Source: an uncultured Gemmatimonadales bacterium
GTDB taxonomy: Bacteria > Gemmatimonadota > Gemmatimonadetes > Gemmatimonadales > GWC2-71-9
Assembly: GCA_963821525.1 (NCBI GenBank)
Contig: CAWGED010000004.1
Location: 256,001 to 320,000 of the forward strand
Length of the DNA stretch: 64,000 nucleotides
Reading direction: 5' to 3'
The notes below the pieces were generated by a model, which was given only the letters and a program-made list of their open reading frames with translations, made no database searches and was not told where the DNA came from. The translations under genes were made by a program, and so were the position numbers. Below, one piece after another: positions 1 to 64,000 of this stretch (the first letter of the stretch is position 1; the number at the start of each line of letters is the position of its first letter).

Positions 1-321
1 GACCACTTCCCGCCGGACGATTCCCTTCGCCAGTTTCGGGTCTTCGACCTGTTCGCAGATCGCGACCCGATGTCCCGCCGCGATTAACTGCCGGAGATAA
101 TCCGCCGCCGCCTTGACCGGCACGCCGGCGAGGGGGACTCCGTCACCCCGCGAGGTGAGGGTGATACTCAGTATTCGGGAGGCCAGATGGGCGTCTTCGA
201 AAAACATCTCGTAGAAGTCGCCCATGCGGAAAAACAGTATCGCGTTCCGGTGGCGGGACTTGATCTCGCGATACTGCTGCATCAGTGGAGTGCCGGCGGC
301 ATCCGCCACGCGTTCTGTCAC
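1..321 (-). CDS. mutS: DNA mismatch repair protein MutS, N-terminus (runs off window start)
   Basis: Manual translation: [34 protein letters not shown]...GVPLAGVP...[24 protein letters not shown], the MutS domain I signature (GDFYE). GTG start overlaps the upstream TGA. Confidence 0.97.
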
Positions 322-1181
322 TGCTCCTTCACCAGGAATGGGGAGCCGCCAACTGCTCCGCGCACTTTCGGTATGGCCGCCTGCGCCTTATCGCGATCAG
401 GGTAGGGGCCGGCTCTTACCTTGAGAAGATTCCCGTCTTTCACCGCGTAACCTTGCAGGCCCGCGGATTTGAGGGAGGCGAGCAATTTGTCGGCGGCGGC
501 CTGAGTGGTAACGGCGCCGACCTGAATGCCGTAGCCCTCGCGCGACGCTGTTGCGGGCGAAGGCGGTTTCGCGGTATCGGCAGCCTGGGTGCTCTCGGGC
601 GGGACTCCGCCGGCGCAGCGCCCCTTGTAAAACTCGAGCTGGTTTCTGACTTCGACGTCGCCGCCCGACGCGGCAAGGCCGGTAGCTACCCAGCGACACC
701 CGTCTGCCGGTTTCCGGGTCTCGAATGCCGCGCGTGCCGCCCAGAAGGCCGCGGTTGGAATCAGCGGGCTCTGCGGGTAGTCGGTCGCCACCTTTCCCAT
801 CTGTCGAAGCGTCCCCTGTGGATTCCCTCCGGCGTAATCCAGCATGCCAAGCCGAACCAGTGCGTCGTCGGCCCAGTCAGAGTACGTGTATTCGACGGCG
901 ACGCGAGTGTATTGACGCCGCATCTCATCTACGCTGCGGGAGACGAGGCCGAGGGTATACAGCGCCTGGGGATAGAGACTGTCGGTCGGCGTGAGCTGGT
1001 TGATTACGCGATTGACCGAAGCGCGAGCGGAATCTCCCATACCCTCCTGGGCCAGCCTCACCGCTTCGACAAGGCGCGGATCAGTTTGGGCGCTGAGCCG
1101 GCTCGTCAGCGCAAGCGAGAGGAACAGGATGCCACGGGCCACGCTGTTGAACAGTTGGTGCCGCCGGTGGGCAAGGATCAT
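318..1181 (-). CDS. Secreted TPR-like protein with C-terminal SPOR peptidoglycan-binding domain
   Basis: Signal peptide; TPR-like helices ([32 protein letters not shown]); C-terminal YGIQVGA...[17 protein letters not shown] motif. Confidence 0.85.
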
Positions 1182-1184
1182 TCG

Positions 1185-2306
1185 TCAGACTCCCGCTGGT
1201 GCGTTTCGGGTGGAGCCTCGGGTTCCCTTCACCAACCGTCCTGTTCTTCCTCCGCCCAGCTGGAGGACCAATCCGGTCAACACTCCACCTTCATCCGATA
1301 CGCGACTGTCCTTGAGGGCCCGGTCGGCAGCGAGGGCTGCGGCGATCGCCCCGTTGAGGCGATCCACCGGCCACGCTTCGGCCCAGCGGCTCCAATTACT
1401 CGCCTCTTCCTTCCATTTGCCGAGTCCGAAGAGTCTCAAGCGGCGGATCGCATCGAATACGACCCGTTCGAGAGCGCTTCCCCGCTGTTGCCGGTCGTAA
1501 TGGCTCCGTGCGATCGAGACACCCAGCAGCGAGGTGCCGAGTAGGGTGACCAGCTTGACTCCCGACATTCCCGACTGAGTCAGCACCGGTTGTAGTACGC
1601 GAATCGCGCGCGGAGTATCGTCGCTCAGCACCGCGTCGCGCCAATCGAGGGCGGTCTCACCGTGGCGCACGCCGACCAGCGCTCCGACTCGTTCGGCCGT
1701 GAGTAGCTCCGCGGTCTCCGGCAGGGACGCGAGCTTTTCCAGCTCACTGCGCAACGCGCCGAGGTCGTTGTCGCACGCGGCCGCGAGATGCTCCGCCGCC
1801 CCTGGTTCCAGGCGAACCTTGAGCCGCTCGGCCCGATATGTCACCCACCGGACCACGCGCTCGGGTGGCAGCGGGTCGAAGTGTACCGCGTACGTCCGCG
1901 CGACCAGCTCACCATCCGGCTCCCATTCGCGAATCTTGTCTTCGCTGGGAGCGTTTTCCACCAGGATGACTACGGTCTCTGATGCGGGGTTCTCAAGATA
2001 CTTGAGGAGAACCGGACGCGGAGTGGTCTTCCGCTTCCAGGTCTCGGTGTCGCGCAACACGAGGACCCGCCGGGCCCCGAACATCGGCAACGCGTTGAGC
2101 GCGCCATGCAGTTCGTCGGGGTCCAGACCCGCCGCCGACCTCTGCTCGAGAGCGAAGGATCGGTCCGCCGCGGGTAGCGCCAGATCGAGAATGGTCTGGA
2201 GTGCCTCTTCCCGGAGCACTACCTCCGTGCCGTAGAGATAGTAGACCGGCGACAGCTCGCCCCGGGAAAGAGCCCGGAGCAGATCATCGGAGGAATGGCG
2301 CGGCAT
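1185..2306 (-). CDS. holA: DNA polymerase III delta subunit
   Basis: PVYYLYGTE, LPMFGARRVLVL, DLGALRSELEKL, ADRALKDS motifs. Confidence 0.92.
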   Translation of the reverse strand: MPRHSSDDLLRALSRGELSPVYYLYGTEVVLREEALQTILDLALPAADRSFALEQRSAAGLDPDELHGALNALPMFGARRVLVLRDTETWKRKTTPRPVLLKYLENPASETVVILVENAPSEDKIREWEPDGELVARTYAVHFDPLPPERVVRWVTYRAERLKVRLEPGAAEHLAAACDNDLGALRSELEKLASLPETAELLTAERVGALVGVRHGETALDWRDAVLSDDTPRAIRVLQPVLTQSGMSGVKLVTLLGTSLLGVSIARSHYDRQQRGSALERVVFDAIRRLRLFGLGKWKEEASNWSRWAEAWPVDRLNGAIAAALAADRALKDSRVSDEGGVLTGLVLQLGGGRTGRLVKGTRGSTRNAPAGV

Positions 2307-2371
2307 GCCGGAATTTTAGGGGTGAAGACGGGGGACAAGCTAGGCGGAAACCGCTGCTTCTTTTCTACCTC

Positions 2372-2788
2372 CTACGGCGCCCTCCGAAAGGCGACGAATG
2401 GAATTCCAGGGATCATTTGGGGACGGGCAAGCACCGCCGGTTTTTCGGCGGCAGACACAGTGGGCACGTCGGTGGACTGCCGAATGGTGAAGACCACCAG
2501 GGTCGCTAATACAAGCGCGGCCGCGGTGGCGGCCCAAGGAGAAACTCGCGGCGGGATGGGTTCGGGCACGGCTTCGCCCGACGCTATGCGGGCATTAAGT
2601 CGGTCCCGGAATTCGGGGGAGGGGTCGAGCCGGGCGCCCCGCAGCATGTTCACCCCATGGCTCACCGCCCTGTCGTAGGCGGTGCAGTCGGGGCAGGCCG
2701 CAAGGTGATCCTCCATTTCCGCCACCAAGGCAGGGTCCGTCCCGTCACGGTAGGTCGAATACAAACTGCGGAAGTCTCGGCAGCGCAT
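2372..2788 (-). CDS. Zinc-finger (zf-HC2) membrane anti-sigma factor
   Basis: MRC...HLAACPDC (HxxxCxxC) plus one TM helix; lies downstream of an ECF sigma. Confidence 0.88.
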   Translation of the reverse strand: MRCRDFRSLYSTYRDGTDPALVAEMEDHLAACPDCTAYDRAVSHGVNMLRGARLDPSPEFRDRLNARIASGEAVPEPIPPRVSPWAATAAALVLATLVVFTIRQSTDVPTVSAAEKPAVLARPQMIPGIPFVAFRRAP

Positions 2789-2899
2789 GGAGATCCGGGA
2801 GCTGAAGGGAATCCTCCGAACACCAGCCTGGGTACGTCGGCCCGACCCATCCTTTCCAGTATACAGGCAAACCCGGCGAAAGTTCCTAAGTGACTGAAA

Positions 2900-3529
2900 T
2901 TAATCGAGGTACGGCCCTATGAGTTCGGCAAATGCCTGCCGGGCCCGGTTGAGCCGGCTCTTCACTGTTCCCAGGTTGCAATGGGTGATCTCGGAGATCT
3001 CTTCGTAGCTCTTCCCTTCCAATTCCCGCAGCACGAACACCTCGCGATGCCGGGCCGCCAGCCTGACGACGGTCCGGTCCACCAATTCACGTAACTGGCG
3101 GCGGGCGTACAGATCGTCGGGCCGGGTCGCAGGATCCTCGTACTCGTAAGGACGGGATTCGTTCTCGTTCTGGCGTTGACGGAAATATTGAAAGAGGACC
3201 AGCGGGGAACGGCTCCGGTTGCGCAGCTCGTTCTTGGCAAGATTGGAGGCGATGGTATAGAGCCAGGTGGAGAACTTCCGGGCCGGATCGAAGCGATCGA
3301 GGTGACGGTACACCCGGAGGAAGGCTTCCTGCACCAGGTCCTCGGCCCGCTCCCGGTCCCCGATCATCCGGTAGACGAAGTTGAGCAGCCGGACTTGATA
3401 GCGGTCGACCAGAATCTCGAACGCCCGCGAATCTCCGTTCAGGTGGGCGGTGATCAACTCGTTCACCTCGGCGGCCGGCGGCCGCTTCCGGCTCAGGCGC
3501 CGGAGGAGACTTCGGCCCTTGAACGACAC
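2900..3529 (-). CDS. ECF RNA polymerase sigma factor (RpoE/SigW-like)
   Basis: AEDLVQEAFLRVY, FSTWLYTIASN (region 2); SYEEISEITHCNLGTVKSRLNRAR (region 4). Confidence 0.95.
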   Translation of the reverse strand: MSFKGRSLLRRLSRKRPPAAEVNELITAHLNGDSRAFEILVDRYQVRLLNFVYRMIGDRERAEDLVQEAFLRVYRHLDRFDPARKFSTWLYTIASNLAKNELRNRSRSPLVLFQYFRQRQNENESRPYEYEDPATRPDDLYARRQLRELVDRTVVRLAARHREVFVLRELEGKSYEEISEITHCNLGTVKSRLNRARQAFAELIGPYLD

Positions 3530-3566
3530 CCTTGATCAGCCGCGTGAGAGTTGCCACCCTGCGCTC

Positions 3567-4121
3567 CTACCGGCCTGGTCGGCCAACCTGCGTGACGCAG
3601 CGCAGATAGAGCAGCGCCGCGAGTGTTTTTCCGTCGCTGATTTCACCCTTCGAGATGAGAGTCATGACGTCCGACCACGGCGTCGGGTGCACGTCCATGA
3701 ACTCATCGGCTTCTCTACGGTGCTGCCCTTCTATCAATCCGTCTGCCACGAACAGATGGATTCGTTCGTCGGTGAATCCCGGGGTGGTCCAGATCGAGGT
3801 CAGGTGTCGAAGGCGACCTGCCTGCATCCCGGTTTCCTCTTTCAGCTCCCGGTGCGCGCACTCCTCCGGTGACTCGCCCGGGTCTAACCGGCCCGCGGGG
3901 ATCTCCCAGACGTACCCGTCGGCGGCATGGCGGAACTGCCGGAGCAGCAGCACCCGAGGATCGGCCGAATCCGGAGGGTCGAGCAGCGGCACGATCGCGC
4001 TGGCTCCGGGGTGGCGAACCATTTCGAGCTGTCCTTGGGACCCATCGGGGAACTCGACCGTGTCGACATCGAGGCTTATCACCCGCCCGTGGTACTTCCG
4101 CTCCGTAGAGATCAGACTCAT
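3567..4121 (-). CDS. NUDIX hydrolase (ADP-ribose pyrophosphatase-like)
   Basis: Nudix box GRLDPGESPEECAHRELKEETG; probable ATG at 4121 (MSLISTERKYHG). Confidence 0.92.
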   Translation of the reverse strand: MSLISTERKYHGRVISLDVDTVEFPDGSQGQLEMVRHPGASAIVPLLDPPDSADPRVLLLRQFRHAADGYVWEIPAGRLDPGESPEECAHRELKEETGMQAGRLRHLTSIWTTPGFTDERIHLFVADGLIEGQHRREADEFMDVHPTPWSDVMTLISKGEISDGKTLAALLYLRCVTQVGRPGR

Positions 4122-4162
4122 TCTGAGCCAACATGGGGCGGGTTCCCGGCCCGCACAAGGGC

Positions 4163-4756
4163 CTAGAGCACAGATCTGAGCCAGACTACCGGGATCTTGG
4201 CGGACTCGGCGAGGAGATAGGGGAGTTCGCTGCTGAACTGGCGGGAGATGGGACTCGTGGCGGTAGGTGAAGTGTAGCCGTCGATCGAGACTCGGTGAGC
4301 TTCGAGCCGAAGCCGGAGCGAATGGAACGGGTCGCTTACCAGGAGGGCGCGATGGAGCGATCGCTCCCCCAACCATTGGGCTACCGAGGCCATGGAGGCA
4401 CCGGTCGAGCGGCCTTCGGGGCGAACGACGATGTCGGTCTCCCGCACCCGATTGAGGACCAGGTAGCTCTGCCCGACCGCGGCCTCGCTGACGCGGTCTC
4501 CCTCGCCGATGCCTCCGGTGACCACAATCCTCGGGGCCAGGCCGGCACGATAGAGAATGATTGCGTGATCCAGCCGGGCTCGCAGTACAGGCGAGGGCTT
4601 CCCGTTGTACTGCGCTGCGCCGAGCACCACGATGATGTCGGCGCGCTGACGCTGATCCTGACGGCTGGCCAGGAGCACGGCGATGAAACAAATGACGTAG
4701 ATGCTCACGAGAGCAGCGATCGCGTAGATCACCGCTCGACGAGGGCTGGTCCTCAA
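4163..4756 (-). CDS. YdcF/DUF218 (ElyC/SanA-like) family protein
   Basis: N-terminal TM; IIVVLGA, RLDHAI, VVTGG, SEA, LVSDPFHSLR motifs; TTG start overlaps the upstream stop. Confidence 0.88.
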   Translation of the reverse strand: MRTSPRRAVIYAIAALVSIYVICFIAVLLASRQDQRQRADIIVVLGAAQYNGKPSPVLRARLDHAIILYRAGLAPRIVVTGGIGEGDRVSEAAVGQSYLVLNRVRETDIVVRPEGRSTGASMASVAQWLGERSLHRALLVSDPFHSLRLRLEAHRVSIDGYTSPTATSPISRQFSSELPYLLAESAKIPVVWLRSVL

Positions 4757-6138
4757 AGATCGAACCCCTCGCCCTGGCGGGGGATGTCCACCTGCCGGAT
4801 GCCTTCCTCTTTGAGGATCTTCGCCATGGCCTGGGCCGCCGCCACCTCGCCATGCACCACGAATGCCCGGCGGATCGGCCCGCCGAGTCTCCGCACCCAC
4901 GCCCGCAGTTCGTCCCGATCGGCGTGAGCCGAATAGCCCGCCAGCGTCTCTATCTCGGCCTGGACCGCGACCTCCTCCCCCAAAACCTTGATCGTGCGGG
5001 CGCCTTCCTGGATCCGACGCCCGAGGGTGTGGTCCGCCTGAAATCCCACGAAGAGCACCATTGTTCGATGGTCGCCCACGTGATTGGCGATGTGATGCAG
5101 GATTCGTCCTGCCTCCACCATTCCTGATGCGGCGATGATGATTGCCGGGCCGGGCATCTGGTTGAGGCGTTTGGAATCCTCCACCGATCGGATATAGCGG
5201 ACCAGGGAGAAATCAAATAGCCGGGCGGAACGGAGCAGCAGATCTTCGCCGCGATCGAAGAGATCAGGGTGGAGCCGAAAGACATCCGTGGCGTCCACCG
5301 CGAGTGGGCTGTCGATGTAAACCGGGATCTCCGGGATCTGTCCGTCGCGATGCAGCCGATGGAGGCTGTAGACCAGCTCTTGAATCCTTCCGATGGCGAA
5401 GGCCGGGATCAGGATCTTGCCCCCCCGCGCGGCCGTCCTTCTTACGAGCTCGCCGAGCCTGGTCTCCGACTGGCTGACCGATTCGTGAACCCGGTCGGCA
5501 TAGGTGGATTCGATGATCAGTGTGTCCACCGGTCCCGCAGGCGGATCGGGATCGCGAATGATCGGAAGGCCGCGCCTTCCGATATCGCCGGAGAAGACCA
5601 GACGGTGGGTTCCCGCTTCGGTCACCCGGAGATCGATGCTGGCCGAGCCCAGGATGTGGCCCGCGTCAGTGAACTCGAAAGTGAGGAACTTCCGAAGGTG
5701 ATGGGCCCGTCGGTACGGCAGGCCGACCGTGAGATCCTGCACGGCGAACGCATCGGCCATCTCGTAAAGCGGCTCGGACTCGGGTCCTCCCTTGCCATGC
5801 CGCTGGAGATACTCGGCGTCCTTCTGCTGAATGTGGGCGGCATCGGGGAGCATCACTGCCATGAGGTCGCGAGTGGCCGGCGTCGCGAAGATGGGCCCGT
5901 GAAAGCCACGGTTCACCAGTAGAGGCAGCCGCCCGGAGTGGTCGATGTGGGCGTGACTGAGGATGACGGCATCGATGCGACGAGGATCAACCGGCAGGTT
6001 CGCGTTGAGGCTGCGAGTCTCGCTCCGCCGTCCCTGAAAGAGTCCCGCGTCGAGCAGAATGCGGGCACCGGCGGCCTCGAGCAGATGCATCGAGCCGGTG
6101 ACCTGACCTGCGGCGCCGTAGAAGGTGATGCGGGTCAT
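4753..6138 (-). CDS. MBL-fold beta-CASP ribonuclease (YSH1/CPSF73-like)
   Basis: GAAGQVTGS, LSHAHIDHSG, AGHILGS, FSGDIG, ESTY, AASGM, YSAHAD, VVHGE motifs. Confidence 0.93.
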   Translation of the reverse strand: MTRITFYGAAGQVTGSMHLLEAAGARILLDAGLFQGRRSETRSLNANLPVDPRRIDAVILSHAHIDHSGRLPLLVNRGFHGPIFATPATRDLMAVMLPDAAHIQQKDAEYLQRHGKGGPESEPLYEMADAFAVQDLTVGLPYRRAHHLRKFLTFEFTDAGHILGSASIDLRVTEAGTHRLVFSGDIGRRGLPIIRDPDPPAGPVDTLIIESTYADRVHESVSQSETRLGELVRRTAARGGKILIPAFAIGRIQELVYSLHRLHRDGQIPEIPVYIDSPLAVDATDVFRLHPDLFDRGEDLLLRSARLFDFSLVRYIRSVEDSKRLNQMPGPAIIIAASGMVEAGRILHHIANHVGDHRTMVLFVGFQADHTLGRRIQEGARTIKVLGEEVAVQAEIETLAGYSAHADRDELRAWVRRLGGPIRRAFVVHGEVAAAQAMAKILKEEGIRQVDIPRQGEGFDL

Positions 6139-6141
6139 CGG

Positions 6142-6265
6142 GAATGATTGAATGGCGGAATGGCGGAATGACCGAATGGCGGAATGATCGAATGGCGAAA
6201 TGATCGAATTGCCGTTGCCCGACTCTCCCATTCAGCCATTCTCCAATTCCTCCATTCTGCCATTG
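6142..6265. repeat. Degenerate 8-mer tandem array (GAATGGCG/GAATGATC) with an inverted arm
   Basis: Nine GAATGNNN-type units at 6142-6213; complementary CCATTC-type units at 6228-6265. Confidence 0.9.
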
Positions 6266-6267
6266 TA

Positions 6268-6912
6268 TTACCTGGTTCCGAACAGCCGGTCCCCGGCATC
6301 GCCCAGCCCGGGGAGGATGTACCCGTGTTCGTTGAGCCCGCGGTCCAACGCCGCGGCGAAGATGGGCACGTCGGGGTGACCGTCCAGCATGCGCTTCACG
6401 CCTTCCGGCGCCGCGACCAGGCAAAGCAGCCGAATGCGGCGGGCACCGGCCGTCTTGAGTGTCGTGACTGCCGCGGTCGCGGAGCCCCCGGTTGCGAGCA
6501 TGGGATCGAGTACAAAGTAGTCCCGCTCGCCCTCATCGGCGGGGAGCTTTGCGTAGTAGCGGACCGGCTGGAGAGAATCCTCCTCGCGATATAACCCGAT
6601 GTGCCCGACCCTGGCACTCGGGAGCAGCTGGGAAATTCCGTCGGCCATGCCGAGGCCCGCGCGGAGAATCGGCACCAGGGTCAACTTCTTGCCGGAGACC
6701 ATGCGCCCCGTCATGCGCTCCAGCGGGGTCTCGATCTCCACCGGTTCGGTAACGAGATCCTTCGTCACCTCGTAGGCCATCAGCATCGCGATCTCGTTGA
6801 CCAGCTGCTTGAAGTCCCGTGTGCTGGTCGTCCGGTCGCGAAGCAGCGTGAGCTTATGCTGAATCAGAGGGTGATCGAGGACGGTCAGGTTGGAGAACCG
6901 GGGGCGGCCCAT
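6268..6912 (-). CDS. upp: Uracil phosphoribosyltransferase
   Basis: [45 protein letters not shown]. Confidence 0.98.
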
Positions 6913-6957
6913 GGCGGGGGAATATGTGGGAGGGGCGGGAGGGCGGGAAGGCGCACA

Positions 6958-7097
6958 GGGCGAACGGGGCGGACGGGGCGGACGGGGCGGACGAGATGGA
7001 TAGGGCGGACGAGAGGCGGGCGGACCGGCGGACGGAATCAAGGTTCGCTACCCATCGACGCGCCATTCCGCCATTCCCCGTCGCCCGCCCTTCCCGC
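6958..7097. repeat. GGGCGGACG 9-mer array plus inverted CGCCATTC/CCGC arm between upp and tRNA-Phe
   Basis: Four tandem GGGCGGACG-type units from 6958 and another at 7003; CGCCATTC x2 at 7061, the reverse complement of the unit at 6150. Confidence 0.8.
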
Positions 7098-7117
7098 TAT
7101 ATTCCCGCCCCCCAAAG

Positions 7118-7190
<73 letters not shown>

Positions 7191-7274
7191 TTGCGTCGCC
7201 CTCATTGTTAGCCCGGTCACTGCGGCGCCGCGGCCGCTCTGAACAAGATCAAGAAACTCGCGGGACGTAGCCCC

Positions 7275-8105
7275 ATGCCGGACCTCTCCGCCCAACTCCT
7301 CCTGAATACCAGGGCCGTCACCATCCGGGACGTCATTTGCCGGGGTGAACATCGGTCCAAGAGCAGCGAAGAGTGGTCGAGCACCACCCATGTGGTGTTC
7401 CCCTATCGCGGGGTCTACGTGTACCACGTCGGGCCGGACGACGCCGTCGCCGAAGCCAATCAGGTTGTGCTGTTCAATGCGATGGAGAGCTACCGCGTGA
7501 GCCACCCCGTCGAGGGTGGCGACGCCTGCTTGTCCGTCACCGTCGGCCCGGAGCTGCTCGGCGAGCTGGCGCCGAGGCACCAACTGCGCGAGGGCGACCC
7601 GCCAGCGTTTCGCCGGCTACACCTTCGCATCGACCCGCGCGCCCAGGTCCTGGTGGCGCTGCTGCGGCACGGTTTGACCCGTCATGCTGCCGAGCCGCTG
7701 GAAGCGGAAACCCTCGCCTTTACCCTCATGCGGCGCGCTTTGGGCGCGCGCACCTCGCACGTCATGCGGGGAAGCTTTGGCCGCCAGAAACTGGTGGATC
7801 GCACCAAACTGGTCCTGACCTCGGACGTGGCCCGGCGATGGACCCTGGCGGAGATCGCCGCAGAGGTCGGCGTCTCACCGGTGTACCTCACTCAGGTGTT
7901 CGCACAGGTCGAAGCCGTCCCGCTTTACCGGTATCACTTACGGTTACGGCTGGCTCGGGCGCTGGACCTGCTGGGCCAGTACGACAATCTCACCGCACTG
8001 AGTATCGACCTCGGCTTCTCCAGTCACAGCCATTTCACCTCGGCCTTCCGGCAGGCCTACGGGCGCACTCCCGCCGAATTCCAGCAATCGGCGCACCTGC
8101 GCTGA
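7275..8105 (+). CDS. AraC-family transcriptional regulator
   Basis: WTLAEIAAEVGVSPVYL...LSIDLGFSSHSHFTSAFRQAYGRTP double HTH. Confidence 0.95.
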   Translation: MPDLSAQLLLNTRAVTIRDVICRGEHRSKSSEEWSSTTHVVFPYRGVYVYHVGPDDAVAEANQVVLFNAMESYRVSHPVEGGDACLSVTVGPELLGELAPRHQLREGDPPAFRRLHLRIDPRAQVLVALLRHGLTRHAAEPLEAETLAFTLMRRALGARTSHVMRGSFGRQKLVDRTKLVLTSDVARRWTLAEIAAEVGVSPVYLTQVFAQVEAVPLYRYHLRLRLARALDLLGQYDNLTALSIDLGFSSHSHFTSAFRQAYGRTPAEFQQSAHLR

Positions 8106-8371
8106 CCTATCCCCTTTGTTTTTCAAGGCTGACGACCTAACTGCCCACCGCGGACGACCTGAAACGCGGAACACGCGGAATTTTCAAGAGGTGGAATAAC
8201 AAAACACCCTCGCGTGATCAGGTGCACCGCGGAATTCTGGGTCGTGCGGGCACTTTCAACCCGCTAGCGACAGCGGATCCAGATCGCTAAAGATTTTGAT
8301 AGCCCGGTTCGTGGCAAATTGTTTCTTTGATCTTCGGCCGAATGGTCGGCCCCAACATGGAGATCAAAGAG

Positions 8372-8521
8372 ATGACCACGAAGACCTGCGCCGCTTGCGA
8401 TTGCGAGCTGGACGCCAACGCCATCAAGGTAAAGATCGGCGGAAACATCGTCGAAGTGTGCTGCGAGGAATGCGCCCAATCGCTGCGGGAAGCGCACGCC
8501 GCAGCGAGCCGTGGGAATTAG
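8372..8521 (+). CDS. 49-aa Cys-rich protein (TRASH/YHS-like CxxC...CCxxC metal-binding motif)
   Basis: MTTKTCAACDCELD...VEVCCEECA; GGAG RBS at 8359-8362. Confidence 0.75.
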   Translation: MTTKTCAACDCELDANAIKVKIGGNIVEVCCEECAQSLREAHAAASRGN

Positions 8522-8570
8522 GCACGAGACTCGTTCAATCAACATGCCGTTCGTGAGGGAGGCCTGAATC

Positions 8571-8876
8571 GTGTCCGTCTACTACATCGGGATGTACGAC
8601 ATCGACGACCCGGAGCAATTCCAGGGATATCCTCCGCGGGTCTTGGCGTTGCTTCCCAAGTACGGGGGACAGATCCTCGCCTCGGATACGTCGCCCTATG
8701 TCATAGAAGGAAAGGCGCGAAGGATGAACGCGATCATCCGGTTTCCCTCACGAGAGGCGGCGCTCGGACTCTACAACGATCCCGACTACCAGGAAGCCAA
8801 GCGGATGCGCCACGAGTCCACCAGCAACATCACCATGGTGCTCGTGGAGGAGTTTGCGTTGCCTGAGGGCCGATGA
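8571..8876 (+). CDS. DUF1330 family protein
   Basis: KYGGQILA...IEG...IIRFPSREAA...YNDPDYQEAKRMR; GGAGG RBS. Confidence 0.9.
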   Translation: MSVYYIGMYDIDDPEQFQGYPPRVLALLPKYGGQILASDTSPYVIEGKARRMNAIIRFPSREAALGLYNDPDYQEAKRMRHESTSNITMVLVEEFALPEGR

Positions 8877-8966
8877 AACCTACTGAATTCGCCTTGTACA
8901 GGATTGCACCGTTCCGTTTGAAAGTACCGGCTGGTATGTTCCTACCTTCGTCAGTTCTCGCTTCAG

Positions 8967-9332
8967 GTGGTTCAGCCCGTGCCTCTCCGCTCGCACTGTT
9001 CAAAATCGGCCGCCGCTGCCCTGTGGGTCTGCCTCCTGGGGTTTGGATCTCCCCTTCGAGCCCAGATCGGCGATGTGCTCACGGTTCTTCCCAACAGCGC
9101 CGCCCACCGAGCGTCCGTCAGGTCCACGCCCGCCTCGGCGCCGCTAAGACAAAACAGCGTGCTGTCTCCCGCGTCTAGCTTGCGGCTCCCTGGATGGGCG
9201 GTCATTGCCCCGGACGCTCGCGCAGTGTGGCAAGGCCGTCTGGAGCAGTCGATCGACGACCGCCTCACCGTCTTCGGGGGCTATGCTCGCCGAGGTTCTC
9301 ACGGATTCGTCGGTCTCCGACTGCTGTTTTGA
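8967..9332 (+). CDS. Hypothetical, possibly exported protein
   Basis: Hydrophobic stretch ending LRAQ; C-terminal alternating strand ending in F; no family recognised. Confidence 0.35.
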   Translation: MVQPVPLRSHCSKSAAAALWVCLLGFGSPLRAQIGDVLTVLPNSAAHRASVRSTPASAPLRQNSVLSPASSLRLPGWAVIAPDARAVWQGRLEQSIDDRLTVFGGYARRGSHGFVGLRLLF

Positions 9333-9485
9333 GGCCGGCCTCCTTCACAACTGGACCAAATCCGTGAGTGAATGGAAACCCACAAGGTGAATTAAACGCT
9401 CGCATTCCTGCCGAAACTACCCACCATTCCGCTCCCCAGAATTAGTCCAGCATTTCTTCTGAGCCTGCCTTCATCCAGCAGGCTC

Positions 9486-10031
9486 CTACTCAGGCATGTG
9501 TCCCGCCGCGTGATGGTCCATGCGCTGGAAGGCAAGGAATTGGTGAATCGCCGCTATCGCGACGGAATCTTGGCTGACGATTCTCAACTCCCCGCCCCTG
9601 GGACGATCCACCGCCGTATAAAGGATTGCCTCCCGTCGAGCGGCCATCACGTCGGTCCCCGGCACCTCGCGGTCGTGGACCACACCCGGTAGCGCAAAGT
9701 CTCCCGACGCAAAGCGACGTGCGATGTCCCGCATGTGCGCTCGAATCGTAGCAATCCCCACCGAATCGCCGGCGTCGTCCCGCTCCAGCACCACTCGGCC
9801 ACCATCCGGCAGGTCTTCGAATACGTGTTGTGAGGTGTACTGATCGACTCCCATGACAGCCTGACCTCTCGCCTGCACGCCGGCGAATCCGGTGTCCGTG
9901 GAAGAGGCTCTGGCGTCATCCGCTTTGTCTGGCTTCGCCCGGCAAGCCGGAATTGTGAAGCAGATCACCATGAGAGTCAGGGATAGTCGCTTAACGCGGA
10001 GACGGGCGGCACGGTCTACCCTCCGAATCAC
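9486..10031 (-). CDS. Hypothetical lipoprotein with His-rich C-terminus
   Basis: Lipobox-like IPAC; MGVDQYTSQHVF, IRAHMRDIARRFASGDF, AIHQFLAFQRMDHH; start uncertain. Confidence 0.7.
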   Translation of the reverse strand: MIRRVDRAARLRVKRLSLTLMVICFTIPACRAKPDKADDARASSTDTGFAGVQARGQAVMGVDQYTSQHVFEDLPDGGRVVLERDDAGDSVGIATIRAHMRDIARRFASGDFALPGVVHDREVPGTDVMAARREAILYTAVDRPRGGELRIVSQDSVAIAAIHQFLAFQRMDHHAAGHMPE

Positions 10032-10067
10032 TTCGCCGATCCCTCGACTCTGACTGGAGCTAACCAT

Positions 10068-10973
10068 ATGGCCAGACACGGCTTCCTCCTCGCGGCCGGA
10101 GCCGCGCTGCTCACGGCGGGCCTGTTCGCGTGCAGTGACGGCAGCAGCCCGGATTCAACCTCGGACGAATTGACTGCTGCACAAGCGGATTCGCTGGCCG
10201 AGGTGATCACCCAGGATGCGGACGAGCTGGTGGCCGCCTCAGAATTCAATGCTACGTCTGCGGTAGTCCTGAGACACCACGTCAGGATCATCCCGCACTT
10301 CTTTCCGGGCCCGCCTCCGTGTGATCCAGCTATCAGCCCAGACCCTCTCATCAACAGTGACAACGATGCGATTCCCGACTCGGCCCGGTTCGACTTCACC
10401 GGATGCAGCTTCACTCGGGGGCCCTTCGACGTCTCGGTGGGCGGGACTATCGATCTGATAGATCCGAGCCCCACGGTGCCGGAGTTTGCGGTTCGTCTCG
10501 TTTTCAATGACTTCGGCCGGACCTGGACCAATACCCAGACGAACCGGACCCGTTCGGTGATTCACAACGGCAGCCGACAGATTAGCGCCAATGCGGATGA
10601 GCTGAATCACTCGATCAATAATTTCTTGACCGAATACACCTTCGCCAGCGGAGCAACGGCCACCCACGTTCGCAACTGGACCGGACACTTCGATGCCGAG
10701 GTGCCGGGATCGATTGCGTTGGAGTCGCCGCTACCGAGTGGTGACTGGTCCTTTGCCGGCTCGTCTACCTGGACCAAGGGCGCTCGGACCTGGGGTGTGC
10801 AGACCACGACGACCACCGCGCTCCATTATGACCCTGCCTGCAGCGTGGCTCCCCGGTTCACGTCCGGGCAACTCATGCTGACCGTGACCAGGAACGGCCA
10901 CATCGTCAATGTCACAATCGATTTCACCGGCTGCGGCCAGTACAGCGTGACGCGCACCATTCCTACCGCCTGA
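10068..10973 (+). CDS. Hypothetical beta-rich lipoprotein
   Basis: Lipoprotein signal LFAC; GGAG RBS; several paired Cys. Confidence 0.8.
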   Translation: MARHGFLLAAGAALLTAGLFACSDGSSPDSTSDELTAAQADSLAEVITQDADELVAASEFNATSAVVLRHHVRIIPHFFPGPPPCDPAISPDPLINSDNDAIPDSARFDFTGCSFTRGPFDVSVGGTIDLIDPSPTVPEFAVRLVFNDFGRTWTNTQTNRTRSVIHNGSRQISANADELNHSINNFLTEYTFASGATATHVRNWTGHFDAEVPGSIALESPLPSGDWSFAGSSTWTKGARTWGVQTTTTTALHYDPACSVAPRFTSGQLMLTVTRNGHIVNVTIDFTGCGQYSVTRTIPTA

Positions 10974-11109
10974 GTCGGGTCCCCTCTCTCCGGGTGGTCG
11001 GTCCTTGGGGCCGGCCACCCGTCTTATTTCGCGCCACCCCACTCCGCCGCTCTCGGGTTTATATTCCCGCCCCGTTCCAAATGACCCTACCCTGTACCTT
11101 GGAGACAGT

Positions 11110-11811
11110 ATGAGGAAACTGGCTGCATTGGCCGCCTGCGCCGTTCTACTCGGCTGCAACAAGACCGGCGGGAGCACTGGTGGTGGCGCCAGCAGTCTCT
11201 CCAGCACCGAGGACAAGGTCAGCTACATCATCGGCCTTCAGATGGGCAAGAGCCTCAAGGAGCAGAGCATCACCGTCAAGCAGGATCTGCTCATCAAGGG
11301 CTTCAACGATGGCCAGGCGGGCGGGAAGGCCCTGATGACCGACGACGAGATCCGCACCACCATGATGGCTTTCCAGCAGCAGATGATGCAGGCTCAGCAC
11401 GCCAAAGACTCGGCGTCCTCGCTGACGAATGAGAAGGAAGGGAGCGACTTCCTGGCGAGCAACAAGTCCAAGGACGGGGTAAAGACCACTGCGAGCGGAC
11501 TGCAGTACAAGGTGATCAAGGAGGGAACTGGTCCTCATCCCGCGAAGACCAGTGTCGTGACCGTGCACTACAAGGGCACCCTGCTCAACGGGGATGAGTT
11601 CGACAGCTCCTATTCGCGCAACGAGCCAGCGACCTTCCCGCTCAATCAGGTCATCCCGGGCTGGACAGAGGGACTGCAGCTGATGACCGCGGGATCCAAG
11701 TACCAGTTCTGGGTTCCGGCGGCTCTGGCCTACGGTGAGGGCGGCTCACCGCCCAAGATCGGGCCGAACGCGACGCTGATGTTCGAGGTGGAGCTGCTGT
11801 CCTTTAAGTGA
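11110..11811 (+). CDS. fkpA: FKBP-type peptidyl-prolyl isomerase (FkpA/Mip-like lipoprotein)
   Basis: LLGC lipobox; SYIIG N-domain; SGLQY, VTVHYKGTL, FDSSY, VIPGWTEGLQLM, LAYG. Confidence 0.93.
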   Translation: MRKLAALAACAVLLGCNKTGGSTGGGASSLSSTEDKVSYIIGLQMGKSLKEQSITVKQDLLIKGFNDGQAGGKALMTDDEIRTTMMAFQQQMMQAQHAKDSASSLTNEKEGSDFLASNKSKDGVKTTASGLQYKVIKEGTGPHPAKTSVVTVHYKGTLLNGDEFDSSYSRNEPATFPLNQVIPGWTEGLQLMTAGSKYQFWVPAALAYGEGGSPPKIGPNATLMFEVELLSFK

Positions 11812-11812
11812 C

Positions 11813-11890
11813 GAGTAAGAGGACTGGGGACTGAGGACTGAGTGTGAGAGAGCAGAAGACTCAGTCCTCAGTCCTCAGTCCTTTGTACTC
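11813..11890. repeat. Inverted heptamer arrays (AGGACTG)3...(CTCAGTC)3 forming a long hairpin between convergent genes
   Basis: Arms at 11820-11842 and 11860-11882 are reverse complements; probably terminator-like. Confidence 0.9.
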
Positions 11891-11903
11891 ATTACTGGCG
11901 CGA

Positions 11904-12965
11904 CTAGCGCTCAAACTCCACCCTCATAATCCTCCCCTCCGGTCCGACCAGCCACCCCGCCCGCGTGCTGGCAAACCCGGCACTCCAGTAACTCAGCGTA
12001 TCAATGCGGTAGCCAGCTTTGCCCATCGTCCTGGGAGTAGCTTGCCCCGCGCGGGCCCACGGCGACGAGAAGCGGGCCGCCCGCAACGTAAAAGGCGCCG
12101 TAGATCGGCCCCGCGAAGGTAGGCGGATTGCTGCGGAACCAGCTGACCCCGCCGTCGGCGGTGAAGGCCATGTTGTCCCGCGAGGAATCAGGTGCTGCGA
12201 TATCGCCGCCGGCCGCTATGCCGTGCAGCCGGTCCCTGAACGCCAGAGTTGCTATTCCGGTAGTCTGGGTTCCATCAATCACTGGCGTCTCGTGGCTGGT
12301 CCAGTTCTTCCCCCCATCGCTGGTCACCAGCACCCGCGCCTGCTCCCCCGCGGCAGTCCCAATCCACGCATCTCGTTCGCCGACGGTAATCAGGCATGTC
12401 CCGCTCGCCGCAAAGCCGCCCTCACCCGGGGACGCGGGCGGCACCCGCTCGGGAGGAACCCGGGACCAGGAGGATCCGCCATCTGTTGTCGTCAGAATCT
12501 GCAGTTGGCCCTGAACCGCGTCGCCAACCACCAGACCGCGCCTGGCGTCCCAGAATCCGAAACAGTCGTAGAACCCCTTGGGGTCCTGGTTGGTGAACTG
12601 GAGCAGCCAGCGGCGTCCTCCGTCGATCGTTTTGTAGATCCGGGAGCGATCGCCGAGGCCCGCGCTGAGCAGCCAGGCTGTCTCTGTCGTCCACCGCGTA
12701 CACGTCGCGGAATTCGAGAGAATCCGCCCCGTTGACCTGGCCTGCCGATCCAGGTGATGCCGCCGTCGGTGGTCCGGACATAGGTGCCGCCGGCCCCGCT
12801 GGCCCAAACCACCTTGTCGTCCACGACACTGACGGCCTGAAGCCGGAACCGGGTCCCGCTTTGCTGGGGTATGAGGTAGGGGGCATAGGTCCGGGGCGCC
12901 GTCCGTCCCGGGTTCCCACGGCAGGCGGCCAGGAGAACCAGAAGCATCAGGAGTTGTGATCGCAT
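11904..12965 (-). CDS. BNR/Asp-box beta-propeller lipoprotein (YCF48-like), frameshifted
   Basis: LAAC lipobox; repeated TTDGG.(S/T)W Asp boxes; split over ORFs 12492-13046, 12001-12972 and 11904-12086. Confidence 0.85.
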
Positions 12966-13005
12966 GCCCCAACTTGCGCGCTGGGACTGGACGCCGCTAC
13001 TTGTA

Positions 13006-13037
13006 TTACGCACTATGCGTAACCCGTATTGCGTAAC
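13006..13037. promoter_or_regulatory. Candidate operator: TTACGCA-cta-TGCGTAA palindrome plus a second TGCGTAAC
   Basis: Perfect 7-bp inverted repeat at 13006-13022 and a direct copy at 13030-13037, in an AT-rich divergent intergenic region. Confidence 0.6.
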
Positions 13038-13060
13038 GTTTTCCACTCCGGACTGAGTCC

Positions 13061-14242
13061 ATGGCCAAGGCCCTTCCCTCCGCCCCTCGCAATCCCTTCG
13101 AGTTCGGCCGCGAGCTGGGCGCCAATGAACTGGTGGACCGGGAGGCGGAGCTCGAAGCCATCTCCCGGGTCATCAGCAATCGAGGGAAGCTCTTTTTCAT
13201 CGGGCCGCGGCGTTTTGGGAAGACCTCGATCCTCAATGCCACTGAAGAACGGCTGGCGCAATCGGGCATAGCTGTCCTGCGCTACGATGCCGAGGCGTAC
13301 GAGAGCCTGGGCCGTCTGGCGCAGGCCCTGTTGAGCGGAGCTGCCCGGCACCTCGCCGGCTCGCTCGATCGTGCCGGGGAAACGACGCGGAAATTCTTCG
13401 CCAAGCTGCGGCCCAATGTCACCTATGACCTCGCCGACCATCGCCTGTCAGTATCGATTGGCGTATCGCCCGAACGGGGAAAGACGGAGCTGCCGCTGCT
13501 TACCGACGTGCTCGACGGCATCGAGCAACTGGCGGCAAAGGAACGACGGCCGGTGGCGGTGGTGCTCGACGAGTTCCAGCAGGTGATTCGCGAAGGCGGC
13601 GAGGAGGCCGAGCGCCAGCTCCGGGCCACGATCCAGCGCCATCGCCACGTGGCATACGTGTTCGCCGGCTCGAAGACCCGGTTGCTGGCCGACATAACGA
13701 GCGATCCTGGCCGCGCCTTCTGGAAGCTGGGCCAGCGGCTCTTTCTCGGCCCCATCCCTCGCGAAGCCTTTCGCCCCTTCCTCGAGCGGGGATTCTCCTT
13801 TGCCGGATTCACCTCTACTCCGGAAGGGGTCGAACGAATTCTGGATCTCTCGGAAGACGTGCCCTACAACGTGCAGCGCCTCGCCAGCGCCTGCTGGGAG
13901 GAGTTGCGCGTCTCAACCGACCACACCCTTACCGCCGGGCAGGTTGACCCGGCCCTCCGTACCGTCGTGCAGGGTGAGAATCCGGCCTACATGCAGGTGT
14001 GGCAGAGCCTGACCCAGGTGCAGAAGAAAGCGCTCAAGGCGGTGATCGAGGAGCAGGGACGCGAGTTACTGGCCCGAGCCGTCCTGCAGCGTCACGGGCT
14101 GGCCGCCTCCTCATTGCAGCGCGCGCTCCGTTCGCTCGACACGCTTGGCCTTATTCGGGAGGACGAATCGCCCGAGGGGGTGAGGTATCGGCTGGAGGAT
14201 CCGTTCCTTGCGGCGTGGCTTGCGATGGCGCAGAGGGACTGA
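13061..14242 (+). CDS. P-loop ATPase (archaeal ATPase/STAND-like) with C-terminal winged helix
   Basis: NPF motif, Walker A GPRRFGKTS, Walker B VVLDEFQ, FAGS, PYNVQ, C-terminal LRSLDTLGLI...DPFLAAWL. Confidence 0.9.
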   Translation: MAKALPSAPRNPFEFGRELGANELVDREAELEAISRVISNRGKLFFIGPRRFGKTSILNATEERLAQSGIAVLRYDAEAYESLGRLAQALLSGAARHLAGSLDRAGETTRKFFAKLRPNVTYDLADHRLSVSIGVSPERGKTELPLLTDVLDGIEQLAAKERRPVAVVLDEFQQVIREGGEEAERQLRATIQRHRHVAYVFAGSKTRLLADITSDPGRAFWKLGQRLFLGPIPREAFRPFLERGFSFAGFTSTPEGVERILDLSEDVPYNVQRLASACWEELRVSTDHTLTAGQVDPALRTVVQGENPAYMQVWQSLTQVQKKALKAVIEEQGRELLARAVLQRHGLAASSLQRALRSLDTLGLIREDESPEGVRYRLEDPFLAAWLAMAQRD

Positions 14243-14243
14243 G

Positions 14244-14275
14244 GGAATTGAAGATTGCAGATTGAAGATTGATTG
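14244..14275 (+). repeat. Heptamer array (AAGATTG/CAGATTG)
   Basis: GGAATTG AAGATTG CAGATTG AAGATTG directly after the ATPase stop; same family at 22245-22277 (minus strand) and 25960-25995. Confidence 0.85.
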
Positions 14276-14290
14276 GGGGGTTAGTATACT
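14262..14290 (+). promoter_or_regulatory. sigma70-type promoter of the ParB-like gene
   Basis: TTGAAG (14262-14267), 17-nt spacer, TATACT (14285-14290). Confidence 0.65.
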
Positions 14291-14337
14291 CTGACAGTTT
14301 CCCTGTACTTCCTGTGATGCGCATACGAGGCGCTGTA

Positions 14338-15309
14338 ATGGCTGACGAGACGAAGCCCGCAAAAAAGAAAGCAACCCGACGGAAGAAGATTGCCGCCCCC
14401 CGTGGACTGGCGGCCCCTGAAGTCGTCGGTGGATCGGCTGAGGCCATTGACGAACTGGCTGCTGGGGTCGTGGCGGACGGTGGCGCCGTAGTCGGCTCTT
14501 ATCGCGAGCCACTGGGAGGCATGTGGCAGCTGGTGGCGGCACTGCCCATCGAGAAGGTCTCGGCCACTCCTTACCAGCGTGATCTGTCTCCGGCCCACGT
14601 CACCCGTTTGTCCCAGGCCATCGACAAGCTGGGCCGCTTCATGGATCCGATCGTCGCGGTTCGCACGCCCGATGGCCTCTACTGGACGCCGAATGGCCAT
14701 CATCGGCTTGCCGCGATGCGCGTGTTGGGTGCCCGGTCGATCATGGCACTGGTGGTCCCGGAAGCGGAGGTTGCCCACCGCATCCTCGTTCTCAATACCG
14801 AGAAGGCCCACAACGTCCGGGAGCGCGCCTTCGAGGTGATTCGTCTGGCGGAGGATCTGGCCCAGCTCGATGACGGCCTCGAGAGCAGCTACGAGACCGA
14901 GTTCGAGGAGCCGTCTCTGCTGACGCTGGGCTGCTGCTACCAGGTCAACGGTCGCTTTTCGGGTGGCGCCTACCAGCCGGTGCTCAAGCGGGTCGAGAGT
15001 TTCATGGCTCTCAAGCTTTCCCGTGCTCTCGAAGTGCGGCGGGAACGGGCCACTCAACTGCTGGAGCTCGATGCCGCGGTGGCCGAGGCGGTTGCAGCGC
15101 TCAAGAAGCGAGGCTTCGAGAGTCCTTACCTCAAGGCGTTCGTCCTGGCGAGAATCAATCCCCTGCGGTGGGACAAATCGGAGAAGAAGCCGCCATTCGA
15201 TGCCACGATCGCCAAGATGCTTGCCGCCGTAGCCAAATTCGATAGCAGCAAGGTCAGAGCTGATCAGGTCGCCCGCAGCGGTGGTCCGCCGGACGACTCC
15301 CAGAGCTAG
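14338..15309 (+). CDS. Orphan ParB/Srx N-terminal domain protein
   Basis: PYQRDLS...LGRFMDPIVAV...PNGHHRLAA (GxxRxxA motif); basic N-terminal tail. Confidence 0.85.
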   Translation: MADETKPAKKKATRRKKIAAPRGLAAPEVVGGSAEAIDELAAGVVADGGAVVGSYREPLGGMWQLVAALPIEKVSATPYQRDLSPAHVTRLSQAIDKLGRFMDPIVAVRTPDGLYWTPNGHHRLAAMRVLGARSIMALVVPEAEVAHRILVLNTEKAHNVRERAFEVIRLAEDLAQLDDGLESSYETEFEEPSLLTLGCCYQVNGRFSGGAYQPVLKRVESFMALKLSRALEVRRERATQLLELDAAVAEAVAALKKRGFESPYLKAFVLARINPLRWDKSEKKPPFDATIAKMLAAVAKFDSSKVRADQVARSGGPPDDSQS

Positions 15310-15335
15310 TTTCCTCTCTTCCCCAGGACTTCTTC

Positions 15336-15902
15336 ATGGCCGATCATTGGATCTCGGTTCGTCGCCGGTTCGCGCTGGCTCTCCTGCTGTTTATCCCCGC
15401 GGGCCTCTCCGCCCAGGAACGAATCACGATCGGATTCGGTGGCGGCGCCACGATTCCCGCCGGCACGACGGCGGACAACTTCACGACCGGATGGAACGTT
15501 CTCCTGAACGCGCAGTACACTCGCGCCCGCACTCCGTTCGGCGGCGAAATGTCTTTCGCCTATCATGAAATGGACCTGAAAGGCGGCGCGTTCGGCAAGA
15601 CTAAGATCATCGCGCTTACCACGTCTCTGCTCGTCAGCTTCCCGACCGACCCGCGATCCAAGTCCGCTGTCCGGGTCACCTTCGCTGGCGGAATCGGGGG
15701 GTACTTCCATGAGCTGGAACTGAACGGATCGAGCGACACCAACTATCCCTTCGGAGTGAACGGTGGCGCGGGCATCGACCTCTACATGAACAAGAAGCGG
15801 ACCGCAGCGATTTTTCTGGACGCGCGGTATCACCACATTTTCGCCAGTCAGGACGTCGACATGATCCCGATCACCTTCGGCTTGAAGCTCCGGGCGAAGT
15901 AA
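15336..15902 (+). CDS. Outer-membrane beta-barrel protein
   Basis: Signal peptide (LSAQ); alternating Gly/aromatic strands (FGVNGGAGIDL, FLDARYHHIF, IPITFGLKL). Confidence 0.8.
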   Translation: MADHWISVRRRFALALLLFIPAGLSAQERITIGFGGGATIPAGTTADNFTTGWNVLLNAQYTRARTPFGGEMSFAYHEMDLKGGAFGKTKIIALTTSLLVSFPTDPRSKSAVRVTFAGGIGGYFHELELNGSSDTNYPFGVNGGAGIDLYMNKKRTAAIFLDARYHHIFASQDVDMIPITFGLKLRAK

Positions 15903-15914
15903 CCAGCCACCGGT

Positions 15915-16421
15915 ATGGGTCACACTATGGTCGCACTGCGCGCATGCACCGCCCGTCTTTCCTGGCTCATGGTTCTTATGGTATTGGCGCGGCCGCTTGC
16001 GGCGCAGGATTCCTCTGGCAGCGGCGGGGGCGGTGACATCGAGCTCTCCCGAGCCCAGATCCAGGCCGAGCGCCAGGCGATCATCAACCGGGCGATGGAA
16101 CTGACCGATTCGGAGAGTACGGTTTTCTGGCCGCTGTATCGGGAATTCCGCACCAAGATGGCGGCAGTGACCGACCGGCAGGTGGCGGTGATCAAGCAGT
16201 ACGCCGCCACGTACAACTCGATGACCGACGACCAGGCGGACAAGCTGATGTCGAACTACATGGATTTTCAGAAGGACAAGCTGAACCTGGAGAAGGACTA
16301 CGTGAAGAAGTTCAAGAAGATCCTGCCGACCCGGAAAGTCGCCCGGTATTTCCAGCTCGAGCACAAGCTCGACGCGGTCATCGATTACGATCTGGCCAGG
16401 GCCATCCCGCTACTGCAGTAG
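15915..16421 (+). CDS. Periplasmic alpha-helical protein (Spy/CpxP-like, uncertain)
   Basis: Signal peptide (LAAQ); MELTDSESTVFWPLYREF, KKFKKILP. Confidence 0.65.
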   Translation: MGHTMVALRACTARLSWLMVLMVLARPLAAQDSSGSGGGGDIELSRAQIQAERQAIINRAMELTDSESTVFWPLYREFRTKMAAVTDRQVAVIKQYAATYNSMTDDQADKLMSNYMDFQKDKLNLEKDYVKKFKKILPTRKVARYFQLEHKLDAVIDYDLARAIPLLQ

Positions 16422-16430
16422 GAACCGCCT

Positions 16431-17258
16431 TCAGGGCGAGCGCCTGCTCAAGCCGACATAGAGCAGGCGGGCGAAACGCTCGCCGTAACGAGATCCGCCG
16501 AAAGCCTGATCGAATTCTCGAGTCGGTTGAGTAGCGAGGTATTGCTCCACCGACTGGCCCGCCCCGATTGCCGCAAGGGTTCGCTCCCGCATCGTCACCA
16601 GCATCTTCCGGTAGGTCGCGACTTCGCTGCGGTTGGTCACCCAGCCGTGCCCGGGCACGATACGGGTCTTGTCGTCGGCATGGGCCAGGACGAGATCCAC
16701 TCCCCGGATCATTCCGTCCAGCGTCCCGCCGCCCCACCAGTCGAGGAAGGGAGGCGCTCCCAGCTCGACGATATCCCCGGTGTGAATCACGTTCGCATCC
16801 CGGAACCAGATGACGGCGTCGCCGCTGGTGTGGGCCGAATCGGCATGGAGTGCCGTGACATGGCCCTCGAAGGGCAAAGTCAGCGAGTCGTCGAACACGC
16901 TGTCCGGCAGGGCGGCCGGGTCGGCTGCCTCCCGGTGCCATTCCTCCCACTCGGTAATCACTGTGTCCTTCTTCGCTTCGCCGACCAGGAGCCGTTGGGC
17001 GAAGATGCGCGCACCCTGGGCCCGCCAGTGCGGATTGCCCTCGATATGATCGGCGTGATAGTGGGTGTTCACCAGCAGCTGGACTGGCAACTTCGTGACG
17101 GTACGGAGCGCCGAATCAGCCAGCCCAACCCGGCGCCCGCTCTGGCCATCAACCAGCAGCACGCCCTTGGAGCCAACCAGGGCGACGATGTTGCCGTTGG
17201 TGAAGCCGGAGATGACGTAGACGCTCGGCACTACCTGGGCGATCCGCATGGTCATCAC
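16431..17258 (-). CDS. MBL-fold metallo-hydrolase
   Basis: NTHYHADHIEGN, AHTSGD, HTGD, VPGHG; signal peptide apparently out of frame upstream. Confidence 0.88.
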   Translation of the reverse strand: MMTMRIAQVVPSVYVISGFTNGNIVALVGSKGVLLVDGQSGRRVGLADSALRTVTKLPVQLLVNTHYHADHIEGNPHWRAQGARIFAQRLLVGEAKKDTVITEWEEWHREAADPAALPDSVFDDSLTLPFEGHVTALHADSAHTSGDAVIWFRDANVIHTGDIVELGAPPFLDWWGGGTLDGMIRGVDLVLAHADDKTRIVPGHGWVTNRSEVATYRKMLVTMRERTLAAIGAGQSVEQYLATQPTREFDQAFGGSRYGERFARLLYVGLSRRSP

Positions 17259-17388
17259 ATCCTGCTGCCTGGGCGTGAAGGCGCCCGCGGAAGAGGATGG
17301 CGATTGCGACAGAAGAAATGCAGGGGCACAGATGTCGCCGAGGCGTGACGGAATGGAGTCTTATGCGAGATCAATGTTTTCTTGTGTT

Positions 17389-17459
17389 CTCCGCGTTCTC
17401 TGCGTCTCCGCGGTGGCAGTTTGACCAGATGAAACGCAGAGGCGCAGAGGTCGCCGAGG
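17389..17459. repeat. Inverted 8-9-mer arrays (CTCCGCGTT/CTCTGCGT ... ACGCAGAG/GCGCAGAG)
   Basis: Arms at 17389-17414 and 17432-17459; similar CGCGG-rich units at about 8146-8250. Confidence 0.7.
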
Positions 17460-17478
17460 CCTGAGGAATGGGCGGAAA

Positions 17479-19799
17479 TCAGGGAGGTGGTTTCCGATGC
17501 ACGGCTACTCCGGCTAATTTCGGCCTCGGACCGCTCTGCGTCCCCAACGGCCTCAATGTCCCGCCAGCCGGAAGATTCTCCTCGACGAATCGGGTCAGCA
17601 GGCTGTAGAGGTGCAGCGTCGTGCCCTGCCCCTCGAAGATCCCGTGAGTCCGGTTGGGGTACTCCATCATGGTGAAGGGCCGGTTCGCCGCCACCAGCGC
17701 GTTGATCAGCCGCTCGGTGCCCTGGTAGTGCACGTTGTCATCCCCGCTGCCATGGACGACCAGCAGCTTCGCTTTCAGATTGGCGGCAAAGTTGAGCGGT
17801 GAGCTGCGCTTGTAGTCTTCCTCGTTCTGCTCGGGGAGCCCCATGTAGCGCTCCTGGTAGATCGTGTCGTACAGGTGCACGTCGGGCACCGGTGCGACTG
17901 CCATGCCCATGCGGTATACCTCGGGATCGCGGAACAGGACATTGAGCGTCGTGGATCCCCCGCCGCTCCAACCCCAGACGCCGAGCCGGGTGGAGTCGAC
18001 CCACTTCCAGCGGCCGATGGCTCGCGCGGCGCCCGCCTGATCGTCCGAGACCAGGAGTCCGAATTTCCGATAGATGCACTTGCGCCATTCCCGTCCGCGG
18101 AGCGACGGCGTGCCCCGGTTGTCGAGGCTCATGACCACGTAGCCCTGCTGGGTGAGCATGAGGTGCCAGAGGTAGTCCTCCCAGCCCCAGCTGTCCAACA
18201 CGGTCTGCGCGGCCGGCTCGCCGTAGACGGTGAACAACACCGGATACTTGAGTGTCGAGTCGAAGCCGGGCGGACGCATCACGTAGCCGTCGAGGGTGAC
18301 GCCGTTGCCCGCATCCACCTTGAAGAAACCCGCCGGCCCACGCTTGAGCCGGGCGACGGTCTCCTTGAGCTTGGCGTTGTCCACCAGGGTGCGGACCACC
18401 TTGTGATCGGGGAGATGAATCAGCTCGGTCACCGGCGGCACGCCGAAAGACGAGTAGTAGTGGAAGGCCCACGCCGCGCCCGGCGCGATTGAATAGTTGT
18501 GGGTGCCGGCCTGATCGGCGGGCGTCAACCGCTCGGCCGGAGCGCTGCCGTCGAGTCGCGCACGGTAGAGGTAGCGCTGCGTCGGGTTGTCGGGCGAAGC
18601 GCTGGTAGTAGACCCATCCGCCGGTTTCGTCGATGGTGAGCACCTGCGCGATATCGAAGTTGCCCGGCGTCAGGAGGTGCAGGTCGCTCCCGTCCCGCGA
18701 CACGGTGTACATGTGGCGCCAGCCGTCCCGCTCGCTGACCCAGGTGAAGCGCTTGCCACCGTCCAGCCAGCGCATGTCGTCGACCACGTCCACCCAGGCG
18801 CTGTCCTGGTCGGTCAGGATGGTGCGCACCTTGCCGCTCTTGGCATCACCCAGCATCAGCTGCAGAGTGTTCTGCAGGCGATTGAAGTGCTGCAGCACCA
18901 CCTCGTCCGAGGTGGCGGCCCACTCCATTCGTGCGATGTAGGTGTTGCGGGGATCGCCCGGCGTCTCCAGCCAGCGCGTCTTGCCGCCGCCGGCGTCCAC
19001 TACGCCCACCCGGCAGGAAGAGTTGGTGGTCCCCGCCTTGGGGTACTGAACCGGAATGGTGAAGGAGTAGAGCGAGTCGGTGTTGTTGATCAGCAGGAAA
19101 TCCCGCACGCCTGAGGCGTCGAGCTGCCAGTAGGCAATCCGCTTGCCGTCGGGGCTCCAGCGGAAACCGTCCCGATCGTCGAATTCTTCCTCGTAGACCC
19201 AATCGAAGGTCCCGTTGATCGTGGTGCGAGACCCGTCCGACGTGAGCCGGGTGATCTTCCCGTCCTTGAGCCGCTCCACATAGAGGTTGTTCTCCCTCAC
19301 GTAGGCGACGCGATCGGCCTGGGGGGAGAACTTGGCGAACATGAGGGTCGAGGGCTTGGCCTCCGATCCTCCCAGTTTCCGGAGTTTGCCGGTGGCGACT
19401 TCGAGGACCCAGTAGTCGCCCCTTGGTGTTCTGGCGCCACACGCGCTTGGAGTTGGTGTACAGCAGGACCCGCTGCCCGTCGGTGGAGAACGTGAAGTTT
19501 TCCACCCGGAGGGGGACCGAATCGCCGGTCGGGATCAACTTCGCCGCCGCCAGCAGGACCTGCTTCTGTCCGGTGGCCGGATCGGTTCGCACGAGGTCAC
19601 GCCCCCGACCATCGGGAGCACGCTCGAAGGTGGTGTATCCCGAATCCCGGAGCCAACGGGCGGGCCCGAAGAAATCCGGTGAAAAGTCTTCCGAGTTGAA
19701 GAGCCGCTCGAGAGTGACCAGCGAGGAATCTTGCTGGGCGGCGAGGGCAGGCGCTCCCACCAGGATCGCAAACGTAGCCGCGAGAGGATGCAGACGCAT
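17479..19799 (-). CDS. Dipeptidyl-peptidase IV-like S9B peptidase, secreted (frameshifts at about 19420 and 18600)
   Basis: Signal peptide; NGTFDWVYEEE, YPKAGTTN, GWSGGG nucleophile, DDNVH, His motif. Confidence 0.93.
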
Positions 19800-19866
19800 T
19801 CGGCACTCGGGAAAGGGATTCGTGATGACCGGGTTCGCGGGATACTACGACGATATCGCCGCCTGG

Positions 19867-22148
19867 TTACGGTGTTCGGGCCTTCTCCAGCACGGTTGCG
19901 GCACTGTCGATCAGGCTCGCCGCCTTATCCAGGACGTCGGCGGTGCGGGTAACCTGCGTATCGAGCGCATCCCAGCTGCCCTGTTCGATCGCCTCACGCA
20001 CCGCGGGCAGTGTCTTCACGGAATAGCCGGTGTAGGAGTCCTGGTGCATGGACGTAGTGGCGGTACCAGGGCCGTCCCGGCAAGCCATCCTCCTGCAGCA
20101 GTGCACGCTCCAGCTGTGCCATTACGACGCTCACCGAGCGCGCGGCCGGTTTTTCCAGTCTCGAGCCATCTCCGGCGGCAAGACTGTCGTATGCGACTTC
20201 GTAGCGAAGGGCACTCTCCCGCAGCCGCGCTCCGGCGTTCTCCAGGGGCGCGAAATTCAGGAATGGCGGTTCCGGCGCGCGAGCCGGAGGCACCAGGGGC
20301 TGACGGGGATCCGAGATTGCGGCGTATACCCCTTCACTGATCTGGCGGTTGCGCTCGAGGATCGAATCGCGGCGGGTTGCCGCGAGAGCTTTCACCTGTC
20401 CGATGTATCCCGCGATCGTCTCGGCGAAAGTCGAAGCGCGGAAAGGCAGGACGTCCGCTCCAGCCAATCGCATGACCAGGGTTCCCGCCACCTGGGACAG
20501 GGCTCGGTTGTAGGTAAAGCCGGTGTCGGCGAACCGGGTGTACCAGGCAAAGCTGTCATAGATGGAGTGATAGACCCCATCCGAGCCCGGATCCTCTCCG
20601 CCGAAGCCGAGGTTGAGCGAGGCGATTCCCAGATGCTGGAGGAAGGGCGTGAAGTCGGAGCCGGATCCCAGTGCACCGATCCGCAGATCGGGCCGATCCC
20701 GGGCTTCGCGCCGGGTCGAGTCGGTGCCGGTCGCGATCTGCTCTAACTGAGCGCGCTTCCATACCGAGAGTCCGGTCTCCGGATCGGTCACGTCGCGGGC
20801 AGCGTCGTTGACCGCCTGTTCCAGCGTGTGAGACCCGGCTGCGCCGAAGAATCCGCGGTCGTTGCCGTCGGTATTGATGTAGACCGCGGCGTGTTTCCGT
20901 AATTCCTCCCCATGCTGCTCCGCCCACTCGGTCGAGCCCAGGAGTCCCTGCTCCTCGCCGTCCCATGCCGCAAACACGATCGTGCGACGTGGCTTCCACC
21001 CTTGGCGCGCGAGAGCCCCCATGGCGCGCGCCTCTTCCAGCACGGCGACGAGACCGGAGATCGGATCCTCCGCCCCGTTGACCCAGGCATCGTGATGGTT
21101 ACCCCGCACGATCCATTCGTCGGCCGCGTCACCGCCGGGAATGCGGCCGATCACGTCGTAGAGCGGTACCAGCTTCCAGTCGAACTTGAGCTTGAGATGG
21201 ACCTTTGCCGTGCCGTCACTGCCCAGGTGGTAGGCGAGCGGCAATCCGCCACGCCACTCCTGCGGCGCCATTGGTCCGCCAAGGGCTGCGAGAAGCGGCT
21301 GTGCGTCTCCCTGCGAAATCGGCAGCACCGGGATCTTGGTGATGCCCCAGGCCGAATCCATCGGCAGGCGATGCACGCCGGGCTTGGCGCCAACGAAGGG
21401 AGTCAGCGGATCGCCTGCCGCGATCGGCTGATCCTTTACGCTGCCGCGCTGCACGCCCTCCTTTGGCCTATAGGCGCCTTTGGGATAGGTGTCACCGGCG
21501 CCGTAGCCATCGTCCTGCGGATCGGAATAGATGAGGCAGCCGACCGCGCCATGCTCCGCGGCCAGCTTGGGCTTGAGTCCCCGCCAGCCGGCTCCATAGC
21601 GAGCGAGCACGATGGCGCCCTGCACCGAAACGCCCATCCGCTCCAGGCGCTCGTAGTCGGCCGGCATCCCGTAGTTCACGTAGACCAGCGGCGCCGTCAC
21701 GTCGCCGTCCCGGGAGTAGGCGTTGTAGGTCGGCAGCTGCTCGGCCGACTGGGACGAAGTCGGATCGTTCTTCAGTGCCGGTTCCTTGAGCGTCGCGACG
21801 AAACTTGGTCGGCGCCACCAGCTCGACCAGGCGTTCGCGAGGGGTAGGGAACAGCACCTGGAAGGTGTCGATCGACGCGTCGAGTCCCCAGCTCTTGAAC
21901 TTCCCGTACAACCACTCGGCGTTGTCCCGGTCGTAGGGCGATCCCAGGTGATGGGGCCGCGCGGTCAGTCGCCGCATCGACTCCCGGGCCGAATCGGGCG
22001 TGATCATGTCCCGGAACTTCGCCTCCCATTCCCGTTGCTCCCGGGACCGGGCTGCGGAGAATCCCCGCAGCGGGGTCGGGTCATCGGTTCGAGCAGCGAG
22101 AGTTGTGAGGAGGAGCGGGAGGAGAAGTGCGAAGCGAATTCGGGTCAT
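19867..22148 (-). CDS. M28 glutamate carboxypeptidase II/transferrin receptor-like peptidase (frameshifts at about 21790 and 20045)
   Basis: PA domain (VYVNYG..DY), GNHHDAWVNGAEDP, WDGEEQGLLGSTEWAE, GSGSDF, YHSIYD, RPWYRH. Confidence 0.93.
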
Positions 22149-22172
22149 TGTCGAGGGAGCAGGGGTGGGAAT

Positions 22173-22277
22173 GCTGTAAGCCGTCAGCCATCAGCCGTCA
22201 GACAAGGCCCTAAGCCGTTAGCCATAGGCGTTAGGTTGTTCGATACTTCGATACTTCAATCTGAAATCTTCAATCTC
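22173..22277. repeat. Two heptamer arrays: GCCGTCA family and CAATCTT/CAATCTG family
   Basis: GCTGTAA GCCGTCA GCCATCA GCCGTCA (22173-22201), GCCGTTA-like units (22211-22236), and the reverse complement of the AAGATTG array (22245-22277). Confidence 0.8.
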
Positions 22278-22291
22278 AGCCGTCTCCGTCT

Positions 22292-24413
22292 TCACGGAAC
22301 GGCGGAGGTCGTCGGCCCCGCCAACCCGACCGCGTCCAGCATGAATGCGTAACGGAAGGCGGCTTCGTGGAGGCGCTCGTAGCGTCCCGAGGAACCACCG
22401 TGACCGCCCGCCATATTGGTCTTCAGGTAGAGTGGATTCTGGTCGGTCTTGAGCGAGCGGAGCCGTGCCACCCACTTGGCCGGCTCCCAGTACATGACCT
22501 GCGAATCGTTGAGCGACGTGGTGACCAGCATCCACGGATAGTCTTTCGCCGCCACGTTGTCGTAGGGCGAATAGGTCCGCATGTAGGCATACTGCTCCGG
22601 CACGGCCGGGTTCCCCCACTGCTCCCACTCCTGGGCGGTCAACGGGAGCGACGCATCGCTCATCGTATTGATCACATCGACGAACGGCACGTCCGCGACG
22701 ATGGCCCGGAACAGGTCGGGGCGCATGTTGGCCACCGCACCCATGAGCAACCCGCCGGCGCTGCCTCCGTTGGCCACGAGCCGCTCGGAAGTGGTGTATT
22801 TGCGGCGAATCAGCTCCTCGGCGACGTCGATGAAATCGTTGAACGTGTTCTTCTTGTTGAGCATCTTGCCGTCGTCGTACCAGCGGCGACCCATCTCCTG
22901 CCCGCCGCGAATGTGCGCGATGGCGTAGATGAACCCGCGATCCACCATGCTCAAGACGCTGGAGTTGAACGTGGGCTCCAGGGTGAAGCCGTAGGATCCG
23001 TAGGCGTAGAGCAGGAGCGGGTGAGAACCGTCGAGCTTGGTGCCCTTGCGGAGCAGCACCGATACCGGGACCGAGACCCCATCCCGTGCCGGCGCCATGA
23101 ACCGCTGGACCTCGTAGCTGTTCGCGTCGTAGCCGCTGGGAATCTCCTGCCGCTTCTTCAGTTCCCGCTTCCGGGTCGACCAGATCGTAGTCGTAGACCG
23201 AGTTGGGCGTCACCAGCGAGGAGTAGTTGAACCGGTAGGTCTGGGTGTTGAACTCGGGATTACCGCCGGGAAATACGCCGTAGGCCTTCTCCGGGAAGGT
23301 GACGTAGTGGGTCTTGTTGTTCTTGAGGTCGGCCACGCGGAGCCGGCGAAGCCCACCCGACCGCTCGCTAACCACCACGAAGTTCTTGAACGCGTCCACT
23401 CCCTCGACGAACACCGAGTCGCGGTGGGGAAGCCAATCGACCCAGTTGGCCGGCCCGGGATTGTCCTCCGGTGCCTTCACGATCCGGAAGTTGGTGGCCG
23501 AATCGTTGGTGAGGATCAGGAAGAATCCGTCGGCGTGGTCTACGCTGTATTCGACGTTGGGCCGGCGGGCCGCGACCACCCGGGGCTCACTGGTGGGACT
23601 GGCAGTGGGAATGATTCGCCACTCGGACGAGGTAAAGCCGTCGGCCGTGATGAAGACGTACTTCCCGCTCCGCGACCGCTGCACGCCGACATTGTTGAGG
23701 ACGTTGTCCTCCTGAAACACCTTGACGTCCTGCTCCCGCGGCGTGCCGATCACATGCCGCCAGACGGTGTTCCCGCGCTTGGCGGAATCGGCGGTCATAT
23801 AGAAGAACGTCTTATTGTCGTTCGCCCACGCCGTCCCGTTCCAGACGTTGGGGATCTGGTCGACGATCTTACCGGTCTTGAGATCCTTGACGTAGAGCGT
23901 GTATTCCCGGAAGGCGGTGAGATCTTCGAGGTACAGCAGGGTCTCACCATCGGGGCTGACATCGACGCCGCCCAGCGCGTGGAACTTCTTCCCCTCCGCC
24001 AGGGCGTTCTGGTCGAGGTACACTTCCTCCGGCGCCGATAGCGAGCCGCGCTTGCGGCAGAAGATCGGGTAGTTCTTGCCCTGCTCGGTGCGGCTATAGT
24101 ACCACCAGCCGGTGTCGAACACCGGCACGGAGAGATCGGTTTCCTTGATCCGGCCCAGCATCTCCTGGTAGAGCTTGTCCTGCAGCGCCTCGGTGTGCTT
24201 CATCTTCTGCGTCGTGTACGCATTCTCGGCTTCGAGGTAGGCCGTTACTTCGGGATTGGTCTTTTCCCGGAGCCAGAAGTAGTCGTCTACCCGCACCTCC
24301 CCGTGCAGGGTATCGACCTTGGGAATCTGCCGAGCCACCGGCGGATCCTGAGGTGAAGCGGCTTCAATTGGGATAGCGAGAGCGCACATGACGGCGACCA
24401 GGCGAAGCGACAT
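22292..24413 (-). CDS. ptrB: Oligopeptidase B (S9A), signal peptide present (frameshift at about 23175)
   Basis: DDYFWLR, YLEAENAY, YAYGSYG, HIRGGQEMGRRWY, GGSAGGLL, VPFVDV, NDSQV.YWEPAKW, GHGG.SGR. Confidence 0.93.
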
Positions 24414-24614
24414 TGGAGATCCCGGATTCGGGAAGGGGAGGGAGCATAGGGCCGCCAAGGACCGTCGGCAAGACGAAGGGAAACCGCGAGAGGTGGCCGA
24501 TTTCGCCGCGGAGAGGTAAGTCACTGGCATGTTTCAGGTTGGGTCACTGACCCGGTTTGGATCTTTCACTAGGGGCCGCCGTACGGAGGCTCCCCACCCG
24601 GCCGAGAGAACGCA

Positions 24615-25967
24615 ATGGTTCATCTCCTCGCACTGGTCGTTCCGATCTGCGGGATTCTGGGGCTCGATCCCTGCCCCACAACGCCTCCGCCGCCTTACGC
24701 GATTACCGGCGTCAGTGTGCTGCCTATGGATCGGGAGCGGGTACTCGAAGGCTATACGGTAATTGTCCGAAACGGTGCCATCGAGACGCTCGGTCCCGCC
24801 GACAAGGTGTCAGTACCCCAGGATGCGGTCCGAATCGACGGGCGGGGGAAGTATCTCATCCCCGGTCTCACCGAGATGCATACCCACCTCAGTCCGGGTG
24901 CGGGAGATCCGGGAGACGGTCTGGGACGGCAGCTGCGCCTGGCGCTCGCCAACGGGGTCACCACGATGCGCGGCCTCGTCGCTCCGCCCGGGATCATCCC
25001 GATCCGAGACAAAGTGAATTCGGGCGCGATCCTCGGCCCGACGCTCTACGTCGCGGGACCCTCCCTCAACGGGAAGTCAGTCCCCGACCCTGAGACCGGA
25101 CGGCGGATGGTCGAAGACGCCAAGCGCCAGGGATACGACCTGCTCAAGACTCACGGGGGACTGACGGCGGAAAGCTACGACGCAATCGTCGCCGCGGCGA
25201 AGGCAACGGGTCTTCGGTTGGTGGGACACGTGACCCAGGGTTACGGGCTGGATCGCGCGTTGGCAGCCGGACAGCAAGTCGAACACCTGGACGGGTACAT
25301 CGCCGCGGCCCTCCCGGCAGGCGTGGCCGCGCCCGACGACCAGATCATCCCGGACGAGATCGCGGCAAAAGTCACTCCCGAGGGGATTCGAGCGATCGCC
25401 GAGAAGACCAAGAGGGCCGGGGTTTGGAACGGGATGACCCTCGCGATCTTCCAGGTCTTCGCCAGCGGCAAATCACCCGCGGAACTCGCCGCGGCACCCG
25501 AGATGAAGTACGTCCCTGCGCAGACGATTTCGAGCTGGAGCGATCAGATGAAAACCGATGCCCCCGGGTCGCTGCCGGTTTACCTCGCGGTGCGGGATTC
25601 GATCGCGGTCGCCTTGTACCGCGCCGGGGCTCGACTGCTGGTGAGCGGAGATGCTCCCCAGATTTTCCTGGTCGCCGGTTTCGGCACCCACCGCGAGATG
25701 CAGGCGATGGCCCACGCCGGAATACCCACCTACGCCGTCCTCGAAGCGGCTACCCGTAACGCCGCCGAGTGGCTGGGCCGCACCGACGCCGGCACCATCG
25801 CGCCGGGAAAACGGGCCGATCTCGTGTTGCTCGACGCCAATCCCCTGAGTGACATCGCCAACGCGTCTCGCATTCAGGGCGTGATGTTGCGTGGTGTCTG
25901 GTTCGACCGGGCGGCGCTGGACGGGATGCTGGAGGACGTGGAGAAGAGTGCTAAGGGAAGCAATTGA
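24615..25967 (+). CDS. Amidohydrolase family protein, secreted
   Basis: IDGRGKYLIPGLTEMHTH, GVTTMR, GTIAPGKRADLVLLDANPL. Confidence 0.9.
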   Translation: MVHLLALVVPICGILGLDPCPTTPPPPYAITGVSVLPMDRERVLEGYTVIVRNGAIETLGPADKVSVPQDAVRIDGRGKYLIPGLTEMHTHLSPGAGDPGDGLGRQLRLALANGVTTMRGLVAPPGIIPIRDKVNSGAILGPTLYVAGPSLNGKSVPDPETGRRMVEDAKRQGYDLLKTHGGLTAESYDAIVAAAKATGLRLVGHVTQGYGLDRALAAGQQVEHLDGYIAAALPAGVAAPDDQIIPDEIAAKVTPEGIRAIAEKTKRAGVWNGMTLAIFQVFASGKSPAELAAAPEMKYVPAQTISSWSDQMKTDAPGSLPVYLAVRDSIAVALYRAGARLLVSGDAPQIFLVAGFGTHREMQAMAHAGIPTYAVLEAATRNAAEWLGRTDAGTIAPGKRADLVLLDANPLSDIANASRIQGVMLRGVWFDRAALDGMLEDVEKSAKGSN

Positions 25968-26040
25968 AGATTGCAGATTTCAGATTGAAGATCGAGAATA
26001 GACCGATCCGTGGCTGATCACCATCTTCAATCTAACTCAA
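25960..26040. repeat. AAGATTG/CAGATTG heptamer array with a partial inverted arm
   Basis: GCAATTG AAGATTG CAGATTT CAGATTG AAGATCG overlaps the amidohydrolase TGA; ATCTTCAATCT at 26023. Confidence 0.8.
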
Positions 26041-26046
26041 TAACGA

Positions 26047-27580
26047 TTATCCGTCCCCTCCGTCCCCCCGCAGCTTGCCCCGGTCCACCTTGCCCAGGTG
26101 GGTCAGTGGAAGGCCATCCACGAAGCGGATGACCCGGGGATGCTTGTACGGTTCGAGACGATCTCGTACGAAGGCCTTCAGCTCTTCCGCCAGATCGGGC
26201 CGCTGCTCGCGGGGCACTACGAACGCATGTGGCTTCAACAGGCCGCTCGAGTCGACGACTCCGACCACCGCCACCTGCAGGACAGCGGGATGTTGCGAGA
26301 GGCAATTCTCGACTTCCTGCGGAGCCAGCCACTTGCCCGAGACCTTCAGCATGTCGTCCGACCGACCGCAGTAGCTGAAGAATCCATCCGGGGAGCGGCT
26401 CACCATGTCGCCCGAAACGAACCACTCGCCCCGAAATCCCTGCTGGGTCTTCTCCATCTGTTGCCAGTATCCGATGGCGCGCGAGCCGCCGCGGACCCAC
26501 AGGTATCCCACCTCGCCGTCGGCGAGTTCTCTGCCTCCCTCGTCACATACCTTCACCTCAAAGCCCGGTACGACCTCACCCAGCGTCCCGGGACGAATCC
26601 GGCCCAGCCGGTTGGATAGAAAAATGTGCCACATCTCCGCGGTGCCGAGGCCATCGAGCAGGGGAACGCCGAAGGCCTTATCCCATCGGCCATGAAGCTC
26701 CGCCGGCAGTCCTTCGCCTGCCGAGGTGGCCAGTCGGAGCGAGGAGAGGTCGGAGCGAGCCGCCTCCGGCGTCGTTCACCATATGGTTGATCATGGTGGG
26801 GACGTTGATCAGAATCGTGGGCCGGTGGCGGGCGATTTTCTCGAACATGACCTGAGCGGTACAGCGCTCCGGGAAAAGCACCGCGGCGGCGCCTACCGAG
26901 AACGGAAACAGAAGATTGGACCCGGTCGCGTAACCGAAGAACAGTTTGGGTACGGAGAGCGTGACGTCGGTCTCGGTGTAACCGATGACCTGCCGGGCGT
27001 AGCACTCGGTGGTATTGGCGAACGAGGTGTGGGTCTGAACCACGGCCTTGGGATGGCCGGTGGTGCCACCGGAGAAAAGCCAAATCGCGGCGTCGTCCCG
27101 GTGCGAGGGGAAATTCGCCAGCGCCGCCGGGGCATCGGCAAGACGCGCCTGCCAACCCGCATCCTCAACTACCAGCAGCTGCTTGAGGTGCATCGAACGA
27201 CCCGCGGCCGCCTCGAAGGCCTTCGATACATCGCGGTGGATCACCGCCACCGTGGCGCGGGAGTAGTTGAGAAAGTATTCGATCGCGTCGGGCTTGAGTT
27301 CCGGGTTGACCATGACCACGACCGCGCCAATCTTCAGGGTGCCAAACAGCGCCCCGACGAACGCAGGGCTGTCCGGCAGCGCGATCAGCACCCGTTGCTC
27401 GGGCTCTGCCCCTGCCTGGCGCAAGAGGTGGCCGAAGCGGTTCGCCAGAACCTCCACCTGGCCATAGCTCAGCCGTCCCTCATCGGTGATTAGTGCGGTC
27501 CGTTCGCCGCGGCCCTCGCGGACTCGCGCATCGAGAAAGTAGTCCGCGATGTTGAACTGCTCGGGCGGATGGAAGGACAT
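26047..27580 (-). CDS. Benzoate/2-aminobenzoate-CoA ligase (frameshift at about 26760)
   Basis: FNIADYFL, WLFSGGTTGHPK, PKLFFGY, GTAEMWHIFLSN, GRSDDMLKVSGKW, GKVDR. Confidence 0.9.
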
Positions 27581-27625
27581 GATCATCCCGGGTTGGTTCT
27601 GGCGCTCTCCAAGGACACAATAACC

Positions 27626-28391
27626 GTGCGCGAACTCGCCGCAATGACGTGGGAGGAAGTGCGCGACCTCGACGGCCAGGCTTTGGTCGCCATTCTTCCC
27701 GCCGGCGCGGTCGAGGCCCACGGCCCCCATCTGCCGCTCGATACCGACGTTGTCATCGCCAGTGCAATGGCTCGTGCAGGGGCGCGGCGGCTTGCGGCGC
27801 GCCAATATCCGGTTGTGATCCTTCCGCCGCTGGTCTACACCGCGGCCGAGTTCGCGGCCGGGTTCCCCGGGACATTGTCACTCCGGCCCGAGACGGTCAC
27901 TGCCACGGTGGTCGACATTGCCCGCAGCCTGACGAGGCACAAGGTTGCCGTGCTCGCGCTCGCGAATGCGCACCTCGATCCGGCGCACCTGCGTTCACTC
28001 GAGGCCGCCGCAGTGGAAATCCGTCGCGAGGGTCGGCTCCGGGTCGCCTTTCCCAATCTCGCTTCCCGCCCCTGGTCGCTTCGGCTCTCCGACGAGTTCC
28101 GAGAGCGGAGCCTGCCACGCGGGCCAGTTCGAGACCTCGATCGTGCTGGCCGAGCGACCGGACGCGGTACGGGAACGGCTGCGCACGAGCCTGACGCCTA
28201 ATCCCTCATCGCTCTCAGTCGCGATCCGCGAAGGGAAGCAGACCTTCGAAGATGCGGGCGGCCCTCAGGCGTACTTCGGCGCGCCGGCGGCCGCTACGCC
28301 GGAGGAAGGCGTGGCGACGGTCGAAACGCTGGGCGCCATCCTCGAGGAAGCCGTGCTCGCGGAGCTGGGCCGACCGATGGACTCCGCGTGA
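27626..28391 (+). CDS. Creatininase-family amidohydrolase (frameshift at about 28100)
   Basis: MTWEEV, PAGAVEAHGPHLPLDTD, FPGTLSL, NAH, HAGQFETS, YFGAPAAATPEEG. Confidence 0.9.
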
Positions 28392-29164
28392 TTTCTCTGG
28401 CGGGAAAAACGGCCGTGGTGACCGGTGCCGGCAGGGGCATCGGCGCTGCGTGCGCGCGTGCACTGGCCGGAGCCGGCGCCCGGGTGGTACTGGGGGCGCG
28501 GACCCGCGAGTCGGTGGAACGGGTGGCCGCCGATCTTCGGACACTCGGCCATGAAGCAGCGGCGACGGTCTGCGACGTGACCGATCCCGCGAGCGTCGAC
28601 GCTCTCGCCCGGTTCTCGGCCGAACGCTTCGGGGAAGTGACTCTCCTCGTCAACAACGCCGGCATCGGTCACGCGGCCCCACTCGAGCGCCTCACGCTCG
28701 ACGATTGGAATCGGGTCATGGCGGTGAACGCGACCGGCACGTTCCTTTGCACCAAGGCCTTTCTGCCTGCCATGGTCAAGCGGGGGTGGGGGCGGGTGGT
28801 GAATGTGGCGTCGGTTGCCGGCCTCAGCGGAGGCAGGTACATCGCCGCCTATGCGGCCTCCAAACACGCGGTGGTTGGATTTACCCGTTGCGCGGCGATG
28901 GAAGTCGCGGCCGCCGGCGTAACAGTGAACGCAGTCTGCCCTGGCTACGTCGACACCGAGATGACCCGAGAGTCGCTCGAACGCATTGCGATGAAGACCG
29001 GCCGGAGCCGGGAGCAGGCCCTGGAGGCCGTCCTTACGGGAACACCGCAGGGCCGGCTGATTACTCCGGACGAGGTCGCCTTCGAGGTGCTCAGGCTCTG
29101 TGCCGAGGACGCGCGTGAGATCAACGGCCAGACGATCGTGCTGGATGGCGCTGGCCTGACCTGA
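28388..29164 (+). CDS. Short-chain dehydrogenase (3-hydroxyacyl-CoA dehydrogenase-like)
   Basis: TGAGRGIG, NNAG, YAASK, NAVCPGYVDT. Confidence 0.93.
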   Translation: MISLAGKTAVVTGAGRGIGAACARALAGAGARVVLGARTRESVERVAADLRTLGHEAAATVCDVTDPASVDALARFSAERFGEVTLLVNNAGIGHAAPLERLTLDDWNRVMAVNATGTFLCTKAFLPAMVKRGWGRVVNVASVAGLSGGRYIAAYAASKHAVVGFTRCAAMEVAAAGVTVNAVCPGYVDTEMTRESLERIAMKTGRSREQALEAVLTGTPQGRLITPDEVAFEVLRLCAEDAREINGQTIVLDGAGLT

Positions 29165-29181
29165 ACCCGAGTCCCCAATCC

Positions 29182-29592
29182 ATGTCCCGTTACCAGATCA
29201 TCAACCCCGACTCCCTCGGAGTCCCTCGCGGGTGGAACAACGGCCTCCTGGCGGCCACTGGCGGGCGGCTACTCTTCATCGCCGGTCAGACTGCGCGCGA
29301 TGACTCCGGACGGGTAGCGGAGACGGGCTTCGTCGAGCAATTCGATCGGGCCCTGGGGAACGCGCTCGAGGTACTGCGCGCCGCCGGCGGCAGTCCGGAT
29401 GACGTGGGCCGGTTCACGATCTATGTGACCAGTCTCGACGAGTATCGCGGCAGCCTCAAGCCCCTGGGCGAGGTATACCGCCGCCGCATGGGTCGCCATT
29501 ACCCGGCGATGGCGGTGGTTGAGGTCCGGGGTCTGGTAGACCCCGAGGCCAAGGTAGAGATCGAGACGACGGCTGTGCTCGGTCGAGAGTAA
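29182..29592 (+). CDS. RidA/YjgF family enamine deaminase
   Basis: PRGWNNG, LFIAGQ, GRHYPAM, KVEIE. Confidence 0.92.
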   Translation: MSRYQIINPDSLGVPRGWNNGLLAATGGRLLFIAGQTARDDSGRVAETGFVEQFDRALGNALEVLRAAGGSPDDVGRFTIYVTSLDEYRGSLKPLGEVYRRRMGRHYPAMAVVEVRGLVDPEAKVEIETTAVLGRE

Positions 29593-29631
29593 CCTCGCCG
29601 ATCAATTCAACGACTGGAGCCTTCGGCAACC

Positions 29632-30433
29632 ATGCCCTTCGCCGCCCGTTCCTTTCAGTACCGGCTCGACAGCAAGACCGGCGTGGCCACTGCTCACGCT
29701 GAACCGGCCTGAGCGACTCAATGCCCTCACCTTCGAGGTGTACGCCGAGCTGCGTGACGGGTTCCGGGCGCTCGATACCGAGGCGGGCGTCCGCGCGATC
29801 GTGATCACCGGCAACGGGCGCGCGTTTTGTTCCGGGGGAGACGTCGAAGACATCATCGGGGCGCTGTTCGCCCGGGACCAGGAGGGATTGCTCGAGTTCA
29901 CCCGACTCACCTGCGACCTCATTCTGGCAATCCGCCGATGCCGGCGCCCCGTCGTAGCCGCCTTGAACGGCACCGTGGCCGGCGCGGGCGCCGTGATCGC
30001 CGCGGCGTGTGACGTACGCATCGCGGCCGAGACCGCCAAGATCGCCTTTCTTTTCAGCAAGGTCGGTCTCTCCGGCGCCGACATGGGATCCGCCTGGCTG
30101 CTGCCCCGGATCGTAGGATTGGGCCTCGCGACCGAGCTGCTCATGACGGGAGACTTCATCACCGCGGAGCGCGCCCTCGCTATCGGCCTCTACAACCGGG
30201 TAGTACCGGTCGATCGGGTGCTTGCCGAGGCGACCGAGTTCGCCACCCGTCTCGCCAATGGGCCTTCCTTTGCCCTCGGCATTACCAAGGACGCCCTCGA
30301 TCGAGAGGCGACGATGGATCTGGCCTCAGCACTCGAGGCGGAGGCCCAGGCGCAGGCGGCCTGCATGCTGGATCCGAACTTCAAGGAGGCCTACGAGGCG
30401 TTCCGCGCCAAGCGGGAGCCGAAGTTTCAGTAG
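29632..30433 (+). CDS. Enoyl-CoA hydratase family protein (frameshift at about 29691)
   Basis: TLNRPERLNALT, AFCSGGDV, VGLSGADMG. Confidence 0.93.
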
Positions 30434-30437
30434 GGCC

Positions 30438-31608
30438 ATGATGCCCGATACCGATGCGGTTCGCGCCTTCCTGAGCCAGGGCCACCTCGACGATGGCGGT
30501 GGAGGCGGCGACCTTCGCCGGGAACGACATCGCCCCCCGGCCGGAGCCGCGCGACGATCGCTCCGCGCGAGTCGAAGCCCGAGAACTGCTCGGCATGCTC
30601 GGCCGCGGCGGGTGGCTCCGCCCGATTCTCGCGCAGGATCTCCGGGGGTGCTGTCTGGTGCGCGAAGCGCTGGCGGCGGCCTCTCCGCTGGCAGACGCTG
30701 TCTTTGCCCTCCAGGCTCTCGGCTCCACCCCTCTCATCATCGCAGGCGGGCCGGCACTTCGAGATCGCTGGGTTCCGGGCGCGGTCGAGGGTCGGTTGAT
30801 GTCCGCCTTCGCGATGACCGAGCCGGAGGCCGGGTCGGACGTGGCCTCGATGGCCACCACGGCGAGGCGGGAGGGCGATCACTACGTACTCAATGGGACC
30901 AAGACATTCATCTCCAACGCTGGCATCGCCGACTGGTACACGGTCTTTGCCGTGACTGACCCGAACCGCGGGCACCGGGGAATCTCCTGCTTCGCGGTGC
31001 CGGCCGAGACCAAGGGCCTCCGCTTCGTTCGCGCGCTCGAACTGAGCGCGCCGCATCCGCTGGGTGAAATTGCCTTCGAAGAGTGCCGGGTTCCCGCGGA
31101 CGCCATGGTCGGCGCCGAGGGAGAGGGCTTCAAGCTCGGTCTCGCCACCCTCGACCGGCTCCGCCCCACTGTGGCAGCGGCGGCCTGCGGGATGGCGGCT
31201 CGCGCGCTCGCGGAGGCGCTGGCCCACGTGCGTCAGCGCCGGCAGTTCGGAAAACCTCTCGCCGAATTTCAGCTGGTTCAGGAGAAACTCGCCACGATGG
31301 CGACCGAACTCACCGCTGCCCGTCTTCTGGTCTATCGGGCGGCTTGGGAAAAAGACGGAGGCCGCGACCGGATCACGGTTGAGGCCGCGATGGCCAAGGC
31401 CTTCGCCACCGAGGCCGCCCAGCGCGTGGTCGATGCGGCCGTTCAGCTACTGGGAGGCCGCGGGGTGCTCGCCGACCATCCGGTCGACCGGCTGTACCGT
31501 TCGGTGAGGGCTCTCCGTATCTATGAAGGGACCACCGAAGTTCAGCAGCTGATCATCGCGGGGGAGCTGCTCAAGGCCGCAGCACCGAAGACCTCTGATG
31601 CCCACTGA
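30438..31608 (+). CDS. Acyl-CoA dehydrogenase (frameshift at about 30490)
   Basis: AFAMTEPEAGSDV, GTKTFISNAG, RRQFG, QLLGGRG, RIYEGTTEVQ. Confidence 0.95.
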
Positions 31609-31619
31609 TCGGCTCGCGC

Positions 31620-33076
31620 ATGTGGCATCCGGATCCAACTATCAAGCATGATATTCCGGGCGCACGCTGGCCTGGTGAATCCGAGGCGGCGGGCTCCCGC
31701 TGGTTCAGCCCGGTACGCATTGGGGCTCTCACGCTGGAGCAGCGTACCTGGGTGCCCGCCATGGTGCCGTGGCGCGCCACCGAAGAGGGCGACGTCACCC
31801 CGGAGGTGTTGGCCTGGTATGAGCGCTTCGCCCGAGGCCGGCCGGGAGCCATCGTCGTCGAGGCGACCGGAGTCAGGGAAATTCGAAGCGGCCCGCTGCT
31901 CCGGATAGGTCACGACCGATTCATTCCCGGCCTCGCCAAACTGGTCGAGACGGTGCGGCAGGCGAGCGGTGGCCACACCCGATTGTTCATCCAGATCATC
32001 GATTTCCTGAAGATCCGCCGGCGTCCGGAGCCCGCAGCGCTACCTGGGCGAATTTCTGGCCCTCACCGACCGTCACCGCGCCTTGGTACCCGGCACCGAC
32101 CGTGAAATCCGCTCGGCCCTCATCGCGATGTCGGAAACCGAGCCTGCGTGACATACTCACACCCCGTGAGTTCGACGCGCTCATGTACGGCGAGCGCGAG
32201 CTGGTAACTGATCTTGACCTTCCCCATATCAGAGATCTCCCGCAGGTACTCCCCGAGGTCTTTGCCGCCGCCGCGCGCCGGGCCGAGCGGGCCGGATTCG
32301 ACGGCGTTGAGCTGCACTACGCCCATGCCTACACCCTCGCCTCATTTCTCTCGGCACTTAACGACCGCGACGACGGTTATGGTGGTGCGCGAGCGAACCG
32401 GGTGCGGCTTCCGATCGAGGTCTATCAGGCGGTGCGCGGTGCGGTCACCAGCCGTTTCGTGGTCGGCTGCCGGTTTCTGACGGAAGAGTGCATTCCCGGC
32501 GGCAACTCGGCGGAAGATTCGGCATGGTTCGGAGCGGAATTCGCCCGGGCCGGGATGGACTACCTTTCGCTCTCACGGGGTGGAAAGTTCGAGGATGCGA
32601 AACAGCCCCGAATCGGCTGGGCGCGCTACCCCTACACCGGACTCAGTGGCTACGAATGCATGCCCACGGTGCGGTCCGATGCAGCGGGACCCTTCGGGCG
32701 TAACGTCGCGGCCACCGCACTGGTACGGCAGGCGGTACGTGCGGCAGGCCTCGGCACTCCCGTGGTTCTGTGCGGGGGGATTTCCACCTTCGAGCAAGCC
32801 GAAGCGATTCTCCTCCGGGGTGATGCCGACATCGTGGCCTCGGCCCGGCAATCGCTGGCGGATCCCGATTGGTTCCGGAAGGTCCGGTTGGGGCAGGGGA
32901 CGCTGGTCCGGCGATGCGTGTTCACCAACTACTGCGAGGGACTGGATCAGGTGCACAAGCCGGTGACCTGCAAACTCTGGGATCACAAGGGACTCGATGA
33001 AGCCGGTCTGGCGCTCACCGCCGACGGCCGTCGCCGTCTGGTGGCGCCTCCGTGGGAACCGGGAGATCCGGCGTGA
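31620..33076 (+). CDS. NADH:flavin oxidoreductase (Old Yellow Enzyme family) (frameshifts at about 32035 and 32130)
   Basis: PAMVPWRA, IVVEATG, AGFDGVELHYAHAY, NDRDDGYGG..ANRVR, ARQSLADPDW, C-terminal Cys cluster. Confidence 0.88.
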
Positions 33077-35329
33077 AGGTTCACATCGTCGGTGGCGGAC
33101 CGGCGGGTCTCTACCTCGGCATCCTGATGAAGCGGGCCGACCCGAGCCACGAGGTGCTCGTCGTCGAGCGGAACCGAGTCGATGACACCTTCGGTTTCGG
33201 CGTGGTTTTTTCGGAGGCTACCCAGGAGAATCTGGCCCAGGCCGATCCCGAGACGGCTGGGGAAATGACCCGCTCCCTGGCCCGGTGGGACGACATCGAC
33301 ATCCACTATCGCGGTTCGGTCATCACCTCAACCGGGCATGGCTTCGCGGGAATCGAACGACGAGCCCTGCTCGGACATCCTGGCTCGCCGAGCCCGTGAG
33401 CTGGAGGTGGATCTCCGCTTCGGCGTCGGAGATGACCGATCCCGCCGCGCTCGGCTCGGCGGATGTGGTCGTCGCCGCGGACGGCATGAGCAGCATCCTG
33501 CGGGACAGGTACGCCGCGCAGTTCGCTCCTCGCCTCGAGTGGCGGGCCAATCGGTTCGTCTGGCTCGGTACCACCCGGCCCTTTCCGGCCTTCACGTTCT
33601 TCTTCAAGCATTCGCCGCACGGGCTCTGGCGGATTCACGCCTACCAGTATGCTCCCGGCAGCTCCACGTTCATCGTCGAGACTACCGATGCCGCCTGGCG
33701 CGCGACCGGCCTCGCGGAGAGCGACGAAGACGCCACCCTGGCCTTCTGTGAGGCACTCTTCGCGGAGGAGCTGCAGGGGCACCGTCTGCTCAAGAACCGC
33801 TCGCTGTGGCGCCGGTTTCCCACCGTCCGAAATGCGCGGTGGCACGCGGAGAACGTTGTGCTCCTGGGGGACGCCGCGCATACCGCGCACTTTTCAGTCG
33901 GCTCCGGAACCAAGCTCGCCATGGAGGACGCGATCGCGTTGGCGGGGGCGTTGCACCGGCACCGGGGCGTACCTGAGGCCCTCGCCGCTTATGAGGCTGA
34001 GCGGCGCCCCGCCGTCGAGAGTCTCCAGCGCGCGGCCCAGGTGAGCCTGCAATGGTTCGAGGACACCGAGCGCTACATGGACCTGGAGCCGATCCAGTTC
34101 GCCTTCAATCTCCTGACCCGAAGCCTGCGGATTACCCACGACAATCTCAGGGTACGAGATCCCGCCTTCGTGGCTAAGGTGGACCGCTGGTTCGCACAGG
34201 GCGCAGAGCAGCAGAGTGGCCAGCCGGTGCCGCTCGACCCGCCACCGCCACCCCTGTTCACCCCGTTCCGCCTGCGCGACCTCGTCCTGCCCAATCGCGT
34301 CGTGGTCTCGCCGATGTCCATGTACAGCGCGGCCGACGGGATGCCGAACGACTGGCACCTGGTGCATATCGGCAGCCGTGCCATCGGGGGCGCCGGACTG
34401 GTGATGACGGAGATGACCGACGTGAGTCCCGAGGGCCGGATTACACCAGGGTGCGCCGGCCTGTATTCCCCGGCGCATGTAGCGGCCTGGAAGCGGATCG
34501 TGGAGTTCGTCCATACCCACAGCGAAGCGAAGATCGGCATGCAACTGGGCCACGCGGGCCGGAAGGCTTCAACCCGCCTGGCATGGGAGGGGATGGACGA
34601 ACCGCTTGAGGCGGGCAATTGGCCGATCATGGCACCTTCGCCGTTGCCCTATCATCCCTACGGCCAGGTGCCGAGGGAGATGAACCGGGCCGACATGGAT
34701 CGGGTCAGAGACGCAGTTTGTCCGCGCCACCGAGGGCGCCGAAGCCGCCGGGTTTGACCTGCTTGAACTGCACTTCGCCCACGGCTATCTGCTCGCCAGC
34801 TTCATCTCCCCGCTCACCAACCGGCGGACCGATGAGTACGGCGCCGGTTTGCCGGGCCGCATGCGGTTTCCGCTCGAGGTGGTGGAGGCGGTCCGCGCGC
34901 GCGTGGCCGGCCCATAAGCCGCTCTCGGTCCGAATCAGCGCGGTAGATTGGGCACCGGGTGGACTGGAGCCCGACGCCGCGGTTGAGGTGGCTCGACTGC
35001 TCGCCGCGCACGGGGCCGATGTGGTGGATGTCTCGGCCGGACAGACCGTACCCGACGCCAAACCGGTCTACGGCCGCCAGTTCCAGACGCCGTTCAGCGA
35101 CCGGATTCGCCACGAGGCGGGCATCGCGACGATGGCGGTGGGAAACATCTCCTCCTACGCCGACGTGAATACCATCCTGGCCGCGGGGCGGGCAGATCTG
35201 GTCGTGCTGGCCCGGGCTCATCTGTGGGATCCATATTGGACCCGCCACGCCGCTTCCGAGCTGGAGTACCCGGTTCGCTGGCCCAAGCAATACGAATCGT
35301 TGGATCGCTATGCGCCGCGATTGAAGTAG
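33073..35329 (+). CDS. abmA: Bifunctional 2-aminobenzoyl-CoA monooxygenase/reductase (salicylyl-CoA 5-hydroxylase family); about four frameshifts
   Basis: [53 protein letters not shown], fused to an OYE domain ([30 protein letters not shown]). Confidence 0.92.
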
Positions 35330-35350
35330 TCCCCCGAAGACCGAGCCGGT

Positions 35351-36130
35351 ATGCCTACCTATTCCGAATACCTCAAGCTCGAAGAGCTTCTGGCGCTGCA
35401 GCGCCCGCTTTCGCGCGGCCCCGAACATGACGAGATGCTCTTCATCGTCATCCATCAGGTCTACGAGCTCTGGTTCAAGGAGATACTGCACGAGATCTCG
35501 TACCTCGAGCAGCAGCTCGACCGGCACGACGCCGCCAGGGCGCAACACACCCTCAAGCGGATCCTGACGATCCTCAAGGTCCTGGTGGCCCAGCTGGACA
35601 TCCTGGAAACGATGACCCCGCTCGAGTTCCTCTCATTCCGGGACCGCCTCGACTCCGGCAGCGGATTCCAGTCATACCAGTTCCGCGAGCTCGAGTTCGC
35701 GCTGGGCCGCAAGGATCCGCGGGCCCTGGAACGCTACCCTTCCGGTTCCGGCGCGCGACTCGCACTCGAGCGGCGCTTGGGATCTCCTACCCTTTGGGAT
35801 GCGTTCCTCCGTTTCCTCGCCGCGAGCGGGGCCGCGGTTCCAGTCTCACTTCTGAAGCGCGACGTGAGCGGGCCGATCGAGCCTTCTCCCGACCTGCAAG
35901 CCATCCTGATCGAGATCTATCGCAATAACCCGGCTTTGACCGAGCTCTGCGAGCGTCTCGTCGATCTGGACGAAGGCGTGATGGAATGGCGATACCGCCA
36001 TGTGAAAATGGTGCAGCGCACTATCGGCACTCGGCGCGGCACCGGCGGGAGCGCCGGCGCGGAGTACCTGGCCACCACGCTCAACCAGCCGCTCTTCCCC
36101 GATCTCTGGGCCATTCGGACCGAGTTGTGA
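35351..36130 (+). CDS. kynA: Tryptophan 2,3-dioxygenase
   Basis: YSEYLKLEELL, HDEMLFIVIHQVYELWFK, SGFQSYQFRELEF, WRYRHVKMVQRTIG..GTGGS. Confidence 0.97.
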   Translation: MPTYSEYLKLEELLALQRPLSRGPEHDEMLFIVIHQVYELWFKEILHEISYLEQQLDRHDAARAQHTLKRILTILKVLVAQLDILETMTPLEFLSFRDRLDSGSGFQSYQFRELEFALGRKDPRALERYPSGSGARLALERRLGSPTLWDAFLRFLAASGAAVPVSLLKRDVSGPIEPSPDLQAILIEIYRNNPALTELCERLVDLDEGVMEWRYRHVKMVQRTIGTRRGTGGSAGAEYLATTLNQPLFPDLWAIRTEL

Positions 36131-37328
36131 ATCCGGCTTCGCTGTACGCCTCACCCAATGCCCTCGCAGACCACTACCGCCGCTTCGGCGTGGCGGAACG
36201 GCTGCTGCTGACCGGGCACTCGCATCAGGCCTGGCCCGATCGCGGCTTCGACGCCCAAGCCCAGGCCTGGCTGGATGCCGCGCGGTTCGTGGACGACAAA
36301 TGGGAGCATGCCTTCGCCCGGGCCGAACGAGTCCGCCTCGGCTTCCGTCGGCTGCTGGATGACCGGGACGGCCACATCGCGCTGGCTCCCAATACTCACG
36401 AGCTGGTGGTCCGCTTCCTGTCCGCGCTTCCCCTGCGCGAGCGCCCGCGCCTGGTAACCACCGACGGCGAATTTCACACGATCCGCCGTCAGCTCGATCG
36501 CCTGGCCGAGGAAGGCATCGAGTTGGTCCGGGTGCCGGAGGCTCCGCTCGGAGGATTGGTGGAGCGACTGCGCCGCGCGGTGGATGACAGAACCGCTGCG
36601 GTGCTCGTCTCCGCGGTGTTCTTCGACAGCGGTCGCATTGCGCCCAGCCTTGCCGATGTCGCCGAGCAGTGCCGGCGGCATGGGGTATCGCTGCTGGTTG
36701 ATGTGTATCACGCGCTCAACGTGGTGCCATTCTCACTGCTGAAGGAAGGGCTGCTCGACGCGTTCGTGGTCGGTGGCGGTTACAAGTACTGCCAGCTGGG
36801 TGAGGGAAACTGTTTTCTCCGATTCCCCGCCGCCTCGACGCTGCGACCGGTGATTACCGGCTGGTTCAGCGAGTTCTCCGCGTTGACCGAAAAGCAGCGA
36901 GCGGGGCAGGTGCCCTATGGAGAGGGGGGAGATCGTTTCGCAGGCGCGACCTACGACCCGGCAAGTCACTACCGGGCGGCGGCGGTCTTCGACTTTCACG
37001 AGGAGGTAGGACTCACACCGGAATTGTTGCGGGAAGTGAGCCAGCACCAGATCGGTGTGCTGGCCCGAAGCTTCGATGCCCTCGATGCTGACCCCGCGGT
37101 GATCCGTCGCGATCAGACTGTGCCGCTGGACCAGATCGGGGGCTTTCTCGCCCTTGAAGCTCCAGCGGCGGGCGTCCTCGCCGCCGCGTTACATCGTGAG
37201 GGGGTGTTCACCGACTACCGGGGCAACATGCTCCGGCTCGGGCCTGCCCCGTACCTGTCCGACCGTCAGCTCACCGATGCGGTGACCATCCTCGGAAAAA
37301 CGGCACGGGGCGCCCTGCCGGCTATCTC

Positions 37329-37332
<4 letters not shown>
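36127..37332 (+). CDS. kynU: Kynureninase (PLP fold-type I, class V)
   Basis: LTGHSH, DVYH, GGGYKY (PLP Lys), [15 protein letters not shown]; translationally coupled to kynA (GTGA overlap). Confidence 0.85.
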
Positions 37333-38846
<1,514 letters not shown>

Positions 38847-38854
38847 TGGGTCCT

Positions 38855-38967
38855 GTCTTGGGTCTAAGGTCTTGAGTCTAAGGTCTAGAATCCAAATCGC
38901 TCGGACGTCTCATGTCGCATCTCACGTCTCACGTCTCACGTCTCACGTCTCACGTCTCACGTCTCAC
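38855..38967. repeat. Heptamer arrays (GTCTAAG-type)5 and (ACGTCTC)6
   Basis: Five degenerate units at 38855-38889; six perfect ACGTCTC copies at 38924-38965 that encode the sahR C-terminus and stop. Confidence 0.92.
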
Positions 38968-39903
38968 AGCCGCCGCCACAAACAATCCCGGTCCTTTGGC
39001 CTTCGGATCAGACGGAATCGGTGCATAGCGGCACGACTCGAACCCTGCTTCCTCCATCCAGGGAACGATCTGCTTCGCCGCGAAGCCTTGCCACAGGTGC
39101 CCCATCGTCTGGCGGTACTCAGCGTGATCGTGGGGCTGCATGTCTACCACGATAAGCCGCCCGCCCGGACGAATGACTCGCGCGGCTTCCGCGAAGACCG
39201 CGATCGGCTCCGCCACGTAGGGGAGCACCAGCGCCAGCACCGCGAGATCCAGCTCGCCGTCCTGAATCGGCAATGCCTCGAGCTCGCCGCGCCGCAACTC
39301 TACGTTGGGCAGGTCCGCCACTCGGGCCTTGGCCGCTTTGAGCATCGCCGGCGACCCGTCCACCGCGATCACTCGGGAGACGAAAGGGGCTAGCGTCTGG
39401 CTGAGCTGGCCGGTTCCTGCGCCCAAGTCTCCCACGAGCCACGTCGGATCCAGCAGGCCGAGGGGCGCCAGCAACTCGGTGCGGCTGCCAAAGAGCTCTT
39501 CCCGCATCCGGTCCCACTGGCCCGCTGCGCTGGCGAAGAACTCATCCGATTGGATTCGCCGCTGCGCCAGCACCCTCCGAAGGCGATCCCCATCGCGCAG
39601 CGCAGCCGGTGTAACCGCGACCTGCTCCTTCACCAACTGCCACAACCGCCGGGCTGCAGGATCCAGATCCTGCCCCGGCATCCGGTAGTACCGGCTGGCC
39701 CCGTCCGCCCTGGAAACCACCCACCCTTCGTCGCTCAGGGTCTTCAGATGGCGGCTGACGGTGGACTGGGGCATTTGAAGGGCGCCGCACAGGTCCGTTA
39801 CCGAGAGCTCGTGGCGCTCCAGTACCAGCAACAGCCGGCACCGGGTGGCGTCGGCCAGCGACTGCAAGCGATCGAGAATCGGTGTACCCACGCCAGGCCT
39901 CAT
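38950..39903 (-). CDS. sahR: ArsR-HTH plus SAM-binding methyltransferase-fold regulator (SahR family)
   Basis: LADATRCRLL...ELSV..L...PQSTVSRHLK; DLGAGTG SAM motif; directly upstream of ahcY. Confidence 0.88.
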   Translation of the reverse strand: MRPGVGTPILDRLQSLADATRCRLLLVLERHELSVTDLCGALQMPQSTVSRHLKTLSDEGWVVSRADGASRYYRMPGQDLDPAARRLWQLVKEQVAVTPAALRDGDRLRRVLAQRRIQSDEFFASAAGQWDRMREELFGSRTELLAPLGLLDPTWLVGDLGAGTGQLSQTLAPFVSRVIAVDGSPAMLKAAKARVADLPNVELRRGELEALPIQDGELDLAVLALVLPYVAEPIAVFAEAARVIRPGGRLIVVDMQPHDHAEYRQTMGHLWQGFAAKQIVPWMEEAGFESCRYAPIPSDPKAKGPGLFVAAAVRRET

Positions 39904-39921
39904 ATCCTAGTATCCGGATAA
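39902..39921. promoter_or_regulatory. Candidate SahR operator
   Basis: TATCC-N8-GGATA palindrome (ATC-N10-GAT) overlapping the sahR start codon. Confidence 0.6.
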
Positions 39922-39928
39922 TCAAATA

Positions 39929-40462
39929 TTAAGGCCGGGAATCGTCAAGAGGCAGGGGGGAGTGGCGGGTTATGAGGCAGGTGGTCGTTCCGTGGGCGTA
40001 CAGCCGGCCTTCCCGGTCGGTGACGCGACCCTCCGCCGTCGCGACCCGGCCGCCAGCGTGAACCACCTTCCCTTCGGCTTCTACCGGGCCGGCGGCTGTG
40101 GTGAGGGGCCTGACCAGATTCACCTTCAATTCAAGCGTGTTGTAGCCGTCGCCCGAGGCCAGCAAGGTGGCGACGGCGCAGCCCATCGCTGCGTCGAGGA
40201 GTGCTGTAATCAGCCCACCCTGCACTACCCCGACCGGGTTGTAGAGATGCTCTCCAGGCTCGAGAACCATCACCACCCGGCCGCGTTCGGCGACTTGAGG
40301 GCGCATCCCCAGGAGGGCGCTCGACGGAGGCGCCGGAATGTCTCCGCGAATGATGGCTTGGATGAACTCAAGGCCACTCAAAGACCGGCCAAGCTCCAGG
40401 GCGGCCAGCGGATCGTACCAGGTGACGGTGCGATTCCGCGGTGGTAGTCCGTGGTCAGTCAT
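39929..40462 (-). CDS. PaaI-family hotdog thioesterase
   Basis: NPVGVVQGG...LLDAAMGCA, TLELKVNLVRP, YAHGTTTC. Confidence 0.92.
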   Translation of the reverse strand: MTDHGLPPRNRTVTWYDPLAALELGRSLSGLEFIQAIIRGDIPAPPSSALLGMRPQVAERGRVVMVLEPGEHLYNPVGVVQGGLITALLDAAMGCAVATLLASGDGYNTLELKVNLVRPLTTAAGPVEAEGKVVHAGGRVATAEGRVTDREGRLYAHGTTTCLITRHSPLPLDDSRP

Positions 40463-40947
40463 GGACGCTTCATGGAGTCCTGCCGGGTCGCTGCCGGAGC
40501 GCCGCGGATGAACGCGATGTAGTCGGTCGGGTTGGGTTCCTGTCCCGAGATTCGGAGCGCCCGCGCGATCTGCCCGCGATGATAGGCTCCGTGCAGGAAA
40601 ATCTGAAGCAGGATGTCGTCCGCTCTGGAAGTGAACTGCTTCCCCGCGCTGTTCACGTAAGTGACTTCCTCGCCCATGTCCTGCTCATCCGTCGTGCCGA
40701 CATAGTCGGTAAGCTCCCGCCGATTCCGTTCGGCAAGGCGAGCGCACTCGGCCTTGCTCAGCGTCGGCCAGGTCGGCAACTCGGCAGGCCTTCTCAGAAG
40801 CCGGGAAATCCAGACATGCTCTGCGGCAAGGATATGCGCCAGCAGCTGGAGACTGTCGGGGTTCGGTTCGGATGAGCGTTCGAGTGACTCGAGTACCAGT
40901 TGGTCGGCCCAGGCCAGGTGGGCAATCAGGCGTGCCATCGATGTCAT
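40459..40947 (-). CDS. DinB family protein
   Basis: WAD, HILAAEHVW, HGAYHRGQ. Confidence 0.9.
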   Translation of the reverse strand: MTSMARLIAHLAWADQLVLESLERSSEPNPDSLQLLAHILAAEHVWISRLLRRPAELPTWPTLSKAECARLAERNRRELTDYVGTTDEQDMGEEVTYVNSAGKQFTSRADDILLQIFLHGAYHRGQIARALRISGQEPNPTDYIAFIRGAPAATRQDSMKRP

Positions 40948-41405
40948 AGCGATCCCATCGCGTGGAGAATCAGTCCTGCCAGCTTCACCGTCACCCAGAT
41001 ACCGGCACCAAGCAGGACGAGCAGTGCGAGGAAGAGGCCCAGCAACAGGAGCCGGCTTTCCCTCTTTGTGGGAGCCGGGCGATCCAGATACTGCTCCAGG
41101 AGACGATAATTTCGGGTGTTGGACTTGAATCCGAAGTCGAAGAGGTCCCCGAGGAAGGGGACTTCACCGACCAGAGTATCGATGCCGATGTTGAGCATCA
41201 TTCGCATGAGGACCGATCCGGGCGCTCCCGCTCGCCAGCCGACGAGGAGGCCGTAGGCGGCCAGCAGTCCGCCGGCCAGGTCTCCCACACCGGGGATCAG
41301 ACCCATCAAAGGATCGAGGCCGATACGAGTCCCAATGATGGGAACTCGTATGGCCTCGTCCGCGAGTCGAGTGAGCGCGCGGTAGCGCTCCAGGTCCTTC
41401 GCCAC
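40944..41405 (-). CDS. DUF4112 membrane protein
   Basis: RIGLDPLMGLIPGVGD, GDLFDFGFKSNTRN. Confidence 0.9.
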   Translation of the reverse strand: MAKDLERYRALTRLADEAIRVPIIGTRIGLDPLMGLIPGVGDLAGGLLAAYGLLVGWRAGAPGSVLMRMMLNIGIDTLVGEVPFLGDLFDFGFKSNTRNYRLLEQYLDRPAPTKRESRLLLLGLFLALLVLLGAGIWVTVKLAGLILHAMGSL

Positions 41406-41425
41406 TTGTTGGGACCGGCCCGGGA

Positions 41426-41814
41426 TCAGCCTCCCTTGATCGCCGTGATGGCTTTCTTGGCCATCGCCGCTACGTCGTCGTTGCGGTCATCGAGAGCCTC
41501 TTCCAGCGCGGGGAGTGCGGCGCTGGCGGCGGGTCCGATCTCGCGCAGCGCGACGCAGACCGGGAACCGGACCGAGGCTTCCTGTTCATGTGCAGGGCTT
41601 CGATCAGGGCCGGGACGGCGGGTGCTGCGGCGGGCCCGATTCCCGCGATGGAGTACGCGGCCGCGTTGCGAGTCATCGGCGCAGCCGCCTTGAGATCCGC
41701 GATGAGCTCGTGGAGCGGGTGGCCCTGGAAATCGGGCTCCTTCTGGGCGCGTGCCGAACTGACCCAAAAGAGGGGGATCGTCAACAGGAGCAAGGACCGG
41801 CGAAGCATTGCCAA
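41426..41814 (-). CDS. Small secreted HEAT-repeat protein (frameshift at about 41590)
   Basis: Signal peptide; IGPAAAPAVPALIEAL and IGPAASAALPALEEAL repeats. Confidence 0.8.
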
Positions 41815-41868
41815 CCTCCAAAAACTTGAGTCGTCTACCGAGACAAGTATAACCCCGAAAGCCGACGC

Positions 41869-43141
41869 TCAGGCCATGCCCTTTCTGATCGCGTCGAGTA
41901 CCCGGTCGGCGAACAGATCTACCTCGTCAACCGTGGTGTACACGTTCGGCGTGATGCGGAGTCCGTCGAACTCGGGGTGTACGATCGGTGTCGTCACTAT
42001 GTGGTGCTTGTCCAGGAGCCACGCCCCCAGCTTGCCCGGATCCATCCCATCGATGTGCAGCAGCCCGATGCCTCCGGTGTAGGGAGAGTCGAGCTGGGTG
42101 AGCAGTTTCACCCGATCGCTCTCGGACCGGAGCCGGGTGGCCCAGCGGTCCCGCAGATAGCGGAGGCGCGCGATCTTCCGCTCCGCCCCGATCCCGCGAT
42201 GGAACGCCAAGGCAGCCGCGATGGCATTGTGGTTCGCCGCCGGGTGGGTGCCGATCTCCTCGTACTTGCGGATGTTCCCATCCATGGAAGTCGGTGCCGC
42301 CATCAGCGGCCACAGCGCTTTCTGTTTCTCCTGACGGACGTAGAGAAACCCGGTGCCAATCGGAGCCAGCAGCCACTTGTGCAGGCTGGTGCCGTAGTAA
42401 TCGCAGCGCAGGTCGTCGCGCTTGAAGGGGAACTGGCCGAAGGCGTGAGCGCCATCGACGAAGACCTCGATGCCGCGTGACCGGGCAAAGTCCACCAGCT
42501 CCCGTACCGGCATGATCTGTCCGGACAGGTTGGTGATGTGGGTGACCTCGATGACCCGAGTCCTCGCGGTCACCGCCTCCTTGAAGCGATCGACGATGTA
42601 CTGAGGTGAGGGTGGCGGGAGCTTGAAGGAGACCTGCTTCAGGACCACTCCATCGCGCCGGACCCGCTGGTCCCAGCTGGTGAGCATTCGGGGGTAGTTC
42701 TGATTGGTGACGACTATCTCGTCTCCCGGCTTTAGATCGAGACCGAAGATCATGATCTCGTTGGCTTCGGAGGCATTCCGGGTGATGGCCATTTCCTCAG
42801 GGTCGCAGCCGAACTCCCGGGCCAGATCCCGCCGGACGCTTTCGATCCGGGGCTCCAGCGTCTGCCACATGTGGATCACCGGTAGCTCGTTGCTGAACCG
42901 GAGGTCCCGGATCATCTGGTCCAGGACGTGGGTGGGGCAGGGGCTGCATCCCCCATTGTTGAGGTTGACCATCGTGCGGTCGGCGTCGAAGGCGCGCTGG
43001 ATCTCGACCCAGAAGTCCTCGTCGTCCGGCCCGCCGACCCCGGATCGGGGCAGGTCCCACACTCGGCGCAGCGCCTCCGGACGGAAGGTCGGGAGGGCGG
43101 CCACGGCCAGATGCACCGATAAATCCCCGGCGTGATGACAT
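41869..43141 (-). CDS. Class V PLP aminotransferase (isopenicillin-N epimerase/cysteine desulfurase-like), Tat-like leader, frameshift at about 43115
   Basis: NLNNGG, TRNASE, VDGAH, TSLHKWLLAPIGTG; out-of-frame MSSRRGFIG leader. Confidence 0.88.
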
Positions 43142-43236
43142 GGAAGCTCCTACGGGAGAAAGACTTCCCCAATCTAGGCCGACCAGCCCCTACCGCCAGA
43201 GCGGGCCCTCCCTTTATAGTTGTGCGCGATTTAACT

Positions 43237-43312
43237 GGTCAGCGGTGAGCGGTGAGTGGTAAGCGGGACACGGTTCCCCCGGCCCGCTCACTGCTTACCG
43301 CTCACCGCTCAC
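43237..43312. repeat. Inverted heptamer arrays (GGTGAGC)n...(GCTCACC)n in the efp leader
   Basis: Arms at about 43237-43266 and 43283-43312, downstream of TATAGT (43215-43220). Confidence 0.88.
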
Positions 43313-43329
43313 GTTTTCAGGAAGTAGCC

Positions 43330-43892
43330 ATGGGTATCATCGCCAGCGAAATCCGCCGCGGTATGACGCTCCTCTTCGACGGGGAGCCGGTCCGGGTCCT
43401 CGATTTCCATCACCATACCCCCGGCAACCTGCGGGCGATGGTGCAGACCAAGCTGCGGAAGCTTCGCACCGGAACCCAGTTCGAGCATCGCTTCCGGTCA
43501 ACCGATACGGTCGATACCGCCAATCTCGAGACGCATGAGCTGGAGTTCATGTACGCGGGCGGCGACTCTACCACTTCATGAATACAGAGAATTTCGACCA
43601 GCTCGAGATGAATGAAGAGGACTTGGGCGACGCGGCGAAATGGATGACCGGCGGGATGAAGCTGATCGCCGAGTATTTCAACGGTCGGCCGATCGGCATT
43701 CAGCTTCCCAACGCCCTGGTCTATGAAGTGACGGAGACCGCTCCGGTGATGAAGACCGCGACCAAGAACGCCTCGACCAAGCCAGCCATGCTGGAGAACG
43801 GGGTGTCGGTCAACGTTCCCGAATTCGTTCAGACCGGCGAGAAGGTCCGGGTCAACCCCAATACCGGCGAGTATCTCGATCGTGTGAAGTAG
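43330..43892 (+). CDS. efp: Translation elongation factor P (frameshift at about 43565)
   Basis: [58 protein letters not shown]. Confidence 0.95.
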
Positions 43893-44026
43893 TGGGTCCG
43901 CCCTCTACCACGATCTCCCAGCCCCCCATTAGGTTAGGAAGCACGGCACAAGGAGCATGTGCCGGGCCCCGCCCGCCCCGACGTCCCGCTGACCATGGAA
44001 GGTGGTCGCATGATGTCGAGCCTGAT

Positions 44027-46082
44027 GTGACCTCCACTCGTACCGGGCAGCAACGCGCCGCGCTCTCGCGCGACCTTTCGGTATTTCTGGTCCAATTCGC
44101 CATCGCGCTGCACAAGAACAGCGCCTATCCCGAGGGTCACCCCCTGCTGGGATCGGCGGTAGATGCGGTTACCCTCCGGCTCCACTCGCTGCTTAATCAG
44201 CGTCCCACTCTGCTGCTTGGTGTTGCCCGAAATCAACTGCTGATCGAAGGTGTCGCGACCGATCCGGAGAACCCGGTGCTCCGCGACCTCGCGAACCGGT
44301 TGCATCGTCATCAGCTGGGAGCGCTCAAGTTCTCCCAGGGCGCGGCCCCGACCGAGATCGCCGACGTCATGCGGACGCTGAGCGCCGACTCCCGAACCGA
44401 GCCGCTCGGCACCCAGCCGCTTGAGCAGCTGCAGCGCTGGCCCCATGTCAGGCTGTTTCCCCAGGCCTATGATCAACTCGAATTGAACGAGGACGGCGTC
44501 TCCCAGGCTGGGCCATCTCAGCAGCACCACGAGTCTGGCGGGGCGTCTGTGGCTCGGACTCGCGTCCGCGGCGTTGATGCGGGAGAGCGGCGAAGAACTG
44601 CCTCAGGATCCAAAGGAAATCGCTCGCGCCATAAATGGCCGCCGGCGCGACGCCACCTACGACCAAGTCATCGTCAACTATCTGATGCAGCTCAGCCAGG
44701 AGCTGCGGATGAGTCACGGCGCCGAGGCGGCAGAGCTCAAGGATCGACTGGGCTCTCTCCTCGGCGAGCTGGATCAGCAGACCCTCAGCCACCTCCTCGC
44801 ATTGGGTGGCAACCTTGGCCAGCGGCGTCAGCTGATCGGCGATGCAGTGCAGTCGATGCCGATCCAAGCGGTCCTCACCCTGCTCAAAGCCACCGCCGCC
44901 AGCAGCAAGCAGACCATTTCAAATTCGATGGTCCGGCTTCTCACCAAACTCGCGCTTCATGCAGAGCAGGGGAGCCAGCAGATCCGCCAGGACGCCGACC
45001 TCGCCCTGCGTGACACGATCAGGGAACTGGTTTCCAACTGGACACTGGATGATCCCAATCCCGGTTCCTATGGCAAGGTGCTGGAGCGTCTGGCTGGTCC
45101 GGTGCCAGCGGGCACTCCCTCAAGCGGGGCCACCCAATTCGAGGCGCGGCGCATTGTCGAAATGAGCCTCGAAATCGGCACCATGGGCGCCAGCGTGAAG
45201 CGGGCAGTGGATCAGATGCTGGAAGAAGGGCACGCCATGGAGTTGCTTCAGCTGCTCGATGGACCGCAGGCGCCGCCCGATCTTGTCGATGACATCTGGG
45301 GGTATCTGGCCACCCCCCAGAGCATTCGGCAACTCCTTATGAACGAGCCGCGAGACACCGAGGTGGTGGAGCGGCTGGTGGCACGGATGGGCCTGGACGC
45401 GGCGGAGCCCCTGCTGGATGCGCTGGAAATTGCCGATTCCCGCACCTCCCGGCGGCGCCTCCTGACCCGGCTGGGAAAGCTGGGCACCGATATCGGGCAG
45501 TCGGTGGTGGATCGGCTCCCGGGCTCACCTTGGTTCGTGCAGCGTAACCTGCTGGCACTCATGGGCTCCATGCCCTCGTGGCCCCGGAGTTTTTCGCCCG
45601 CCACCTATGCCGCCAACACCGATCCCCGGGTCCGCCGGGAGGCACTGAAATTGATGTTGCGGCTACCCGATTATCGGGACGAGGCGATCGGTGCCACCTT
45701 CGCGGATGATGACGAACAGGTTATCCGGCTCGGTCTTACGGCCGCGGCGGAGGGGTGTCCGGCGCCTGCGGTGCCCCGCCTCATGACCATGCTAAGAGCC
45801 CATGGCAACGACGTTGAGCTCCGGGCTCTGGGCATCAGGGTGCTGGGGACCGTGCGCACTCCGGCGACCCGCGATTGGCTGGTGGACCACGCGTTGACCA
45901 AGAAGAAGCTGTTTCGGGGGCGTCGGCTGATGGCGAAATCGCCGGAGATACTCGCCATCGTCGCGGCACTGGCGCGGGGCTGGCGCGAGGACAAGGCCGC
46001 GGCGGAAGTGCTCCGTCTGGCGCAGTCGAGCGGTGACGCCGAAATCCGGGCGGTGGCACAGTTGGGCCGGGAGCCTGCATGA
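44027..46082 (+). CDS. HEAT-repeat protein with uncharacterised N-terminal YP.GHP domain (frameshift at about 44535)
   Basis: AYPEGHP; WFVQRNLLALM, DPRVRREALKLM, DEQVIRLGL, DAEIRAVA HEAT-like repeats; start approximate. Confidence 0.8.
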
Positions 46083-47251
46083 ACGATCCGGTCCGCTTCC
46101 TCAACGCCCTGGGTCAGGCGCTTTCCGCGATGGGGTTGTACGGGCCTAAGCATCCGGCGAGAGAACGGGCGGTTGATGCCGCTTACGACCAGTTGTTGAG
46201 CGTCGGCAAGACCGACCAGCAGCCCAACTTTTCGTTCCTCGACGAAGAGGTGCTCTACCGGCAGCAGGTGCTGCGGGAGCTCAGAGGCTGGGACTGGGGC
46301 CGCAAGCTTTCCAAGGTCGGCGTCCAGCGGATGGAATTCGACGAGGATGTGACCCGGGAGGATTTCGAAGGATTTCTCTCCCAGGTGCATCAGCAGGTGC
46401 AGACCGGAAATCCGGACACCAGCGAGGCTCGCCAGCTGCGGCGGCCCAGCATCCGATTTGGCGCGGTCAGTGTCCGCGGTACTACCGCAGAGAGCGCGGC
46501 GGAAGCGGTGGCTACCGCGACGATCGCATACACGCTGGGTGAGGAAGTGGGCGCGGTTCAGTGGGTGCACGAGCAGGTCCGGGCGGGCTCCCTCCTGGAC
46601 ATGGCGGAGGCGGAAGGTGTGGTCCGGTCGCTCTCTCTCGCGATGCACTCGGAGAGCCACATCATCCTTCCGTTGCTGCAGCTCAAGTCCTTCGACCAGT
46701 ACACCACGACCCACGCCACCAATGTGGCCGTGCTGTCGATGGCCCTCGCCGAGTTCATCGGACTGGGACCCAGAGAGGTGCGGGAATTCGGGACGGCAGG
46801 TCTGCTCCACGACCTGGGAAAGGTGCGGATTCCCAAGGAAATCCTCACCAAGCCGGGCGCCTTTACCGAGCAGGAAGTCGCCATCATGCGGCGGCATCCA
46901 GTGGATGGCGCGCGGCTGATTCTGGAGCGGGAGAAGGGGCTGGACCTCGCGGCGGTGGTGGCTTACGAACATCACCTCATGCTCAACGGCGAGGGGTACC
47001 CGCCGCTGCGCTACAAGCGGGAGTGCCATAACGCGAGCAAACTGGTCCACGTCTGCGACGTGTACGATGCCCTGTGCACCAATCGGCCTTACCGCGACGC
47101 CTGGATGGCTGAAGCGGCACTCGCGTACCTCGAGGAACGGGCCGGCCTGGAGTTCGAGCCTGAGCTGGTGATCTCTTTCGTCTCGATGATGCGAGACTGG
47201 AGCCAACAGAGGGTTCTATTTCCCCCGCTCGAGGAAGAGAAAACCAACTGA
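46079..47251 (+). CDS. HD-GYP domain protein (putative c-di-GMP phosphodiesterase)
   Basis: [23 protein letters not shown]....GEGYP, DVYDAL..NRPYR; ATGA overlap with the HEAT gene. Confidence 0.92.
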
Positions 47252-47253
47252 TC

Positions 47254-50197
47254 ATGGGAACATCCCTGCGCTCGGCGATGCATGCGGTGCGTCATCTGCT
47301 GGGCTTCGACCCAGAAACGCTCCAGAGACCGCCCGTCCGTCCGGTTCGTCCGTCTCCCACTCGGGAGCCCGCCATTCCGGTGTACCAGGACCTCGGGGCG
47401 GGCGCGGAGTCGGAGCGGGTCCAACGCGCCCTCTATCGCATCTCCGAGGCGGCCCACGCCTCCCCCACACTGCAGGCGCTCTTCAGCGAGCTGCACGCGA
47501 TCGTGGGCGACCTGATGCCGGCCCGCAACTTCTACATCGCGCTGCACGACCCGGCGACCGACACGCTGAGCTTTCCCTACTTCGTCGACGAGAAGGATCC
47601 GCCTCCAGCTCCCCGACGGCTCCGCAAGGGCCTGACCGAATACGTTCTGCGGTCCGGCCAGGCGCTGCTCGATCGGCCCGGCGTGTACGCCGATCTGGTG
47701 ACTCGCGGTGAAGTCGAATCCATCGGTGCGGCGTCGTCCGACTGGCTCGGTGTTCCGCTCAAGACCGGCGACCGGACCATCGGGGTGCTTACCGCGCAGA
47801 GTTACGACGAGGGGGTCCGCTACACCGAGCGCGATCGGGACATCCTCCAGTTCGTCTCGACCCAGGTGGCGATGGCGATCGAGCGCAAACGGGGCGAGGA
47901 GGCTTTGCGTGCCTCGGAGGGTGAGCTGCGCGCGGTGTTCTCCGCGATGCGGGACGTCATCCTGGTGCTGGACGCGACGGGCCGGTACCGGAAAGTTGCT
48001 CCCACCAATCCGGGTCTGCTCTATCGCTCGGCTGATGTGCTCCTCGGGCGCACCCTTCACGATGTGTTCCCGCCGCGCCAGGCCGACGAGTTTCTCAGGC
48101 ATATCACCCGGGCCCTGCACACCGGAGAAGTGGTACACGCGGACTACGCGCTGACCATCGAAGACAAAAGGGTCTGGTTCACGGCTACGGTTTCACCCAT
48201 GACGTACGACTCGGTCGTCTGGGTCGCCCGGGACATCACCGACCAGAAGCTCGCGCTCGAGGCGCTGGCCGAGAGCGAAAGCCGCTACCGCGCGCTCTAC
48301 AACCGGTCGCCGGTGATGGCACACTCGATCGACCTGGAAGGTCGCATCGTCGCGGTGAGCGACTTCTGGCTTGCCACCCTGGGATACCAGCGCGATGAGG
48401 TGCTGGGACGGCCGGTTACCGATTTCCTCACGCCCGAATCCGCCCGTCTGGCGCGGGAGACCGTCCTTCAGGCCCTGATGCGGGACGGGTCCTGCACCGA
48501 CGTCGAGCACCAGATGGTCACCAGCGGCGGACAGGTCCTGGACGTTCTCCTTTCCGCGATCTCCGAGAAAGACGCCGACGGCAAGGCGACTCAGTCATTG
48601 GCGATCCTGACCGACGTCACCGAGCGCAAGCGGATCGCGCGACAGCTGCAGCACAGCCAGGAGCGGGTCGAACAGTTCGTCCAGACCACCAACGACGTGT
48701 TGTGGGACTGGGAGCTCGAGAAGCAGGAGATCTGGTGGGCGCCCACCCTGCGGAACCTGGTGGGATTCCAGCCCCACGAATTCCAGGGCGACTCGTGGAC
48801 CCGCGCGCTGCATCCCGAGGATCGCGAACGGGTTTGGGCGGGGCTTCGTGAGGCGGTCTCTGGCACGGGGCGCCTCTGGTCGGCGGAATACCGGATGCGT
48901 AAACGAGACGGCGAGTACTGCCACCTGCTCGATCGTGCCACCATCCTCCGCGATGCAGACGGCCGGGCGGTGCGCATGGTCGGAGCGATGATGGATGTCA
49001 GCGAACGGAAAGAGGCCGAAGCGGCATTGCGGCACAGCGAAGATCAACTGCGACAGGCTATGAAGATGGAAGCAGTGGGCCGGCTGGCCGGAGGAGTCGC
49101 TCACGACTTCAACAATCTTCTCACCGCGGTACTCGGCCACGCCGATCTGGCGCTGACTCAGGTGGATCCCGGCAAGCCGTTCCACGAGGATCTGCAGGAG
49201 ATCAAGCAGGCGGCCCTTCGCGCGGCGGCCTTGACCCAACAGCTGCTCGCTTTCAGCAGGAAGCAGGTGCTGGAGCGCCGCGTCGTTGACCTCAACCAGA
49301 TTGTGGCCGGAATTACCCGAATGCTGGACCGAACCATCGGCGAAGACATCGAGCTGGTCACCGATCTGGCTCCCGAGCTGGGCCGGGTGCATGCCGATGC
49401 CATCCAGCTCGAACAGGTGCTGCTCAACCTGGCGGTGAACGCCCGGGACGCGATGCCCGAAGGAGGCCGGCTCACCATCGAGACGATGAACGTCCAGTCC
49501 GAGGCAGGAGCGGTGGTGCGGATCCGCGTCGCGGACACCGGAGTCGGCATGACTCCAGAAGTGCTGGCCCACATCTTCGAACCCTTCTTCACCACCAAGG
49601 AGCTCGGCAAGGGCACCGGGCTCGGCCTCGCCACGGTCTACGGCATCGTGAAGCAATCGGGTGGTCACATCTCCGTGACCAGCAGCCGGGGCCACGGGAC
49701 GACGTTCCTCATCGACTTTCCCCGGTCTCCTGATGAGCCACGGATCGACGTCGTGGTCCCCGCCCGTGGAACGGCGTTCCGGCGGTACCGAAACGATCCT
49801 GCTCGTAGAGGATGAGGCGACCGTACGTACGCTGGCCCGCCGGGTGCTGGAGCAGCGGGGGTACAAGGTGCTCGAGGCGCAGCACCCTGAGCAGGCCTTG
49901 ATCGTGAGCAGGGGTTTTCAGGAGCAGATCGATCTGTTGCTGACGGACGTAGTGATGCCGGGAATGAGCGGGATCAAACTGGCGGAGCACCTGACCGCCG
50001 AGCGGCGCTCCATGAGCGTGGTCTACATGTCGGGGTACGCGGCAACCTCGGTGGAACAGCGGCTGTTGCTGGACGACAGCGTGCCGTTCATCCAGAAGCC
50101 CTTCACACCCGATATTCTGGCGCGGCGGGTTCGCGAGGTTCTGGATGAGGCTGCCCGCCGGGTGGGAATTGCGACGGCTAAGGTCCGGAGGTCTTGA
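47254..50197 (+). CDS. Hybrid histidine kinase GAF-PAS-PAS-PAS-HisKA-HATPase-REC (frameshift at about 49770)
   Basis: WLGVPL GAF; several DIT/DVTERK PAS ends; [28 protein letters not shown]...LLTDVVMP receiver. Confidence 0.95.
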
Positions 50198-51064
50198 TCA
50201 GGGCAGGGAGGGGATCCCGGGCTCCAGTCCACCAGGAAGGAGTCTCCCTCCCGCACTACGATGTGCCCGTGTCCCACGACGCTCCCCGACCGGCTGAACT
50301 GCAGGAAGCCTTCCTCGTCGTACAGAGCCAACTCCATCCGATAGCTGTGTAGCCCGGCTCCGAACTGGTTGAGCGGCGAGGGACCAGGGGATCCGCATGT
50401 TCGAAATGCGGCCCACGTTGAGTCCGTCTACCCAGAGCTGGGCTTCGCGCCCGCGCTCGGTCTGGGCCAGCGCAGCCATGTTCACGTTGAAGGTGATCCG
50501 CTCCACGTCGCCGCTGACCGGCCCCACCTCGACTCCCGTCTCACCAATCCCGACCTTCTGCTCCGGCTCGTCTGGCAAAGCCGGCATGCAGTCCCTGATC
50601 ATCGCGGCGCGTTGCGACCCGGTCGGATGGACTGCGTCGAAACGGAAGGGCCCCAGTCGGGTGAAGAAGCGGATTGCGGCCTCGCTCGCCGCCCTGGCCC
50701 GAGGGTCTGCTCGGCGCGCCGCGTAGCAATCGGCCTCAAGCTCCTGTGCCTGGAGCGCTGAATCACGCACCTCATCCGGCAGGACGCTCAAGCCGGCACG
50801 GGTGTGGTGCAGCGCGATGTGGCCGTACTCGTGCGCCAGAAAGAATTCGGTGAGCTGCGGTCCGTACCGCCGGGCGCGAATCGGATTGTAGTAGATGGCG
50901 GGCTGGGGTACATCCACGGTCGCAATCGCGATATCGTCGATCGTATCGGTTGCGATCTCCGGGACCCCGGGGATCAGGTGCAACCCCTGAGCGTCTGCCG
51001 AGCCGGCGTTCCAGGAGAGGAAGACAGCAACGCACAACGCCCCGAGACGAGACTCCATCCTCAT
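50198..51064 (-). CDS. Secreted HEXXH zinc metallopeptidase-like protein (M48/YpfJ-like core) with C-terminal beta domain (frameshift at about 50370)
   Basis: FFLAHEYGH, ELEADCYAA, HPTGSQRA. Confidence 0.75.
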   Translation of the reverse strand: MRMESRLGALCVAVFLSWNAGSADAQGLHLIPGVPEIATDTIDDIAIATVDVPQPAIYYNPIRARRYGPQLTEFFLAHEYGHIALHHTRAGLSVLPDEVRDSALQAQELEADCYAARRADPRARAASEAAIRFFTRLGPFRFDAVHPTGSQRAAMIRDCMPALPDEPEQKVGIGETGVEVGPVSGDVERITFNVNMAALAQTERGREAQLWVDGLNVGRISNMRIPWSLAAQPVRSRATQLSDGVGSVRRGRLPAVQPVGERRGTRAHRSAGGRLLPGGLEPGIPSLP

Positions 51065-51221
51065 GTCAGGAATGTTGGGCTGACGCCTCTCTGGGGCAAG
51101 TTGAGCCTGAGGACTACGATGTTGCAGAGCCGCACATGCAGTGCGGCTAGCCCATCCACATCTGAGGACTAGCCAAACAACCTCGGCGTGATCCGCGTCT
51201 TCCACGGTTCGCAGTTACGGG

Positions 51222-51722
51222 TTACTCCGAAGGAGCCTGCTCCGCAGGCAGGCACGCGAGAATCCGCGCCGCGCGCTGGCTGCCGGAGGGATGATCCCGG
51301 TCAAACCGGTAGGGACCCAGTTGGCCGAAGAACCGCGCCGCTTCCAGCACCGCCCGCCGGTCGCTCCGACCCAGGGTAGCCGCGGCGTAGCAATCGGCCT
51401 CCAGCTCCCGGCTCTGCATCAGCGCGTCGCGCTTCTGGCGGTCTGCGTTAAGGGCGTTGGCCCTGGTGTGATGGAAATGAATGTGCCCGAACTCATGGGC
51501 GAGGAAGAAATCGCCGAGCTGCTGGCCGAAGCGCTGCATCCGGGTGGGATTCACGTAGATCATCGGGTGCTGCCGATCGTAGACCGCCACCGCCACGTCG
51601 CGCAGTGTATCGGTCGCTATGATCGTGACCGCGGCCTCGGGGTCCGGATATTCAGCCGGATCCACGCTGCCCGCGTACGCGAGCGAGAACAATCCTGTAA
51701 GAGCCAACCCGATGAGCTTCAT
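51222..51722 (-). CDS. Secreted minimal HEXXH zinc metallopeptidase-like protein, paralogue of the downstream gene
   Basis: Signal peptide MKLIGLAL; FFLAHEFGH, ELEADCYAA, HPSGSQRA. Confidence 0.78.
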   Translation of the reverse strand: MKLIGLALTGLFSLAYAGSVDPAEYPDPEAAVTIIATDTLRDVAVAVYDRQHPMIYVNPTRMQRFGQQLGDFFLAHEFGHIHFHHTRANALNADRQKRDALMQSRELEADCYAAATLGRSDRRAVLEAARFFGQLGPYRFDRDHPSGSQRAARILACLPAEQAPSE

Positions 51723-52078
51723 TTCTGTCACCTGCTTGCTGCTGCCTGAAAACGAATCCGCCCCCGCGTCCACTCGGATCGCGGGGGCGGTGCTGCGGCG
51801 CTGTTGCGCGTCTGCCTTACCCTCGCGTTCCCTCGGGGGTGTAGACGATGCCCCGGCCATTCCGCCGATTAGCATGCCCGCCCCCGCAGCCCATAAGGCT
51901 CAGTACTCTGCCGTTCAGAGAAACCTCCAACACGAAGTCGTGTGATTCAGCCCACTATGACGGCCCTGCCTGGTCGAGAATATTGGCAATCCCTGTGCCG
52001 TTTCGTCTGTCAGCTTTTCACCAGCCCCGGCCCAGCCGGAATCCCTACAGCCAGAACGGGTTCCGCCATCCCGCGGGA

Positions 52079-52106
52079 TTGACCGCGTCAGGTGTCAGAA
52101 TACCAT
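52079..52106 (+). promoter_or_regulatory. sigma70-type promoter of the thiC leader
   Basis: TTGACC, 16-nt spacer, TACCAT, ending just before riboswitch P1. Confidence 0.55.
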
Positions 52107-52113
52107 TCACCTA

Positions 52114-52250
52114 ACCGCCAGGGGCATCGGGCCCCTCGGAATAGCACATCCCTCTAGTAAACGCGCGGGATGTCCGCGGGTTCCGACTTGCCCGATTGAG
52201 ATCGCACCCTTGGAACCTGATCCGGTTCAAACCGGCGTAGGGAGCGCGGT
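52114..52250 (+). ncRNA. TPP riboswitch
   Basis: P1 ACCGC/GCGGT; AGGGG...TGAGA...ACCCT; ACCTGATCCGG-TTCAA-ACCGGCGTAGGGA; upstream of thiC; RBS-sequestering hairpin CTCCTTCC...GGAAGGAG at 52258-52288. Confidence 0.95.
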
Positions 52251-52294
52251 GCAGGCGCTCCTTCCGTTTCCGGAATTTGGGAAGGAGTCCTTCC

Positions 52295-53966
<1,672 letters not shown>

Positions 53967-54032
53967 CGCGTGACAGCGCCCGCATCGCGCGGTATGGTAG
54001 AGCAGCAAGACCCACTTTAGCTGGAGGCAACT

Positions 54033-55933
54033 CTGGACCTGCTGCCTGGCCGCGTTTCGCGTCTCGCCTCCCCGGAGCGTCAGGCGCTTCTCGGCCTCCT
54101 GATTCTCGGCGTGATCGTCGCCTCCCTGCTCGGCCTCACCTATTTCGGATTCGAAACGCTGTCTTCAGCCCGCGCCTACGTGGGCGGCGAGGGCTTCTGG
54201 TCCAAGGCGCAGAAGGATGCGGTCTATCACCTGATGCGGTACGCCCGCAATTCCGATCCAGCAGAGTACGCCTTGTTCAGGAAGTGCCTGACGGTCCCAC
54301 TGGGTGATCGCGAAGCCAGGTTGCAGCTGGAAGGCCCCGATCCCGACCCGTGGCGCGTGAAGGTGGGATTTCTCCTGGGGCGCAATCACCCTCAGGATAT
54401 CGAGCGAATGGCCACGTTCTACCGGCGTTTTCGCAACGTCAGCTTCGTGGACCACGCAGTCGGCATCTGGACTCAGGCCGATTCCCTGATCGGCGAGCTG
54501 GCTTCGGTTGGCTCCCAGGTCAACGCGGAAATCACTTCCGGGCGGCCCGACCCTGTCCGCCTCGAGAGTTTGTTGAACGATGTCGACAAGCTGAGCGGAG
54601 AGCTGACCCAGCTGGAAGACGCTTTCTCGAGAACCATGGGAGATGGCGCGCGATGGGCTGCGCGGGTCGTGTTCGTTGCGATCGTCACCGCCGCCGCCCT
54701 GCTGGTGGCGCTTGCAGTCTTCGTGACCTGGCGCATGAACCAGCGGGTGCGGGAGTCGGAGGAGTCTCTGCGGGCCAGCGAGGCCCAGCTCCGGCAGGCG
54801 CAGAAGATGGAGGCTGTGGGTCAGCTGACGGGCGGCATTGCGCACGACTTCAACAATCTGCTCACCGTGATCCTCTCAACCGCCGAGCTGATCGACGCCG
54901 AGTTGCCGCCGCATGCGACGGAGGCGCGAACTGACCTCAGTGACTTGAAGCACGCCGCCGAGCGTGGCGCGGAGATGATTCGCAAGCTGCTGGCGTTCAG
55001 CCGGAGCGGGCAGCTGCAATTCCGGTCGTACGATCTCTCCCAGCTCGTGACCGAATCAGTGCAGATGCTGCGCCGGGTGCTCCCCTCGCATGTCGAGGTG
55101 CTGGTGGACGCCGATCACACCGTCCACCCGATAAGCACAGACCCCGCGGTACTCGAGCAGATCCTCCTCAATCTTGCGACCAACGCGCGTGACGCGATGC
55201 CCGAAGGAGGGAAGCTGCGCCTGTCGATCGACCAGGTCCGGCTGGACCAGCGCAACATCAGCCGACTGGGATGGGGGCGGGCCGGCAGCTACACCGCACT
55301 GCGGCTCAGCGACACGGGGTTGGGAATGGAGCAGGGGGTGCGGGAGCGAATCTTCGAGCCCTTCTTCACTACGAAGCCTCCCGGTCAGGGCACCGGCCTG
55401 GGGATGGCGATGGTGTACGGGCTGATGAAGCAGCACGGCGGGTTCATCGAAGTGCAGAGCACGCTGGGTATTGGGACGCGGTGACGCTGTACTTCCCTCC
55501 GGCGCTGGAACAGCCCACACCGGCGCCGCTCCTCCCGGTCCCGGCACCGGCGGGTACGGAGACCATTCTTCTGGTCGAGGACGAAACCGCCTTACGCCGC
55601 TCGGCGACTCGAATCCTGGAACGCAAGGGATATCGGGTGTTGACTGCCGCGGATGGCGAGGAAGCGCTACACATGTTTCGAATGCACCGGGACCGAGTCG
55701 CCCTGGTGCTGTCGGACGTCGTCATGCCAAGACTCAGCGGTCCCGGGCTCTACTCCGCTCTGCGGAGAGAAGGGGTTCAGGTGCCCTTCCTCTTCATGAG
55801 CGGTTACACCGAGCGCGAGGGGTCGAGAGGCATGCAGATCCCGCCGGGAGTTCGGCTGGTGCAGAAGCCGTGGGATGCGGGGGATCTGTTGCTTTGCATT
55901 CAGGAGCTGCTCAGCCACCGTGCTCCGAGCTGA
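54033..55933 (+). CDS. Membrane hybrid histidine kinase (sensor-HisKA-HATPase-REC; frameshift at about 55478); start CTG 54033 or GTG 54111
   Basis: Two TM helices; RAYVGGEGFWSKAQKDA sensor; [21 protein letters not shown] receiver. Confidence 0.9.
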
Positions 55934-56823
55934 ACCGCCTCGGCCCTTCCGTAGAGCCAGCGGAGCATTTCCGGGAGAGCGCCGCGCCAAGTGGGGAGAT
56001 CGTGACCACCTGGCATCGTCACATGAATCACGTCCCGCCCGGCCCGGTAGCCCTTCCGCAGAATTTCCTCCACCAGTTCTTCGGTGTCCTGAATGGAGTC
56101 GATCACGCCGTCGCCATCCCGGTCGGCGGCTTCGTCGCGGACCCCGGTTTCGAGCCACATACGGAGAGCCGGGCGACCAGGAGTCTCCCGCACCCGGCGA
56201 TGCATGATCCGGGAGGCCTGCTTCAGCTCGGGCGAACGATCGTTGGTGCGCCACCAGAACGATCCGGACATGACTCCTACCGCGCCGATGCGATCCGGAT
56301 TGCGCCAGGCCAGGTCGAATGCCGACAGGCCGCCCAGCGACAGTCCCGCGATCGCTGTGGCGGGAGGACCGGTCAGCACCCGGTAGCGGCTCTGGATGAA
56401 GGGCATCAATTCGGTCAGCATGAATTGCTCGTACTGGCTCGCGCGGTCCCCGTAGCCCTGGGCGTTAGGCACTCCGGCGGTTCCGTACTCACGGATCCGG
56501 TCACCGGTCGCGTGGATCGCCACAACTACGATTGGCGCCGCCGAACCATCCTGCTGCGAGCGCTCGAGAGCGGCCGCCAGGTCGAGGCTCTCGGAATCCT
56601 GTCCATCGTTGAGGTAGAGCACCGGGTATCGCTCCCTGCCGGGGCCGTAGTATCCGATGGGAAGGAACACCTCTACTGTCCGCCGAGCCTTCAGGAACCG
56701 CGAACGAGTGTCCTCCAGACGCTCAATCGCAATCTCTCCCCGCCGCGTGCCCGTGACGTTTGCGGTCAGGGGCGCGTCGAGGCCACGGCGGGCTCGCTGC
56801 CAGATGTCGCGCCAAATAGTCAT
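55900..56823 (-). CDS. Alpha/beta-hydrolase esterase (Fes/IroE-like)
   Basis: RYPVLYLNDGQ, GLSLGG, SGSFWW, GGHD...W. Confidence 0.9.
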   Translation of the reverse strand: MTIWRDIWQRARRGLDAPLTANVTGTRRGEIAIERLEDTRSRFLKARRTVEVFLPIGYYGPGRERYPVLYLNDGQDSESLDLAAALERSQQDGSAAPIVVVAIHATGDRIREYGTAGVPNAQGYGDRASQYEQFMLTELMPFIQSRYRVLTGPPATAIAGLSLGGLSAFDLAWRNPDRIGAVGVMSGSFWWRTNDRSPELKQASRIMHRRVRETPGRPALRMWLETGVRDEAADRDGDGVIDSIQDTEELVEEILRKGYRAGRDVIHVTMPGGHDLPTWRGALPEMLRWLYGRAEAVQLGARWLSSS

Positions 56824-56904
56824 GGCAGAAGTATACTTCCGCGGCGTATTCGTCCGGCTTTTCGCGGCCTTTCTCCTATTCGTCGGTAGCAGTATTCTCT
56901 TGCG

Positions 56905-58335
56905 ATGATTTTCCTTCGATTCTACCAGGAGCAGCTCGCGCAAGTGAGCTATCTCATCGGCTGCGGGCAGACCGGTGAGGCGCTGGTCGTGGACCCCACC
57001 CGGGACGTCGAGCAGTACATCAAGGCCGCAGATCGGTCGGGGCTCAAGATCACCGCGGTGACCGAGACCCACATTCACGCCGATTTTGTCTCCGGGGTGC
57101 GGGAACTGGCACAACGCACCGGCGCCAAGCCGTATCTGTCCGACGCCGGTGACCGGGACTGGAAATACACCTGGGCCGGTCCCGCAAACGCCGGACTGCT
57201 GAACGAAGGAAGCCAGCTCCGAATCGGCAACATCAAGATCGAGGCGTTGCACACTCCAGGTCATACGCCGGAGCACATGAGTTTCATGGTCACCGACGGT
57301 GCCGTGGCGGACTCGCCGATGGGCGTCGTTACCGGTGATTTCCTCTTTGTGGGAGACGTGGGCCGTCCCGACCTGCTGGAAAAGGCGGCCCGAGTGAGCG
57401 GTGCGTCGGAGCGTTCCGCCAAGGACCAGTTCGCCAGCGTCCAGCGTTTCCGCTCGATGCCGGATCACCTCCAGGTCTGGCCCGGTCACGGTGCGGGCTC
57501 GGCGTGCGGCAAGGCCATGAGCGCCGTCCCGCAGTCCACGATCGGCTATGAGAAGCGTTTCAACTGGGCTTTTCAGATTCCGGAAGAGGCGGAGTTCATT
57601 CGGCAGGTTCTCTCGGGCCAGCCCGATCCACCGCGATATTTCGGCGAGATGAAGCGACTGAACAAGCTGGGCCCCGCAATTCTGGGTGGTCTTCGCCGAC
57701 CGGCGAGGCTGCCGGAAACCCGGTTGCGTCCCTTGCTCCGCGATGGGGCCTTGGTCGTGGATCTCCGAACCGCGGCCGACTTCGCCGGCGGCCACGCACC
57801 CGGTTCCATCAATATCCCACTCAACCGCAGCTTCACCGGATGGGCCGGGTGGCTCCTCCCGTATGACCGCGACTTCTATCTCATCGTCGACGAGAGCACC
57901 ACGGCGGCAGTGGACGCCGCCGTCCGGGACCTCGCCTTGATCGGGCTCGACCGGATCGGAGGCTATTTCGGCAGCGAAGCCCTGGTCGCGTGGAAGGAGA
58001 CCGAGGGAGCGCTGGAGACAGTTCCCCAGGTTGAAATCGCGGCGCTGGCGGCTTCCCGGGATCGTCGTGTCGTCCTCGACGTTCGGGACGACTCGGAGTG
58101 GGCCGGCGGCCACCTTCCCGGAGCCCGACACATCCCACTGGGTCGGCTCCCCGACCGGCTGGGTGAGATCCCGCGGGACGGGGATCTCGTGGTCCACTGC
58201 CAGAGCGGATCCCGCTCCTCGATCGCCGCGAGCCTGCTGCTCGCCGGCGGGTTCACCCGTTTGGCCAATCTTACCCCTGGATTCGCTGGATGGATGTCGG
58301 CGGGGATGCCGGTCGAGCGCAGCTCGACTCCCTGA
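56905..58335 (+). CDS. MBL-fold hydrolase/rhodanese fusion (persulfide dioxygenase-sulfurtransferase, CstB/Blh-like)
   Basis: ETHIHADFVSG, HTPGHTPEH, GDVGRPDL, PGHGAGSACGK; two rhodanese domains, the last with CQSGSRS. Confidence 0.92.
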   Translation: MIFLRFYQEQLAQVSYLIGCGQTGEALVVDPTRDVEQYIKAADRSGLKITAVTETHIHADFVSGVRELAQRTGAKPYLSDAGDRDWKYTWAGPANAGLLNEGSQLRIGNIKIEALHTPGHTPEHMSFMVTDGAVADSPMGVVTGDFLFVGDVGRPDLLEKAARVSGASERSAKDQFASVQRFRSMPDHLQVWPGHGAGSACGKAMSAVPQSTIGYEKRFNWAFQIPEEAEFIRQVLSGQPDPPRYFGEMKRLNKLGPAILGGLRRPARLPETRLRPLLRDGALVVDLRTAADFAGGHAPGSINIPLNRSFTGWAGWLLPYDRDFYLIVDESTTAAVDAAVRDLALIGLDRIGGYFGSEALVAWKETEGALETVPQVEIAALAASRDRRVVLDVRDDSEWAGGHLPGARHIPLGRLPDRLGEIPRDGDLVVHCQSGSRSSIAASLLLAGGFTRLANLTPGFAGWMSAGMPVERSSTP

Positions 58336-59108
58336 CCCCGTTCGAACGCGCGGCGTTCCGTCTGGTTCGCCGGATGAATCAGGGTCGCTGGAAGCGACTC
58401 TGGTGCTGGTGTGGCCGGCAGATCGGCGCGCGTTGGATAGACGCCTTCATCGGGTCACGGCTCGAGATCCACGGCCTCGAACGAATCGCCACTGCCAGCC
58501 GCGAACGACCTCTCCTCCTCGCGGCCAATCATCGCAGCTTCTTCGACATGTATGTCGTGATGTCCCTGCTCTTCCGACGGACGAGCGGGTGGCGGGACAT
58601 CTACTTTCCGGTGCGCGGCCGGTTTTTCTATCAGTCCCCCCTCGGCGTCCTGGTCAACTTCGTCGGTGCCTGGTGGGCGATGTACCCGCCCTTCTTTCAC
58701 ACCGCCGGGAGACGCCGTTTCGATCAGTATGCCTTTCGGATTCTTGCTGACCTGTGCCGAGAAGGAGGAGGCCGGCTGATTGGCTTCCACCCTGAAGGGA
58801 CTCGCAACAAGAGCGAGGATCCCTACTCCTTCCTCGATGCCCAGCCCGGCATTGGCCGCCTCATCCTCGAGGCTCGGCCCCAGCTCGTGCCGGTCTTCAT
58901 TGCGGGACTCTCCAACAGCCTGGGCCATGAGCTGGGACATGGACGGCGAGAGGGTTCCCGAGTCCGGGTTCATTTCGGAGAACTGGTGGATTACAGCGCA
59001 TCGCCGGACCTGACTGAGCGGCTTCCGGCTCGGGCAGTTGCCGAGGACGTGATGCGAAGGATTCGAGCCCTGGCCGAGGAGGATCGCGCTCGCGATTCGG
59101 TCATCTGA
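58290..59108 (+). CDS. Lysophospholipid acyltransferase (PlsC-like)
   Basis: NHRSFFD (HX4D), FHPEGTRN. Confidence 0.88.
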   Translation: MDVGGDAGRAQLDSLTPFERAAFRLVRRMNQGRWKRLWCWCGRQIGARWIDAFIGSRLEIHGLERIATASRERPLLLAANHRSFFDMYVVMSLLFRRTSGWRDIYFPVRGRFFYQSPLGVLVNFVGAWWAMYPPFFHTAGRRRFDQYAFRILADLCREGGGRLIGFHPEGTRNKSEDPYSFLDAQPGIGRLILEARPQLVPVFIAGLSNSLGHELGHGRREGSRVRVHFGELVDYSASPDLTERLPARAVAEDVMRRIRALAEEDRARDSVI

Positions 59109-59156
59109 CCGTTCGCGTCCCCCCCTATTAGGTTGCAACACCCTTTCCCCGTCCTG

Positions 59157-61459
59157 ATGACCAACGCCGCAGGTCTGATTTCATACCTCGGAACCTGGGT
59201 GCAGCTGGGCGGAATTCTCCTCCTGCTCACGCTGTTCCGGCTGCTATCCCGCCACGCGGGAACCCGCTCCTATTTCGTCATCTGGGCCCAAGCCTGGCTG
59301 GTGCTGCTGCTCGCCGTCACGGCGATTCTGCTCCGCTACTTCCTGGCTCCGGGGCTCACTCCGGTGCTTCTCGCGGAAAAGAGTCCTCTGGCGACTCTGC
59401 TTTATCTGGTCTACCAGTCCGCGAAGCTGCTGCATCTCGGGCTCCTGTTTTCCGGGACGATCGAATTCGCCCAAGGCCGGCACGTCCCGCGTAACTGGCT
59501 GCCGTGGGCAGCGGCAATCGGTATCTATGCGGCCCGACAGTAGTCCAATCGCCGGACCTCAACCGGATCGTTTTCTGGCAGGGATTCGTTGGAGTGGCCG
59601 TCTACGCTACGTGCGCGTGGCTCATGCTGGCGCTGCCCGGGGAGCGGAAGACTCCAGGCACCCGGGTTACCGGAGTCACCTTCACCCTGCTCGCCGCGCT
59701 TTGGGTGGTTTACCTCCTGGTCTTCGGCGGATTACAGAAGGCAGGACTGCAGGTCATAGCTTCACCGCTTTCCACCTTCGCTCAGTTCAACTCCTATTTC
59801 GATATTGTCCTGGCGCTGCTGCTGGGCTACGGGATGGTTGTCATTCTTCTGGAGGACTCGCGGCGCGACGTCGACCACGCCAGGATAGCTCGATTGCAGG
59901 ATGTCGCGGCCTCGGAAGCGCGGATGGTTGGATTGGTCGGTGCGGCGACCGAGGCCATCGTAACACTCGACGAGTCCTACTGCGTGGCGATCTTCAATCC
60001 TGCCGCGGAACGGATGTTCCACCTCACGGCTTCGGACGCAACCGGCAAACCCTTCAGCGAACTCATTGCTCCTCGCGCGCGCGCCCAGGTCGAAGCGCTG
60101 CTCGCCCAGAGCGACGACCCCCTCAACCGGCCGGGCCCGCCCTCTCTTTTTCCGGGATTGCGTCCCGACGGCAGCGAGTTGCCGCTGGAATGCTCGGTTT
60201 CTACCCGACGGCTGGCAGACTCGCTCATGCGAATAGTCGTGCTGAATGACGTGTCGGAGCGGTTGGCCGCCGAGGCCGAGCGGGAGGAGCTGACCAGCAG
60301 ACTTGCCCAGTCGTTACGGATGGAGGCGGTCGGGCGACTCGTCTCCGGTGTGGCCCATGAGCTCAACAACCCGCTGGCGGCGATCCTCACTTTCAGTGAA
60401 GACCTTCTGCGCGAGCCTGCACCAGGACTCCCCACCGAGCCACTCGTGGTCATTCGGGATCAAGCTCAGCGAGCCCGTGCCATTGTGCGTGACCTCCTCG
60501 CCTTTGTTCGGCGGCGCGAGGAGCGCCGGGAACACATTGCGACGAATGATCTGGTCGAGCGAGTGACCAAGGCCATGGGGAGGGAGATCGAACGGCTGGA
60601 GCTTCGGATGGAGGTGGAAGTCGGGTCGGAGCTGCCGGGGATCATCGGGGATTCGGTCGGCCTGGAGCAGGTTCTGACCAACCTGCTCGACAATGCCATG
60701 CGAGCGGCCGGCAAGCGCGGCTGGGTTGCACTTCGCGCTGAGACGGTCCGTGAGGGGCTGCAGATCGTGGTCGAGGATAGTGGAGAGGGGATCCGGCCCG
60801 AATTGCTGCCTCGGATATTCGAACCGTTCTTCACTACCCGAAAAGCGGGCCAGGGCACCGGTCTGGGGCTCTCCGTTTCCCTCGGCATTGTGGAACAACA
60901 TGGTGGCCGGCTCACGGTGGAGAACCGGCCGGGCCCTGAGCACGGAGCCCGTTTCAGCGTCCTGCTTCCGTTCGGAGTTGCCGCCACCGACCGTCGCCTC
61001 ACCCCGAGGGTGCCGTCGGTTCCCGTGGAGGACCCACTCTCCTCCCTGCCGAAGGCAGAGCCTGGGCGAAGCCCGCGAGTGCTGATCATTGACGACGAAG
61101 CACCGGTGCGAGCCGCGATGCGCCGGTTCTTCGAGCGGCGCGGGTGGACGGTCGAGGAGGCTGAAGACGGACAACCCGGTCTCGCGGCGGTTCTCGCCGC
61201 CCCGGACGACGAGCTGTATGACCTGGTGATTTCAGATCTAAAGATGCCCGGGATGTCGGGCATTGATGTGCATAACGGACTCGCCGCAACCAAACCCGCC
61301 TTGTTACGTCGCCTGGTAATTGCGACGGGAGATACCGCTTCGCCGGATGCCGTCGTTTTCCTCAGCAAGACCCGCTGTCCGATTCTCGAAAAGCCGTTTG
61401 CCCTCGATGACTTGGCCCGCATTGCCGATCAGGTGATGGGTCACACCTCGCAGGGGTAA
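59157..61459 (+). CDS. Multi-TM hybrid histidine kinase (TM sensor-PAS-HisKA-HATPase-REC; frameshift at about 59530)
   Basis: About seven hydrophobic helices; FNPAAERMF PAS; AHELNNPL; GTGLGL; VLIIDDE...SDLKMP. Confidence 0.9.
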
Positions 61460-61633
61460 CGATCTGTCGGTGTGACCGCGTTGCGTTCGATTGGTGAGCA
61501 TCGCGCGTTTCTGGTTAGGTCGCCTGCCTTTCAACCACGGAAATTCTTTTTGGGGGGGGCCCCCGAAGGCTGCCGGTTTGGTCTCCATCCTGCCGTCTCC
61601 GCTCTTCGACCTGTCAAAGTGGCCAGCCCGAGG

Positions 61634-61649
61634 CGGCACACCTGGTGCA
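61634..61649 (+). promoter_or_regulatory. Possible sigma54 promoter of hsp20
   Basis: CGGCAC-ACCTG-GTGCA has the GG/GC -24/-12 spacing, with two mismatches to TGGCAC-N5-TTGCA. Confidence 0.3.
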
Positions 61650-61720
61650 ATAGCACTAGTTGCTGCCCGATCGAGATACGCGGGCCTGAACTCACACTTA
61701 CAGATTTTTCGGAGGTAAGT

Positions 61721-62179
61721 ATGTCCCTGATGTTGCGCCGTTTCGCTCCTGCCAACGATCTGCTTGGCGTGCGCCGGCTGAATGCGCTGCTGGACGAGGC
61801 CTTTACTGGTTGGCCGGTTGGTAATGGAGTCGCGCCGTCCGCGTGGCTGCCGTCGGTTGACGTCTTCGAGGACAAGGAGAGCCTTAAGATCGTGGCCGAG
61901 TTGCCTGGCCTGAAGCCCGAAGATGTGAAGATCACCCTGGAGAACAGCACCCTCACCCTGCGTGGCGAAAAGAAGCAGGTCGCAGAAGAGAAGACCGAGC
62001 GGGTGCACCGCTATGAGCGGAGCTATGGCAGCTTCGAGCGGTCGTTCTCCCTGCCCAACACCGTCGATGTCGAGAAGGTGGAGGCCGGGTTCGAGAACGG
62101 GGTGCTGACGATCACCCTGCCGAAGGCGGAGAAGGCGAAGCCGCGGGAGATTGCGGTGAAGCCGGCCGTCAGCCGCTAG
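61721..62179 (+). CDS. Hsp20/alpha-crystallin small heat-shock protein
   Basis: GGAGG RBS; PSVDVFE, ELPG, LTLRGEK, ERSYGSFERSFSLP, NGVLTITLPK. Confidence 0.96.
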   Translation: MSLMLRRFAPANDLLGVRRLNALLDEAFTGWPVGNGVAPSAWLPSVDVFEDKESLKIVAELPGLKPEDVKITLENSTLTLRGEKKQVAEEKTERVHRYERSYGSFERSFSLPNTVDVEKVEAGFENGVLTITLPKAEKAKPREIAVKPAVSR

Positions 62180-62308
62180 CCGTCAGCCGTCTAGCTATTA
62201 GCTGTTAGCTGTACCTCAAATAGAAACCCTCCGTGCCATTCACCGGAGGGTTTCGTTTGTTCCGGAACCGCTAACCGCTAACCGCTAACCGCTAACGGCT
62301 GACGGCTA
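62165..62308. repeat. Inverted heptamer arrays (TAGCCGT/TAGCTGT)n...(ACCGCTA)4 ACGGCTG ACGGCTA between convergent genes
   Basis: TAGCCGTCAGCCGT is read identically from both ends; each convergent gene stops on the TAG that begins this 14-mer. Confidence 0.92.
62223..62254. terminator. Bidirectional intrinsic terminator
   Basis: GAAACCCTCCG, 10-nt loop, CGGAGGGTTTC, with flanking A/T tracts. Confidence 0.8.
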
Positions 62309-63759
62309 ATACCACCCGATCGGCGCCTCATCCAAATTGATGTACACCTGCTTCGTCTCCATGTACTCCTCTACACCCCAGTGGCCGAGTTCGCGGCCGA
62401 AGCCCGACATCTTGTAGCCGCCCCACGGCGCCTCCAGCATGGTGGGCTGCATGTGATTGACCCAGACCACTCCGGCCTCGAGGCTCTTCACCACCCGGAA
62501 TGCCTTGAAGATGTCACGGGTCCACACCGCCGCCGCGAGCCCGTAAGGCGTGGCGTTGGCGATCTCGATCGCTTCCGCCTCGTCTTTGAACGGGATCACG
62601 CTCATCACCGGTCCGAAGATTTCTTCCTGCGCGATCTTGGCGTTGTTGTCCACGTCGTAGAAAATGGTAGGCTCGACGTACCAGCCCTTGTCGAATTGTC
62701 GGGCACACCGCCGCCCGCGGCGACCTTCGCCTCCTTCCGACCGATGGCCTGGTACTTCACCACGCGGTCTCGCTGTTCCGCGCTGACCAGCGGCCCCATC
62801 TTGGTGTCCCGCTCGATGCCCGGTCCCAGCTTGATCGTCTTGGCCTTCGCGGCGCAGGCCTCGACGAACTTCTTGTAGATGTCCTTCTGGACCAGCACGC
62901 GGCTCCCCGCTGAACAGACCTCGCCCTGGTTGATGAAGGTCCCGAACAGGGCTCCGTCCACCGCGGCTTCGAAGTCCGCATCGGAGAAGAAGATGTTGGG
63001 AGACTTGCCGCCCAGCTCCAGCGAGACTCGCTTCAGCTGATCCGAAGCGTTCCTCATGATCAGCTTGCCGACCTCGGCCGAGCCGGTGAAGGCGATCTTC
63101 CGGATGTCGGGATGGACCACGATGGGCCCGCCGGCGTCGGGGCCGAGTCCGGTAACGATGTTCACGACACCCGGTGGAAGCCCGATCGCCTCGAAATCCT
63201 TGGCAAGGTCGAGCAGGGAGAGCGGCGTCTGCTCGGCGGGCTTGATGACCACCGTGCAGCCGGCCGCCAGGGCGGGTCCGAGCTTCCAGGCGGCCATCGC
63301 GAGCGGGTAGTTCCAGGGGATGATCTGCCCGGCGACACCCATCGGCTCCTTCACCGCGAGCACCATGGCGTTGGTCGGAACCGGAATCACTTCGCCGTTG
63401 ATCTTGGTGGCGAGCCCGCCGTAGTACTCGAAGCAGGTCGCCGAATCATCCATGTCGTATTCGGACTCGACGATCGGTTTGCCGGAGTTGAGGGTTTCGA
63501 TCTTGGCCAGCTCGTCCCGTCGGGCCCGGACCCGTTCGGCGAGCCGGATCAGGATTCGGCCTCGCTCCTGGGCGGAGGTGTTCTTCCATCCTCCATAGAA
63601 CGCCTTCTTGGCCGCCTGAGCCGCCTTGTCGATGTCCTTTGCGTCTCCGGCGGGGCAGGTGGCGATCACTTCCTCGGTGGCGGGATCGTAGACGTTGAAG
63701 GTCTTGCGGCTGGTCGCGTCGACGAATTTTCCGTTGATGAACATTTGGTACTTGCTCAC
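62306..63759 (-). CDS. Aldehyde dehydrogenase (betaine-aldehyde dehydrogenase-like; frameshift at about 62690)
   Basis: IIPWNYPL, KPAEQTP, FTGS, LELGGKSP, GEVCSAG, EEIFGPV, PWGGYKMSGFGRE. Confidence 0.95.
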
Positions 63760-63778
63760 GATGGGCTCCGAGTCGGAG

Positions 63779-63817
63779 AGTCTGAAGTCTGAAGTCTGGA
63801 GTCTGGAGTCTGGAGTC
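63779..63817. repeat. Heptamer array (AGTCTGA)2(AGTCTGG)3
   Basis: Five tandem units about 100 nt upstream of the four-helix-bundle ATG. Confidence 0.92.
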
Positions 63818-63915
63818 AAAGACAGCTCGCCATCCATCATTGGAGGCCGCGTATTTATGCCTACCGGTGCAATCGAAGGATTAGCTCCATCAATACTCCA
63901 GGGGCAGCTTCAGAG

Positions 63916-64000
63916 ATGGGCGATTTCAAGAGCCTTCGCGTCTGGAAACGATCCTATGCTCTGAGTCTCGGCGTCTACAGAGCAACGAAAGACTTCCCGG
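63916..64000 (+). CDS. Four-helix-bundle protein (23S rRNA intervening-sequence protein family), N-terminus only
   Basis: Manual translation MGDFKSLRVWKRSYALSLGVYRATKDFP matches the family N-terminal pattern F..L.VW.....L...VY..T..FP; absent from the ORF track because it is truncated. Confidence 0.85.
   Translation, partial: MGDFKSLRVWKRSYALSLGVYRATKDFP

Follow-up and report, generated by a model that had tools for sequence, protein, structure and literature searches.

Many bacteria carry kynA and kynU without a recognisable formamidase; among the genomes considered here this holds for 44 of 177 KynA-positive Gemmatimonadota, plus those bearing the gene described below. The window, i.e. the whole stretch of 64,000 nucleotides from an uncultured Gemmatimonadales bacterium that we analysed, contains an operon in which kynA and a kynU-like gene lie downstream of a creatininase-family hydrolase gene, hereafter Crea (Table 1). 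A sequence-only reading of this DNA had put forward Crea as a N-formylkynurenine formamidase that stands in for KynB between KynA and KynU. Is Crea the missing enzyme?

Table 1. Features of the Crea locus (positions are those of the window; residue equivalences are Crea = creatininase).
Feature	Coordinates	Strand	Remarks
Aryl-CoA ligase, AbmG-like, benzoate-CoA ligase family	26047..27586	-	frame break near 26764
Creatininase-family hydrolase gene (Crea)	27626..28391	+	PF02633 in both frames; intact homologues
EAHGPHLPLDTD	27713..27748	+	E30, H32, D41 on creatininase metal ligands E34, H36, D45
NAHLDPAH, subfamily signature loop	27965..27988	+	H116=H120, L117=Y121, D118=E122
One extra base, context ttcCGAgagc, shifts frame	28100..28102	.	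absent in same-genus orthologue and in contigs of 4/4 runs
HAGQFETS	28116..28139	+	second frame (B); H164=H178, E169=E183
SDR oxidoreductase	28388..29164	+	start overlaps Crea stop
RidA/L-PSP family protein	29182..29592	+	
Enoyl-CoA hydratase (ECH) family protein	29632..30433	+	NF006107 327 bits; frame break near 29691
Acyl-CoA dehydrogenase (ACAD)	30493..31608	+	
Old-yellow-enzyme-type flavin reductase (OYE)	31620..33076	+	two frame breaks, 32035 and 32140
AbmA-like FAD monooxygenase + OYE reductase fusion	33073..35329	+	NF006101; frame breaks 33372, 33432, 34714, 34897
Tryptophan 2,3-dioxygenase KynA	35351..36130	+	TIGR03036 277 bits, PF03301 216 bits
KynU-like class-V PLP enzyme	36127..37332	+	YKY lysine motif kept

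Crea opens an array of ten co-directional genes (27626-37332) in which neighbours overlap or are at most 59 bp apart, which bears out its reading as the first gene of a kyn/abm operon. The ligase gene is transcribed divergently from Crea, the two start codons being separated by about 39 bp, and the OYE gene is found in only some of the related operons. The "kynU" of the operon proved not to be a canonical kynureninase, contrary to the earlier reading: the protein gave no TIGR01814 match at E < 0.01 and only sub-threshold ones to KYNU_C and Aminotran_5, and is 26% identical to a canonical kynureninase over 347 aa. By these scores, the KynU-like enzyme is a non-canonical relative of kynureninase. 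In the window's own genome, no kynureninase exceeds the cut-off (best 77.7 bits) and nothing matches the KynB model TIGR03035 at E <= 1e-30.

Without one extra base, Crea would be about 254 aa long from a conserved GTG start at 27626; translation from an ATG further upstream, at 27569, would yield the 273 aa of some database entries. Both of its frames scored above the PF02633 (Creatininase family) gathering score of 31.3, that is 131.1 bits over profile positions 2-132 for frame A (27626-28201, P0001) and 44.4 bits over positions 154-237 for frame B (27945-28391, P0002). Together with these matches, the three motifs quoted earlier, EAHGPHLPLDTD, NAHLDPAH and HAGQFETS, which were all found in the window and are conserved among 20 intact homologues, confirm that Crea carries the creatininase metal motifs. 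Residues E30, H32, D41, H116 and E169 as well as H164 are invariant in the 20 homologues. They align with creatininase residues that we take, from the structure papers, to be the metal ligands (E34, H36, D45, H120 and E183) and the catalytic histidine (H178), so that by alignment Crea has the Glu, His, Asp, His and Glu ligands of the binuclear site plus the catalytic His. A profile of the 20 homologues matched creatininase (1J2T, 1Q3K) at 68-72 bits. The AlphaFold model (pLDDT 78.9, pTM 0.83) matches creatininase-fold structures only, with TM scores of 0.62-0.73, including 0.72 for 3LUB and about 0.62-0.68 for 1J2T/1Q3K. Crea is a binuclear-metal amidohydrolase of the creatininase fold, and ligand alignment and predicted fold indicate that its hydrolytic machinery is intact. 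Residues 146-165 form a flexible lid.

The subfamily carries the signature EAHGPHLPL(D/E)TD ... NAH(L)DPxH ... GACHAGQFETS. The sequence-only reading was right that the NAHLDPAH loop marks a distinct subfamily, but the N-x-H-G-G-N loop that it called usual is not universal. Because creatininase itself has NGHYEN at this place, NAHLDP is a subfamily signature and not a substitution for a universal NxHGGN.

An extra base near 28100 had been suspected in the Crea gene, and the comparisons agree. Over all 766 nt, at 86% nucleotide identity, the alignment with the same-genus orthologue has a single gap, which is the window's extra base at 28102, and one letter at 28100/28101 is missing from the contigs of four of four soil or rhizosphere runs (four studies). 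Intact Crea homologues are 248-273 aa long and up to 97% identical, and the sequence across the break reads LRLSDEFRSGACHAGQFETS. We compared the contigs of the four runs with positions 26000-37400 of the window; they come from related strains with 90-99% identity, which are not demonstrably the same strain. These contigs lack one letter at 26764, 28100/28101, 29691/29692, 30491, 32035, 32140, 33372, 33432, 34714 and 34897. Each of the ten insertions in the window is of a single base, none is common to the relatives in the four runs, none lies inside a homopolymer, and there were zero deletions and zero stop substitutions. Orthologues in a related genome differ from the window by one frame change in the ligase, one in Crea, two in OYE and at least three in AbmA.

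These breaks could be biological, Crea and the operon then being a real pseudogene in this organism, which would bear on the state of the gene and not on its function. At least ten frame breaks fall within the 11.3 kb of the operon, a density above that of 18 kb of flanking DNA, where comparison with the same-genus genome gave two clear cases. However, those two are again isolated one-base insertions, which split ORFs at 44499 and 52612, beyond the operon. Decay also fits poorly with the uniform kind of the ten changes and their absence from relatives, with unbroken orthologues that are up to 97% identical, and with an assembly of 19 contigs at 81% completeness, compared to 98% for the same-genus genome. 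We consider a pseudogene very unlikely; the frame break in Crea is very probably an assembly artefact. In the organism itself Crea is therefore probably unbroken, and frame breaks of this assembly are not to be taken as gene decay.

Scored against NCBIfam, an intact Crea orthologue stayed below the cut-offs of the named models. The highest was MftE (TIGR03964) with 115.9 bits (cut-off 172), followed by creatininase (TIGR04448) with 89.5 bits (cut-off 235; 68.8 for the window's first frame), IolN (NF041098) with 44.9 bits (cut-off 245) and ArfB (NF033501) with 17.6 bits (cut-off 180). By these scores, Crea is outside all four named families, whose NCBIfam names include a formamide hydrolase (ArfB), a peptide hydrolase (MftE) and a cyclic amide hydrolase (creatininase). 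Creatininase (EC 3.5.2.10) shares with Crea the fold, the ligands and the catalytic His, and gave the best PDB match (72 bits), but it has HYE(N) after the third ligand where Crea has HLD(P), and Crea is found in a context of aromatic-CoA and tryptophan catabolism, not of creatinine. MftE, the mycofactocin peptidyl-dipeptidase, is an amide-bond hydrolase of the same fold. It was also the best match (38.7% identical) among annotated plasmids, which held no close Crea orthologue, and no mycofactocin genes were found among the Crea neighbours scanned. The ESM Atlas returned generic creatininase-family clusters only. IolN, a 3-dehydro-scyllo-inosose hydrolase of the same family, is a precedent for ring-opening hydrolysis.

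The formamidase proposal had drawn on ArfB, the formamidopyrimidine deformylase. This precedent holds insofar as ArfB belongs to the same family and hydrolyses a N-formyl group according to its model name, but it is weak in sequence: ArfB is a remote relative of Crea, with MftE and creatininase closer. KynB (TIGR03035 / PF04199), which performs the reaction proposed for Crea, has an unrelated fold, and Crea matched neither PF04199 nor TIGR03035. Hence, if Crea is a formamidase, it is one by analogy and not by membership of the KynB family. Crea represents a new, clearly bounded branch within a known fold, and the reaction for which it is a candidate is itself a known one.

The sequence-only reading implied that Crea homologues would accompany kynA and avoid kynB, and both patterns were observed. 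First, in a set of 50 Crea genomes from five phyla, which includes the unpublished G043 (no claim is made on G043 alone), KynA (PF03301) was found in 50/50, and none reached the TIGR03035 cut-off of 223 bits. Ten of the 50 lay at 134-193 bits, two of them at 180 bits or more, and the other 40 were below 100 bits or gave no match. One genome (G009) is a true co-occurrence, with Crea plus a second kynA directly followed by a 193-bit KynB. Second, we sampled 400 Gemmatimonadota genomes plus the window's own and counted in families f1 and f4-f9 (n = 283, including the unpublished G232 and G147, without which each affected count shifts by one). Crea orthologues were present in 117/283, with KynA in 114 and AbmA in 114 of the 117. 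Among the 177 KynA-positive genomes, 113 had Crea only, 19 high-scoring KynB (E <= 1e-48) only, one both and 44 neither. A single genome (G272, 1/117) had Crea together with high-scoring KynB, and there KynB does not adjoin KynA. Crea and KynB are thus near-exclusive among KynA-positive Gemmatimonadota, although related genomes are non-independent, so that these counts describe a pattern rather than a statistical test and overstate the support. Common co-occurrence with kynB, which would have spoken against the proposal, was not seen. In family f2, KynB (E <= 1e-30) was found in 70/93 genomes, and the Crea-family matches there were weak paralogues (four genomes) or one distant relative (one genome).

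The genes around KynA divide along the same line. Of the 12 KynB loci fetched from genomes without Crea, seven have kynB immediately after kynA, and in G177 the kynA-kynB pair abuts a type II abm cluster. Four genomes have a canonical kynureninase no more than 3 kb away from kynA-kynB. Canonical kynureninase exceeded its cut-off in 17/19 genomes with high-scoring KynB, compared to 0/25 with Crea, 3/30 with neither and 0/6 of family f2. There are two anthranilate-making modules in Gemmatimonadota, the canonical KynU-KynA-KynB and KynA plus the KynU-like enzyme without KynB. KynB adjoins kynA and goes with canonical kynU, whereas Crea adjoins the CoA ligase and goes with the divergent KynU-like enzyme. 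A stand-alone KynA/KynU-like pair was found in 8/13 KynA loci fetched from genomes with neither Crea nor KynB, and the flanks of the fetched loci held no recurring hydrolase family beside such pairs. Given these pairs and the 44 KynA-positive genomes with neither enzyme, a dedicated formamidase is not obligatory. Presence or absence of Crea follows KynA and AbmA equally. In genus g4, the KynA locus is apart from the abm+Crea block, and two genomes retain KynA and have neither Crea nor AbmA.

We examined the surroundings of Crea in 80 genome loci (the best 80 of more than 570 relatives) and 80 metagenome loci, restricting neighbour counts to loci with enough flank for a view. The genome loci, again as the best 80 of more than 570, come from Gemmatimonadota, Eisenbacteria, Planctomycetota, Thermoanaerobaculia/Acidobacteriota and Polyangiaceae. 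Most of the 160 loci, best-matching genome set included, keep the operon type of the window and its usual order, Crea-SDR-RidA-ECH-ACAD-(OYE)-AbmA-KynA-KynU-like, with the divergent ligase. In this set (80 genome loci, best of more than 570, and 80 metagenome loci), 105/115 loci have a divergent 2-aminobenzoate-CoA ligase no further than 3 kb upstream of Crea, the SDR follows Crea in 110/126, and a Kyn gene shares the locus in 62/98. The divergent ligase is therefore the most faithful neighbour of Crea, tighter than KynA or KynU.

Loci that depart from this order bear on what Crea may act upon. Among the loci whose downstream flank measures 5 kb or more (n = 80), seven show no lower-pathway gene beside Crea; the ligase is present in 7/7 of them and Kyn genes in 3/7 (L020, L023 and L085). 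The ligase and Kyn genes are both missing in 1/56 Crea loci (L059). Locus L014 has the ligase divergent from Crea-KynA-KynU, followed by a transposase. An Acidobacteriota genome with contigs of more than 3 Mb (G037) carries Crea-SDR-RidA-KynA-KynU-like; AbmA is missing, and the best ligase, found elsewhere in the genome, shares only 41% identity. Polyangiaceae have Crea with the lower-pathway genes SDR, RidA, ECH, ACAD and OYE, and no Kyn genes nearby. A variant locus has ECH, a fatty-acid hydroxylase and the ligase divergent from alpha/beta-hydrolase-Crea-ALDH.

Clusters of the classical abm type were compared by means of seven Gemmatimonadota loci and an annotated Phyllobacterium plasmid. 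The seven are the AbmA loci fetched from genomes without Crea; all (7/7) are type II (AbmA-SDR-ECH-ACAD-ligase-RidA), and none contains a Crea gene. The plasmid has the same abm gene set plus MarR and an ABC transporter, also without Crea, and this type II set agrees with the abm cluster of Azoarcus evansii. Like the window, the classical cluster encodes an AbmA-like enzyme, SDR, ECH, ACAD, ligase and RidA, which are about 50% identical; unlike the window, it has no creatininase-family, kynA or kynU-like gene inside, and its ligase is only 26-41% identical. What sets the window's operon type apart is the addition of Crea, KynA and the KynU-like gene, and in some operons also of OYE. Since classical abm clusters are without Crea, Crea is an add-on that arrives with kynA and the kynU-like gene, and the classical cluster works without it. 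Crea is found exactly where the KynU-like module joins the CoA-ligase/AbmA block, and is located at the ligase. Abm clusters lacking kynA, which would have counted against the earlier proposal had Crea commonly been among them, are in this comparison those without Crea.

The same comparison weighs on the possibility that Crea catalyses a hydrolytic step after AbmA, in the lower 2-aminobenzoyl-CoA pathway that this operon type encodes. Crea genomes have AbmA as often as KynA, SDR and RidA come directly after Crea in the 110 of 126 loci, and the Polyangiaceae loci pair Crea with lower-pathway genes only. The family also includes IolN, a cyclic diketone hydrolase by the name of its NCBIfam model (44.9 bits for Crea), and PMC3534580 treats the steps that follow AbmA as unsettled, a cyclohexanedione-carboxyl-CoA intermediate having been proposed. 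However, the lower enzymes, RidA among them, are also encoded by classical abm clusters, where Crea is missing; seven loci pair Crea with the ligase or Kyn genes in the absence of any lower-pathway gene; and G037 has Crea without AbmA. Moreover, a lower-pathway role would leave the near-exclusive pattern with KynB and the pairing with the KynU-like enzyme unexplained. We regard such a role as rather unlikely, though as a serious alternative.

The constancy of the ligase could instead point to Crea as an N-acyl-arylamine or lactam amidohydrolase of broader range, one that feeds the CoA ligase or proofreads for it, with no tie to tryptophan in particular. Its substrates might be N-acylated anthranilates such as N-acetylanthranilate, or a by-product of the ligase. 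In addition to the 105/115 loci with the ligase, there are four loci without Kyn genes in view that consist of ligase, alpha/beta-hydrolase, Crea and ALDH, or of ligase and Crea. Genome G301, which has KynB, carries a distant relative (loop NNHFEPEH, PF02633 172.5 bits) whose neighbours are an AbmA-like gene, hydantoinase A/B and a ligase; this shows that the wider clade around Crea is not restricted to kyn contexts. Yet KynA is present in 50/50 and 114/117 of the genomes with Crea itself, and Kyn genes share the locus in the 62 of 98 with sufficient flank. This makes a broader amidase unlikely.

From its genomic context, Crea is a plausible candidate for an aryl-formamidase, a reading that we prefer while holding it as tentative, and which would have Crea remove a N-formyl group so that free anthranilate reaches the ligase and AbmA. 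Tryptophan 2,3-dioxygenase (KynA) leaves the N-formyl group on the aromatic amine, Crea would remove it before CoA activation, and free anthranilate would pass to the divergently transcribed 2-aminobenzoate-CoA ligase and from there to AbmA. Beyond a metal amidohydrolase linked to this operon, we infer every step, i.e. both substrate and reaction. The candidate substrate is N-formylkynurenine or, if the divergent KynU-like enzyme acts first, N-formylanthranilate. The latter would explain why KynA/KynU-like pairs can stand alone without Crea and why KynB and the KynU-like enzyme never go together. N-formylkynurenine is accepted as a substrate by kynureninase, and metabolic maps show arylformamidase acting on N-formylanthranilate.

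Several observations speak for a formamidase: the catalytic residues of Crea are intact, and its family includes hydrolases of amides and formamides; the lower-pathway genes of classical abm clusters come without a Crea-type hydrolase; some loci hold upper-pathway genes only, and G037 is without AbmA; and KynB with canonical kynureninase, and Crea with the KynU-like enzyme, behave as two alternative modules. Against it, Crea tracks AbmA/AbmG as tightly as KynA, and its closest neighbours are the ligase (105/115) and the SDR (110/126) rather than KynA or KynU. In g4 genomes Crea was lost along with the abm block and KynA was retained. The Polyangiaceae loci with lower-pathway genes only, the ALDH variant, and the G301 relative with the same loop type in a KynB-bearing genome also count against it. 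The claim that Crea fills the gap between KynA and KynU therefore stands in part. It is carried by the near-exclusion of KynB, by KynA in 50/50 genomes and by abm clusters without Crea, and it is weakened by the 44/177 genomes with neither enzyme, by the ligase being the tightest partner and by G009 with both.

A more far-reaching version, possible but doubtful, is an alternative tryptophan-to-anthranilate route in soil Gemmatimonadota and several other phyla, in which the KynU-like enzyme would replace kynureninase and Crea would replace KynB, i.e. both canonical accessory enzymes. The order in this route may be inverted, from N-formylkynurenine through N-formylanthranilate to anthranilate, and the Crea deformylase would be the gate into the 2-aminobenzoyl-CoA pathway. 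A gate would account both for the position of Crea next to the CoA ligase and for its absence from places where the KynA/KynU-like pair occurs by itself. In the literature, we found no link between the creatininase family and kynurenine formamidase or anthranilate metabolism, none between 2-aminobenzoyl-CoA and kynureninase, and, PMC6221969 included, no bacterial N-formylanthranilate deformylase gene.

If Crea is a formamidase, its subfamily would add one more unrelated fold to EC 3.5.1.9, beside the cyclase-fold KynB. A widespread and so far uncharacterised branch of the creatininase family would gain a function, and the gene set would be complete for a tryptophan-to-acetyl-CoA route that is often found in soil bacteria, of which few are cultured. 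Eukaryotic enzymes of EC 3.5.1.9 have the alpha/beta-hydrolase fold.

Other candidates were considered and set aside. The amidohydrolase at 24615-25967 as the missing formamidase was found in none of the 80 related genome loci (best 80 of more than 570) at E <= 1e-10. An in-frame TGA in Crea orthologues, considered as selenocysteine or read-through, is the natural C-terminal stop codon. Two cyclase-family proteins of the window's own genome scored 95 and 60 bits against the TIGR03035 cut-off of 223 and are probably not KynB; one has a lipoprotein-like leader and the other is without the His motif. The 134-163-bit cyclases of Crea genomes are treated as a different cyclase, as none adjoins KynA. 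Of seven loci with cyclases of 134-151 bits (L089-L095), three have the cyclase in one open frame with a GntP permease domain and one has it with a ThuA domain, and four more cyclase loci (L134-L137) match this GntP/ThuA-associated type and not the KynA-linked KynB.

The first homologue search with Crea returned 3695 database proteins at E <= 1e-10, most of which may belong to other branches of the family.

The enzyme annotated as kynureninase in the operon of the creatininase-family hydrolase Crea (Table) is, judged by its sequence, a very divergent class-V PLP enzyme. When we searched this protein with the canonical kynureninase model TIGR01814 we obtained no match, and a profile search returned only a sub-threshold match to KYNU_C. 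It shares 26% identity with a canonical KynU and retains the YKY motif. Moreover, this KynU-like enzyme is paired with KynA in many genomes that lack KynB, and canonical KynU was absent from all 25 of the 25 Crea genomes tested.

We also found an abm cluster of the classical type, that is without Crea, next to a kynA-kynB pair (locus L098). The genome carrying it, G177, is a single contig; a genome search gave no kynureninase match at E <= 1e-10, nor was a KynU-like match found in the 20 kb fetched around the locus.

Positions of the genes and loci discussed, with the evidence or arrangement recorded for each
Feature	Location	Strand	Remarks
KynU-like class-V PLP enzyme	window 36127-37332; counterpart L009:18812-20008	+ (window)	profile searches and pairwise identity
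Additional stand-alone OYE-type flavin reductase	window 31620-33076		between ACAD and AbmA
Classical-type abm cluster, AbmA-SDR-ECH-ACAD-ligase-RidA	L098 (G177:C1:2118000-2137999)		adjoins kynA-kynB pair; profile matches
Cyclase-family protein, 337 aa	L001 (G000:C5:406266-409784), ORF 1315-2328	-	window's own genome
Distant Crea-like hydrolase cluster	L117 (G301:C22), 2759-15107		
Variant Crea locus	L162, L164, L177 (metagenome contigs)		ligase and Crea sides on opposite strands
Canonical kynU, RidA, CoA ligase, AbmA-like gene and 565-aa "amidohydrolase family protein" together	L253, Arthrobacter sp. ERGS1:01 plasmid		

Cyclase-family proteins scoring below the KynB cut-off were also encountered. 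The protein from the window's own genome bears the motif HGGTHLDAP and a lipoprotein-like N-terminal leader; its TIGR03035 score, 95 bits, falls short of the model's cut-off of 223. In Gemmatimonadales there is, besides KynB, a second type of PF04199 protein, scoring 134-163 bits on the KynB model (L089-L095, L134-L137). It repeatedly neighbours a GntP-family permease, in one case also ThuA, and is probably not a kynurenine formamidase.

Crea itself occurs in variant settings and forms. In the metagenome loci L162, L164 and L177, one strand encodes an enoyl-CoA hydratase, a fatty-acid hydroxylase and the ligase, and the other an alpha/beta-hydrolase, Crea and an aldehyde dehydrogenase; the Polyangiaceae locus L059 likewise has Crea followed by ALDH. 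In one genus (G182, G255, G281, G297, G324, G376 and G404) the profile matched the Crea orthologue in two pieces lying ~70-160 nt apart within a single open frame, suggesting that some tens of residues have been inserted around position 130. More distantly, L117 combines an ABC transporter, an AbmA-like protein to which a luciferase-like N-terminal domain is added, a Crea-like hydrolase with the loop NNHFEPEH, hydantoinase B, a CoA ligase and hydantoinase A. It appears to serve a different aromatic or lactam pathway employing the same hydrolase clade as Crea. Separately, the Arthrobacter plasmid locus is a further instance of a hydrolase, here a putative amidohydrolase, neighbouring an AbmA-like gene.

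Within the operon, the stand-alone OYE-type reductase is shared by only a subset of related operons, and is missing for example from L013, L016 and L027. Compared with related strains, one-base insertions (window 26764, 29691, 30491, 32035, 32140, 33372, 33432, 34714 and 34897) break the ligase, ECH, OYE and AbmA genes, and at least two genes beyond the operon are broken in the same way (window 44499 and 52612). Errors of the insertion type seem to be present across the whole assembly, and therefore any further frame break in this genome needs checking before it is taken as a pseudogene.
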